From positions 425,349-489,348 of the forward strand of contig JAQGDQ010002376.1 of NCBI GenBank assembly GCA_030141605.1: 64,000 bases of DNA, in the 5' to 3' direction. The translations under genes were made by a program, and so were the position numbers. Source of the DNA: Tubiluchus corallicola. Its lineage: Eukaryota; Animalia; Priapulida. The notes under the pieces are model-generated. The model ran no database searches, was not told the origin of the DNA, and worked only from the letters and a program-made list of their open reading frames with translations. How positions within the stretch are numbered: position 1 is the first letter of the stretch; the number at the start of each line of letters is the position of its first letter. This document shows positions 1 through 64,000 of the stretch, in pieces.

Positions 1-2647
1 ATATGCTCCTGTGGCAGTACCGGGGTTGATATAAAATTTGCCTTCATGTTCAAATGCCTCGAACTTGTGGGTGTGTCCGCTAATTAAAATATCAACGTCA
101 AGCTGTCTCTGTAAGAAAATTGATAATTAATATGGAAGTTCACAACGAATGGAACAAATGACAAGGTAAATAACTGCTACAGTTTAAAATGTTACTAGAA
201 AGTCGTAAATTATTTCTTTCAGTAAAAGCGTACTATAGTTATACATGCAAGTCATTTTGTACACTTACTTTTATTAATGCTCGAGTATTCTTCAAAATAT
301 TAATAAGCCAATTAATTTGTTAACCAATTAATTAATCTAAGCAAGTAACTAATTAAAAAATTAGTGCTTTGTATTTAAAATTTTTGCAAAACCCACATTC
401 TAACGATTACGATAGCATTAAGCACATTGCTAAGTATTCAAAACACGAATGTTTGAAAATCAAAAGTACATCATTTATATACAATGTACTTTGCAATGTA
501 CAAATATATCTGTTGTACTGGACTTTTTCTATCATCATTATTACAGTTTTCTAGAAATATCTACCTTGGCTATTTTAAGTGTTTTCTGATGCCATCAGGG
601 CTAATTCATTCAATCAAGAATCGATCTGACCAAAATTAAAACCTCATTGCTTTCCAAATAATAGGCTGATGCTATCACAAGTGATAGACTAGTAACATAT
701 GCACTATATGCAGAAACAAAGTTTGTACAGAAGCCTACATATGTAGATCACTACTATGTATAATGCACATTTTGGGTGTAGTATCAGGAACTACTTTAAC
801 TATAAATCTTAACAACCTTTGCAGCATATGCAGTTGTCCTCTTCTCTTCAGTGTATTATAAAATAATGTAATAAGGGCTTGAAAGATGCTATACCTACCA
901 GGACAATATGTCACTCAATTTCTTAGTGCGTAGAATATCTTAAATTGCAATTAGCCTTTTCACAGTTTCAGCGATTGATGAAGATTGTGAAACAGTCAAA
1001 GGGTAAGTGAACCTAACAAAGTTATCTGAACCAAACAACGCATTTGCTTACACTTGACAACACCTTGAGGCCCATGCTGTTGTAGCAGCAGTTCTTGGCA
1101 TCAATATTTGTTTCCCTTATTTCATTAAACATGGATTGTTGCTGCTATTTTGTTAGGTGTTTTCATATAAGAATAAAATGCTAGTTTAAAACTATACACG
1201 TGTAGTATATAATAAAAATAACCATGTATTTCACCAGTTTCACCTACATATTGACACATGCATAAGGTCATGTGACCGTTGCAGTTAAGTAAGATGCTCT
1301 GGGTCCAGTTAACTTTTGATGTACAGTAACTGGGTGCGCACATAGCGAAACAGTGAAAAGGCTTATTGCCATGAACTAATTGATATGTAGCCGGGTTTGA
1401 GGTTAGAGGTGCTTGAAGCCCAAACCTTGATCAGGTTCCTCTCAATGACTTCAGATGTGGTGTGGTAGTGTGCGGTGTGGATAAGGTGTGTGGCTCAACG
1501 AGTTTGCAGTTGTTTTGATTCAATTACATTGAAAACCACTTAACTAGTATCATAATTGTATTGTTGTTATAATTATGAACAGCAATTTATTATTTCAAAA
1601 ATACCGAATGCATTGACTCATCAGTTCTTTAAGCAGATGATCCAGAAACATCATTTTTCTGCTCCTTGAAAACGGGTCCCTAACAACTAAATTAACACCA
1701 AGCCAGGAATAAACAAACAAATGAAATGAATATAATTTTGGGTATAAATTTTAGTTTTATTCCTACCTGAATTATTGCTAAACTTTCTGTATCACCCCAC
1801 GGCACGACTTGATGTCCATGACAGAGGCCAATCCTAAACTGACCTACAGTCACCACTTTCTGTTCAGGATAATTCAAATTCTGAAAAAAGATATTCGTCA
1901 AATTGTCACTATAGCTGGTTAAATAGTAATGACTTAGAGACTCTGAGATTAGAATATATAGATAATAAAACAGTACAGAAGACAGTAAAATAATGTTAGG
2001 CAAAAAGCTATACTGTTTGTTAATTCGCATCGTAAATTTCGAACATACCTCGTCAAAATCACCTCGTACTACATGAACATCACTAGCAAGTGTTTTCAAG
2101 TAATCAAAAGACTCCTTTGTGCACAGATTACCCGTGCAAAGAATGTGCTGAATCTTTCCAGGAACTAGTAGTTTCTTGAACTTTTGAGGTAGACTGTTGC
2201 ATCGATGTGGAATGTGCAGGTCTCCTAATACCAACACCAACTGAAATGTTAAAAACACATTTTGCACCAGTAATAATAATAATTATCATGTACTAATTAT
2301 TATAATATTAATAATAATTATTATGTAAGAAGAATAGTGGTACTGTTCTTCTGATCAAAAAAGAACTCACTGCACACAAGTTCATCTGGAAAGTATTGAC
2401 TCTGTGTGAATGTACTTAAATTACATCACAGATAAAACTGAGAACTTGAGTGATTTACCATCTTAGTGGTGCTAACGGTAAATAACATCTGTGGCTAATC
2501 TCAAGATTTTTATGTATCACTACTAGCTGGTGCTAAAAAAGGCCGCGGGCGATAGTACTTTTAATATAATTTTTTTAGAAAATAAGGCACATGTGAACAA
2601 AATATAATTAAAACAGGCGAATTATCTAACTAAAATAAACTCACCAT
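1..2647 (-). CDS. VPS29: Vacuolar protein sorting 29 (retromer subunit), 5' part; gene continues beyond the left edge
   Basis: Exons (minus): 2645-2647 (ATG only, then GTGAGT donor); 2049-2240 ([64 protein letters not shown]); 1767-1880 ([38 protein letters not shown]); 1-108 ([36 protein letters not shown]). All introns are GT-AG, phase 0. The peptide is recognisable as metazoan VPS29. Confidence 0.96.
953..1363. mobile_element. MITE-like relic with terminal inverted repeats in a VPS29 intron
   Basis: AGCCTTTTCACAGTTTC (953-969) vs GAAACAGTGAAAAGGCT (1347-1363) match 16/17 as inverted repeats; a third related copy lies near 988-1005. No clean TSD. Confidence 0.4.
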
Positions 2648-3917
2648 AATTAAAAACGTTATAACGTTCAGTCGGTAGAGAACACGTTATGCTGTATGAA
2701 AACACCCACGTCTAACGTAACAGTGTTGCCGTCAAAATATCGTTTTCTCGCCAAATCATAACTAAAACGTCGCCAAGTTTGGCCAAAATTTGGCCAAAAT
2801 TTTAAACAATCATAAAAACTTTCAATATAAAAAACAACATATTAATTTCTTCGTGTCTTTTTCTGCGTAATATTTGTGCAGACTGCGTTACAAAAAATAA
2901 TGAAATAGTTAAATAAAAAAAATTGATAAAAGACAGACGTGCTGTATATACCTATTGAAGCTGCAGCAAAATTAAATATTGAAAGAATACTGACTTCAAT
3001 ATTAATTGATTATTAACATTTTCATTCATTGAATTTCTATTTCGAACGGAAATATTCATAAATTATTTCTATTAAAACACTTGGATTGCAACAACTTAAC
3101 TGTTTTACAGCAGATATATAATATAGCTGGTGTATCCTGTATGTCAACGACAGTGAACATCTCATCTGATGTCGGAATGATTTATGTAGTAAACGATCCA
3201 AATCTAGATGCCAACTTTTCTGTTTGAGAATTAACTGAAACTATAAATAGATTATTTTAGAGTCTGTACTATATTTATTGCCCCCAGTAGGCATCGTTCA
3301 ATATGCAATAGCATACATTCCTAAAGTGAATCGTAATTATGTGTAACAGAGTTCTAAAATTAAGGTAGATAGGTTGCACTAGATTATTAATGTTCTGTGT
3401 CTATCTGACAGATAGTGTAGACACAAAGGAAACAACAATTGAGTTGCATTACTTTTTTATTCGTACTGAATTGTTATACAATTGAGCCAAAGTAAAATTT
3501 ATTTCACTCTAACTTAGTCGAACTCAAGTTTCGAATAGCTTCTTTCTCAAAATGTATTATAGCCTTAACCTCCTAACTCTAGCAATTAATAAAAATCAAT
3601 AGAATCGAACAATCAATTAAATAGCGCTAAAAGAGGCTAATTACCTAATATTACCTACTTGGCAATACTTGAAGAAAGTTGTGAAATTGAACTATAGATG
3701 GCGCAAACGTTGCAAACACAGAGCTCATTGCTCACTGGGTACAGTACGATTATCGTACACTTTATTGATTTAGAAATTTGTCAGTGTATGTCTTTACGTC
3801 GTGTCTTGTTGTCAATAATTACATCGTTTTCTTGTGTACTTTAGCAAAAGTTTTATGTAATTAATCCATTATCTGGGATCTTCTGGTGTTGTGTGTATCT
3901 TGCTGTATGCGACAAAA
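2648..3917. promoter_or_regulatory. Divergent (head-to-head) promoter region of VPS29 and the SEC14L2-like gene
   Basis: Start codons at 2647 (-) and 3918 (+) are about 1.27 kb apart. CpG is more frequent near both ends, and a CTCF-like CTATAGATGGCGC lies at 3692-3704. Confidence 0.55.
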
Positions 3918-6900
3918 ATGAGTGGTTATTTTGGGGACTTAAGTCCTACTCAATCTGAAACTTTAGCGGAGGTATTCGTTCAATTTTTCTTTTTCAGTGC
4001 ACGATTATTAATTTACACCGCCAGGTAGATACTATCAGTTATTATTTTACACCGCCAGGTGTTTGTAAATTATGTAGCTATCGCGCGGACGCTACAATAT
4101 TGTCAATAATTATGTTTTAGGCTACAGTTCTATGTGGTATTGGTGCTAACACCTAGTAATAGCGGTTTATGGGATGTGTGTGTGTTTCACATTATACAAT
4201 TCGTCATTTGGTTCGCCAAGTAGCTGAAAATATAATTTATTTTAAAATGTTCCGTAAAACATTAACTAATTTAAGAAATTAATTAAAATGCCAAAAATAA
4301 GCTACTGTCTAGCAGTATATAAGAAAGTCTGACCTTGGTAGAGAGGTGTGGGCAATATGATTGTCAACACGTAAAACACTTTTTAGAGAATTTGCATTTA
4401 AACTTGAAATTCGCTAATATAGAAAGTGTCGTCTAATTTGTCAATCATTATGTCAATCATTTTCGTTGACTGTCCAATCAGCGTGCAAGTTATTTCACGC
4501 ACCTGCAGAGCTTAATTAACGCAGGTACGTTCAGGACATTTAACCACAGCACTGTCTAACACTGTTATGAAAAATGCTCAACTTTTCATTAAGTGGGAGA
4601 AATATTGGCCTGGTTCTAAGTGTTATTATTGTCAATTGAAATTGCAAGTGAATTAGTGGAAATATATAGTCTAGTTTCATTTATAGGAAGAAATGCACAA
4701 CGCTTACGTCTGTGAGTTGTTGATTAAATCATTTTGCAATGAAGAAAATATGCAGTTTAGTTTAGTTTATGGCTTTGCAAGTTAGATAAAAACAACTATT
4801 TGATTAACTATAAATAAAGGCAAAACAAAATGTTCTCTTTTCTGGCCAGTTTTTATAAACCTCAATGAGATCGTCACACTCAAAATTAATTTAAATGTGG
4901 TCAAAACCTATATTATACATCAATGTAATATTAGTTAATTTTACGCTATTTTTCTGGTTGTAATCATGGTTAAAAGATGCCATTGGGACTCATGTAACTC
5001 GGACATTCAATATAAGGGTCGTCGATGGAATGGAATAATCAAATTTATTCTATTTCTGTAGCCTAACAAACGGAAAAATACAAAAACTGAATAAATCTTG
5101 CAGATGAGCACATGATCAGTTAATATAGAAAAATACATCGCAGGCATGATGGTATTCAAAGGCAAGAGAGACTTTTAATATTTTTGTTGCTCATTTATTT
5201 TAAAGCCATGCTAGCTGGCTTAGTCTCTTTATTATACTTATGTCTCTGTGTTTTGTAGTGCTTTAGAACTTCGTCTCTACATTCTGTTTAAATTTAAAAG
5301 TCATTTCCTTGGCTACTTGAAGTGTTAATTTTGTGTTAAAATAGCTGCTGCTTTGCAAATTTGTGTTTATGAAAAAGAGCAATCAGTTTATCTGCTGATT
5401 AGACATTAGTTGTGACTGTCACGTTGTTCAGGTCAGTTTAGTTTAGTTTAGACAGTTGTTATCCAGCGTGAGCTGTTTTTCCAAATGCCGCTGAGCGTGC
5501 TTACGTTACAGCGGAGGCAGAGCGATAGACCAATATGTTTGACGTCAATTGTGAAGGTGTACCGATTGTCCTACTATAGCGAGATGTTGTGAAAATATTT
5601 TGCATAGCGAGAAATATAGTAAGTTCTCGCTTAACAACCACTAATTTGGATTAATGTGTTCCAGTAAAAACACGAAGTTAGGCAAAACGTCTTTAAATGA
5701 TGCATATCTTCTATAGAAAGTAATGTAAAAGTGTTGAGATATATTCAATGGAGAAAATTAATGAGGCTTAACTCAGGTAAGTTAAACGTTTTGAGTTTTA
5801 TGAGTTTTTGACTTTTCTGAAAATTTTCATAAAGACGCTAGTTGCTATAGCTACAGGTTGTAGGCAGAATTCCTGTGCATAAAGTTTCACACAGGTGCCT
5901 GGAGACGTAACTGTAGGTAAAAATGGTTTTAACATTTGGCAGCGTGTTGGGAAGCAAAAGCAAATAATATTGTGCTATTGTACTTTACTAGCTGTGTTTT
6001 AGAATAAAGATTTAAAAGTTTTAGATTTAAAACTACAAAGTTGATATGATGCACATCTATGACATTATTTGATACTTTTCACCTTCTTTGGCTTTTATGG
6101 ATTTTTTAGATGCCTCTATTTTTGTGCTCGATTTTCATTTAGTTAGTGTATTTTCTTATCATAACAGCACTTGCTTATGCCACTGGCATAAATTTGGAGT
6201 TTAACCTTTTAGTCTGTGCTGCTGTGTCAACAAATCAGTTGCTATTAATTTGCATTGACATTCTTAATCTTGATCGGGAGATACTGATGGTGTCTGAAAG
6301 TGCGAAAATCTTGCATGTGATTATGACCAAAGATCAACAAGTTCTTCTTTGACGTTCTTAAGCTGCTAACAGCCTAAATACATGACACAGGAAGTGGTTT
6401 AGAACAATGCATGTGTTTGAATTGTCATTGCAAATATATTTACAAACAGTAGTACCACAGTTGCATAATAGCATTATAACTTTTATAATTTTCATTACAG
6501 TAGAGATTTTAATAACAAATAATGATGAAAAATTTCCTGAAATGCAAAATATATGCAGGTAAATGATGAGGGAAATGTGGTTACTAATCGTATGACGAGC
6601 ATTAGGTGATTCATGTGTCAAATTATCAGTTACTCTAAGAGATAATCAAATCTAAAGCGTAACTTTGTTTTTGTGTTGGAAAAGCAACATGTTGTGATAA
6701 ACCAAAAGAATCTTTAAAAAAATACAAAGGTAGCAGCAGTTTTGCCATTTGTACAATCAACATGAAAGTTAAAATTGCCCACTATTAAAGGTCTGCACTA
6801 GCTTTATGAAGAAGGTGGGAAAACTCGTCAAAAATCAGAGTAGGTGAATATCTGGTATAAGTTAGATGTCCATAATCTAGATACAATCAGTAATCAGCAC

Positions 6901-9900
6901 AGATATATTTTTACACATCACAAGTGCTTCCAAATATGCAATGACTTGACCTTTGTTCTCAGAAAAGCTTTATCTGGTGTTAACGTTGAAAGATTGTGGA
7001 GTGCAAAAATGCATTACTCTGTAAACTGTAAAATTGTTCACAGGTCGATACAAAGTGGTCTCTAAAGCGTGGTCATCTTATCGTCACATTTATCTTTGAA
7101 AACTACTGGAGGCCACAGTTTACACTGTAGGAGGCTGAAGTTTGCACGAAGTTGGTGCGGACCATTGTGCAGAGCCCGATTTTTCAATTTTGAGGATTCT
7201 CTCAAATAAATGGTTCTTTTTAACGTTATTACGTCGTTGGGTTTTTTTCGTAAATGGATCTCCTTCAACACTGTTATTAATTTTTTTGTGAAAAACTGAT
7301 TCCACGGTAACCATAAATGCTTTCTATGATTTTTTTATTGTAGCTATCAAATTTTACGAGAAGTAACTTTTGTTTTTCCTTTGACACGGAATTAGTTTTT
7401 TAGTGGTATAATATTATTGTTATATATCATTGTGGATAACTATGGAAAACACTAGAAATAGACTCTTGTTAGGGGGGGGGGGGAGTTGAGCAATTAATAT
7501 TTGTGTTAAAAAACTAAACATGTGCCTACGTATCCAGATAACTGCACAAAGAAAGTATCTGCTTTCACATATAGGAATGTTCAAAGTATAATAATGTAAA
7601 CATACATTTTTAGTTTCAGCAATTTAGTCTAAACGTTTCATGCGTGCCGGTATCATTAAGCTTTAATTTGTGTTTTTCTGAGATCTTGAATAGGAGGCTT
7701 GATTTTCCACTAAAGCCCCAGTTTTCCAAGTTTCTTCAGTTACGTATGGGCTACTCTAAACTTAACTATACCATCTTCATAAAATTGGAGGCGCTAATTC
7801 TTCACTCTGTGAGTGTGGTTTAGTGAATTCTAGCTTTAGTGAACATTTTTTGTCCGAGTGTGTGCTTTATTCTAATCAAAGGGATATACTGTTATACAAC
7901 ATTGCCAGGCATACTGGCTTGTCTAATTTCAAGCTAGTAGATATATTGTCAGATATAGAAGATGCTGACCCAAGAGATTTTGATTTTGAAGCGATAATTG
8001 AAGGTCTTGTTTTATAGACAGCACTGAACGTTTAAGCAAACGGACACCATTTCAGTGTTAGAGTCACATTGCCATGTACTCCTTTTTCAGTTTTTGTGAG
8101 GAAATTTTCCCTTTTGATAAATAGCTCCTATTGTGTTGATTGAAACATCTGCGTGAACATTTCGTCCACAGATTTTGATGTGGAGAAAAAGCTTTATATA
8201 AGAAGCTACCTGTTATTCTTTTTTCAGTTTAAAACTCAAGTAAGGGATATAGCAAGGCCAGAATGGGATGACTACTATTACCTTCGATGGCTGAGAGGTA
8301 TGCTAATAATTAACGAATACCAATAATAGATGACATCACTTTTATTAGTTTCACATCCTGAGTTTAAAATTAAAATAAACTTTGTTTTATACAAATCGTG
8401 GTTGAAGAATCCTTAGAAGAATTAGTTAGAATATGTATAAATGAAAAAGTTATTTCTCCCATTGACCATCATTTTGCTACCTTATGAAAGTTTGTGATTT
8501 GACTGGCAGTGGTTTTGTCTATTATGACTGACACGTTACCCGCTAACTAATATCGATAATTAGGTTTTAGTGAAACTGATGTACCTTTGCTATATTCAGG
8601 TATCTATTTGACGAAAATGACTGACGAAATGACATCAAAAAATGTTGTCCATAATTTGTCCATTGATCCCTTTAGTTGTAAAAAACTCATTTAATTATCA
8701 TTAAATCCACTTCAAAATTTCTATTTCAGCACGAGACTTTGAACTGAAGAAATCGGAGTTGATGCTTAGAAATGTAAGAATTCCACTTTTTAATATGGTG
8801 TCTGAAGATTGTAATGACACACATTTAATTCTTAATGATAGGTAGATAAAACCACCCTAAAAGCAGCCAAGGTTTTAATAATTATATACACGATGTACCT
8901 GCTTAGTTTATATTATCTTATAGAAATGTAAACATGTTTCAAAGGTTTTGGACCTACAACCAAAGATTAAGATTAAAATTGTTTATTTATCAGCTTTAAG
9001 TTTGACAGTGCATAATAAACAAAACAGTAATTTTGACAATTTTACATACTAATCAGTATTTGCTAGTAGCTTACTTCATGTTAAAATTAAAGTTAATCAT
9101 ATGGAGAAAGGGTGGTGAACAACCACACAGTCAACTAAGTCAGCCACCCCAAAGTCGGCCTTATTTTGTAATGTACTGGTAATATGGTGTATGAAATGGC
9201 ATTTCATAATATTGTTTATGTGTTTGTAACAATAGAAAATTGCACTACCATTAGTAGCTTTGTGATATACATTAACAACACACAGTATGCATTATCTGTC
9301 TAACTTATATGTAATAAACATTCAGCTTTCCTTTGTAGGATGTCATTTGGCGAAAGCAGATTAATGCTGACAAACTATTGGAAGAATACAAAGTTCCAGA
9401 GGTACTGATCTTTGGGCATTGATAAATATCTTACATAATTTTCATATCATTTCTCTTGCTAACTGCAAAGACTGGGCCTTAATGCAGCATTACTGTGTGT
9501 GTAAGAAAAATGTATTATGGTCTGTGAATAGAAATTCTAATTTTTTTAAAATGTTGTTTTCTAGATAAACAGTCATTAAGGGTGCTGTGTTACTCTGAGT
9601 GGTTTAACGTTTGTTCCTTAAATTTATTAAAGTTATCCGTGTATTACTTGATCGTTAATGATTGATAGTACCATAAGTATTATGACATAGCTTTCCATTT
9701 ACTCTTCCACGTGTTATACATTACTATTTACAATGTTGCAATAATTGCTAAGCTTTACATCAAGTGGACTTAGGGGATTAGCTATCGCTGCTTGTGTTTT
9801 CTCAGGTACAAAACATAAATTAGGACATAGAGGATAATGCAAATGCCAAGCTCGCTTAACACCCAAATTTTTAGCAAAACAAAATATCCGTATTTGCATA

Positions 9901-12900
9901 GACACATATGTATCAATCAACTCATTAGAATATCGGATTCGCTATTATGCCAACTTTTTTTTAGTCCCAAATAAGGTGTAAAGATTTCTGAACGTATATG
10001 TTTCTGCTCAATAAATAACGGTATAATGCTTCTGAATTACCAGTAAACTATGACCAGTCAGCAACGTCATCCGTATTTCGATAACGGACATGTGCAAATG
10101 CAACCCAAGTCGAGCTGATGCTCATATGCTGGCAACTTGAAGTGTAGGGCAAATAACCATGAATAGTTTTGCTTTGAGTTGACAAGCAACCATTAAATGT
10201 GCAGCATTTTGCTGAGGAATTAGTATTTCTTTTGCTAAAGATCTAAGAGAACAAAAAAAAGTTGCTGCTTGAAAAGTTACTCCACTTTTCATTTTACTAT
10301 AAGTTTAAGTTACAACACGATCACATTCTACTGTGAGTTGATTGCTTGTACAGTAGTGATGTGTCATGTGAGCAAGTTGCTTACGACTGTTCCTGCTTTC
10401 CGTAATAAAATTTCTCATAACAAAATGGAGTGCCCATTCTTATGGTCTGCAGCAGCTACAAAATCAGAAGTGACAATCTCAATATTAATTTGCTGCCACA
10501 CAAGTGAAGTTCAGTGGATAAGATGTCACTTAAGCGACAAAATCTTTAACTTGTGAAAAAAGCGTAAAAGTTATTATATGAGTAGTTTAAATTTTGGGCT
10601 TTCTATTCGAAAGTATACCTGTGTCTAGTCAGATGCCATCACACGTAAATTCTTACCAAATTTATGAGGGATAATGGGATTACGTTATATGTGCCAAGGC
10701 GATCTTTGCAGATATCCTAACATGCGCAATTATAAAATTATCGGTTCCAGCTGTCAGTCCTTCTGTCTCCATTTTTTCTTGGCTCTGGAGTAATGTTGGA
10801 AGTTGATACTTTGCACAGTGGTAGGGCAAGGTTCAAGCTTAGAGCTTGTAGATTTTGGGGTCATGTGGCACAAATATGAATTTTTTTACTCTTCACATTT
10901 ATCGATGTTCTACAATATTACCTATCACCCAGGTATATTTGATATATAAATTTTAGTGACATCAAAATTGATTTATGATTCATTAGCAACGCAGTCAGTA
11001 AAATATATTAAGCCCTTACAATGGTGTCTACGTTTCTTCACAGTCATTACTATAATGTCTTTTGGATTAATATTACAATCCAATGCAGAAGATACATTTT
11101 AGTTAAAATAAATTTTGAATCTGGATCTAGATTTAACGTGAAATATATTATGATTATGATACCATATTGTGATAGTGGCTGTACAGAGGTTTAGTACATT
11201 TTAAGTGGAGGCCACTATACATGTCAATTGCAGTACCTAGCCTCGACGTACATTGATTTCATCGGGCAACTATGCCTATGTACTGAGACTCCAGCTAAAG
11301 ATGCTGTTGTCTTAAATTTTGTAAAACGAATGTATTTGACAATTATTTTGCATTTCAATCACGAATGATGTCAATTCTCAACTTGTGTGTAGTTTCTGGA
11401 AAGCCTTGTTATATTTCTTGTGATAGGACATAGGAAACTAGAACTAATTTTTCCATTTAATTTGTCACTACAGTATAGTATAATATGATTATCAATGTAA
11501 CATAGGGTAGCACCTGATTATTGTTTTAAGCTGTGTGCATAGGCTAGTGATAAATCCATTTTTCAAGTATTTTTCTAAGTTGTGGGTACAAGGCTACAAG
11601 CACTTCGTTTGCTGAATAAACTGTCATGTAAACAGTTTGGAATTTTAATATAAGAAAGTCGGATTGATTTCTTGATACAAAAATTAATGATTTCTGCAGG
11701 TTTTGCTAAAATACTCTCCAAAAGGAATATGCGGAGAAGATAGGGAAGGCCATCCTGTCATGTACTATTATTTTGATCTGGATCTAAAAGGTAAACGCAG
11801 GCATGTCCATTAGTTAATTGCATTGCTTTGTACTATTTTAATAGCTGCACAAATAAAGATGCATTAGCTGAAAGCTTGAGCTCAGTCTTGAAGTCCTGTT
11901 CGAATTCTTTCTTTGGCATAGAGGAGTATGCCATAACTATTGTCATAATTAAGGATAACTGTCTCGGTCTAAATATGAGTTAATCCAATTATACAGTGTT
12001 GTGTTGTGCTATTACTGATTGGATTGATTTTTTTCCTACTGCTGCTGAGTAAATTGTGATTTTGGGGTTTGTGTGTGCATGCGTGAATGAATGAATGAAT
12101 GAGTGAATGAATGAACTAAAACTTGTTACTAGTTAAATTACTTTTAATATTTTAAGGTTTTTGAATGACTGAATTTATAAAGGAATTGAAATTTGTTATT
12201 GATCAAAGTATGTTTATGCTAGTACTGGATAATATGTGAAAAGTGACATAATATTATAATGTGTTTTGCATGAAATATACAGTCTGCTATAAGGAATCAT
12301 TCTATATTTTAGTGGATGCATTATATCAATTAGTTCATAATTTTGCATTTATCTTAGGCATGGTACACTCTGCTACTAGAAATGATGCACTAAAGTCCAT
12401 GGCTCATGAACTTGAAAAAATGTACAAAGCCATGGAAGCGCAATCAAAAAAGGTAGGTGTATATATGTTGGAATGAAAACATTTTGTAAAAAAATTCCCT
12501 GCAACATGTTGTATTTTTGTTTATACCTGCTAAGTAACCTCTTACTGAATATTCTAAACCATGTATAAGTCAGTTCTTTACCTTAATATGCCAAATGTTT
12601 TGTTTTTAAGAGTGTTAAGTATCAATAAGTGTTTTAAACATAATTAATATAATTGCTCACATATAAATTTTTATTGATAAAATTACTGTCAGTATGTGGA
12701 ATATCTGAAATGACATTTGCCAACTACTTACTTTCGTTATTGCAAAGTCATACGTAACCTGTATCATATTCTTTGTTATATTTTTTTCTTAGCACGATAA
12801 GAAAATAGAGGGCATTACAGTTGTGTTTGACCTAGAGAATCTTGCCCTGAAACATGTTACATACAAGCCTGGTATGTATGATGTCTGAGGTAGATGAGTG

Positions 12901-15900
12901 CAAAAAGTTCTGTGTATGTGGTCATTCTATTGATGTACAATCAGTGATCATCGTTTATTATAAGGGTGGGAATTTCGAATAATTTATTCTTCGAAGATTC
13001 GAGGAAAACATTTTTGAATAATCGAATGTTCGCCCCTGAGATATTTGACCTCGGTAGTCCACTCATGGAAATAGACAAACGCAAAATACAGGGCAGCAGT
13101 TACTGTACCACTGTAGATGTTAACAGATGAACTGATATGATAAATTATGCATACCACACTCTTATCTGGATTGAACTGTGGTGTTAATTACTGCAATATC
13201 ACTGCATTACTTAGGGCTGTACATGATTGAATATAGGGCTTGTTGATTTTTTAATAACTTGTTTTTGCATAATAAACATTTTACTGTGTTTGAATGGGAC
13301 TTTTTCGAAATGTTCCCATACCGAGTTCTGCTGTTTGTTGTCATATGGACAATTAAATATATATCCAACTTCCCAGTGAATTAGTATTGCCCAGGCAATG
13401 AGCTGACATTGGTGTAATTGTTTTTCGGCTGTATGGGAGCAAAGACAGCAGATTCTTTTCATCGGGACAATGATGTTCGCTTAGTGCCAAGGTTTTTGTC
13501 TCCGCAAATGTGTGGGTGGTATTCAATATGTGGTCAATGCAGTGTGTAGCAGAATTGGATAGTATTTTATTTGAAGCTTCAAATTATCGTTATTTGTGTA
13601 CACCCCTAGTTTATTATTCGTTCAAAACAAGCTCTGAGAAGTGGTTACAGTCCCATTGACTACAGGTTGATACTCGAGGTATATTCATGGCTTTCAGAAG
13701 CTACTTACTGCCGACAACTGAATTTAGAAATGACAATGTCTTAGATATTGCCCTGTATCAATCTTTAAAAAACCTGAACACTAATTTATTTACATATGAT
13801 TAACGTTTTTCTTCGTGTAGGTATAGATATGTGCCTAGATTTACTGCGGATGATGGAGGATCATTATCCAGAGACTTTGTACAAACTAAATGTTGTAAAT
13901 GGTAAGTGTAGCTACCTGACTCTAACCATAGATATTAAACACATTGTGTTTTGTACTTAATTTGTAGTGTAAGTTTTGTCTTTGCTTTTACATATCATCG
14001 TATAACGTGTTTTCTAAACTAGTAAAGTAATACTCGATTTACACCATTTAGAAAATTAGTTTGTACCTAGACTTATTGTTCTGAATTAGTTTATACCTAG
14101 ACCTATTGTTCTGAACTAGTCTGTACCTAGACCTATTGTTCTGAATTAATCTGTACCTAGACCTATTGCTCTGAATTAATCTGTACTTAGATCTATTGTT
14201 CTGAATTAATCTGTACTTAGACCTGTTGTTCTGAATTAATCTGTACCTAGACCTATTGTTTTGAATTAATCTGTACCTAGACCTATTATTCTGAATTGGT
14301 CTGTACTTAGACCTATTGTTCTGAATTAGTCTGTACCTAGGCCTATTGTTCTGAATTAGTCTGTACTTAGACCTATTGTTCTGAATTAGTCTGTACTTAG
14401 ACCTATTGTTCTGAATTAGTCTGTACTTAGACCTATTGTTCTGAATTGGTCTGTACTTGGACCTATTGTTCTGAATTAGTCTGTACCTAGGCCTATTGTT
14501 CTGAATTAGTCTGTACTTAGACCTATTGTTCTGAATTAGTCAGTACTTAGACCTATTGTTCTGAATTAGTCTGTGTCTAGACCTATTGTTCAGAATTAGC
14601 CTGTGCCTAAACCTATTGTTCTGAATTAGTCTGTGCCTAGACCTATTGCAGTTAAATGGTAAAGTTACAGATCTGGCTATTTTCTGCATTGTTTTTGTTT
14701 AATAACTGTAAACAGGGATCATGAGACAATTCTCTTTACACTATCTAATTTTGAATTAGTGTAGTTGCTGGACTAGAATGAGTAGTGTAAATAAAAATTT
14801 TCACGAAGTACTATTTTGTTTTACAGCACCAAAGATTTTTCCTATTGCCTATGCTATTGTGAAGCCATTTCTAACACAGCACACACGAAATAAAATTCGA
14901 ATACATAGCGGTAAGAAGTCTATAAATATGTAACAGAGGCTGGAAGATAATTTTGACTATATGATTGTTTAAAGTGTAAATATGAAATATGTAATTAATG
15001 TAATTACTGTATAAAGCTTTATTTAGTTAATTTGACTGGAGAGCAAACTGCTATTACAATTTGTGCAGAATAATAAAATAAGTTTAATTTCAAAGACTTA
15101 TATGTTTTTTGGATTTCCTTAATTTTAACTAAAGAAGTCATTTTTTCAGATTAGATTACAAACTAATTGCTGAGAGAATCAGTCATTAATGTTAAGATGC
15201 TTAATCATTTCGTGTAATAGAAAATTATTTAAAAATTCTGAAAATTAGGCATGCTCACTAATTGTGGCCAAACATTTTGTGTGTTTGGCTTGTGGCAGAT
15301 GACAGTTGGTTGTTCTTTAACAAGACAGTGCTGTTGGTTAGTCAGCTCCAACATAGCAGTTTTAGTTGATGAAATCAAGTTATTGTTAAACTCATACAGT
15401 CTTACCTCATTATAATGCCAACCTCGCTTAATGCTCATATTTTCAGCAAAACAAAATGTCTATATTTGTGCAGATGTAAGTATTAATACACCTTGTTATA
15501 ATGCCAAATTCACTTAATGCCAACTTTTTTGCAGTCCCAAATTGGGCAGTAAGAGGAGGTTTGATTATATTATGGAACACTTTAATTTTTCAGATAACTG
15601 GCAACAGCTAATACTTGATGATATAGCAATGGAAGAGGTTCCAGTGTTCTTTGGTGGTCAGAACAGAGGTCCAGATGGTGATCCCAAGTGTTCTCATCTT
15701 GTATGCAGCACTTGTTTGTTTGTTTATTTTTCTTCTTTAAATTAAAGATCACAGTCAAACCTTAACAGCCTGGTCTTCATTAATATTTGTTGCCGTAACT
15801 TAAATGCAACGGTGGGTGGCTGCAGTATATTGTATCATATTCTGTACTGGACTGCAACGTTATAGACAAAAGTTTGGAGTACTTTTTGTTAACTCTAGAT

Positions 15901-18900
15901 TGCCTGTAATTTAGAGAGAGAAAATGTCTATGTTTTGCAAGTTACTCTTAACAGTACAAAGAAGAGATTTCTTACTAGCCAGTATGTCCCACGTAAACAG
16001 ATAATTTGCATGCTATCATATTTTGTACTGGACAGCAACGGTCTAGACAAAAATTTGGAGTAGTTTTTGTTAACTCTAAATTTTTATTATTAAAAAAAAG
16101 AGAAAATGTCTCTATGTTTCTTAATAGCACCAAAAGAGAACAACTGCTGCTGAGAGATTCCATGTAATCAAAGAATTTACCCTCCATTTGTGGGATATAC
16201 TAGTTATTCTCAGTGCTGTTAAAGAGTGTAAAAATTCTTGTTGCTGTTTAATGTGAATATGAATGATCAAGTCCGATCCGCCGGCAGGTTGATAATGTTA
16301 GTATAATATAATGTATGCAGATTAGTGAGAATATTTTGACTATGAGAAACCAATATGTCATTCAAGAGCTGAACATAATTGCACATTTGTTTGTTGATAA
16401 TTATTTAAGAATAAATTTGCATTTTGGGTGCCTTGTGGTTTTGCTCAGTGTTCTGATTGGCTGTATTAGAGGTTTCATTTTGATGAATTTGTTCATCAGT
16501 GAATTCAGTTAATGAAACCGTTAAGTCAAGGTTGCTTTTCGTTGATATGTTTACCGTATATACTCGCATATAAGCCTACATCGCATATAAGCCGACCCCC
16601 TAACACTGCTTTAAAATGGCCAGTTTTTGCAAAAACCCGTATATAAGCCGACCATCAACTTGTCTAATTTGACTCCATACCCAATCAACAAAATTCATCC
16701 CTTTTTGTCACATTTTGTTACATTTTCTTTTTTCTCCAGGCATGGTGTATTGCACAAATAATTTTACAACTAAAATTATCAAAATTCAGCACACTTTTAA
16801 ATTCTGTGGCCGCGTGCTCACGTTTGCCTCATTGGTTTGCTGTTCCTCTATAAGCCACGTGACCCTCGTCTCCCCACGCGCTGCCTACCAATTGGCTGAT
16901 GACGTCGGCTTGGTTACGGCTCGCAACTGGTGACACACAGTGGTGTATTGCTAAATAAAAAGTAGGTGGACGGCTAGTCTCAAGACTTACCATTTTACAT
17001 TCACAAATTTGAAAGAAATTGACATTATTTAAAACCGTTTTTTGAAAAAATGAAAACAAGTAGATTTAATATTAAACCTGTATACATTTTTAATGTTTTT
17101 TATCTAATGAATACAAAAAGCAGACATTTATTGAATTGTGAATTTTTTCTAAAAAAAAAAGTGGGTGGACGGCGATCCCCCACGATCCCCCTCCAATACA
17201 CCACTGGTGACACACAACCAAATAAAGAGTCAGATAGCGATGAAAATGTGTGGCTGGAAAATTGGCATTAGTGTCTGTCCTTGTGTTCATTTTGTTTCAT
17301 GTGCATATAAGCCGACCCCCTGATTTCAGTATTGTATTTTACAGTTCTAAATTCGGCTTATATGCGAGTATATACGGTATGTTTCGCTTTTTATTTGTCA
17401 AAACAGTTAAATCATTTCAACTGCAAGGTTTGTTTTACTTAATAATTTGTATACTTTTCAATTAATTTTTCATATACACTAAGTGCCTTATTAATTGTGG
17501 TGTTTCTTTTGCAATATTTCAGATTTGTTATGGAGGGGAAATCCCAAAAAGCTATTACCTTCAAAACAACAAAGAAGCTATAGATAAGACTAAGATGGAC
17601 ATGGCTGTTGTGAACAAGAGGGCAAATTTTTATGTTGAACATCATGTAGGAAAGGCAGGGTCCATAATCAGGTAATGAATGACGGACTTTAAGTAGATTT
17701 CTGATTTTCTAGTAAAACAGCAAATCGTGTTTTCAAATAAAATTGAAAGAGCCCTGTTGACAAAAAGAATGTCCGAAATAAGGAAGGTGTCATTGTAGAT
17801 TTTTATACTCATCCTTCCCATTATTTAAAGAATTTATGCATATTATCAGCCATAGTGACAAAATTTCTGCAGAGTAAAGTGGTCTTTTCTTTCTACCAAT
17901 TAGCAATCTGTTCTAGTCCTATATTTCCACATTTCTCTATGTCATGTTATGTCTGCAAACAAAAACTCTCAAATATATGCATTTTTGTACCCAAATTAAG
18001 TTAAATTGCTTGGAGAAGTATTCTGAGAAAATTTTGTCTGCAAAAATATAACAGTGTTGTACTGTTTGACTAATAATATTTTATATTTTGTCCTGACATG
18101 TAGGTAAGTTTATAATCAAGGGCGGATACTGGCTTTTGAAAAATGGTGGGCCCAACAAAAGGCAGTTAATGGGTCTGGGGAAGCATTGTAATATTCAGCA
18201 ATATAGTGGTATACAGTGTACATGGTGTACTTAAATTTCATGTGTTTTGAAAAGTAGAACTCTTGTGATATAGGATTTTTATAGGTATTAAATTTTAGTA
18301 AAGCCACTGCTAGGATTTAGCAAATCGTTCTAATGCTTATAATCCAGAGAAAATATTTATTTGATGTGTTGTAAGTGCTACTGTGAAAGGGGAGCAGGTT
18401 TCTTAGACCCATCCTCTAAATCTGCAACTGATAATCCATAACCTGATCCTGAAAGGTATGGCTAGGTAGTTGCTAATTGTCTCTAAGCAGCCCTAATCAG
18501 AAAACATTATAACTGCAAATGTTAAACATTTGGTGGGTTTTCTGTGTTTTAAATATTTAGTATAACTGATTTGTTATAATTGTTTAGGTTAACGCTTCTA
18601 GTGGACCAAGTCATTTTCTTTAAAAGAGATGCACAGATAGATCTTGTTTTGATGTCTCACCAGCTTTGCTTATCACTAGTATATCTGTATTAACAAAAAG
18701 CAGGCAACCTTATAGATTTTTTTATAATGCTGTCACACTGATCTGTTTGCAATAATTAAAACTGTCGATGTCTAAAATAAGCACTGTAAAGTAGCTTTGG
18801 TTGAGCCATCGTTCTTCATGGGTATTGGCCATTTATAAACGTCTTTGTTTCCTACTACAAGTTAATTTTGGTTTGTTTGCAGGTGGGAGTTCATCACAGA

Positions 18901-20319
18901 CGAAAATGACATTGGCTTTGGCTTGTACCTGAAAACGGATGGCACTCCCATTGAAAAACTCAAACCGTCTGATTTAACGAATGTGCGAAGCTTGCAGCGG
19001 TGTAACTGCCATCTAGTGCCAGAGACAGGAAGTTTCATTGCAGAAGTTCCAGGCATATGTAAGTATATGATTATGCATTTGTGCAGCCCATCTTAGTTTT
19101 TTTAGCAAACACTATTGTTAGCCAGTTTCTGGATGAGTTAGTGCTTGTCACATAGTTCTTCTAGTTAGTTGAAAAGCATCTTTAATGTTATTTATAGAAC
19201 AGAAGAACAGAGGACAGAGATGCTTATCTATGCAGTGACAAGTAGGAGTGAGCATCGAATGTTCGAGTTTGAACATTCAAATCAAATTCGAACGAGTTTT
19301 TTTAGTTTGAATTCGATTCGAATGTAAAACTATAGATTCCAATATTCAGCACTTCAATCACATACATTCTTTATCATTAAAGTGATTGAAACATCATGCA
19401 ATTAGCATAATTCAGCTGTGATTTCTGTGCACAATTTTAAACAAATTATTAGTGTTTTTTCAAATTCGATTCTATAGATTCGAATATTCATCACTTCAAT
19501 CACATACATTTTTTATCATTAAAATGATCGAAACATCATGCAATTAGCATAATTTAGCTGTGATTTCTGTGCACAATTTCAAACAAATTATTAGTGGTTT
19601 TACTGCAGAACAAAATCGAGTAATATGTATGATCCTTGTAAGACTATTTTACTGGTGATTCGAAAACTTGTTTGAAAATCTTTCAATTTGAATTTGAATT
19701 TGAAATACTGAAGCTCGTTTCGATTCGAATTTGCTTTCTGGCAGAGAATGCTCACCCCTAATGACAAGGTCGTTCAACCCTGTAGGGGATGTTAGTAGAT
19801 CTGGTATTTCAGAAAATTATTTCAATGGTAGTCTAGTCCTCGTCTGGAGCTTAGACTACAAAATGATCTAATTAAATTTCAAAGAGTAAGCTCTTTACAG
19901 ACAGTAATTTAACATAAAAGTTACAAGGCATGAACAGAGTGAATTTTTTCAGACTGATTTTTTTTCATCAGTTATTTGACAATTATGCATTAAAAATTGA
20001 TATATAATTAAGCTATTTGCGCAATCGATGATTAGATTGCTCTAACTGTTGCTGTATGCGACTTTCCAGATATGGAAGAAAGCTGTTTTTTTGTTTAAAA
20101 TGCTGAAGAACAATTGGAAGCATATTGTTATAGTACTTTACAGCAAATGAATATTGCAGGTATTCTGTTTCGTGCAGCAAGCCACACTTGTAAAATTTCT
20201 TAGCGGAGTTTATTGTATTGTTTTTAGATGTCACGTTATTCGACAATTCGTACAGTTGGACAAAGAACAAAACACTATGGTATAAGGTTGATGTTCTTTC
20301 GCCTGATGATCGCTTGTAA
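3918..20319 (+). CDS. SEC14L2: SEC14-like lipid-binding protein (CRAL-TRIO + GOLD), SEC14L2/3/4 family, about 394 aa, 13 coding exons
   Basis: Exons: 3918-3971, 8228-8297, 8730-8773, 9339-9401, 11700-11790, 12358-12452, 12793-12871, 13821-13901, 14827-14910, 15594-15700, 17523-17671, 18883-19058, 20228-20319 (sum 1185 nt, all GT-AG, phases consistent). Motifs: MSGYFGDLSPTQ, DDYYYLRWLRARDF, EDHYPETL, NAPKIFPIAYAIVKPFL, GPDGDPKC, RWEFITDENDIGFG, FDNSYSW. The symbol indicates family, not strict orthology. Confidence 0.93.
5530..5782 (+). promoter_or_regulatory. Possible alternative promoter / non-coding first exon inside SEC14L2-like intron 1
   Basis: CCAAT (5530-5534) next to the palindromic CRE TTGACGTCAA (5539-5548) in a CpG-richer patch, followed by a consensus donor CAG|GTAAGT at 5776/5777. 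Confidence 0.35.
7700..8030 (+). mobile_element. Decayed 3' end of a non-LTR retrotransposon (LINE ORF2 C-terminal CCHC region)
   Basis: Frameshifted translation QLRMGYSKLNY / HLHKIGGANSSLCECG / SEHFLSECVLYSNQR fits the RLRxGHxxLNxHL..CxC...EHFLxxC signature of LINE ORF2 C-termini. Confidence 0.6.
9820..9985. repeat. Dispersed repeat, diverged copy of the Tigger-like MITE at 15396-15568
   Basis: Shares AATGCCAAnCTCGCTTAA...TTTnAGCAAAACAAAATnTCnnTATTTG...ATGCCAACTTTTTT..AGTCCCAAAT with 15396-15568. Confidence 0.5.
12085..12114. repeat. (TGAA)n microsatellite
   Basis: About 7 TGAA units read directly. Confidence 0.7.
12961..13608. mobile_element. Non-autonomous hAT-type MITE
   Basis: Perfect 8-bp TSD GTTTATTA (12953-12960 and 13609-13616); termini TAAGGGTG...CACCCCTA; subterminal TTCGAA repeats. 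Confidence 0.8.
14054..14648. repeat. 30-bp minisatellite, about 20 units, in SEC14L2-like intron 8
   Basis: Consensus ACCTATTGTTCTGAATTAGTCTGTACYTAG; 19 full units (14071-14640) plus partial flanks; substitutions only, no spacers. Confidence 0.95.
15396..15568. mobile_element. Tigger/pogo-like MITE
   Basis: TA|CAGTCTTACCTC ... GAGGTTTGATTA|TA imperfect TIRs; a second family copy lies at about 9820-9985. Confidence 0.5.
15833..16140. repeat. Diverged direct duplication (about 130 bp, period about 181)
   Basis: TATCATATTnTGTACTGGACnGCAACGnTnTAGACAAAAnTTTGGAGTAnTTTTTGTTAACTCTA occurs at 15833 and 16014. Confidence 0.75.
16554..17377. mobile_element. Non-autonomous Tc1/mariner-superfamily (Tc2/pogo-type) element
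   Basis: Perfect 23-bp TIR CCGTATATACTCGCATATAAGCC / GGCTTATATGCGAGTATATACGG with TA target duplication on both sides; subterminal ATATAAGCCGACC repeats near 16585, 16641 and 17305. Confidence 0.9.
19243..19760. mobile_element. Non-autonomous hAT-type MITE with an internal ~125-bp duplication
   Basis: TIR TAGGAGTGAGCAT / ATGCTCACCCCTA; 8-bp TSD GTGACAAG / ATGACAAG (7/8); TTCGAA-rich subtermini; internal repeat 19330-19454 vs 19472-19596. Confidence 0.8.
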
Positions 20320-20491
20320 AGTCTGTTCATTGTCGAGTCTTCCAGACACTTTCAGGCTTCGAGTAACAGGTATAAAGATTTGCAAAGGATATGAATTTTT
20401 GCATTAACCAAAGACCATTGCTTGTCTTTATGGCAAGTGTCACTGTGGTATGGTTGTATACATACAGGGCAGTAGCGTGACAAAGTTATTA

Positions 20492-20771
20492 CAGTAAAGT
20501 CTCAGTTAACCAGACTGATAGTCAATTATGGCAAATAACTGATTCTTGGCTAATTTGCCATAGTTATAAATCACACTACATTTATTTGTTGCATTGTATG
20601 TAGGGTTAATTGGAAATGATGAATGTTTGAAGTATTCAGGTTTTAAGGGTCAAAAACTTCGAAAAGCAGTGCTTGACCATGTATTTAAACACAAGGTATA
20701 AAACGTGCTACAAATAAAACACGAACTCGTTCGTTTGGTTAATAAGTGTTCGAGTAATTGAGATTCTACTG
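20492..20771. mobile_element. Tigger/pogo-like MITE in the presumed SEC14L2-like 3' UTR
   Basis: TA|CAGTAAAGTCTCAGTTA ... TAATTGAGATTCTACTG|TA imperfect TIRs with TA flanks. Confidence 0.6.
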
Positions 20772-23700
20772 TAAGTGCAAGATGAGCGGCAAAACAATAG
20801 GTAAAACATCTTCAGTCTTTCCTTTAAGATGGAAAATGGTTGACATTATATTAGATACAATGTGCAATATAAAAGCATGATTATAGCATTATTTAAGGTT
20901 ATTTTAGCAAAATAAACTTGTTTTACAACATGAGGAATTACTATACTTAATTTTTAGATGTTATATTACTTGGAGTGATAGCTTTGAGGCTTTCCAACTG
21001 CATAACTACTTGCAGATCGTTTTAAGCAATATTATTTAACTTGATGCTGATTTTGTTATATTTAATATTTTATGTTTTAAGTGCATTTGCTTATAACTTT
21101 GTTAATTGTTAAAGTACAGTCTAAGCTTACTTGCTATTAGTTCATTGATTATGCACCCAGAAAAGTTGTGGTGTATTGATAAGGTTGGCAGTAAGACAAG
21201 ATGTGAATGTAATTGCTGTTGCACAAAAGCTTTTTGTTCAACCAGTGCATATTGAATACTATGCAACAATAATGGTAGTCAGTAATTTGTTCATATAATT
21301 TTAAATATTTACCTCACTGAGGTCATGTAATTTATTCTAGAAGCATTGTAGGTACTATAGGTGGTTACTTTGCCATTGTTAATGTTGTATTTGTTAGTCT
21401 GTAGCACACTGGTTGTAATTGTCATTAGAGATGTATTATTAGGTGTTATTTTTTAATTTTATAGTGATTTTGTTAGTCACAAAAGCCAAAGAGTTAATGC
21501 AGTTCTTGCAGCAATGCCAAATTCTTGCCCTCGTTAGTAGTCTATTTTGTGCATTTAGGTGTTTTAGTGATACATGTGTCCATTATGATTTATTAAGTTA
21601 TAATTTGTTTGTGATTACTAATGTCTGAGTATATTGTTACGTGTTAAGGCTGAAAAGTTGTTTAAGTCATAATTATTATAAAATTACGTTTGGCCTAGTC
21701 ACCTTGCCATTATGCAGAGGTAAAACACTTTTGTTCTTTTGGTTTATGATTTCATTTAGAAGCTTTTGCTTGGTATTCCTAAATTTATTTTTGCTTAGTG
21801 ATATTATACATTTTTGCAAGTTTTCTTTTTTTACTTTTGACTGTATTATGATTGCAAATGCTTAATTGGCCCTGACAATTGATGCTAGTGTTGCTATTGC
21901 ACTTTATTTTCTCTATTTTTCGCAGCATTTGTAATAGCTAAAGTTTGCCAAGTATTCCATTCCATATATTGTATGCCCAGCCAACATTTATCTCAATACT
22001 ATAGCTTGAGCAATAAGTGATTGGCTGAACTTTAATTTGCACAATTAGTTGCGAGAATTTGTGAATCATTTAGTGTATTGTTTTTGTAGCCATCTGTAAT
22101 TACGCTGAGAATTTTTTTTGTCGAGCATGTATAAATTGCACACATTTTCAAAAACTCTTTATTCTCTTTCAAGCTCAACTCATTTTCGATTAAACAGCAG
22201 ATAAGTTACTTATGTGTGTTTGTGAACATACTAACATGGTTTTTCATTTTTTTAGTTTTAAGTATGTCATAGCCTTCAGAATTTGATGTATAATCACAAT
22301 TTGACATACTAGTAATTATTCAGACTGGTTTTAAACATCATTCATGGAGCCTTTCTATAAGGTATCTTTAACAACGAGTATGCTTAGACATATATGTAAT
22401 GAATTATTACTTTTATTGGCCTCAGTTTTTCATTACTTTACATTTACTATTATTCCTAAATTCCTAGCATTCATTTTGTTTAATTTGTGATTTGACTGTT
22501 TGGTAGGTATTATAAACTATGCTTATAATGTCTGTCATTTTCAGTATCATATTTTATTGGCATGAATGTATTACTATGATAATTTACTGTCTGTGGACTG
22601 ATGAATTAATAACAACTGTTAACATCACTAATCATACGTGAAAAAAAAAATAAATGATTTAATTTAGTTTATTGATCTAGTCATAGTCGTTTTAATACGA
22701 GTTTTTTTTGTTTAGATGTTATTAAAATTATTATGTGATTAAGTGTTAAATTATCCTAAGTTGCCTACTAATTGTATTGATGTTGTTTGTAATTAAAAGT
22801 AATAACTGTGTATAAATAGTTGGTGTTTATAATCTTGATTTTGCATTACATGTATGTTGTTAGCAATTAGAAATTTTTCACTATGTGGCAATAATCATGA
22901 AGTCATGGATAACCTTGTCAAATTTTCATTGTTATATAATTTAGTTGTTTAGCAGGTGATGTGCAATATACATTTTCGTGTTTCAAGTTTATTGGTGTGC
23001 AGTTTTGCATTAATTATATTGTTGATACAGTTAGAAATTCTACATTGTGGAATAGTCAGTAATTGTAGATAGTACTGTTAGATTTTCATTATAGTAAATG
23101 CACAGAACTTTTTTTAGCAAGGGATAGTTATTGATACGTTTAAAGTTCATAGATTTGCATTTATCATGTGCTAATGTGATGAGACTCGTTAGTTATAATT
23201 TTTAATGGTTATTCATTTCATCTGAATAATCTGTGATTGAAATATATTTGATTTGTTTGTTGGGCTATGGCCAGTTCTCGTAAATTTGTTCATAACGGGT
23301 AATCAGTGTTGTTATGTTTTATGCTTTGTTATTATTATTTGTTTTGATTTGTTGATTTGATGACCATTCCAACATAAAATCACAAAGATTTGTGCTTTCA
23401 TTAAGATTTTACTTGTAAGCACGTTTTGGCATTCCAGAAATGAATTCACTGAACACACTAGATAAATGAGTTATTGCAGTTTTATTTTGGCTGTTTTTTT
23501 CATTGGAAATGCATTAAAAATTAGCATTGCAATGGACAAGTAATGATTATTAGATAGTACATAAAGTGATAATTAACTTGTAGAAAAAATATAGATATTT
23601 TAAGTATATGAAAGAAAGACTTGAAGTTGATTAGTTTGTAAGTCATTCTTAAACAGTACAATAGTTTACTGCAGAGATATACAATAAACAAGTATGAGTA

Positions 23701-23951
23701 AATAGACAACTGTCTGTAACATTTTTCAGCATGTTGATACACGTATGTACAACTACTCCATTCAGTTATTCAATCGGCTGGAGGTATGAGGTTCAAACAT
23801 ATGTTAAATTATGAGGTTCAGACATACTTACAATTGAAAATATTGTTTCAGTCCACATCTTAAGCACATCTGTTGCTACTATATATCGTGTACATAGAAT
23901 CATGGTGCACAGAACCTCATTTGCCACATGCTGTGAATCGGTGTGGACTAA

Positions 23952-26900
23952 TTATGTTGTTGGCTTGTTGACTTTATAGGAGAAGACAAAGCTGACTGCA
24001 TTGCCAACAGCTTGCAAATGGCTGCCCTGTAATTAGTTGCAAATAATAGTAACTTATACGTATAACTTTTTTAGTGAAATTAGAAAGACTCGTAGATTAC
24101 TTTCGTCGAGATAATATTAATAATTTTAATACGATTGATGCTATTATATTGCTTATGGTGAACACAGCCAGGCATTTTATAGTAGCTAATTCTGTAAGTG
24201 GTATTTACTCTGCTTTGGCATTTAAGATCTGTTTTTATTTAATTTAAATGAGAAGTATCGTTCATTAAAATACTGGACAGCTGAATTGGGACTTGGGAGA
24301 CAAAAAGAAAAAAATGCTTAAAGTCAAATTTTGTGATCTCACCAATTTATGGTAAAGCAGTAGGGGCAGATGTTAAAGGAAAACCAGTTCTTGAATTAAC
24401 AAAATTTATTGCATTTTAATATACACTGAGAAGTACTGAATTCACCGCACAATATATGCACATAAGATGCCTTGCTTAAAAATGCAAAATAATTTTTTAT
24501 GTTCCGCCAAACGAACCTCGCTGAGGACAAACACAAAAAATGATGTAAGCTGGTAAGTAACAGGAAAGCACGCTTTTCATCAAATAGCAAAAAATGGTAT
24601 TATTAATATCTACTATTATCGTGGGTAACTGATTTTATTATATAGTGGGCAATAAAGATTCATCAAACAGCAAAAAAATGGTATTATTAATCTCTCGTTT
24701 TATGTTTTGGACTGCTTCTAAGTAATATAACAGCAAATGCAGCTGCAAAAAAGTTTGCTGAAGCACCTGGCAGGATAGGTGTTTATACTGAACGGCAACC
24801 ATATGACGTCATTTTTCATTCAAAATGAGCACCCCAAGTGTGAAATTATCATGACTTTAAATTGACTTTACTAATTGCACCAGGCTTTAAACTGAACGGC
24901 AACCATATAACGTCATTTTTCATTCAAAATGAGCACCCCAAGTGTGAAATTATCATGACTTTAAATTGACTTTACTAATTGCACCAGGCGCCTGTAAACT
25001 AAAGCTGAAGTTACTGCTGAAACTTTCTTAACATTTTCCCCCCAAATGTTAAAATAAGTTCAACTTCCTAAAAGTCCTGATTTTTCCTTTAATGTATCCA
25101 GCATGACGCAAACAGGGCACTTTTTTTATTTTTTCGATAAGTTTTTAACCACTGATAAATTTAATGTGTGAAGCTTAAGAACGCGTCCGCCAGAAGACCA
25201 TGCAAATTCGAAAAATTCCGGCACAAGGTTAGGTAAACCGATTCAGACCAAAGTTCGGGTATGAGGTCCACTAGTCACTAGTATTCACTATGTGAATCTG
25301 CTTGGTCCAACTCCTCATAGTAGCAGAGGTACGACATAGGCCGATTTTCATGAAAAAGTGCCTATTTTTCTCTATTTTTTTACACATATTTGAAGGATTA
25401 ACCATGCAACAACCACTGAGTTTGAATAAATCTGACTCTGCACAGTATTGGGTCTTGTTATCTTCTCCAAAATGACTTTTCGACTTTTGTCCCAAACCCC
25501 CCTCTTTCAGCTCGCATTACGCACAAGATGCAAATACTCCGTCATTTCAAAGTCTTATATCTTACCCACTGCGGGGGCGGGAACAAAAATATCGATATGT
25601 ATGTGAACAGAGCATCCCATCCCACTATGTTGCAGTGACAATTTCGATGGAGCGAATTTCCACCCTATTGTAAATGACCCTTGAAAGAGGCATGTATCAG
25701 GGTGAAAATATAGGTAACAACGTTCATCAAAAAGCTTCGTGTAGGTAACATGAGTTGTCAAATCCTGTCAAAATACTTCAAAACGTCATAAATATTCATC
25801 TTTGGCAACTAGGGGCCTGGACAGCACATTGGTTAAACTACCGACAGGACTGGACTCTAGCATTCAAGATGGCGGCCACTGCTGGACTAAAATGTTCGTT
25901 TTCTGGGCTGTTTACCAGCGTTAAATGCGGTATTCTGACTAGTTATCCGCACAAAACGAATATTGCGAATCTGTTAGCCTGTACTAAAGACACTGGAGCG
26001 CATTTAGAGCGCTTCCATCTTCAAAAAATGAAATATCTACGGAATGGAAATTGCTTCTTGCAGGGACTGGAAAATGTTTTATGTACTGTTTATTTTCTAT
26101 GCTTTGTAAATGTTATGTACAGGTTATTGCCTAGTTATTACTCATTGTCTTACGTAGGCGTACAAGCCAGGACACAAAGAAAATTGCCATAAATCTGAGC
26201 GAATGCCCAAAAAGTAGGGGACAGATGGTTACCCACCTCTGGTCTCATTGACCTACAGTTATCTCATCTCTTTGTTGCAGGATGCCATTATGCAATATTG
26301 AAAGGGTCGGTTAGTTGCACAAAGTTACCCTACCTACATCTGTATATTAAGTCACTAGAGTTTCTGTGCTAAATTAAACTTTCACTTGCACTGGCCTTTA
26401 AAAGCTTTTATCGATAAATTAACTTTTACCAAATAAAATTTACAGTAAATAATATTAATTGCTGTAAAAACATCGTTACAATAAAACTTTAATTCTCACT
26501 TGAAGAACGCAGTTCTGTATTGGTCCTTTGTAATGCTCCCACTCCATCAGTTGATCCATAGATAAGTGTTTGGCTTTCACATTCATAGGTACCATACTGT
26601 CAATTTTGGAAGATGAAATGGCACCACATAGTTGGTCACACACGCAGTTCAGCAAGTCATGTGTAGCACAGGTTTCACTTTTCACCAGAGTAAATAAATC
26701 CTGCGAACAATTTGTCATAACATAAAGACAGATAGGAAAATCCTATTAATAAAATACCATTAGGCATTGTTGTGGCAAGAAATTTTTAATAAAAAAGGAA
26801 ATAAAAATAAATTTCATCAATAATGCAAGTATTTACACATTACCTTGTGCATTACCACATTTGTTTATGGTGTTGATGCTGCAAACCAGCATATCGCACA

Positions 26901-29900
26901 AGCAGACTTGAATGTTTGTCTCTGATTTTCTTTAATAAACTTCAGTATATTAGCTCAAAAGTCATTGTAATAATAATAGCAATTTATTTCCTTAATACTC
27001 ATGGTACAGTTCAACCAATTATGAAGTTGAAGTTTCCAATTGCTGCTTAAAAACAATTATCGTGATTGACAGTTTGTTTCAAAATGCAGACTCACACGAG
27101 TTACTCATGCATTCCCTTTTTTACCAGAAATTCAACTGATCAAAATTTGCATATACAACCTTTAATTCCTCTTGAGAAAAAGTGACAGTGCTGCTGCAGC
27201 TGCTGGCATCGACTATGGCACTGCTCAAGCCTTGTTTCATTACTTGCCGCTGATAAATCTTTTCTTCTATGGTGCCCTGTATAAGACAAAATAACTAACA
27301 CACCTGCAAATAAATATGTAATGCAACAGTAACATTGGTTAATACATATAGACAGCTAGGTAACAGAACCATCTCAAAACAGTATTGTAGGCCCCCAGAA
27401 AAGCAGTGTATTGGGACCCCCTACCTACACAACCATTCTGGAACAAAAATGTAAATGTCGATAAAATTAAACATATATTTATTGTATTGGTACTTCCAGT
27501 ATAGTATAGTATAGCTTAGCATAGTATTTATTTATTGACAGCAAATCACAACATTCATAGATTAGCATGGGCCCGATGCACATCGAGTCCCGGGGCAACT
27601 GCCCAGCATGCCCATGCATTAGAGATGCCTCTGCCATGCAAGGCTAATAGTACAACAGTTAAAGGTCTACATTTACTAGGAAGTGAAATGTGAAAGCAGG
27701 TTTAGAGAAAACAGAATTCCTACAATTAAGCTGTTACCGAATTGAAATATTTTATAACATATTTTCCTGAAGCAAAAGGTACAATGTAAGTACTGCCAAC
27801 AAGTTGTTGGCATTTAGCAACCAACAAACAAGGATCGTGAATGCATCTTCTCAAGCGGAGCAATAAGCGGCTTCATGTAACAATAAACCTTCGTTGTACA
27901 AAAGACTGCAGATCCCAAGTCAGATGTCACTAGAATGGTTATTTGCAATCTGCCAAGTGCTTTACAGTAAAAAAGACAATGACACCATCCCAGACACGGA
28001 CTCCATAAGTGGTCCAATGGTTGAACTGCGCAGATAGAGTACAGTATCAGGAATTAGGTCTTTACAAGTGAGAACAGGCATATTCCAAGTTTTTTCACGT
28101 ACTCCCAGCCACTAATGTGAGCTACTTTTCTTGTCTAAGAGTCACACCACAAGTTGAAAAAGTGCAAGGAAAAGATTGGAAGATTCATCTAGTAATACAA
28201 CATCTACATTCATCAAGATTAAGATTATGACAGAGGTTCGGCAAAACGTTTGTCAGTAATACGGTCATGTATTTGAGTGGGCCGGCTGACACTTTAAATG
28301 AGATCCTGACCTCCCCAGACAATGTGATACTTGCTGAAAGACGATGTGATCAACCTGACAAGACGTTGTCCAGGACATGTGGGTCTCCCGCTATGATTCA
28401 TCACAATTCAAATCAACAACTCTTATGCATATAAAAAGCTAACAGTGCATTTCTGTAACTATCTACATAGTAGATGACAATGAGTGCAAGTTTTCTTGAA
28501 CAGCTTGAACCACTTTCTGTCTGCAGAAGCAGAGAGTGGAGTCCTTTTGTTAGACATGTACAATTGTGCAGGCATTAGTATCCACATCATTTTACATCAT
28601 TCAGTCAATTATAGGCATGACATCAATACCATGGGACACTTCCAGCACCTGTGCCATAGTGGCCAGTATGCTGTGGATGCCTGTAATAAGCAGCATGCTA
28701 GGGTTCCCCGTTTGTGCATGGTTAGTATGCATTATCATAATCTATAATTACATAATAATTCATAGGTTTTTGTTACTATTTTTACTAGGTGGCATTTAGC
28801 TAGCATGGCACATTACTGGGAAAGGGGAGACCAGAAAAGAAAAGCAGCAACCGCTACCTGCCAATTTCATGTGACGGGCAAATGATCCAAAAACTGTATC
28901 TAAACTAATTGCGTTATGGTTAGTAAATAAAACGATATTGTAGAAGAAAACACCTAAAAATGATTCAATCCAATTCTAAGAATAAAATTGCTTTTAAAAG
29001 ACAGTAATAAAATACCACTGTGAGCAGACGATATATGTGCACTGTTCTTTTCTGTCCATCTCGCCATACACGAGCCATGGCCTGCAGGTCATTGGCCGGA
29101 TTCCAGTCAATGTCGTAGAGAATAAGCCTCGAAGCTCCGATCAGGTTTAATCCTTGTCCGCCAGCTTTGCAGCTTAGTAAGAATACAGCTAGAATGCGAA
29201 TACAACAGAATTTAATTAATAATTTATGCAAGTCATGGATCGAACTCATCGTTGACAAAGATATCAAGCAGTTTCTTCTAGTATTAGTATTTATAAAATT
29301 TCATGTCCATAAGCTTAAATAATGATGCCAAATTTAGGTGTGTTTGAAGTGACATATACCAACAAAATTACCACCTTTTTAGCCATTTCTAAATATGAGC
29401 AAGAATGCAAAACCAAACTACATCACGATTTCACTAACCACATAAACAACTAAAACTCTACATACTTTCTGAAGCGTTCCTGTTGTTAAACTGATCTACC
29501 AGTTCTTGCCGTCTACTGGAAGGTGTTGTCCCATCCAGTCTCAAGTAACGATAATTGCTTTTAACGCACACTTCTTGTAAAATATCTAACGTCTAAAAAC
29601 ATTAACCACTTGATTACAAATACATTTCAACTGCATCGATGTACAACAAATTTAGGACGAGGTTTCTCAGGAATTTACAAAATAAACAATTTAGTGGTTG
29701 TAGTTTACAAATAGTGGTAACTTTTAACACAATTTAATTACGGTGTAACAATTAATACTCATAGTATATAGTATAATAATAAGTGCTATTAATACAATTA
29801 TGAATGCATGTTTAAACTTTATTGCATTTTCTTTATGGCATATTCAGACGTCGAGACTTCTCCCGCAACTTCTCTCTGAGAGTACGCCACACGTGTGAAT

Positions 29901-32900
29901 GGTTGGCAACTTTTCTTGCAGCTTATTGCAAACCCAGAAGGAAAAGAGAAAAGTTGCACAGCAAGTTGCGAGAGAAGTTGCCAAACCACTCACACCTGCA
30001 ACTACTCTCAGACAGAAGTTGCGCAGCAAATTGCGAGATTAGTCTCTACGTCTGAACGTGCCAGTAGCATACCTCAGTATAATTTGAAACAACAACAGAT
30101 TTCTCTACATTTTTGTTTGTTGCATGAAAAGAGTACAGCAAGCTAGATAACACAAGGAGTTTCCCTGAATGTTCTGCCAGTGACACGTGCTCTCCAGAAA
30201 ACAATGACAGTATATCGTCAAAAAGGCACAACTGTATGGAATAACAGACAGCCAAAATTAATATGCCATAAGAGTAATAAAACATAAGTTACATGCAGAA
30301 ATTTAGTACAGTTAACTGTGCATGCTTGCACAGACAACAGTAATCAGAAAAATAAGGATTTTGATCAAGAAGTTGATTGACTAAGATACTAAGCTGGCGA
30401 ATTCAGACTCAATTTGTGAAAGGAAATTTATCTTTTTTGAGAGGGATTACAATATTTTGTTTACGTACAGTATGTAGATTTAACAGTACTGCTAATTTAC
30501 AACAGCTAGTGTTCTTGTTGGTAAGACAAAGTTAGTTTCAATTGTAGAAAAGTCATGTTCAAGACTACAGAATGTAAAATACCAAAAGCAAAATCAACAT
30601 CAGAAATCAAAATTTTATAAGACATAGACAATTTATTTTTCTTCTCTTAAGCATAATGCAACAAATCAACAATTGACTGGATGTATGTTCCTTCCATTTC
30701 AGGACTGTGAATTTATAACGATATCATTTTGAAGTAACTTTAAAAAAAATAAAATCTATAATACTAACTAACATGTACCTAATAATAGGCCCAGATCTAT
30801 AATAAAGTCACAGGAAAAAAGTCACGGAAAAAGCCACAGTTCTGGCTAAGGTCAGGGTTAGGGTTATTTTTTTTCCAATGCATTTTGTCAGCAACTTTTT
30901 TACCTGGGATCAGATAACCAGTAATGATAGTAATGCTAGTTGTTACAGTAGTCAGCTATAAGACTAGATCTTAACTTTAATAATGTTTATATTTTAGATT
31001 ACGATAGGAAGCAGTTTTCATATCACTGGGAAGGCTATTCCACAAAATAGACCCTGGAATTTCAGTGACCTGTCTCAAATTTGTGTTGAAACGTTCTATG
31101 TCATAATTGCTGCTGCTTGCAAATCTAGAGTTGTAATCATGTGTTGTGTCTATAGAGTGATAGTAATAAGAAAACAGTACTGGATGAGTGTTATGTTTGA
31201 ATCTGTAAACAAAATTGTTTAATTCTAATTTATGTATGTTTTAGTTTTAGCAGGTTTAATTCATAACACAACGATGTAACATGAGCTCTTCTACTGGCAA
31301 ATGTCATTAATTAAATAAATTTATTTTGATTGATTGTAAGGGGTTTCAAAGCTGAATTAGGGGCAATGCCATGAACAGTCAGAAATGAGTTTCATTGTAT
31401 CTTTATTGATATTATGCCCAATTTAAAAAAAGACATTCCATTAATTTTGCTTATTTTGCTGTTAACATGTTGGAATGGGAATGCCATGCCAATTAATAGT
31501 CAATTATTATTCCCAAGTGTTGTTCCTATATCTGTAATTGTCATGTGGCCTAAAACCAATTATTGCACCAAAATAATTGAGATTCTTTTATCATTTGTCT
31601 GGGAATAGTTTGTTCATCTAGCCCTGTGTTTAGCTACAACTCTGGCAAAGATGTAGTAATCGGTAATTTATGCTACGTATCGTCCATTGTTAAAGATCCA
31701 ACATGCCAGATAATACAGAAACAATTTGTATAACGACTATAACACAAAGCATGGTAAATGAGCAAGCATTCAGTAACTCAGCGAGCGTCTGCTTGTACAG
31801 TGAATGAGGCGCATGCGCATTTTTCCCACGATCTTGTGCTGATAGGCAAGCCTGTTCGAGTGCTTGTTGCTGGAGCTGATGTACAAAGGAAAAGTACGGC
31901 AGAAAATATTGCCCTCAACGCGAAGCACAATGTAGCAATGAATGATTTCAGTGAATTAGTTGAGGAACGTACTGATCATTACAAAACGAATCGGAGAATC
32001 ATCATGTGAAAGAAATTGCCACAAATACCTTCAGTAATGCAAGTTATGAAGATTACGAACCGGCTGTGCCGAGGAGCTTAATGAATGGAAAGCAGTTCAA
32101 ACGCAATTCGATACTCGGGTAAGACGTATTACAAACATATTCGCTCCGCCATATTGACCCCATACTAATGCGATAAATTAGTTAAGGACTGCAATTAGAA
32201 ACGTTTTTTCCAATAACAAGAAACGTCTTATGATACAACAAAAAATTGCTATACGGGAAGAATGTAGCAACATAGTTTATGAGACATTGAGTTTAATTTA
32301 ATAAATGTACCGGCAGTCCATAAATGCAAGTACATTTTTGGTGGGGAGGGGGTTTGAATCTCTCCAAACTTAGATCGTGAGAAACAATTTTAAGTTGAGT
32401 GTAAGAGTGAAGTCATGTGAAAGAAGCTTTTCAAAGCTTAAACAAACCAAAAACTGCTTGCGATCCACAATGGAACAGTCAAAGCTATCTGATCTTTCGG
32501 TTTTATCTGTTAAAATTGACTTAGCAAAAGTAATTGATTTTGATGAAGTAATTGACAACTTTGCAGCAGTGAAATCCAGGAATGGAAAGTTCTGATTGCT
32601 GACATAAATTATAATTAGTAAAATACTGAACTGTTTGTGTTTTAATGCCAGTTTCTTTTGATACTTCAACTAAGAAGTGTATTTTCATATGATTAAAAGT
32701 GCTGCTTCAATGTGCAAATATATCATAAAAATTAAAAATATTAAGTTTTCAATTTAAAATAAACATTGTCAGTATACTAATGTGTGCTTAGCACTTTAAC
32801 TCAGTAGGATGGAAAATAAAGTGATGTTGTCTAGATGATGTTTCTCCTAATCGCCATGCAGCAAGTACTAGCTATGCACATAAGATCATACTAAAGGATA

Positions 32901-35900
32901 CAGTATATAAGCTCCAATGCACGTTTGATACCATGAGTACTGCACCGAATGACACCAACCTTGTGGTTGCCAGATTAGAAAATTAGAAATATGGGACACT
33001 CTTATAATCTCTTTCCATACACACACATATATAATATAAGAGATTATAAGTGTCCCATATTTCTAATTTTCTAATCTGGCAACCATAGGGCAACTGTATA
33101 TATATATATATAGACATAAATTTAAACACGCCTAACACCCAGATCAATATATTATATAAAAGTAGAGACATAAGTTAAAAACATTAAGCAGGGATTTTAA
33201 TGGGTTATGAGGAAAACAAAAGTAAAATCATTTGAAAATATTTATTTAATACCGAAAATGGAGAAATATTATGATTATTTAATAATTACATTTGGGATAT
33301 TTTCATCAAAAGGATCTGAGAAAAGAAAATACAATTATTCATAAAGTTACTAGTAAGAACCCGTAAGAAGGTAGTAAAAATGCATTTTTATCACGAAATT
33401 TGAAAATGAACTAAATACGCCACGGGGGACAAAATTATCAAATATGGGACATGTCCTGTATATAAGGGACGTCCAGCAACCCTAACCCTAGCGAAGCCCC
33501 TGTTCACCAGACAGGCACACCTTAGACGTAGATATTTTTCTTCTCCGTCAGTATATGATTAAATTATTCGTGAGGCAAACAAATAATAAATTTATTTAGG
33601 AGATGGGCTAGGAAAGAGCTCAATGAACAACTTTTAGCTCCTTTGATGATTTTCAAAATTTATAGTAATTCTTTTCAATGGAAGGCATCTGTTACATAAT
33701 AGCAAAATGTTTACTACAACAATGTTGTGAGATACATAAGTTATTAATAACATCCTAGCATTTTAGGAATAACTCATCATTTAAATTTTTGACAGGACAA
33801 AGTTTATAGGCTTCAAAGTAAAATATCCTCTAAAATCTAATAAATCTTAACAATTTTATGCATACTAAAACTGCTGTGATGCCCAGGTATTGCCTTTTCC
33901 ACAGTTTTTGTGTGGCACTCCAGCACTCAGCCTTGGCTTATTTAATACCAGTGATTGTGGCACACCAGTACTCAGCCCTGGCTTATTTAATACCGGCGGT
34001 TGTGACAGGATCTGGCAAAGGATTCTGTGATAATCAGGAATTATCAAGGATAATCCTTTAGATGAAACAGTGAATTGGCAGAAGTGTCTCAGCCCGGTTG
34101 GGAAGATGAATACACTCCCTGAAGGAGATAAGCAGCCCGAATCAGTGTAGTAAGTGAAACAGTTTAAAGTTCATATAGAATCCAGTGGTCATCTATATCG
34201 CATTCACTGACCAGTGCTAGGTTGCGGAGTTGAGCCTAAAAGCACATCAATGTGGGTTCCTGATTGATGAAAGTCGACCCCAAACCTGACTCTTGAGGCC
34301 TGACTCCCAGAAGTTCTTAAAATTTTGATTTTTGAGGCATTTTATTAACCAGACTCAAACCATTAGATGATAGATATTATATTATGAACCTTAAGTAAAG
34401 GTACTGCTTAATATTTATGTTTAAGGCAGGAGTATTTTATTATCAACAGACTGTGGCTTTTCTTTACCTGAAGATCTAATCAGCAAAACATTAGAACCAA
34501 TGGAATTTTAAATGCATTGTTTTAAGCTGCAGACCCTGCATTGATCAGCTTCAGTATTGTTTAATTTTACTTATCTAAGCATATGCCATTATAATTCGGC
34601 TATCACCCTTGCCACAGAGATACTAAAAAGTATTATTATACTGTATTAATAGCATGTAATTATATAAAAATAACTTCCTGAAGTTTTTCTAGACAATAAA
34701 AGAGTAGCTATAAATTGTTGATATTATGATTTATAAATTATTGAACATGTTTTATTTGTTTTGACTTAAAGATTTGAAAGACATGGGGAAGCATTTTGCA
34801 ATTTTTTAACTCATTATCATTGAATATTAGAGCTACATTTATAGCCGAATGACTGTTATAAGTCTGTTGCTACTAAGCTTTAATTATCTGACTTTTTTGG
34901 TGAAACAGTTGTCTTAGCTATCAAAACTGACTAATTTGTTGCTAAAATAGAACATGTGACAGCAATTTTTGCAAAAAGTTAAAAGTCAAATGAAAACTAA
35001 CATGAGAAAACGAATAATTTTTAAGAACAAGAAACAAAGCCATTAGAAGTGCTATTTAGTACACCGCTGTGCGCTATCTTCCGATATGATTTATTGAAGA
35101 CATTTTATTTTGTTTTCCAAACTCTTAGCATCGACTAAGCACGGCATCGAATTGCACCAAGGAAATTCTGTCCTTTTGTCCGTTATGCTACAGATTTTGT
35201 TATGTTACTTTTGTTTTCTATATTATTGTGTTATGGTTTTGAAGTAGTTTTGCAAGGTTGTCTCTCATACCAGTTCAGTTCTTTGGTGTCTTGATCATCT
35301 TAGGCGTGTATTTTTTGTTGCCTCAGATGTGAGATATCAAAAGCCGACAATATACCTTTAGTCTGTTCCCGCAAAATTCAGTTACTTTTTTAGTCACTTT
35401 TCGATTTATACATGCCCATTAAAAAATTTTACGAAACGAAATTGTGTAAATACATGGCAACAATTTCAAAATAGAAAGCATGAATTTTTTTTACTCGAGA
35501 GAGGTACTCTGACTTTTCAGACTCAGAAATAAACACTTGTACTTCAATTACTTGTGTTGGATAAGTAATCCATGTTGTTTATGTTGGGAATTAGGGTTAT
35601 GATTCTATTTAATTTTACTGTAGCATTATTCTTCGAGAAAAATCATTATTTAATGTTTTTAATCTCGAATTTTATATTAGTTAAAGTTAACGTTTTATTC
35701 ACAGGTGAACAATTTGATGCTAGGAAAGCAAGTGAATAGTCTGCACAATCCCTTGTTCAATCATGAATGCTTATGAAATGAACGAAGAGCTGCAAGCTGC
35801 CATTGAACAGTTAGAACTTGAGCAAATCGATCTGTGTGGAGAGCAGGCTGGCGAAAGCTCTATTTCAGAACTGGTTTATACTAACAGCATCAAAAATATT

Positions 35901-38900
35901 ACTAGCAGCGTAACAGATGTGGGCTCAGTACAGCAGCAGCAAGCAGGCAGTCAGACTCGTTCAGCTGTGACTCATGCTACGTATCAGCAGCAGGCTCTAT
36001 CCAGAATAAATGAGTTTAATGTCAGCCTTGAGCTTATGAATACAGCCTGCGTTGATAGTAGAGATGGTTTGTGTGCGCTGGGTACCGGGACCGCTGTAAA
36101 AGATTTTGTCACTTTGGACGAATTCCAAGCTCTGCAGCAGAATCAAATGAAAGAATCATTTTCTGCTAGTGGGTTACTAGAGAGTTTAAACAATAATGAA
36201 ATAACTAATGGTACACCAGAGCATTTAGACAATAATGAAAATGTTTTTGACACTCTACAGAGTGAAGGGTACATTGAAACTGCTATTGATTCATTAGGGA
36301 CATTAGAGAATAACGACGTTGCTGTGACTATTGGCAGCAATGCATTAGATATAAATCTACTGCCGTTCAGCCAGCAAGACTCAGATCATTCGTTGTCTAG
36401 GCAACAACACACTACTTCACAAAAAGTAGAAATCAATAAGCAATATGAATTGGATCTGCCCATAGAAGATGTTACGGAGCAACGTCTTGCTAGTGATGTT
36501 ACCAAGCAGATGTGCAGTGATTATGGTATTGATGTGAAATTCAGTGTGGAAAATTTTACAAGTATGCCTGTAAATAATCAGGATAATGACTTGAATCGTG
36601 ATATAGATGATTCTGATTCTGATTCTTCAGATTCAGATTCTAATTCTGACGACTTTGATAATCAGGACAGTATTCAGAATTCAGTTGCTCCTTTAAATGA
36701 AAAAACTTCTGATAGCATAATTAATGGTTCGGTTTTCGAACGCAATGAAGCTAAAGTGATAAGTGGTTTTCCCATTAGTCTAAACAGTGATAATGTTGAA
36801 CAATTACAAGTAGAATGTAAAATCACAAATTCTCCAGTAAATATTGAAGAATGTCAAAAATACACAATAGAAAATTCCTGTAAGACGATCTTATTCAAAA
36901 CTGATGAACAGTGTGAATGTCTCGACTGTGGTGCATCACTGAGTAATCTTCTGAGTTCACAAGAACATCTTGGATTAATGACAGCCGTTGTGAAGTTGTG
37001 TACATGCTTACAGGAAGGTAGAAAATGTTTACATTATGCAAATGAAGTAAGCACCTCTAAGTTACATGTGAGTGAACTATACAGTTGTCATATGTGTGAA
37101 ATAACTTTTCACAGACTGTCTGCATTAACAAATCACATGGTTATGAAACATAATGATGAGGACTCAACTGACAATCAAAGTGTTGCTGCTAATTACATAC
37201 AACCACCTGCTAGTTTGCAAAAGACCCATAAATGTGGAATTTGTCCAGCTTCATTTTCCAATGTTTTTAATTTGCAAAAGCATGGTAGAGTTGTTCATAG
37301 TGCAATACCAAAACAGTATCGATGTACTAAATGTACTGCTTCTTTTCAAGCCTTGAAGAATTTAACATTACATCTTCGGCTTCACGAAAATGAGCAGCAG
37401 TCATTTGAGTCTCAGCGAATAGATAAAATAGCGACAAAAACCCCAACAGCAGGAACTGATGAAGCCAGTAAGCCTGATCAAGCTAGTAAGCCTGACAGTA
37501 TTGACAAAATACCAGTGAATGGCATTAAGAAGGCTGGGAATACAGATGAGAAATCAATAAAGTGTAGAATGTGCCCGGCTGCATTTAAACATACAGCAAG
37601 CCTTAAAAGGCACATACAAATCACTCATAACAAGATAAAAATGTATTCATGCAAACTCTGCCCAGCTAGATTTGGAGTTAAATCAACAGTTAAAAAACAT
37701 ATGAGTGATGTGCATGGGGGTGTGCCTAAAAAGTATAAATGTCAACATTGTACTGCTTCATACAGAGCCCTGAAGAATTTGCAGCGGCACATGAAACTTC
37801 ATATTGCTAAATTACAGCCTGTACAGGAAAAAAAGAAAAACCAGTACCTCTGTTTTTTGTGTAGCACAAGATGTTCATCAGCGGATGTTCTTAAAGAACA
37901 TATTAAAACCCACTCTGAGACGAAAGAGCCAACGGCAGATATAACAACTACACCAAGAAAAGCACTTCTGAAGATATTTAAGTGTAATGTCTGCTCAGTT
38001 AGTTTTCACAGTCGACTAGACAGGGATGTGCATTTGCAAACTGCTCATGAGAAGGCAAAATCAACACCTGAGCAACAAAACAGTAGCTTGGATTCCAGTA
38101 TATGCAGGGTATGCAAAAACAGTTTTAATTCTAAAGCTCTCTTGGACCAGCACATGAAGCAGTATAAGAAGCTGTATGAGTGTAATGCTTGCCCTGCTAT
38201 GTTCAAAGTATCCACTAACAGAAATAAACACGTGAATAATGTGCATTCTGGTGCATTAAAGGCTTTCCGATGCGATGTTTGTGGAGGTGGATTTCACAGA
38301 GAATATAGCTTGCAAAGCCACATGCTACTGCATAATCAAGCCCACAAAGAGCAATATAAGTGTGATAAGTGTGATTTCAATTGTAATTCGTCAGAACAGC
38401 TGAAGACTCATATCATTTGCAAGCATTCAGTAACTGCACAAAGTCCTGGAATTATCATAATGGACACTCCAACTGTAAGCCTGCAAAAAATCAAAGTAGA
38501 AGATTCACATGCCGAGGCTATTACTATTCAGGAGTCTGCAGACATGGATTTTTGTGAAGATATGGAGCACTGTTGTGACATTTGTGGAAAGTTTTTCATG
38601 AAAGAGTCAGAGTTACTAGTACATGAAAAAGTACACATGGCACTAAAACCTTATAAATGTGGAATTTGTGGTCTAGACTTTTGTGACATGAGTACACTTG
38701 ACATCCACCAAACATCACATACCAACAAGTCATATGAAGCATACACAAAAATGGTTGCCGAGACTTCAAATTCAAGCTGCTATGTTGACTTCCAAAATAT
38801 TGGTATGCGAGAACTACACAGCAGTGGTAATGAAAATCTTAGTAATGAGAGAAAAGTGCCATTTGGGAAGAAAAGAGAAAGAGTTTATGAGTGTGACACG

Positions 38901-41900
38901 TGCAAGAAAGTCTTCAAAGATGGAGGAACTCTGAAAGTTCATAAGCGCATACACACAAACGAAAGGCCATACATTTGTCACATTTGTCAAGCAACATTCA
39001 GACAACACCACCATCTAGTCAGACATGTAGCAAGCCATAGTGATGATAAACCATTTTCTTGTGATGTGTGCGGAAAAAGATTCAAATTAAGCGAATACCT
39101 CACAACACACAAGGCTGTGCATTCACAGGCTAAGAAATTCAAATGTGGAGTATGCGGCAAAGATTTTCGCCTATACAGCGATTTGAGAGCTCATCAGAAA
39201 GTTCATGCATCAAAAAACGCAAAGACTGATGGTATGTTTGACAATAAGCTTGCTTTTGATAGTCATGATACTAGTCACTCTAGGCTTAAACCCCACAAAT
39301 GTCCCGTTTGTAAGAACGGTTTTAAAGTGGTTCGCCACATGAAAATTCATTTGTGGTCACATTCTAAGAACAATATGCACTATTGTCTCACTTGCGGAAA
39401 AAAATTTCAATCTCAAGTTGGCTTAGCTGTCCACAAAAGAATTCACATTGTAAAAAAAGAACTTGAAGAGGTTGTGAATGCAAGCACTAACTTGACGCAG
39501 TACGTGACCAGCACTAGTAAAGGTAAACAGTACCAATGTCCCGTATGTGAAGTGAAATTTGCACAGTCTACCTATCTGAGTGTACACTTGCGAGTTCACA
39601 CAGGCGAGAAGCCATATAAGTGTGAGGTTTGCAATAGTCGTTTTCGACAAAGAGCCCATCTTAAATGTCACATGTTCACTCACACAGACCACAAACCTTT
39701 TTCTTGCAAAATATGTGCTGCATCTTTTAAGCAACTTTCAGCTTTAAAAAAACATGGTTTAGTACACACTGACTTAAAGCCATACAAATGTGATTCTTGT
39801 AGTGCAGAATTTGCACAATCAACCGACTTGCTAAATCACATTATGGTACATAACGAAAATAGACCCTATACTTGTCAAACTTGTTTCGCTACATTTAAAA
39901 CTGAATCATTCTTCAATAGCCACATTAAAGTACACACCCATCTTAAACCTCACGTTTGTGATGAATGTGGAAAAGACTTTCGAATCGCTGCAAATCTAAC
40001 AGTTCATAAGAGAACTCACTCTAACGAAAAGCCATACCAGTGTCAAATCTGCTCAAAGCGATTTAAACAAACAGGACACTTGAAAGTTCATTTGTCAATA
40101 CATGCAGACTCGAAACCATATAAATGTGATTCTTGTGGTGCCAGTTTTAGGCAACCAGGAAACTTAAAGAGTCACCAAACCGTTCACACAGATGAAAGGC
40201 CACATGTATGTGACATTTGCCAATCAGCTTTTAAAACGTTTAGTTATTTGCAAAGCCACAAGCGAATACATACAGATTTGCGTCCATATAGCTGTACATG
40301 TGGAAAAACATTTAAAACACCAGATGGATTGAAAGCGCACGAGAAAACTCACACAGATGAAAAGCCATATGAATGTCGCCATTGTCATGCACGCTTTAAG
40401 CAGCAGCCTCACCTCAAAACTCATCTACTTACACATAGTACTCACAAACCTTATTGCTGTGACACTTGTGATGCACGCTTTAAACAGTCATCCCACTTGA
40501 AAGTTCACATGGCTGTTCATAGCGATGTGCGACCATTTCCTTGTCATATTTGTGGTGCGGCATTTAAAACATCAACTTCACTCAGTAGTCATAAGCGCAT
40601 TCACACGGACCTGAAGCCATATGTATGTGACGTATGCAACAGAGCCTTTAAATTTTCGGAAGGACTAAAATCTCACAAGAAAACACACTCAGCTGACAAA
40701 CCTTTTTCATGTGACCAGTGTGGAGCATGTTTTAAGTTGGCTGGTTATCTCAAAAGCCATATGCTAGTTCACACTGAAATACGACCCTATTGTTGTTCTA
40801 CATGTGGAGCTACTTTTAAAACAGCCAGTTACCTCCATAACCACAGCAAAATTCACACAGACATTCGACCTCATATTTGCCACATTTGTGGAAAAGGTTT
40901 TAAAATGTCATCAAACTTGCGAGCTCATGCACGAACTCATTCAAACGAGAAACCATATTCTTGTGACCAATGCTCTGCACAGTTTAAGCAAATTGCTCAT
41001 TTAAAGATGCATGTCAGAACTCATTCTGATTTGAAACCCTATAAATGTGATTCCTGCGAATCTCGTTTCCGACAGTCTGCGCATTTAAAAGTTCACATGG
41101 CTGTTCACACTGAATCACGACCATTTGCTTGTGAAATTTGTGGAGCTGCATTTAAAACACAATCATCATTAAACTCACACAAGAAAATCCATACAGACAT
41201 TAAACCTCATTCATGTGATGTATGTGGGAAATCATTCAAATTTGCTGTTGGATTAAAAACTCACAGGCGAATTCATACAAATGAGAGACCTTTCTCTTGC
41301 GATACATGCCATGCTAGTTTTCGACAGGCTGGCAATTTGAAAAGTCATATGGCAGTGCATACAGATGTTCGACCGTACGCATGCCCAACATGTCAAGCTG
41401 CCTTTAAAACATCATACTATCTCCAGAATCACATTAGAATACACACGACTGCTCGTCCATTTCAATGTGATGTCTGTGAAAAATCTTTTAAATTTAAGGA
41501 GGGATTACAATCTCACAAAAAGACACACACAAATGAACGCCCATTTGAGTGCGATACATGCCATGCACGATTCAAGCAAGCTGCTTATCTCAGAAGTCAC
41601 ATGCTTGTACATTCAGATGAAAGAAATCATTTTTGTGACATTTGTGGATCAGCTTTTAAAACTGCTGTTTATCTTGCCAATCATAGGCGCATTCACACTG
41701 ATATGAGACCATACAAATGTGATATTTGTTACAAGGATTTCAAGCTGCCCGATGGCTTAAAGGCACATAAGAAGACACATTCCGATGAAAAACCATACTC
41801 GTGTAATATATGTGGTGCAAAATTCCGGCAAACAGCCCACGTAAAGGCACACATGTTAACCCATTCAGATGCTAAACCTTATAAGTGTGACACCTGTGAT

Positions 41901-44900
41901 GCTTGTTTTAAGCAGTCAGCTCACTTAAAATCACATCTTGCTGTACACAGTGAAGAAAGAAAGTACTCATGTGATATTTGTTATTCTGCTTTTAAAACAT
42001 CTACTGCTCTAAACAGTCATAAAAGAATACATACTGATATAAAGCCTTATATATGTGCTACATGTGGCAATGCTTTCAAAACACCAGACGGATTGAAATC
42101 TCACCAGATTAGTCATATGGATGAACGTCCGTTTGAATGTGATACATGTCATGCTAAATTTAAGCAATCCACAAACTTGAAATATCACATGGTGGTGCAT
42201 TCGGAAGAAAGAAATTATACATGTGATATATGTGACTCTGCTTTTAAAACTATGGCATATCTTACCACACATAAGCGTATTCATACAGAACTGCGTCCAT
42301 ACATTTGTGAATGTGGAAAAGACTTCAAGACACCTGATGGACTGAAATTGCATAAACGTACACACACAGGTGAGAAGCCATACTTCTGCAGTTTATGTGG
42401 TATGAGATTCAGGCAGTCAGGACATCTTAAATGTCACATGCAAACTATACATTCCGATTCTAAGCCATTTAAATGTGACACATGTGATGCATGTTTTAAA
42501 CAGTCAGCAAACTTGCGCAGCCACATGGCCGTACATTCTGATATTCGTCCTTATCCATGTCCTATTTGTGAGGCCACTTTTAAAACATCTACTTCATTAA
42601 GCAGCCATAAACGAATACACAGTGATATTAAACCACACATTTGTGACGTATGTGAAAAAGCATTTAAAACATCAGAAGGACTGAAGTCACACAAACACTC
42701 ACACACAGATGCTAGACCCTTTGAGTGTGATACATGCCATGCCAAATTCAAGCAAGCAGGAAATTTAAAGAGCCACATGGTAGTGCATACTGAAGAACGT
42801 CCATGGACTTGTGATGTTTGTGAAGCCTCCTTTAAAACACAAGCATACCTTCATAGTCACAAACGTATCCACACTGATATAAGGCCTTACATTTGTGAAT
42901 GTGGAAAAGATTTTAAAACACCCGATGCATTAAAACTTCATAAACGTACACATAGTGATGAAAAACCGTACGCTTGTGAAATTTGTCATTCAACATTTAA
43001 GCAGCTTGCCCATGTACGAGTTCACATGGCTACACATTCTGATCTCAAGCCATATAAATGTGACACTTGTAGTGCTAGCTTCAAGTTGGCAGCATATTTG
43101 AAAACCCACATGATTGTTCACACTGAAGAAAGACCATGGATATGTGACGTTTGCCAAGCTGCTTTTAAAACGTCTAGTTATCTTAGCTCACATAAGAAAA
43201 TTCACACAGATTTGAGACCATACATTTGTGATCAGTGTGGAAAAGACTTCAAGCTTCCTGATGCCCTGAAACTTCACAAGAGAACACATTCAAATCTAAG
43301 ACCGTTTTCATGTGATGTATGTGGTCAGAAATTTCGGCAAACTGCACATGTTAAAGCACACATGCTTACGCATTCAGATTCAAAACCATTCAAATGTGAT
43401 ACTTGTGATGCTTGTTTTAAACAGTCCGGGAATTTGAAATCTCATATGACAGTACATTCTGATGTTCGGGCTTACTGTTGCCCCATATGCGGAACAGCTT
43501 TTAAAACAACCACATCATTAAACAGTCACAAACGGGTTCACAGTGACATTAAGCCTCATATCTGCTCCACTTGTGGCAAAGCTTTTAAAACTAGAGAAGG
43601 GCTAAAGTCACACAAATACACACACACAGATGAACGTCCATTTGCATGTGATACATGCAGTATGAGTTTTAAGCAATCCTCCAATTTAAAAAGTCACATG
43701 ATTGTGCATACTGATGTAAGACCACACGTTTGTGATATATGTCAGGCAGCTTTTAAAACAGTTAGTTACCTCACTAGTCATAAACGAATTCACACAGATT
43801 TGAGACCATATAACTGCGAAATATGTGGAAAAGATTTCAAGTTACCAGATGGATTGAAACTCCATAAACGAATACACACCAATGAAAAACCTTTCTCGTG
43901 TGATACATGTCAAGCTGCCTTCAAGCAGTCTGCTCATCTCAAAGTTCATATGACAGTTCATACAGACGAGAGAAATCACATTTGTGATATATGTGAATCA
44001 GCTTTTAAAACTGCATCATACCTAGCCATTCATAAAAAAACACACAGTGATGTAAGACCTCATATCTGTGATATCTGTGGCAAGGGATTCAAGTTTACAG
44101 ATGGGCTGAAAGCTCATAAAAAGACTCATACATCTGAGAAGCCATACCAATGTGAGATATGTTTTAGACGATTTCGACAAGGAGGACATTTAAAAATACA
44201 TCTTCTTACACATTCTGACTCAAAACCTTTTAAATGTGACACATGTGATGCATGTTTTAAACAGTCTGGCCATTTAAAGGTTCACATGTCAGTACATTCA
44301 GATGAAAGACCTTTCCCTTGTGCAGTGTGTGGTGCTGCATTCAAAACATCAACATCTCTGAGCACCCATAAACGTATTCACACTGACCTGAGACCCTATT
44401 CCTGTGACTTGTGTGACAAAGCATTCAAGTTTTCCACAGGCTTGAGAGCTCATAAAAAAACTCACACAGGAGAAAAGCCATATAGCTGCAAGATTTGCGG
44501 TGCTCGATTCAGACAAATTGGTCATGTGAAGGTACATATGACAACTCACTCAGACCTGAAGCCATATAGCTGTGACACATGTAACGCTTCTTTTAAATTA
44601 GCAAGTTACTTGAGAAGCCATATGGTTGTCCATTCTGAAGAAAGAAAATGGACTTGTGACGTTTGTCAAGCATCATTTAAGACAAATACCTACCTTAATT
44701 CGCATAAGAAGATACATACAGATTTACGGCCACACATTTGTGATATATGTTCCAAAGATTTCAAGCTGCCGGAAGCACTGCGCTTACATAAAAGAACACA
44801 CACTGACATTCGACCTTATTCATGCGAGCTGTGCAATGCAAAGTTTCGCCAAACAGGACATCTCAAGTGTCACATGCAGACAAGGCATTCAGATTTGAAA

Positions 44901-47900
44901 CCATTTAAATGTGATACCTGTTCTGCATGCTTTAAACAACCTGCAAATTTAAGAACTCACATGCTAGTGCACACTGATGAAAGACCACATCAATGTCAGA
45001 TATGTGGTGCTGCTTTCAAGACAACTACTGCTCTTAATTCTCACAAACAGGTGCACAGCGATGTACGCCCATTCATTTGTGCAAGATGTGGTAAGTCATT
45101 CAAAACCCGTAATGGGCTGAAATCACATAAAATCACTCACACTGATTCTAAGCCCTTTGAGTGTGATACATGCAGTGCCTGTTTCCGACAATCAGCACAT
45201 TTGAAGGTTCACATGACTGTTCATTCTGACTACAGAGGATATCCTTGTACAGTATGTGGTGCTGCTTTCAAAACAGGTACTTCTTTGAAAAGTCACAGTC
45301 GTATACATACTGACATCAAGCCCTTTATATGTGATGTGTGTAACAGAGCATTTAAGTCAAAAGATGGGTTAAAACATCACAAGATAACTCATTCTAATGA
45401 AAGACCATTTGCATGTCTACAATGCAGTGCTAAGTTTAAACAAGCCACTTATTTGAAAAACCATCAGTTAGTTCATTCAGATGTAAAACCATTTCAATGC
45501 CAAGTGTGCTCAGCTGCTTTTAAGCTGCCGGCTTATCTTAGGTCACACATGATGATTCACGGAGATTTAAAACCGTACCAGTGTCAGATATGCAATAAGC
45601 AATTCAGACATTGGAGCACGCTGAAGATCCATACAAGAACACACACAAATGAACGGCCTTATGAATGTGAGACCTGCCATAAGATGTTCTCACAAAATGG
45701 TCATCTAAAGTTGCACATGATGATTCACTCGGGCGAAAAGCCTTACTCGTGTACCGTGTGTAATAGGCGTTTTCGACAACATAGACACTTATTAACGCAC
45801 AAAGTAAAACATGTAACTGATCGACCATACCAATGTAATAGTTGCCAATCTGCTTTTAAAACACATACTTCATTGCAGTCTCATAAACGAATTCACACTG
45901 GTGAAAAACCGTATGAGTGCACCACGTGTTGCACAAGTTTTAGACAGCTGAGTCACTTAAGGAGGCATCAACAATGCCACAGAAACCCGGCTTCAAGGTT
46001 GAAACCATTTAAATGCACTTCTTGTCCAAAAGCATTTAGAAAGGCCACACATCTCCGAGCACATGAAATTGTCCATACTGATAGTAAGCCTTTCAAGTGC
46101 CCAATCTGTGATGCAGAATTCCGTCACGGACGTTCGCGTAAAACACATATGAAATGTCACCAGCCTACACTCATGCATCAGTGTGATGTGTGCTTACAAA
46201 GCTTTAGTGAAGAGGAAGAACTAAGATCACATTCTGAAAGTCATGTACAAGAAAGTGCATATACATGTGAACAATGTGGCGAAAAGTTTAAGAGAGCATC
46301 GCTTTTGTCAGCTCATACTGCATTACATGAGAGAGAGAAATTATCTGCTGATGGCTACATTGAATTTGATAGACCGTATCCTTGTTCACAGTGTAGTGCA
46401 CAATATGAATCAAAACAAGGATTAGCAAAACATATGCTTGTTAGACATGCAACACTTGAAGACCTGCGTTGCAACTTGTGCCACAACACATTTACCTCAT
46501 TGCAGTTACTACGTGAACATATGAGAACTCACAAAGAAAAAGAACACATGTGCAATGTATGCAACAACACTTATACCTCAAAACATTTATTACGTATACA
46601 TATGAAAATTCACAAACATACTAGTAAAGAACATGTTTGTAATGTGTGTGGGAAAGTTTTTAAAAATGCTAGTAGCCTTTGTCATCATAGAGAAATTCAT
46701 GTTGAAGGCAGACCTCATGTGTGCACAAAATGCAATGCGTCTTTCAAAACAAAGAAAACTCTTTGGGCACACAGTAGGATTCATACAAGGGAAAAAGTGT
46801 TTTCTTGTAATAAATGCGGTGAAAAGTTTTCAGTAAAGGAACAGCTACTGCAACATAAGCAAAGTGCTCATTCAGTTGGTAAGACTAAGAAATGCTCTAC
46901 TGCCAGTAAGAATTATGACTGCGAACAATGTGCTGCCAGTTTCAAGTTCCTGACACTTTTAAAACAACACAAAGAGGCCCACAAAACTGCCATATGTGAC
47001 AAAACACAACTTGTGAAAGGAACTGCCAGCAAACCACGAAAGACACACAAGTGTCCCGAGTGCAACAAATTGTTTACTCATTCGTGGAATTTGAAAAATC
47101 ACCTGTATTCTCATCGTGCAAAACCCGTTTACAAATGTAATCTTTGTCCAAGTACATTCAGTAGGGAAGCACATTTAGTTAGGCACATAGCATGCCATAA
47201 AGGAAAAGAATTGTCAGTAAGTGTCAAAGTGCAAAGAATTCCTCATTTGCAAGAACAGCGCAATATGTCACAGACAGTTAATGATGCCCCAATACCAACT
47301 CCTGAATTCAATTATTTGCATAACACAAACGAAATAGTTTTAGACAAAATTCCTATTAAGCAAGAACCCCTAGATTACTCCCTTGTGGAGGATGATACCT
47401 CCAGCCCTGTGCATGAAGAAGGTAGTAATGTAGATGATGCTAACTTCTGTATTGAAGAATGTAACATAGAAGAGTTTTACCTTTCACCATATTTGGGTGA
47501 AAGCAACAAAGAGACAGTAGGTGAAGGCTGTTCTGCTATCACCATTAAGAAGGAAATGTCGCACTTCTTGTAAGTGGCTAATGAAAACTTTTATATTTAC
47601 AAAATTGTCTGCAAAACTCACTTATACTTATACTGCACAGTGTAGTGTACTATATTGCTAATTTTGTTTAATTGTTTGAACCTTGCACCACTTCTTTATT
47701 AAAATGTAGCGTAATTTATCCATATTTGTTGCACAAGTTATGGAAGCATGTTAAGACTATCGTATAACTCATGATAAGCTTTGGGTAAACCTTTGTAAAA
47801 TGAGTTACTTGCTGCAGATGTTTTGTCACATTTTGAATACAAAGATATTTATGGTTTCTTGCAGCAAAAATGTAAGTCATGTATCTATAAGATAAAAGTT

Positions 47901-48803
47901 GCTGGAGCTACATGTACTGCTTTTCGTTTGCTAGCAATTGGGTATTCCCAGCTCTAGTTCTGCTCAAGTGATATATAACGGGCTTCATGAAGCCAAGTGA
48001 CCTGAATGATAAAGTCCTTGCTGCTTCAACCTCAGAAAGCATTGATGAGATAGTCTCCAAAAATCATCACATTAGTGTATTGTTTTACTCAGTATTAGTA
48101 ATAGAGTTAGTGTCACTAACACTGTGTGTAATTTCAATATTATGTGTAAATTCAATCTGATGTGTTGTCTGTGTAAATCCAAGGTTAGTCGTTATGGTGC
48201 ATGCACATTTGCTCTTCCAAACTATAAGTATTATTCAATTCACTTTTTTTTATGTTTTACATCTCGTATTGCTTCGATTTCCTAAAGAAAGGTTCATGGA
48301 TGCGTGTATATTTGTCAGCTAAAGTTGCCTTAAGAGTTGATAAAATATGAATGAAATTATTGTAGGGTTATGTTATTGCTAGTATGTTAGTACCATTTAC
48401 TCGATGTGACTTGATATTGTCAAGCATTAGTGCCATTTATTTAATGTGCAAGCTGCACAAATAGTATTGCTCGTAGATGTACTTGTAACTTTGTCAGTTA
48501 TTCATGTTGTGAACTAGAAAAATTATGTTATTGAACATGTAAATAATTTTAATGTACTTAGAAGTATGATTGTAAAATGAGATGTATAGAACATGTTGGA
48601 AACCTAAGCACGAAAGATGTTCGCTGTTCTCTGACATAATTTAAGTGTGCACTGTGTCTGATGTGCATGTGCTTTTAATTTGCTAAGTAAACTTACAATG
48701 TATATGATGATGTATATTAAATCAAATCCCAGGAAACCGACCCTAAAAACTTTTGTACACATAAAAATAAATGCTGATTAACTTAAATACATTAACAGTA
48801 CTA

Positions 48804-48841
<38 letters not shown>

Positions 48842-48845
48842 CATC

Positions 48846-48901
<56 letters not shown>

Positions 48902-51900
48902 TACCATTACCTTCATGTGTTTAGTTCAAAAAGTGAGTTTGAGTATGTCGAATACATTTATCATATATCGTATTCACGTAGAAAAGTTTTGTCTTATTTT
49001 GACTGGTTTGTAGTTTGTGTTTTAGTATTAACACCAAGTGTAATATACACTCACACATTTTATTATGTTAACAAACTAATTAATAAACACCACAGTAATC
49101 ACAATGTTTTCTTTGGCGTTTTTTTATGTAAAGCTTAAGTCTTATTACTGCTTTTCTTCAGAAATTGTGTTATCATACATAAATTACTTGTGGTTCACAA
49201 GTTAAGAATATTTTTGATATTTTTGCATTAAAGTGCAAACTTGCCAAAAGCATGACTTTAAACGTGGCAAACACAAGGTAATACGAAGATACTATCAATT
49301 AATGGCAAAGCCTAAATGTGCCAGCCCAGAACCTTGTTCATCTTCATAAATGATCCTGTAAGATGAGACACTGAACTACGTTGAGGGCTCAATGCTTCTA
49401 GATACTTATATATTCCGAAAAGAAGGTAAACAACTTAGGGCAGTTTGTCAGATAAAGCTGCCTGTAAGCAGTTTTCCTGTTAGTCACTTATCCTTTTACT
49501 AGCCAAGCTCACTATTATTTAACCTTAGGCACTCATCTATCACCGTGTTTGGATAAAATAAACTTAAACTCAATAATTCTCATATGAATCTTAGAATAAA
49601 ACAGCAGTATCAAGATGGTAATGTAAAACTTCATCACAAATGCTTTATTTCTGTAATGACAGTGTTTTGGCAGCCATTGCGCAATATAATTACCTCATTG
49701 TTATCCTCTTCACTGGACCTCTGTCGCTCCGTTTTCTGAGCTGATTTCCAGATCAGTTGAGGATGGTTGCACAGTTTCTTGAGTGTTGCTATACATGCTA
49801 GATGCACTCTGCCATCAGCTATTACAAAATTAATAAATTCAGTGCAAATTAATCTGCATCAAGTTAAAAAGATGATTATGTAATTTAGCATTACTACAGC
49901 ATTATTATTTTTTTATAATTTTAACTGCAAGATTATTATTAATGATGGACAGAATAAGTATTAACTTTTTTAAACCAACCTAGTGAAGAAGGAAAAGTTT
50001 AACAGTAACAGGTCAAATGTCATGACCAATAGACCACACAGCACCTTGTGATCAAGGCAGATCTTAATTAAATCTTAATAGATTACCAATTAATGCAGCA
50101 TATCTAAGTTTCACTCAAACAAAGTTTCACTTAATTACTAACTGATTAGATTAATGTTTTTATAATTTATTTACAGCCTAGATTAATCCAAGTGCAACTG
50201 TTTAACCCCTGTGTAATATTATGATTAATTATTTATAAACTTGATTGTAAGATTATTATTATAATCATAGAACAACAATCAACATTTTTCTTTAATTTGA
50301 TTTATAGGTGGAAAATTAGGTAGTGTTTTGATAAATTAACACTTTTTCAATGCTAAGCTATACAAAATACAAGTATAGAGAGTCAATTTCCTCATAAAGT
50401 TGCAAAATGCACAACAGTGTTATTTAAAATGTTTTTAATTTAAAAATAAATTGCCTGTGCACACTGACACACAAATTCTTCTGTTTGTTGGGTATTACCT
50501 AACTAATTATAACGCAGCTATAGCTAAATCATGTAGCATTTTTTACACATGCGATACACCAATACACTCAAAAGAACATTAATTTAGATCGACATATAAA
50601 GAAAAACATAATTAAATTTAAATCAAGAATTTACCTGTGTTGTAGTCATCCAAGTATTGTTTTAAAAGTTGTGAATGAAGGATGGCTTCATATACTTTCA
50701 CTTGGAATGATGACGGCTGACAAAATATTACCATTTCCACTAAAACCATACCATTAATTTTTACCATTATTTATAAAATAACTTATTTATGATTGATGAA
50801 ACACATATGTGGTTTTAAGAAGTTTTTTTTACAAAAAGCACAAAACACAAAAAGTTATTGCAGCACAATTAAACAAATACCTGAAGTTAATGAATTTTCT
50901 TAAAAATTAGATTAGTAGCTAAAATTTCAAGGTAAACGGTAAAAATTAAAGTTAACATTGCATGATTCAATATATACATTACACGAATGTCTCCTCAATT
51001 TCTAGTGATAAACGTAATGTTATTTCAGTTCTTTTACTGTATGGAAAAAATAGTTATTTTTGATGCTGATAATGGAGCATCGTAGATGATAATTTCCTAC
51101 CTTTTGATGGTAAATATGCATTATTAACGCTCTGAGTGCGACGTAAAACAAACATTTGTGCTAGCCTCGCTAAGTCATTTTCCCGAGCTTTTCCAAATTC
51201 AACATGTTCCTTGGAAGCTTCTGGCTGCTTGGACAGTAAAATTGGATTTTCCCAGAACTTCTTGAATGTGACACATAAACCTGACAAAACATGACTACAA
51301 TATAATGTATGGGGTTTGCCTGCAATTCCTGAGCCCCAGTAAGCCCCCCCCCCCCCACTAAAAATACATCAAAGGAAAATGTGTAGGTAAGCAAGAGACT
51401 TGAATAGTGATCTCATTAATACAGAGCATTAACAAATTAGCCAAAACTAATAACCTAAAATTGAAGAATAGGCATGCATAAAATATCAAAACACTTTGTC
51501 ACCATTAAACACAAGCTATTTCATGTTTGTACATTCATTGACTGATTTATCTATCATTTATTTCGCTTGTTTTAATGTTAGTATGGGGTTTTGTAGTCTA
51601 TGATGCCCTGGTGTGTGAACCCAGTTAGTCTATATGTAAGTATGGCACTGGCCCAGACACATACGATTAATGTATTGTGAAATTATAACAAAGTACTTTT
51701 ATATTTTAGGATTATATAAAAATTATCATTTCACTGCTAGAATCATTGATTATGTTTTAGTATTTAGGTAAATAAAGACACAGGGACCCCTATTTATTTT
51801 AGTTTCTAATTATTATGGGAGCAGTCACTCACTGTTGGTCTGAATAGTTAACCGAAGATATGACACTGGATCCAAAGGCTATGGACCACAGAAATAGAGA

Positions 51901-54900
51901 AATCCTACTGCGCAGCAGTTTGCGCAGTTAGTGTCGCCCTAGTGGCACAGCAGTATGGACTGTTGTTGTCAGGTACGCTATAGCGCAAGCTGTTCGCACA
52001 CCGGTGTGTACTGTAACAGATGAATTGATGAGACCACCAAAGTCAGGCCGGTCGACAGGTGCTCATAAATTGCTCAGCAGTGAGTTGCAAAATCACAAAT
52101 AAAAATATCTTTTTGAATTTCCCAAGGATGCAGCCAGGTAATTATAACAAAATGCTAATTGTAACACAGTTTTGTAACTTTTGTTACAAGTTAAATATTT
52201 TGTTCATTAAGCAAAGACTGCAAGGCCTACATCTGTCTTTGGCGATTTATAGCAGCTGTTATGAGTTGGAGTTGGTTATAAAATCACGTTGAACAAACGG
52301 AGATGCATTTACGACATTACTCCTCTTTTTTATTGTCAGTGAACAAAAAATAACTAAACGAAACATTAGAGCTGTCATCCTAAGCAGCTGACATTACTTC
52401 CACCTAACTACTAACAACTAACTAACAAGGTCAAAACCAAGTAACAGAATTCAGGTGAGAAGCCAACCTGGCGCATAAATTAGAATCGCATAACATCTTA
52501 TATATCATGTGTAGACGTCACTTATATTTAGCCTAATTTTTTTAAGATCCAATTAGGTTTACGTCAAAATAAATGTTCATTAAATACAGTTTGTTTACAT
52601 GTAAAAAATGTACTGGTATAAGCGTACTAATAAAACACCTGTGGCTAAATCCACAGACAAGTCTTGATAAATATTATTTAGTGATAGGCTTAAATTAATT
52701 GATTTTATACAAGCCTGTGTGCTAAGGGCAATCATTTTATATAGTTAAATATATAGGCTCAGCTTCATAGAATCTTTGTATGTAATAATGCATACATCAT
52801 ACATGTATATGAGTGTGTGTGCATGGGTGTATCAAGATGTTACGACGCCCTAGGCTGGTAGTTCAATCCCACTCATCTCTACTACTGTATTTATTATTAA
52901 TGTATGGAGCACCGTATGCAATTACTTGTTGTGTGCATGCGTGCGTGTGCACATTATTTATATAAAACCTACAATATAATATATGTGTAATTATATAGAT
53001 TAATTGCAGGGCACGTAAATGGGTGCAATTTTTAATGTGCCAAATCCGCTACCTCTCATTTGGAGTAAAACAACCAAGAAACAAATGGCAGAACCTTCAA
53101 CAAAAGGAAGAAGGATCTCTCTCTCTCTGTGTGTGTGTGTGTGTGTGTGTGTGTCTGTCTCTCTCTCTCCCTCCCTCCCTCTCTCTGTCTATCTCTCTCT
53201 CTCTCTTCCTCCCTTTCACTGTTTCTCTTTCTTTCCCTCCCTCTCTTTCTCTCTAAGAGAGGGAGGGAGAGAAAAATTAATAAATCAATAAAAATGCATT
53301 ACTTTGCATTACTTATTTACATAGTAGGCAGCCCATCACGCAGTCAGCTAGCCTCTTTCCTCAGGAAGAACAATAAAATTTTACTTCCAAGAAAACTGAA
53401 GAAGTATTTGCAAGTACATAATACAAATTTATTGCTACAATTTTTTCCTTTTCATGAAATGTTTTCAGTTTTTTTTAAACTAATAATTGCTTTTAATTGA
53501 GATATTCTTCTTTTATTAAAAACGCAAAAGTGATTTTGGCTTATCGAAATTGCGCGTATGGCCAACATTATTGGTGAACCTAAGAATATTATTAATGCAG
53601 TCAACGCGCCGCTCAAAATTTTTTAATCATCCGCCGTTCGATGCCGCCAGCGTAGCCGCTAATCGCAAAAACGAAATACGTAACAAAAGGATTTCATCAC
53701 TTCCTCTTTTTACACTTTGACTGGATCAGTCCGTAAAAAAGATTGCTGCTCTTGCCGTAGCATTCGTTGAGTTTGCCAGGATAATTTTGTCCAGACTCCT
53801 AAATGCTGTTAGAGTAAGTCATGTGTGTATTAAAAGTTCTTCGTTAGGTATGAATTGCTTATCTATTAACTTTGGCTTCCTTGAGACTTGTGACAGCGTA
53901 CCTCGTTAGCGATTTCAGGTTAGTAATAGTTGGTTAATAAAGTCACTAACAGGAAACATCAAAACTGCACAGATTTATGAAAAATAAACTATTTTATTAA
54001 AAACAGTAAAGAAGTTTCACAGCAACAGGCACATAGCATGCCATAAAGGAAAAGAATTGTCAGTAAGTGTCAAAGTGCAAAGAATTCCTCATTTGCAAGA
54101 ACAGCGCAATATGTCACAGACAGTTAATGATGCCCCAATACCAACTCCTGAATTCAATTATTTGCATAACACAAACGAAATAGTTTTAGACAAAATTCCT
54201 ATTAAGCAAGAACCCCTAGATTACTCCCTTGTGGAGGATGATACCTCCAGCCCTGTGCATGAAGAAGGTAGTAATGTAGATGATGCTAACTTCTGTATTG
54301 AAGAATGTAACATAGAAGAGTTTTACCTTTCACCATATTTGGGTGAAAGCAACAAAGAGACAGTAGGTGAAGGCTGTTCTGCTATCACCATTAAGAAGGA
54401 AATGTCGCACTTCTTGTAAGTGGCTAATGAAAACTTTTATATTTACAAAATTGTCTGCAAAACTCACTTATACTTATACTGCACAGTGTAGTGTACTATA
54501 TTGCTAATTTTGTTTAATTGTTTGAACCTTGCACCACTTCTTTATTAAAATGTAGCGTAATTTATCCATATTTGTTGCACAAGTTATGGAAGCATGTTAA
54601 GACTATCGTATAACTCATGATAAGCTTTGGGTAAACCTTTGTAAAATGAGTTACTTGCTGCAGATGTTTTGTCACATTTTGAATACAAAGATATTTATGG
54701 TTTCTTGCAGCAAAAATGTAAGTCATGTATCTATAAGATAAAAGTTGCTGGAGCTACATGTACTGCTTTTCGTTTGCTAGCAATTGGGTATTCCCAGCTC
54801 TAGTTCTGCTCAAGTGATATATAACGGGCTTCATGAAGCCAAGTGACCTGAATGATAAAGTCCTTGCTGCTTCAACCTCAGAAAGCATTGATGAGATAGT

Positions 54901-57445
54901 CTCCAAAAATCATCACATTAGTGTATTGTTTTACTCAGTATTAGTAATAGAGTTAGTGTCACTAACACTGTGTGTAATTTCAATATTATGTGTAAATTCA
55001 ATCTGATGTGTTGTCTGTGTAAATCCAAGGTTAGTCGTTATGGTGCATGCACATTTGCTCTTCCAAACTATAAGTATTATTCAAATCACTTTTTTTTTAT
55101 GTTTTACATCTCGTATTGCTTCGATTTCCTAAAGAAAGGTTCATGGATGCGTGTATATTTGTCAGCTAAAGTTGCCTTAAGAGTTGATAAAATATGAATG
55201 AAATTATTGTAGGGTTATGTTATTGCTAGTATGTTAGTACCATTTACTCGATGTGACTTGATATTGTCAAGCATTAGTGCCATTTATTTAATGTGCAAGC
55301 TGCACAAATAGTATTGCTCGTAGATGTACTTAATCAAGTAACCGATTAATCAGATTTAGGCAACATCGAAGGCCCTCTGTAATTTGCTGACTAGATCATT
55401 AGAAAAACAAATAAACAAGAAATTTACAATGCAAACATATCAAGTGAAACTTTAGAGGAATATATTCAAACAAGAGTGAAACTTTTATACATAGAAAGTG
55501 AAGAATGTCTCTTTGTAAGGATACCAAGTGTTGTTGAAAAAAATTAACTGGTTAATTTCCTGGAGGGTGAGTCAGTGACATTTACCAATTGGCACGAACA
55601 TTTTAAATTATTATTTCTAGTTACATAAGTCTTTCCAGCAGGTAAGTGAAATGCTAAGTAATATAGATTAGAAAGTTTATTGTGACATAATTTGACATAA
55701 TTGCCTTTTCTTCCCTTGATTTACGTTTGTGTATGTGACATTATGTAATGGTGACTTCAGAATAGTATTGCCAGAGATTTAAAATGAAAACAAACAAAAG
55801 TTGCTTTTAATGTGAGTACGATATATGTAAAGTAATATAATTTTTAAGGCAATTTTTCTGAAATATTTCTTTGTCATTTCATTAAAAGGGTAGTATCAGC
55901 GAATTATGACATGCAAATCCTCTGGGGAAACAAGACAATTTATATTTATCATATGCATAAATACCCTGTAGCATTTTTATTGTATTGATTAGTTTTCCAA
56001 TTGTTTTACACCCTTAGTGACAGAATAGCCATTGTTTTATTTATAATTCTGTCTGAGGCATGTATAAAGCAGGACAAAGTTATTTGAGTGTATTTTTCTT
56101 CATAGTGTCTGATTGGTAATTGTGTGACATATGAAGTACAGACGATTCATTATTTTTATTTAACAAAAAACAAATGTAACTTGTGGTAGTACAGTACATG
56201 ATTAGAAACATTTTTATTGTTACTGCTGTTATTTTTTATGTTCTGCTAACACTAATACGCAGCGCCAATAAGTTTGGAAGTGCCAACTTTAATATTTCAT
56301 CAGCTTTCGGCAAATAGCTAAAGCCTACAAAAGTGTATTTGCATTGAAGCTTAACCCACTGATGGGAAATTTGGTCTGCTTTCTATACAAATTTTGTAAA
56401 GTTGAAAGTTGATAAAAATTAATTTGCACATAAATGATGTAATAAATTTAGAAATTGGTTCCTGGCTGCAGCTACTTCAGACACCTACTTCACATTCTAA
56501 ATGATTTGTTACTGAGGTGGGTTCATACTTTAGTAAAGCTTTTGGATGTACTGCAAGACTAACAGTATTGACACTAGAGGTGAATTTATTAAAAGACAGT
56601 GGACCAGCTATAACGATTGAATATCTTTTAATTAGGGTTAGGAACTTATGGTTGTTCATACTTAGGTCCACTGTATCGGCCAAGTTTAAAATCTGTTTAG
56701 TTTAAAGCAAAATGTGATTAGGTGTTAAAATAAACTTTCTTACCTGAAAACTTTCTTAGCTACGATTACTTACTGAGATTCTATGCATGTATATGGTAAT
56801 ACTGATACTATAGCTACAGTAGCAGAATTTTAGAGTTAGAAAACATTCACATTAGGATCAGTTTCAACGAAATGATTTAGAAGGCTGTGACAGACAGTTA
56901 TTTAAATGTGCTTGTGTGGTTTTTTCATCTAGCACTATATTGTGCATCCCACAACATAAATCTGTTACAAGGCACTTATAATTGTATTTTGATATAAAGA
57001 GGTAAACACAGATGTCATTTAGACATTCAGACTGTGGAAAATTTTATAGATTTGGATGAATTTAATATAATAACATAAAGAATGTACCACCGAGTCAGAT
57101 AGTCCTCATTAAAATGATAAAGATAATAATCTATCATCTTTATTAGATGTGTTAAGTACAGCCAAACACATCAAAAAAGTTAGATCACCAACAGTTGCAC
57201 AGACATTTTAAATTATTGTTCCGTTTAAATAACTACATAATTACTGAAAAACATTTCATTACTTCTTTATTGTTTTTTACTTTATCTCTTTTGCAAAGAT
57301 TATAAATCGTAACTTTATAACTATCATTCATACCTAAAACTCCAGGATTACAGAAGTCACAAAGTGAATAGAATTCTTGAAGATCATTCTGTATTGGCGT
57401 TCCAGTTAGCACAATCCGTCGGAAAATATTCAGAGATTTTATCAA
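23952..57445 (-). CDS. RAD54B: DNA repair and recombination protein RAD54B (SNF2-family translocase), last 10 exons; 5' exons lie beyond the right edge
   Basis: Exons (minus): 57334-57445 ([30 protein letters not shown]); 51101-51280 (FKKFWENPI...FVLRRTQ); 50635-50739; 49694-49818 ([10 protein letters not shown]); 30073-30231 (SGKLLVL...VVVSNYTE); 29466-29592 (RLDGTTP); 29016-29188 ([45 protein letters not shown]); 27160-27276 ([11 protein letters not shown]); 26500-26700 ([18 protein letters not shown]); 23952-24026 ([15 protein letters not shown]...stop). All GT-AG with consistent phases. LYDIDWNPA and the MxQLxxWxH tail favour RAD54B over RAD54L. Confidence 0.93.
24377..25088. mobile_element. 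Kolobok-like non-autonomous element (TTAA target site) with internal duplications
   Basis: TTAA|AGGAAAACCAG ... CTGATTTTTCCT|TTAA; internal 99-bp direct repeat (24787-24885 / 24891-24989) and a ~30-bp repeat (about 24578 / 24661). Confidence 0.55.
25100..26240. repeat. Unclassified CpG-richer segment, probably a DNA-transposon relic
   Basis: Composition shifts relative to the flanking intron; YY1-type CAAGATGGCGGC at 25865-25876; termini not resolved. Confidence 0.3.
27364..27633. mobile_element. Decayed hAT-like MITE
   Basis: Imperfect TIR CAGAACCATCTC / GAGATGCCTCTG with GGCCC-rich subtermini; TSD not recognisable. Confidence 0.4.
29836..30063. mobile_element. Palindromic PIF/Harbinger-like MITE
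   Basis: TIR TGGCATATTCAGACGTCGAGAC / GTCTCTACGTCTGAACGTGCCA; the arms pair over about 85-95 nt (CGCAACTTCT..CTGAGAGT / ACTCTCAG..AGAAGTTGCG); 3-bp flanks TTA / GTA. Confidence 0.75.
31790..32160 (+). promoter_or_regulatory. Putative promoter and non-coding first exon of the giant zinc-finger gene
   Basis: NRF1 palindrome GCGCATGCGCA (31809-31819), CpG-rich patch, donor CGG|GTAAGA at 32118/32119, YY1-type CCGCCATATTG (about 32145-32155). The ZNF coding exon has an acceptor at 35704/35705 and in-frame stops upstream of its ATG, so an upstream UTR exon is expected. Confidence 0.45.
32377..32595 (+). mobile_element. hAT transposase relic (C-terminal dimerisation domain)
   Basis: [56 protein letters not shown] matches the ERSFSxLKxxKxxLRSTM hAT dimerisation signature; a hAT-like right end follows at about 32940-33502. 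Confidence 0.85.
32961..33484. mobile_element. MITE with GGTTGCCAGA / CAGCAACCCTA termini, apparently inserted into the hAT relic's terminus
   Basis: Inverted termini plus subterminal AAATATGGGACA repeats; removing the insert rejoins TGACACCA-ACCCTAGCGAAGCCCCTG. Confidence 0.45.
33911..34003. repeat. 45-bp tandem duplication
   Basis: TGTGGCACnCCAGnACTCAGCCnTGGCTTATTTAATACC occurs at 33911 and 33956. Confidence 0.8.
35763..47573 (+). CDS. Giant multi-C2H2 zinc-finger protein (3936 aa, about 110 fingers), single coding exon, nested antisense in a RAD54B intron
   Basis: Uninterrupted 11.8-kb ORF. Acidic/Q-rich N-terminus of about 440 aa; about 20 scattered fingers; 77 contiguous CX2CX12HX3H-type fingers (39531-45980) with T/S-D/N-x-K/R-P linkers; 13 more fingers; acidic tail. 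Acceptor TTTTATTCACAG at 35704. Confidence 0.95.
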   Translation: MNAYEMNEELQAAIEQLELEQIDLCGEQAGESSISELVYTNSIKNITSSVTDVGSVQQQQAGSQTRSAVTHATYQQQALSRINEFNVSLELMNTACVDSRDGLCALGTGTAVKDFVTLDEFQALQQNQMKESFSASGLLESLNNNEITNGTPEHLDNNENVFDTLQSEGYIETAIDSLGTLENNDVAVTIGSNALDINLLPFSQQDSDHSLSRQQHTTSQKVEINKQYELDLPIEDVTEQRLASDVTKQMCSDYGIDVKFSVENFTSMPVNNQDNDLNRDIDDSDSDSSDSDSNSDDFDNQDSIQNSVAPLNEKTSDSIINGSVFERNEAKVISGFPISLNSDNVEQLQVECKITNSPVNIEECQKYTIENSCKTILFKTDEQCECLDCGASLSNLLSSQEHLGLMTAVVKLCTCLQEGRKCLHYANEVSTSKLHVSELYSCHMCEITFHRLSALTNHMVMKHNDEDSTDNQSVAANYIQPPASLQKTHKCGICPASFSNVFNLQKHGRVVHSAIPKQYRCTKCTASFQALKNLTLHLRLHENEQQSFESQRIDKIATKTPTAGTDEASKPDQASKPDSIDKIPVNGIKKAGNTDEKSIKCRMCPAAFKHTASLKRHIQITHNKIKMYSCKLCPARFGVKSTVKKHMSDVHGGVPKKYKCQHCTASYRALKNLQRHMKLHIAKLQPVQEKKKNQYLCFLCSTRCSSADVLKEHIKTHSETKEPTADITTTPRKALLKIFKCNVCSVSFHSRLDRDVHLQTAHEKAKSTPEQQNSSLDSSICRVCKNSFNSKALLDQHMKQYKKLYECNACPAMFKVSTNRNKHVNNVHSGALKAFRCDVCGGGFHREYSLQSHMLLHNQAHKEQYKCDKCDFNCNSSEQLKTHIICKHSVTAQSPGIIIMDTPTVSLQKIKVEDSHAEAITIQESADMDFCEDMEHCCDICGKFFMKESELLVHEKVHMALKPYKCGICGLDFCDMSTLDIHQTSHTNKSYEAYTKMVAETSNSSCYVDFQNIGMRELHSSGNENLSNERKVPFGKKRERVYECDTCKKVFKDGGTLKVHKRIHTNERPYICHICQATFRQHHHLVRHVASHSDDKPFSCDVCGKRFKLSEYLTTHKAVHSQAKKFKCGVCGKDFRLYSDLRAHQKVHASKNAKTDGMFDNKLAFDSHDTSHSRLKPHKCPVCKNGFKVVRHMKIHLWSHSKNNMHYCLTCGKKFQSQVGLAVHKRIHIVKKELEEVVNASTNLTQYVTSTSKGKQYQCPVCEVKFAQSTYLSVHLRVHTGEKPYKCEVCNSRFRQRAHLKCHMFTHTDHKPFSCKICAASFKQLSALKKHGLVHTDLKPYKCDSCSAEFAQSTDLLNHIMVHNENRPYTCQTCFATFKTESFFNSHIKVHTHLKPHVCDECGKDFRIAANLTVHKRTHSNEKPYQCQICSKRFKQTGHLKVHLSIHADSKPYKCDSCGASFRQPGNLKSHQTVHTDERPHVCDICQSAFKTFSYLQSHKRIHTDLRPYSCTCGKTFKTPDGLKAHEKTHTDEKPYECRHCHARFKQQPHLKTHLLTHSTHKPYCCDTCDARFKQSSHLKVHMAVHSDVRPFPCHICGAAFKTSTSLSSHKRIHTDLKPYVCDVCNRAFKFSEGLKSHKKTHSADKPFSCDQCGACFKLAGYLKSHMLVHTEIRPYCCSTCGATFKTASYLHNHSKIHTDIRPHICHICGKGFKMSSNLRAHARTHSNEKPYSCDQCSAQFKQIAHLKMHVRTHSDLKPYKCDSCESRFRQSAHLKVHMAVHTESRPFACEICGAAFKTQSSLNSHKKIHTDIKPHSCDVCGKSFKFAVGLKTHRRIHTNERPFSCDTCHASFRQAGNLKSHMAVHTDVRPYACPTCQAAFKTSYYLQNHIRIHTTARPFQCDVCEKSFKFKEGLQSHKKTHTNERPFECDTCHARFKQAAYLRSHMLVHSDERNHFCDICGSAFKTAVYLANHRRIHTDMRPYKCDICYKDFKLPDGLKAHKKTHSDEKPYSCNICGAKFRQTAHVKAHMLTHSDAKPYKCDTCDACFKQSAHLKSHLAVHSEERKYSCDICYSAFKTSTALNSHKRIHTDIKPYICATCGNAFKTPDGLKSHQISHMDERPFECDTCHAKFKQSTNLKYHMVVHSEERNYTCDICDSAFKTMAYLTTHKRIHTELRPYICECGKDFKTPDGLKLHKRTHTGEKPYFCSLCGMRFRQSGHLKCHMQTIHSDSKPFKCDTCDACFKQSANLRSHMAVHSDIRPYPCPICEATFKTSTSLSSHKRIHSDIKPHICDVCEKAFKTSEGLKSHKHSHTDARPFECDTCHAKFKQAGNLKSHMVVHTEERPWTCDVCEASFKTQAYLHSHKRIHTDIRPYICECGKDFKTPDALKLHKRTHSDEKPYACEICHSTFKQLAHVRVHMATHSDLKPYKCDTCSASFKLAAYLKTHMIVHTEERPWICDVCQAAFKTSSYLSSHKKIHTDLRPYICDQCGKDFKLPDALKLHKRTHSNLRPFSCDVCGQKFRQTAHVKAHMLTHSDSKPFKCDTCDACFKQSGNLKSHMTVHSDVRAYCCPICGTAFKTTTSLNSHKRVHSDIKPHICSTCGKAFKTREGLKSHKYTHTDERPFACDTCSMSFKQSSNLKSHMIVHTDVRPHVCDICQAAFKTVSYLTSHKRIHTDLRPYNCEICGKDFKLPDGLKLHKRIHTNEKPFSCDTCQAAFKQSAHLKVHMTVHTDERNHICDICESAFKTASYLAIHKKTHSDVRPHICDICGKGFKFTDGLKAHKKTHTSEKPYQCEICFRRFRQGGHLKIHLLTHSDSKPFKCDTCDACFKQSGHLKVHMSVHSDERPFPCAVCGAAFKTSTSLSTHKRIHTDLRPYSCDLCDKAFKFSTGLRAHKKTHTGEKPYSCKICGARFRQIGHVKVHMTTHSDLKPYSCDTCNASFKLASYLRSHMVVHSEERKWTCDVCQASFKTNTYLNSHKKIHTDLRPHICDICSKDFKLPEALRLHKRTHTDIRPYSCELCNAKFRQTGHLKCHMQTRHSDLKPFKCDTCSACFKQPANLRTHMLVHTDERPHQCQICGAAFKTTTALNSHKQVHSDVRPFICARCGKSFKTRNGLKSHKITHTDSKPFECDTCSACFRQSAHLKVHMTVHSDYRGYPCTVCGAAFKTGTSLKSHSRIHTDIKPFICDVCNRAFKSKDGLKHHKITHSNERPFACLQCSAKFKQATYLKNHQLVHSDVKPFQCQVCSAAFKLPAYLRSHMMIHGDLKPYQCQICNKQFRHWSTLKIHTRTHTNERPYECETCHKMFSQNGHLKLHMMIHSGEKPYSCTVCNRRFRQHRHLLTHKVKHVTDRPYQCNSCQSAFKTHTSLQSHKRIHTGEKPYECTTCCTSFRQLSHLRRHQQCHRNPASRLKPFKCTSCPKAFRKATHLRAHEIVHTDSKPFKCPICDAEFRHGRSRKTHMKCHQPTLMHQCDVCLQSFSEEEELRSHSESHVQESAYTCEQCGEKFKRASLLSAHTALHEREKLSADGYIEFDRPYPCSQCSAQYESKQGLAKHMLVRHATLEDLRCNLCHNTFTSLQLLREHMRTHKEKEHMCNVCNNTYTSKHLLRIHMKIHKHTSKEHVCNVCGKVFKNASSLCHHREIHVEGRPHVCTKCNASFKTKKTLWAHSRIHTREKVFSCNKCGEKFSVKEQLLQHKQSAHSVGKTKKCSTASKNYDCEQCAASFKFLTLLKQHKEAHKTAICDKTQLVKGTASKPRKTHKCPECNKLFTHSWNLKNHLYSHRAKPVYKCNLCPSTFSREAHLVRHIACHKGKELSVSVKVQRIPHLQEQRNMSQTVNDAPIPTPEFNYLHNTNEIVLDKIPIKQEPLDYSLVEDDTSSPVHEEGSNVDDANFCIEECNIEEFYLSPYLGESNKETVGEGCSAITIKKEMSHFL
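48805..48900. repeat. (CT)n(TA)n compound microsatellite
   Basis: Read directly. Confidence 0.9.
51887..53500 (+). mobile_element. Decayed THAP-domain (P-element/THAP9-like) transposon relic
   Basis: Exon-like piece 52059-52137 reads CSAVSC...(frameshift) FPKDAA(R) before a GT donor. Acceptor 53009/53010 continues RARKWVQ, then (frameshift) IFNVPNP...KGRR. These are the THAP CxxxxC, FP, W and (AVPT)IF-box motifs with the middle deleted. A CTCF-like GTCGCCCTAGTGG lies near 51933. No right TIR was found. Confidence 0.5.
53116..53254. repeat. (CT)n(GT)n(CT/CCT)n compound microsatellite
   Basis: Read directly. Confidence 0.9.
54027..55331 (+). pseudogene. Near-identical duplicate of 47181-48484 (C-terminal coding tail and 3' UTR of the giant ZNF gene)
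   Basis: Identity runs from AGGCACATAGCATGCC to TAGATGTACTT. Only one substitution and one 1-nt T-run indel were seen (near 55086-55098). Tail ORF 54057-54419 is intact but starts at TTG; the first ATG is at 54111. Confidence 0.9.
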
Positions 57446-58959
57446 CTATAACAAAATCAAAACAAACATTAATTATAAAGTAAGAACTAAATCTAGATTT
57501 AATCATTTGAGGTGTATGTTCTAGACACATGTATGTTAAAAAGACCAAACGATATTACCAACAATGGTATGAGTTACCTACAAATGAGTACAGTAAAGTA
57601 GTTACAACAGAAGGCTTTCAGAATGAGTGTGAATACATTTAATCTAAAATTTAAGTAACTCCCTAATATTGCCCACAATCATAAATTGGGTAAGTTAGGT
57701 AGCCATTATTAAATGCACTATTGATAATTTTTGTGATTACAGAATATCTGATAATGTGGTTAGGTCAGATAGTTAGACAACTTTAGTTAGATAATGGAAA
57801 AGAGGAGGCCAGACTTATGTACAGAATTTATAAACACCATATAAGAATGTATAAGAAACCGTACTATGTCTGTTCAATATTAAAATGTTGCCTATTGTAA
57901 CATATGGCATTGAGAGTCTTTGGGATGACATGTCATCTGCAATTTTTTTAAACTGGACTCGATTAAAGGAAGGTTTTTGAAGTGTTTTGGGTCTGCTAGG
58001 TAACTTTCTTGCTAGGTAATACAGCATTGAAATTTGTAAATACTTATCCCAGACTTGAGAATTCTGCAAATATTTAGAAAATGTCCAAGATAAGGTAAAT
58101 TCAATAGAGCTGCATTCTACAATACACCAACAGTGACACAGAATGAATGGTAAGAACCCAAGACGCAGAACCGACTTGCCCTGATAAGACATGCAATTCA
58201 TGGATTCCACCAAAAAATCTGCCCCAAACCAGTGCTTTGATCAAAAACAAACCTGCATGTCTAAGCTTCGTATCTCAAAAGTTGGTAGATATCATCTCTT
58301 GGCATGTACAGCAAATACTATTTCCTTATACCAGTGGGTACGCAGCTAATAAATTCTAGGCCTGTTATTCTTACCAATTAGATTTTTAAACAATTTTCTT
58401 TTAATGTATAGGAGTTAGTTAAACTATTTTAGACTAACTTATGCAGTTTTATATTGTGTGCATTTTAAATTACCATATCTGGTGCAATAAATATTCTTTT
58501 TAGAATGTATAAGAATAGATCCTTCACTAACCAAGTTAGATATCATGAATACTGAGCATGAAATGCTGTAGTTATGGAATTTCCATGAATGTTCAGGACT
58601 TTATGCTCAGAACGTCGTGGAATAAGAAACAAAAGAGGACATATTAACCTTTGAAATTAAATCTTTTTATCAACAGTTAAATTCAAAAAGAGGATGGGTT
58701 TAAAGACACTGAGTAAATTAACTGAACCAGGATTCGAACCCAGATCTTGTGGTAATATACACACAGATAAGGACAGTTTATAAATAATAATAACCATTTA
58801 AAAGTGGCAGCGGTGCAGCTGTGGCATAGCTAGAGCTTGTGGCACCTTGGGTGACACTTAAAATTACCCCTCCCCCATGAAAATGTTATAGTTTTGTAAA
58901 ATTCAGCAGTGTTACCTCACAGTTGCGATAATATGCGGACATAAATTGATAAATAATGA

Positions 58960-61900
58960 AGTATTACAGAAAAAGAGAAAAAAATCGGTTTAAAACCAAA
59001 ACCGAGATCGTACTTTGGGACAACAGGTGATAACCAAGAAGCTGCAGTTTCCAGAAGTAGTCAATCACAAAGATTATGCAAAGTTTGCAATGGGCCTCAC
59101 GGTGTTTGGAGGTGTGATGAGTTTCGCAAGATGAGCATTCCACAAAGATGGGACTCTGCAAAGCGGTTGAACTTATGCTATCGCTGTCTGGGGTCAGATC
59201 ACCAAGGTCAAACCTGTCCACGTAGCAGAGTTTGTGGCATAGACAGCTGCAAATACAATCATAACAGATTTCTACATTCGTCAAAAGAAGTTAGAGAAAA
59301 TAATTCGCATTTAGCCGCGACCAACAAGAACTACAACAATACTGTTGGTTCTACACCGTCATCAATCAAACCTGTAGCTGAAGATGGTTCATCGCATCGC
59401 AGTAGAACATCGACCATACCACCTGACAAACAAAATTCGGCTGTGACAATGACATCTGGCAATCCCAAGATAGTTGAAAAAATTATGTTGCGAACTATAC
59501 CAATAATCGTGAAAAATGGAAATCGTAAATTGACAATCAACGCATTATTAGATGATGCCAGCACAAGATCGTACATCAACTCGGATGTAGCAGCAGAGTT
59601 AGGACTTGAGGGTGAGACTCAGCAGATTAACGTCAGCGTTTTAAATGGGCAAACAAAAGTTTTCGAAACAAGACCTGTAACATTTAATCTACAGAGTGTC
59701 AACGGCCAGCTGGACATGAAATTCAGCGCATTAACGGCTGAAAGAGTTACCGGAAATTTGAATGTAATAAACTGGAATGAATGCAGTCACAAGTGGGGCC
59801 ATTTGAAAGCTATTGAATTTCCAAAACTAGGACGTCGCCTCATCGTAGACATGTTGATTGGCAGCGATTACACCGATTTACATTATTCGTACAGAGATGT
59901 TCGTGGAAAGCCAGGGGAGCCAATAGCTAGATTAACTCCACTCGGATGGACATGTATAGGACAACCAAATGATTGCGACAGTTATCGTGTTCGCACCAAT
60001 TTCGTTCACACGTATTTTTCGGCTGAAGCTAGTGAAATTCGGCTTGATGAGATGTTGCAACAATTTTGGCAGATAGATTCAGCTGGCACGATGCCAAGTT
60101 GCCGCATTCTGGATATTGATGCAGAGAACGCTTTAGCTAAAGTAGAGAAATCCATGAAAATGACGGATGGACATTATGAGGTTTGCATACCATGGAAAGA
60201 TAATTCAGTTGAGCTGCCTAGTGCGAAATTGAGCTACGAAAAGGCACTGAAAAGACTACAGAGCACCGAAAAACGTCTACTAAAAAATCCAGAAGTGGCA
60301 AAAATATACGAAGATAATATTCAGCAGTATGTGAAGAAAGGCTTCATACGTCAAGTGACATCATTAGAAGATCAGCAATGCGGACGATGGTTTTTACCCC
60401 ATTTTCCAATAATCAGACCAGATAGAGAGACAACAAAAGTACGCATGGTGTTTGATTCGTCAGAAGAATGCGATGGAGTCTCGCTGAATGATGTCATTAG
60501 TCCCGGACCAAAGCTGCAGAGAGACTTATTCGATGTCTTGCTTCGTTTTCGTAAAAATCCTGTAGCATTGGTATCGGACATTGCAGAGATGTACTTGATG
60601 ATTAAAATTGTTCCTGAGGACAGGGTTTACCATAGATTTCTCTGGAGGAATTTCGAAAACAGACAGCCTGACCAATATGAATTCGAAAGAGTCGTTTTTG
60701 GGGTAAATGCATCACCATTTCTTGCACAATTTGTGACGCGGAAGCATGCAGAAAAATTTCAATTGCAGTATCCAATGGCTACAGAAACCGTACTCTACTC
60801 GACGTATATGGACGATAGCATGGATTCAGCCATCGACGATGAACAAGGCATAGAGCTCTACAGTCAGTTGTCCAGTCTTTGGGAAAAGGCTGGCATGCGA
60901 GCTCGTAAATGGTTATCAAATTCACCTGTAGTGTTAGCCGAGATACCACAAGAGGAGAGAGCATCAGAAATTAACTTAGATGAAGGACTTCTTCCGAGTA
61001 TAAAAACACTTGGAGTACTGTGGCTGGCAAAGGAAGATGTTTTCACCTTCAAACCAAAATCCATAGACATCGACAATTTCTTATTTACCAAGCGTAATAT
61101 ACTGAGGAAGATCGCTACAATATTTGATCCATTGGGATTTCTGGCAGCATTTCTCATTCGAGGGAAAATTATCATGCAGGAAATGTGGACAGCCGGTTTA
61201 GGATGGGACGACGAGCTTGACGAAAACTTGCAATGGAAAGCCAAAATGTGGTTTACAGAATTGATCGAGATGCCAGAAATTCATATTCCGAGATGTTTGG
61301 TCACGGAGGGGGGTACAGATTCATGCACACTGCACACATTTGTAGATGCATCGCAAGAAGCCTATGCAGCAGTTAGCTATCTACGTTGTACCTATCCTGA
61401 CGGAACTATATCGTGTCGACTCATCGCAGCAAAGTCTCGTGTAGCCCCTCTGATTGCAATTAGTATTCCACGACTAGAAATGATGGCTGCAATACTGGGG
61501 CTAAGGCTTACGGACCACATAGCTGGTGCACTAAACATGGAACTAAAAAATGCAATTTTTTGGTGTGATAGTATGAACGTTTTATGGTGGATAAGGAGTA
61601 GAAGTCGCACACTGAAACCGTTCATCGCTAATCGTATAGGCGAAATTCAGAGTCAAACATTTCCACATCAATGGCGGCATGTCACATCAAAAGAGAATGC
61701 TGCTGATGCTGTGACTAGAGGGAAAACTGCAAATCAACTTATTAATGATGAAAAATGGTGGAGAGGACCGAAATTTCTTCACAAGAACGAGCAAGAATGG
61801 CCATCTAAAATTATAGAATTTCAGCAAATGGATGACGCAGAACTTAGAAAGCCAACAAAAATTAGACATGTATCTAATCGTGAAACTGCTGAAACTTACA

Positions 61901-64000
61901 TTACTGGACCAATACAAAACCAGGATGACAATTGGCGTCTAAAACCTGAGCGGTTTTCCAGTTGGTTACGACTGATTCGAGTACAAGCATGGGTACATCG
62001 TTTTCTAGAAAACTGTCGTGATTCCAAACTGCACAAGAAGTTTGGAGAATTAGAGCCAGACGAATTGCAAGACGTTGAGATAAGCATTGTACGAAACATG
62101 CAACGTGAAGCCTTTTCACTGGAATACAAATTACTCCAGAATAACCAACAGTTGCCGAAGAATAGCAATTTATTAAAGCTGCAACCTAGATTAGACGAGG
62201 ATGGAGTTATTCGCAGCGAAGGACGTCTCATTCACGCAGAATACTTATCGTACGATGCACGCCATCCGATCATTCTGCCTAAGAATAACTGGGTAACCAA
62301 GTTGATAATTGGACATCATCATGAAAAAGCTCATCATGCAATAGGGGTGAATCAGACTCTTGCTTCACTGTCAGCTCGATATTGGATAATCTCTGGCAGG
62401 GAAGAAATCAGAAAATTTGAGAAAGAATGTGCAAAATGCCGTAAGCAGAAAGCTCAATCTGCAACGCAAGTGATGGCACCAATTCCAGAGATCAGAGTGA
62501 AACTGCCTTTACGAGCTTTTGCTAGGACAGCAGTGGATTTTGCTGGACCGTTTATTACAGTTCAAGGAAGAGGAAAACGTCGACAGAAACGCTATCTTTG
62601 CCTCTTCACTTGTATGACATCGCGGGCAGTGCATTTAGAGATAGCCTTTGGCCTTGACACTGATTCGTTCTTAAACGCCTTCTATCGCATGGTCAATCGC
62701 AGAGGTTTGCCAACTGAGATGCTTTCTGACAACGGTTTAAACTTCGTAGGAGCGAACAATGAACTACAAAGTCTATTAGTGAAATTAGATGAAGAGAAGA
62801 TTCAACGGACATCTGCAAACCAAGGTATCAAGTGGCATTTTAACCCACCATTAGCACCACATTTTGGAGGAGCCTATGAAATAATGGTAAAAGCCTCAAA
62901 ACGAGCCATATTCGCTATTCTCGGAAACGCTGACGTCACGGATGAAGAACTCATGACAGCATTTACCGGAGCAGAAGCACTATTAAATTCGAGACCATTG
63001 ACGTACCAAACAGCAGATGAGAAAGATGACATTCCCTTGACGCCAAACCATTTTTTATTTGGGCAAGTTGGTGGACAATTCGCGCCCGAATCAGTGGATA
63101 ACACAGACTTTAATCCTAGAAAGCGTTGGAGGCGTGTCCAAGAATTAATACGTCATTTTTGGAAAAGATGGATGCGAGAGTGGCTTCCAGGACTCAACAG
63201 ACGCAGTAAATGGAATCGTGTGCAGAGAGACATTCAAGTAAACGACATCGTACTTGTTATATCTCCAAATACACCTAGAGGACAGTGGCCTATGGGACGC
63301 ATACTAGAAGTCTACCCTGGTAGCGACGGGCACACTCGAGTTGCAAAACTGAAGATTGGCAATAGTGAACTTACACGACCAATCACCAAACTCTGTCCAC
63401 TGGAGTTCATTGAGGAAGAAAAACCCGACAATCAAAAGTGAAGTTTCTACAAACACTGCGGATGATCAGCACCACAGAAAATTATTACTATGATTTTGCG
63501 ATTATTCGTTTTCGTACTGCTTGCTAAAGTTTGCAAGAAATTTGTTTTTTGTAGTTAAACGTAAACGTCATGTAGCACAGAATGGAAAATTTTAATTACC
63601 GAATGTTAGAATAACTTGAAACTTGTAACTCAAAACTTAAAATTTAGCTTCCACTGCTATGTGTATTGATGGTTAAATGGAAAATTAAGTAGTTTAGTAG
63701 AACTAGTTACACTGTTGATTTTGACTAGATTAATAGATTTTGTTGATATGTTTTGTTAAAACTTATCAAAGAGGGGGGAAATGTTCGGAAGAATTCTCTC
63801 TGCTTGCCCTTTAATCTAAAGTTGTACTTATTTAGAATTGCCTGTGAAACTTGGCTTCGTTATATGCATTTAGTAGGTCAACCAATCAGAATTGAGCACG
63901 TTTTTTAGTCTACTCATTGGAAGCGAAGAAATCGCCATGTATTTGATTTGTTCTGTAATATTGAATTTAAAATAAAAGTTTTTGGGATTACTTCAAAACA
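58960..64000 (+). mobile_element. BEL/Pao LTR retrotransposon, 5'-truncated, with PPT and 3' LTR
   Basis: Frame open 58960-63441; PPT AAAGAGGGGGGAA at 63768-63780; LTR begins TGTTCGGAAG at 63782, has AATAAA at 63971, and the window ends in CTTCAAAACA (8/10 inverted match to the LTR start). No 5' LTR or PBS is seen upstream. Confidence 0.93.
59131..63441 (+). CDS. BEL/Pao gag-pol polyprotein (Gag C-terminal knuckles, protease, RT, RNase H, integrase)
   Basis: Three zinc knuckles (CKVCNGPHGVWRC just upstream of the Met in frame, CYRCLGSDHQGQTC, CGIDSCKYNHNRFLH); protease ALLDDAS; RT YMDD; RNase H FVDAS..RLE..WCDS..ENAAD; integrase HH-CC and DFAGP/SDNG/GGAYE; BEL-typical KSRVAP, IPRLE and LTPNHFL. 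Confidence 0.93.
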   Translation: MSIPQRWDSAKRLNLCYRCLGSDHQGQTCPRSRVCGIDSCKYNHNRFLHSSKEVRENNSHLAATNKNYNNTVGSTPSSIKPVAEDGSSHRSRTSTIPPDKQNSAVTMTSGNPKIVEKIMLRTIPIIVKNGNRKLTINALLDDASTRSYINSDVAAELGLEGETQQINVSVLNGQTKVFETRPVTFNLQSVNGQLDMKFSALTAERVTGNLNVINWNECSHKWGHLKAIEFPKLGRRLIVDMLIGSDYTDLHYSYRDVRGKPGEPIARLTPLGWTCIGQPNDCDSYRVRTNFVHTYFSAEASEIRLDEMLQQFWQIDSAGTMPSCRILDIDAENALAKVEKSMKMTDGHYEVCIPWKDNSVELPSAKLSYEKALKRLQSTEKRLLKNPEVAKIYEDNIQQYVKKGFIRQVTSLEDQQCGRWFLPHFPIIRPDRETTKVRMVFDSSEECDGVSLNDVISPGPKLQRDLFDVLLRFRKNPVALVSDIAEMYLMIKIVPEDRVYHRFLWRNFENRQPDQYEFERVVFGVNASPFLAQFVTRKHAEKFQLQYPMATETVLYSTYMDDSMDSAIDDEQGIELYSQLSSLWEKAGMRARKWLSNSPVVLAEIPQEERASEINLDEGLLPSIKTLGVLWLAKEDVFTFKPKSIDIDNFLFTKRNILRKIATIFDPLGFLAAFLIRGKIIMQEMWTAGLGWDDELDENLQWKAKMWFTELIEMPEIHIPRCLVTEGGTDSCTLHTFVDASQEAYAAVSYLRCTYPDGTISCRLIAAKSRVAPLIAISIPRLEMMAAILGLRLTDHIAGALNMELKNAIFWCDSMNVLWWIRSRSRTLKPFIANRIGEIQSQTFPHQWRHVTSKENAADAVTRGKTANQLINDEKWWRGPKFLHKNEQEWPSKIIEFQQMDDAELRKPTKIRHVSNRETAETYITGPIQNQDDNWRLKPERFSSWLRLIRVQAWVHRFLENCRDSKLHKKFGELEPDELQDVEISIVRNMQREAFSLEYKLLQNNQQLPKNSNLLKLQPRLDEDGVIRSEGRLIHAEYLSYDARHPIILPKNNWVTKLIIGHHHEKAHHAIGVNQTLASLSARYWIISGREEIRKFEKECAKCRKQKAQSATQVMAPIPEIRVKLPLRAFARTAVDFAGPFITVQGRGKRRQKRYLCLFTCMTSRAVHLEIAFGLDTDSFLNAFYRMVNRRGLPTEMLSDNGLNFVGANNELQSLLVKLDEEKIQRTSANQGIKWHFNPPLAPHFGGAYEIMVKASKRAIFAILGNADVTDEELMTAFTGAEALLNSRPLTYQTADEKDDIPLTPNHFLFGQVGGQFAPESVDNTDFNPRKRWRRVQELIRHFWKRWMREWLPGLNRRSKWNRVQRDIQVNDIVLVISPNTPRGQWPMGRILEVYPGSDGHTRVAKLKIGNSELTRPITKLCPLEFIEEEKPDNQK

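Follow-up and report, generated by a model that had tools for sequence, protein, structure and literature searches.

A 3,936-codon open reading frame for 109 C2H2 zinc fingers in Tubiluchus corallicola, 77 of them in one unbroken array, and its possible binding to AT-rich repeats

Results

The locus and its open reading frame

The window (the whole stretch of 64,000 nucleotides analysed in this work) holds a zinc-finger gene lying antisense within an intron of a RAD54-family helicase gene. The features are as follows.

30289..49636 (approximate), minus strand: intron of the RAD54-family gene enclosing the zinc-finger gene, between exon-bearing frames at 49637-49858 and 30049-30288
35692..35762, plus strand: putative splice acceptor (AG at 35703-35704 after a T-rich tract, splicing predicted from the sequence) and 5′ UTR of the exon
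35763..47573, plus strand: open reading frame of 3,936 aa (449 kDa) with 109 intact and 2 degenerate C2H2 fingers, by translation and pattern scan
35763..37085, plus strand: N-terminal region of 441 aa with one degenerate finger at residue 386 and no Pfam family
37086..39446, plus strand: fingers 1-19, in small clusters separated by spacers (pattern scan)
39537..45980, plus strand: fingers 20-96, an array of 77 fingers without a break (pattern scan)
40041..45392, plus strand: fingers 26-89, 18 modules of (P)-A-B-C classes (class comparison and periodicity)
46014..47198, plus strand: fingers 97-109, then an acidic tail up to the stop (pattern scan and translation)
54027..55331, plus strand: 99.8% identical copy of 47181-48484 (self-comparison)

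The enclosing gene has its SNF2 domain exon at 57236-57445 and its Helicase_C exon, whose best PDB match is RAD54-like 1z3i, at 28968-29300; its two exons nearest the zinc-finger gene were recognised by eye, and Pfam gave no confirmation of them. The 3′ duplicate takes in the last ~130 codons and the 3′ flank of the zinc-finger gene, and its depth in run X1 (278 vs 181-196) fits a copy on one haplotype. A retrocopy origin of this duplicate was rejected, there being neither a poly(A) tail nor a target-site duplication.

Translation of 35763-47573 on the plus strand gives 3,936 residues and a stop codon, just as the initial annotation had it, and since the next-longest frame of the window is a Bel/Pao polyprotein of 1,493 aa and the remaining ones are under 200 aa, a frame of this length is not due to chance. 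The ATG at 35763 is the earliest possible start because of an in-frame TGA at 35733-35735, between the putative acceptor and this ATG; a further upstream ATG at 35717 is out of frame, and its short frame overlaps the start of the ORF. At the DNA level the gene appears to have a single coding exon, as had been proposed, though no spliced transcript was seen and no sequencing run recorded as RNA contains the gene. Run X6, which was guessed to be RNA but may be DNA, has four pieces of 161-219 bases in the ORF among the matches listed (91-95% identity), which are no evidence of expression given this doubt and the fact that the ORF makes up 63% of the compared stretch.

The pattern C-x1-4-C-x12-H-x3-5-H/C finds 109 fingers in the whole protein and a stricter one 106, whilst two further fingers, at residues 386 and 781, lack the last ligand; the earlier count of about 110 was thus right. 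With at least five C-x2-4-C-x12-H-x3-5-H fingers having the Phe and Leu core, this is a classical C2H2 tandem (polydactyl) protein. Pfam families above cut-off in the whole protein are zinc-finger families only, with PF00096 and PF13465 far above it and PR/SET and SSXRD absent; residues 1-446 match no family, and neither does any of the 35 plus-strand frames of at least 32 aa upstream of the ORF (30290-35760), a search that covers frames of at least 32 codons and leaves room for shorter exons or an alternative acceptor. The reported lack of KRAB, SCAN, BTB, ZAD and SET domains is borne out by these searches. Residues 1-440 are acidic (net charge −50) and the N-terminal 441 aa are likely to be mostly disordered. 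A single-sequence AlphaFold model of residues 1-526 was uninformative (pLDDT 34.5).

Modules, linkers and contact residues

Fingers 20-96 follow one another at the standard 28-residue spacing. Within them, fingers 26-89 fall into four classes, P, A, B and C, that make up ten modules of four fingers and eight of three, the nearest neighbour of a finger being of its own class in 63 out of 64 cases even when helix positions are excluded. Internal similarity peaks at lags of 3/4, 7, 10/11, 14, 18, 21, 25, 28, 32 and 35 fingers, with a best period of 3.52 fingers, or 10.56 bp at 3 bp per finger, and the tree of the modules points to an ancestral unit of seven fingers. Class-specific residues reach the β-hairpin and the positions after the histidines. 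This last distribution, together with the 111 zinc sites per chain, would suit a protein-binding or structural rod, or a zinc store, offering repeated surfaces to partner proteins or polymers with no reading of nucleic acids; we find this quite improbable, however, as the base-contact sites −1 and +3 are among the best-kept ones (see below).

The contact residues are uniform in an unusual way. In fingers 26-89 the Phe core is present in 64/64 and Leu at +4 in 60/64, and no finger has R/K at −1, +2, +3 or +6 (0/64); 73 successive fingers lack Arg/Lys at −1/+3/+6, where R/K occurs in 49% of 12,027 background fingers. Position −1 is Q/T in 50/64, +2 is A/G/S/T in 45/64 and +6 is aliphatic or small in 58/64, with Gln at −1 and His at +3 in all ten P fingers and Thr at −1 in all 18 B fingers; Tyr stands at +3 in 14/64. 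The array is basic nonetheless (+1.95 per finger), with K/R at −2 in 64/64 module fingers vs 17% of the background. At −5, on the other hand, K/R is found in 17/18 C fingers but in 2/46 P, A and B fingers (background, 85% of 8,325 fingers), so that a basic residue remains there in one finger per module. Linkers keep their length, whilst their sequence departs from the usual one: exact TGEKP occurs in 4/76 (40% in the background), Gly at linker position 2 in 5/76 (78%) and Asp/Glu at that position in 57/76 (7%). The array described as 77 unbroken, canonically linked fingers is therefore unbroken, and its linkers have the canonical length but a non-canonical sequence.

That K/R is missing at −5 from 44 of the 46 P, A and B fingers, and Gly from most linkers, could mean that the ligand is something other than B-DNA. 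One such reading is an RNA-binding or ribonucleoprotein scaffold, where the basic periodic array would grip long structured or repetitive RNA after the model of Xenopus Xfin and of the RNA-binding fingers of TFIIIA. To the scarcity of K/R at −5 and the acidic linker position it adds the invariant K/R at −2, and the tyrosines at +3 might stack on bases. Yet the 28-residue spacing is intact through all 77 fingers, and Gln at −1 with Asn/His at +3 is a usual DNA-reading pattern, so that we regard an RNA ligand, as judged from the residues, as doubtful.

A second reading starts from the period itself, which is possibly fitted to the helical pitch of DNA. The 3.5-finger period would then have been selected to place like fingers on one face of the helix, with one C finger per turn as an anchor to the backbone, making the array a ruler for 10.5-bp-spaced A/T tracts. 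The period of 10.56 bp, the regular similarity peaks, the basic −5 residue confined almost entirely to C fingers and the ancestral seven-finger unit all agree with it. However, in the phase test for helical register the order of three- and four-finger modules is no more even than when shuffled (p=0.15), and a period of 3.5 comes free with any mixture of threes and fours, since other compared arrays have periods of 3, 4 and 7 fingers. Besides, DNA bound by zinc fingers is usually underwound, at ~11.3 bp per turn. We hold such a wrap to be rather unlikely. A small chance, too, is what we give to its TALE-like extension, a superhelix of 18 turns with one backbone anchor per turn that would read 10.5-bp-periodic AT-rich DNA over at least a nucleosome length and would thereby mark nucleosomes on satellite or centromeric DNA or compete with them.

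Age and reality of the array

Within finger classes pS is 0.80-0.85 and pN 0.26-0.29, and fourfold-site identity between modules (0.377) is close to random (0.340): silent sites are saturated whilst class residues are kept, which implies that selection, and not recent copying, maintains the classes. In P, A and B, pN at −1 and +3 is 0.00-0.18, among the best-kept variable positions, and the module array has no sign of helix diversification. The longest exact internal repeat has 38 nt, with no shared 40-mers; internal BLAST matches are 63-73% identical, finger pairs do not exceed 77% likeness in their DNA, and tandem-repeat calling across the array made no call. A homogenised minisatellite of the PRDM9 type was rejected on the conservation of −1/+3 in classes P, A and B and on the limited likeness of the finger pairs.

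Run X1 has flat short-read depth over the gene and contigs of 1.8-5.4 kb with 0-4 differences; depth is that of a single copy and flat at 88% likeness, with no close paralog. Near-identical pieces occur in a second study, and in a third there is a 90-96% identical relative, whose only listed ORF insertions are of 9 and 3 bases. That the array might be an assembly expansion, the refutation foreseen at the outset, is countered by the divergence of its copies, the flat depth and the presence of the gene in two other studies. An expansion or unexpressed relic, to which one could add the gene's absence from the RNA runs and a 1-base deletion at 36852 in a minor X1 contig (depth 46/235), is accordingly very improbable. 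A mobile-element-borne gene was also rejected, given the single-copy depth, no repeats flanking the gene by self-BLAST and no transposase in the ORF. The zinc-finger gene is single-copy, and its 77-finger array seems to have been enlarged by old duplications of a unit of three plus four fingers.

Present-day constraint on the array may be moderate, as it differs from run X5 no less than the N-terminal part does: ~4-6% in most pieces listed and 10% in one, vs 5%. Of the 22 codons that changed in residues 464-590, 15 carry a non-synonymous difference.

Related proteins

No ortholog seems to exist among the proteins searched, and the possibility that this is an already characterised protein found no footing there. 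Residues 1-440 have no match among 6,832 long candidates; array regions match generic finger proteins only, at 22-41% identity in the best 120 of 337 and, in a second search, at 25-45% in the best 120 of 5,422. Against 50% representatives, the 150 matches listed for residues 1-1046 are all generic, with no best stretch before residue 404, though a short true ortholog could rank lower, since generic fingers dominate. The exact sequence is absent from the protein collection searched, and the ESM Atlas gave generic finger clusters or unnamed ones with low recognition values.

Of 360 compared proteins, the longest unbroken array has 41 fingers, fewer than the 77 here. The number of fingers in all is no singular trait, as three of the 360, all predicted, have at least 100. 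Two giant insect predictions, P0006 (Callosobruchus analis, 131 fingers) and P0047 (Calliphora vicina, 100), have long spacers, no cluster larger than 9 and 5 fingers, respectively, and no shared fingerprints. The best match to the finger pair 14-15, P0143 (1,645 aa, 8.4-kb Logan contig), has a comparable layout with a 23-finger array, but also TGEKP linkers and no module repeat, and is a lead rather than an established ortholog (~31% identity; pair-score z=4.8, with other best-of-set scores of 4.9 and 4.5). The squamate proteins P0017 (Heteronotia binoei LOC132571818) and P0023 (Pantherophis guttatus) resemble ours in their 35-41 linked fingers with mostly R/K-free contacts, an Arg-free run of 40 fingers in P0017, and internal repeats of 2-4 fingers. 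They differ in their KRAB/SCAN domains, in the greater likeness of their fingers (57-66% at all lags) and in their helices, and are uncharacterised predictions rather than orthologs. Given these arrays, the Arg-free trait is not unique to the present gene.

Discussion

The gene belongs with the polydactyl C2H2 proteins (human long ZFPs and those of KRAB, ZAD and FiNZ type), with which it shares the 28-residue spacing, one large exon and lineage specificity. Some human proteins exceed 30 fingers (PMC10287918), against the 109, 77 unbroken, found here. It differs in being a single copy with no effector domain recognised by Pfam, whether N-terminal as in KRAB-, SCAN-, BTB- and ZAD-ZNFs or otherwise, and in its old internal higher-order repeat and non-TGEKP linkers. 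A long one-exon array grown by internal duplication is shared with PRDM9, but not SET, KRAB or SSXRD; and whereas in PRDM9 the backbones are nearly identical and the helices vary, the copies here are 63-73% alike and saturated at silent sites, with their helix residues kept. The undescribed system once suggested comes down to a single gene from a fold class already known, with no further parts. This work adds to the earlier description the 18-module class structure, the saturated silent sites, the Arg/Lys-free contacts and the non-TGEKP linkers.

The contiguous 230-bp footprint proposed for the array is not supported: motifs of long zinc-finger proteins are mostly far shorter than 3 bp per finger would predict (PMC10287918), and the linker Gly and basic −5 residues are mostly missing. 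The suggestion of an architectural or repeat-reading role fared better, as it would fit the internal periodicity. We tentatively propose, at a probability of about 0.45, that the protein is a weak binder of AT-rich repetitive or low-complexity DNA acting through many interchangeable modules, encoded by a single-copy gene whose array arose by old duplications. At −1, +2, +3 and +6, residues that are small and polar or aliphatic would allow flexible A/T reading by analogy with SALL4, which reads many AT-rich sequences via Thr −1, Gly +2, Asn +3 and Ile/Val +6 at micromolar affinity, and whose zinc-finger cluster 4 has Arg-free helices with Thr/Gly/Asn/Val-type residues in common with the array (PMC9838217). 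SALL4's cluster joins two fingers through a TGEKP linker, and the likeness is one of chemistry only; no SALL entry is among the best 60 PDB rows, and none so named among the homologue matches listed. Any single module would bind weakly, whilst 18 of them would provide avidity and many registers, in line with the short or alternative sites bound by sub-arrays of long zinc-finger proteins and by finger subsets of PRDM9 (PMC10287918; PMC5440498). The protein might in this way coat or bridge AT-rich repeats (satellites, transposon relics, heterochromatin) rather than wrap 230 bp simultaneously, and its acidic N-terminal region and scattered end fingers might recruit partners.

Against this proposal counts the poor performance of the finger code for Arg-free fingers. 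The moderate constraint suggested by run X5, the Arg-free squamate arrays and the missing −5 and linker Gly residues, which could point away from B-DNA, also speak against it.

It is unlikely, though conceivable, that we deal with a transcription factor of the ordinary, lineage-specific kind, or with a transposon repressor, in which a few finger clusters give the specificity and the long array is tolerated excess from old slippage. Many animals have from hundreds to thousands of tandem zinc-finger ORFs, which are linked to transposon content (10.1101/2022.11.29.518450), the acidic N-terminus is compatible with an activation region, and change outside the fingers is rapid. Excess fingers, however, would not be expected to keep class helix, linker and backbone residues over saturated silent sites, and the gene has neither the close paralogs (run X1) of clustered young families nor diversified helices.

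Why long zinc-finger proteins have far more fingers than their motifs would require is still an open question (PMC10287918), for which this gene is an extreme and unusually clean test case. Its 64 module fingers belong to four conserved classes that recur 18 times, which allows direct assays of single modules, of pairs and of register shifts. Literal word searches of open-access papers found no paper on a protein of 50-100 fingers, though supplements of the widest metazoan survey could list long arrays. The ORF limit of that survey, 10,000 bp (10.1101/2022.11.29.518450), is below the 11,811 bp found here, which suggests that giant single-exon genes have been overlooked as a class. And if the period does track the DNA helix, it would give very long zinc-finger arrays, natural or engineered, a new design rule.

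An open frame and its finger array

The long stop-free frame claimed in the initial annotation (35763-47573, +) translates into 3,936 residues followed by a stop, the strand opposite being closed. At its 5′ side the sequence holds:

35733-35735, +: in-frame TGA, 5′ of the start
35703-35704, +: likely splice acceptor

Together, if splicing is as this acceptor implies, they point to an intron in the 5′ UTR and to a coding sequence lying wholly inside one exon. Further, an ATG upstream and out of frame begins a reading frame of 19 codons (35717-35776, +) that overlaps the main start and could act as a damper of translation.

A pattern search finds 109 fingers in the predicted product and two more without the last ligand, close to the earlier manual count of about 110 with one degenerate, and fingers 20-96 keep a 28-residue spacing throughout, so that the array of 77 is unbroken, as described. 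Likewise, no domain beyond the fingers is recognised: Pfam matches are to finger families only, residues 1-446 match no Pfam family, and none of 35 upstream plus-strand frames scanned reached the Pfam cut-off.

The frame is not an assembly artefact. No 40-mer occurs twice inside it (the longest exact repeat has 38 bases), DNA identity between finger pairs is at most 77%, and internal BLAST matches, among the 41 listed, lie at 63-73%. Depth of sequencing run X1 is flat over the frame, with contigs of 1.8-5.4 kb showing 0-4 differences, X1 being possibly the source and hence not independent. Among the pieces listed, run X4, from another study, has at least five within the frame with 0-2 differences, and run X5, from a third, at least eight with 90-96% identity; the X5 gaps listed there are additions of 9 and 3 bases only. 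This limited internal likeness, the flat depth and the X4 and X5 pieces speak strongly against an assembly expansion, one of the refutations foreseen in the initial annotation, and even with a 1-base deletion in one minor X1 contig (depth 46/235) an artefact or relic is scarcely credible.

Module structure and its age

Fingers 26-89 consist of four classes in fixed order, assigned by eye from their helices:

P: Q-x-G/A-H
A: Q-x-x-N/H/Y
B: T-x-S/T-Y/S
C: T/F/L-x-D/E-G

Eighteen modules result, of the type P-A-B-C in ten cases and A-B-C in the other eight, and with helix positions omitted the nearest neighbour is of the same class for 63/64 fingers. Within classes pS is 0.80-0.85 and pN 0.26-0.29, and fourfold sites agree about as often as expected by chance (0.377 vs 0.340), which indicates that the module duplications are old and that purifying selection keeps the classes. 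Present-day constraint may be moderate, since the array has diverged from X5 at least as much as the N-terminal part and, among the differences listed, 15 of the 22 codons that changed within residues 464-590 now specify another amino acid (codon changes taken from 24 of 40 rows listed, out of 408 differences). When the 18 A-B-C blocks are placed in a tree, one branch is supported, of eight blocks, seven from four-finger modules, which fits an ancestral unit of seven fingers; the remaining forks are mostly weak. The best period is 3.52 fingers. A period of 10.6 bp is striking and might suggest a ruler of helical pitch, yet three- and four-finger modules follow one another no more evenly than after shuffling (p=0.15), and such a ruler is improbable.

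Contact residues and a possible mode of binding

Arg or Lys occurs at -1, +2, +3 or +6 in 0/64 module fingers, and the run without either at -1/+3/+6 extends over 73 fingers, as compared to their presence in 49% of 12,027 background fingers (search matches, mostly vertebrate and insect, and not a census). At -5, K/R is found in 17/18 C fingers and 2/46 other module fingers, against 85% of 8,325 linked background fingers; at -2 it is found in 64/64, against 17%. Gly at linker position 2 is similarly reduced (5/76 in the array, 78% in the linked background), Asp or Glu standing there in 57/76. Module fingers mostly carry Q/T at -1 (50/64), A/G/S/T at +2 (45/64) and a small or aliphatic residue at +6 (58/64).

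In the finger code Q at -1 with N at +3 reads xAA, Q at -1 with H at +3 reads xGA, and T at -1 reads xxT; by this code, unreliable for these fingers, each module would favour an A/T-rich 9-12-mer. The residue make-up matches that of SALL4, which binds weakly to many AT-rich sequences via Thr -1, Gly +2, Asn +3 and Ile/Val +6 (PMC9838217). TGEKP linkers fix fingers in place on DNA (PMC5440498); with other linkers substituted, each module would probably bind more weakly and loosely. In most cases long arrays recognise short motifs, extra fingers adding residence time (PMC10287918). Taken together, these features lead us to suggest, at a probability of about 0.45, that the protein binds AT-rich repeats in many registers by avidity. 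Loss of the basic -5 residues could equally well reflect a non-DNA ligand. An RNA scaffold is unlikely, and a protein rod more so. An ordinary factor with surplus fingers seems somewhat less likely than the RNA scaffold.

Genomic setting

The window consists of animal DNA rich in introns (35% G+C; CpG observed/expected 0.56), and the gene is nested in one intron of a helicase gene of the RAD54 family, on the opposite strand. Its surroundings include:

1695-2282, -: metallophosphoesterase-fold gene, two exons (Pfam), resembling VPS29
about 12250-19100, +: putative exons of a lipid-binding, SEC14-like gene, apparently including GOLD (weak GOLD_2 match)
14054-14648: minisatellite, 30-bp unit, 19.8 copies, 91% matches
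about 27200-57450, -: host helicase gene, many exons, by one motif possibly RAD54B
28968-29300: its Helicase_C exon, flanking the zinc-finger gene; best PDB match zebrafish RAD54-like 1z3i
32374-32592, +: weak hAT dimerisation-domain relic
32964-33480: palindromic high-copy MITE-like element adjoining the relic
54027-55331, +: copy of the gene's 3′ end, 1,305 bp, 99.8% identical to 47181-48484
57236-57445: SNF2 exon of the helicase gene, flanking on the other side
58960-63441, +: open Bel/Pao retrotransposon polyprotein, 1,493 aa (protease, RT, Peptidase_A17, integrase, DUF5641)

The 3′-end copy sits in a different intron of the helicase gene, with neither poly(A) nor target-site duplication seen, and its X1 depth (278 vs about 190) fits presence on one haplotype only. 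The Bel/Pao CpG ratio, 0.89 vs 0.56, suggests a young insertion.

Relation to other finger proteins

Searches of protein collections gave no ortholog among the matches listed. In a set of 360 finger proteins retrieved, the three longest linked arrays have 41, 35 and 30 fingers; three proteins reach at least 100 fingers, and the two of these examined have clusters of at most nine. The 41-finger array belongs to P0017, an uncharacterised gecko protein (Heteronotia binoei) with a 40-finger Arg-free run, and the 35-finger one to P0023, from a snake (Pantherophis guttatus); both are KRAB/SCAN proteins with hardly any Arg at the contact positions, which may have arisen in parallel as a way to recognise AT-rich targets. 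The gecko run, and the 3-, 4- and 7-finger periods of other arrays, temper the novelty. P0143, an unnamed protein from a Logan contig, has 37 fingers (23 in one array) and resembles our gene in finger pair 14-15 and in general arrangement; its match score is not above other best-of-set matches, and it would be a possible distant relative.

A literal word search of open-access text found no very long-array protein like this one; the accessible part of PMC13218726 gives no finger counts. The fold and gene type are already known; the length of the unbroken array, the old 3+4 higher-order repeat and the contact pattern had no match in the searches made. Given that a broad metazoan survey, by its available portion, left out frames above 10,000 bp (10.1101/2022.11.29.518450), genes of such size may be overlooked rather than rare.
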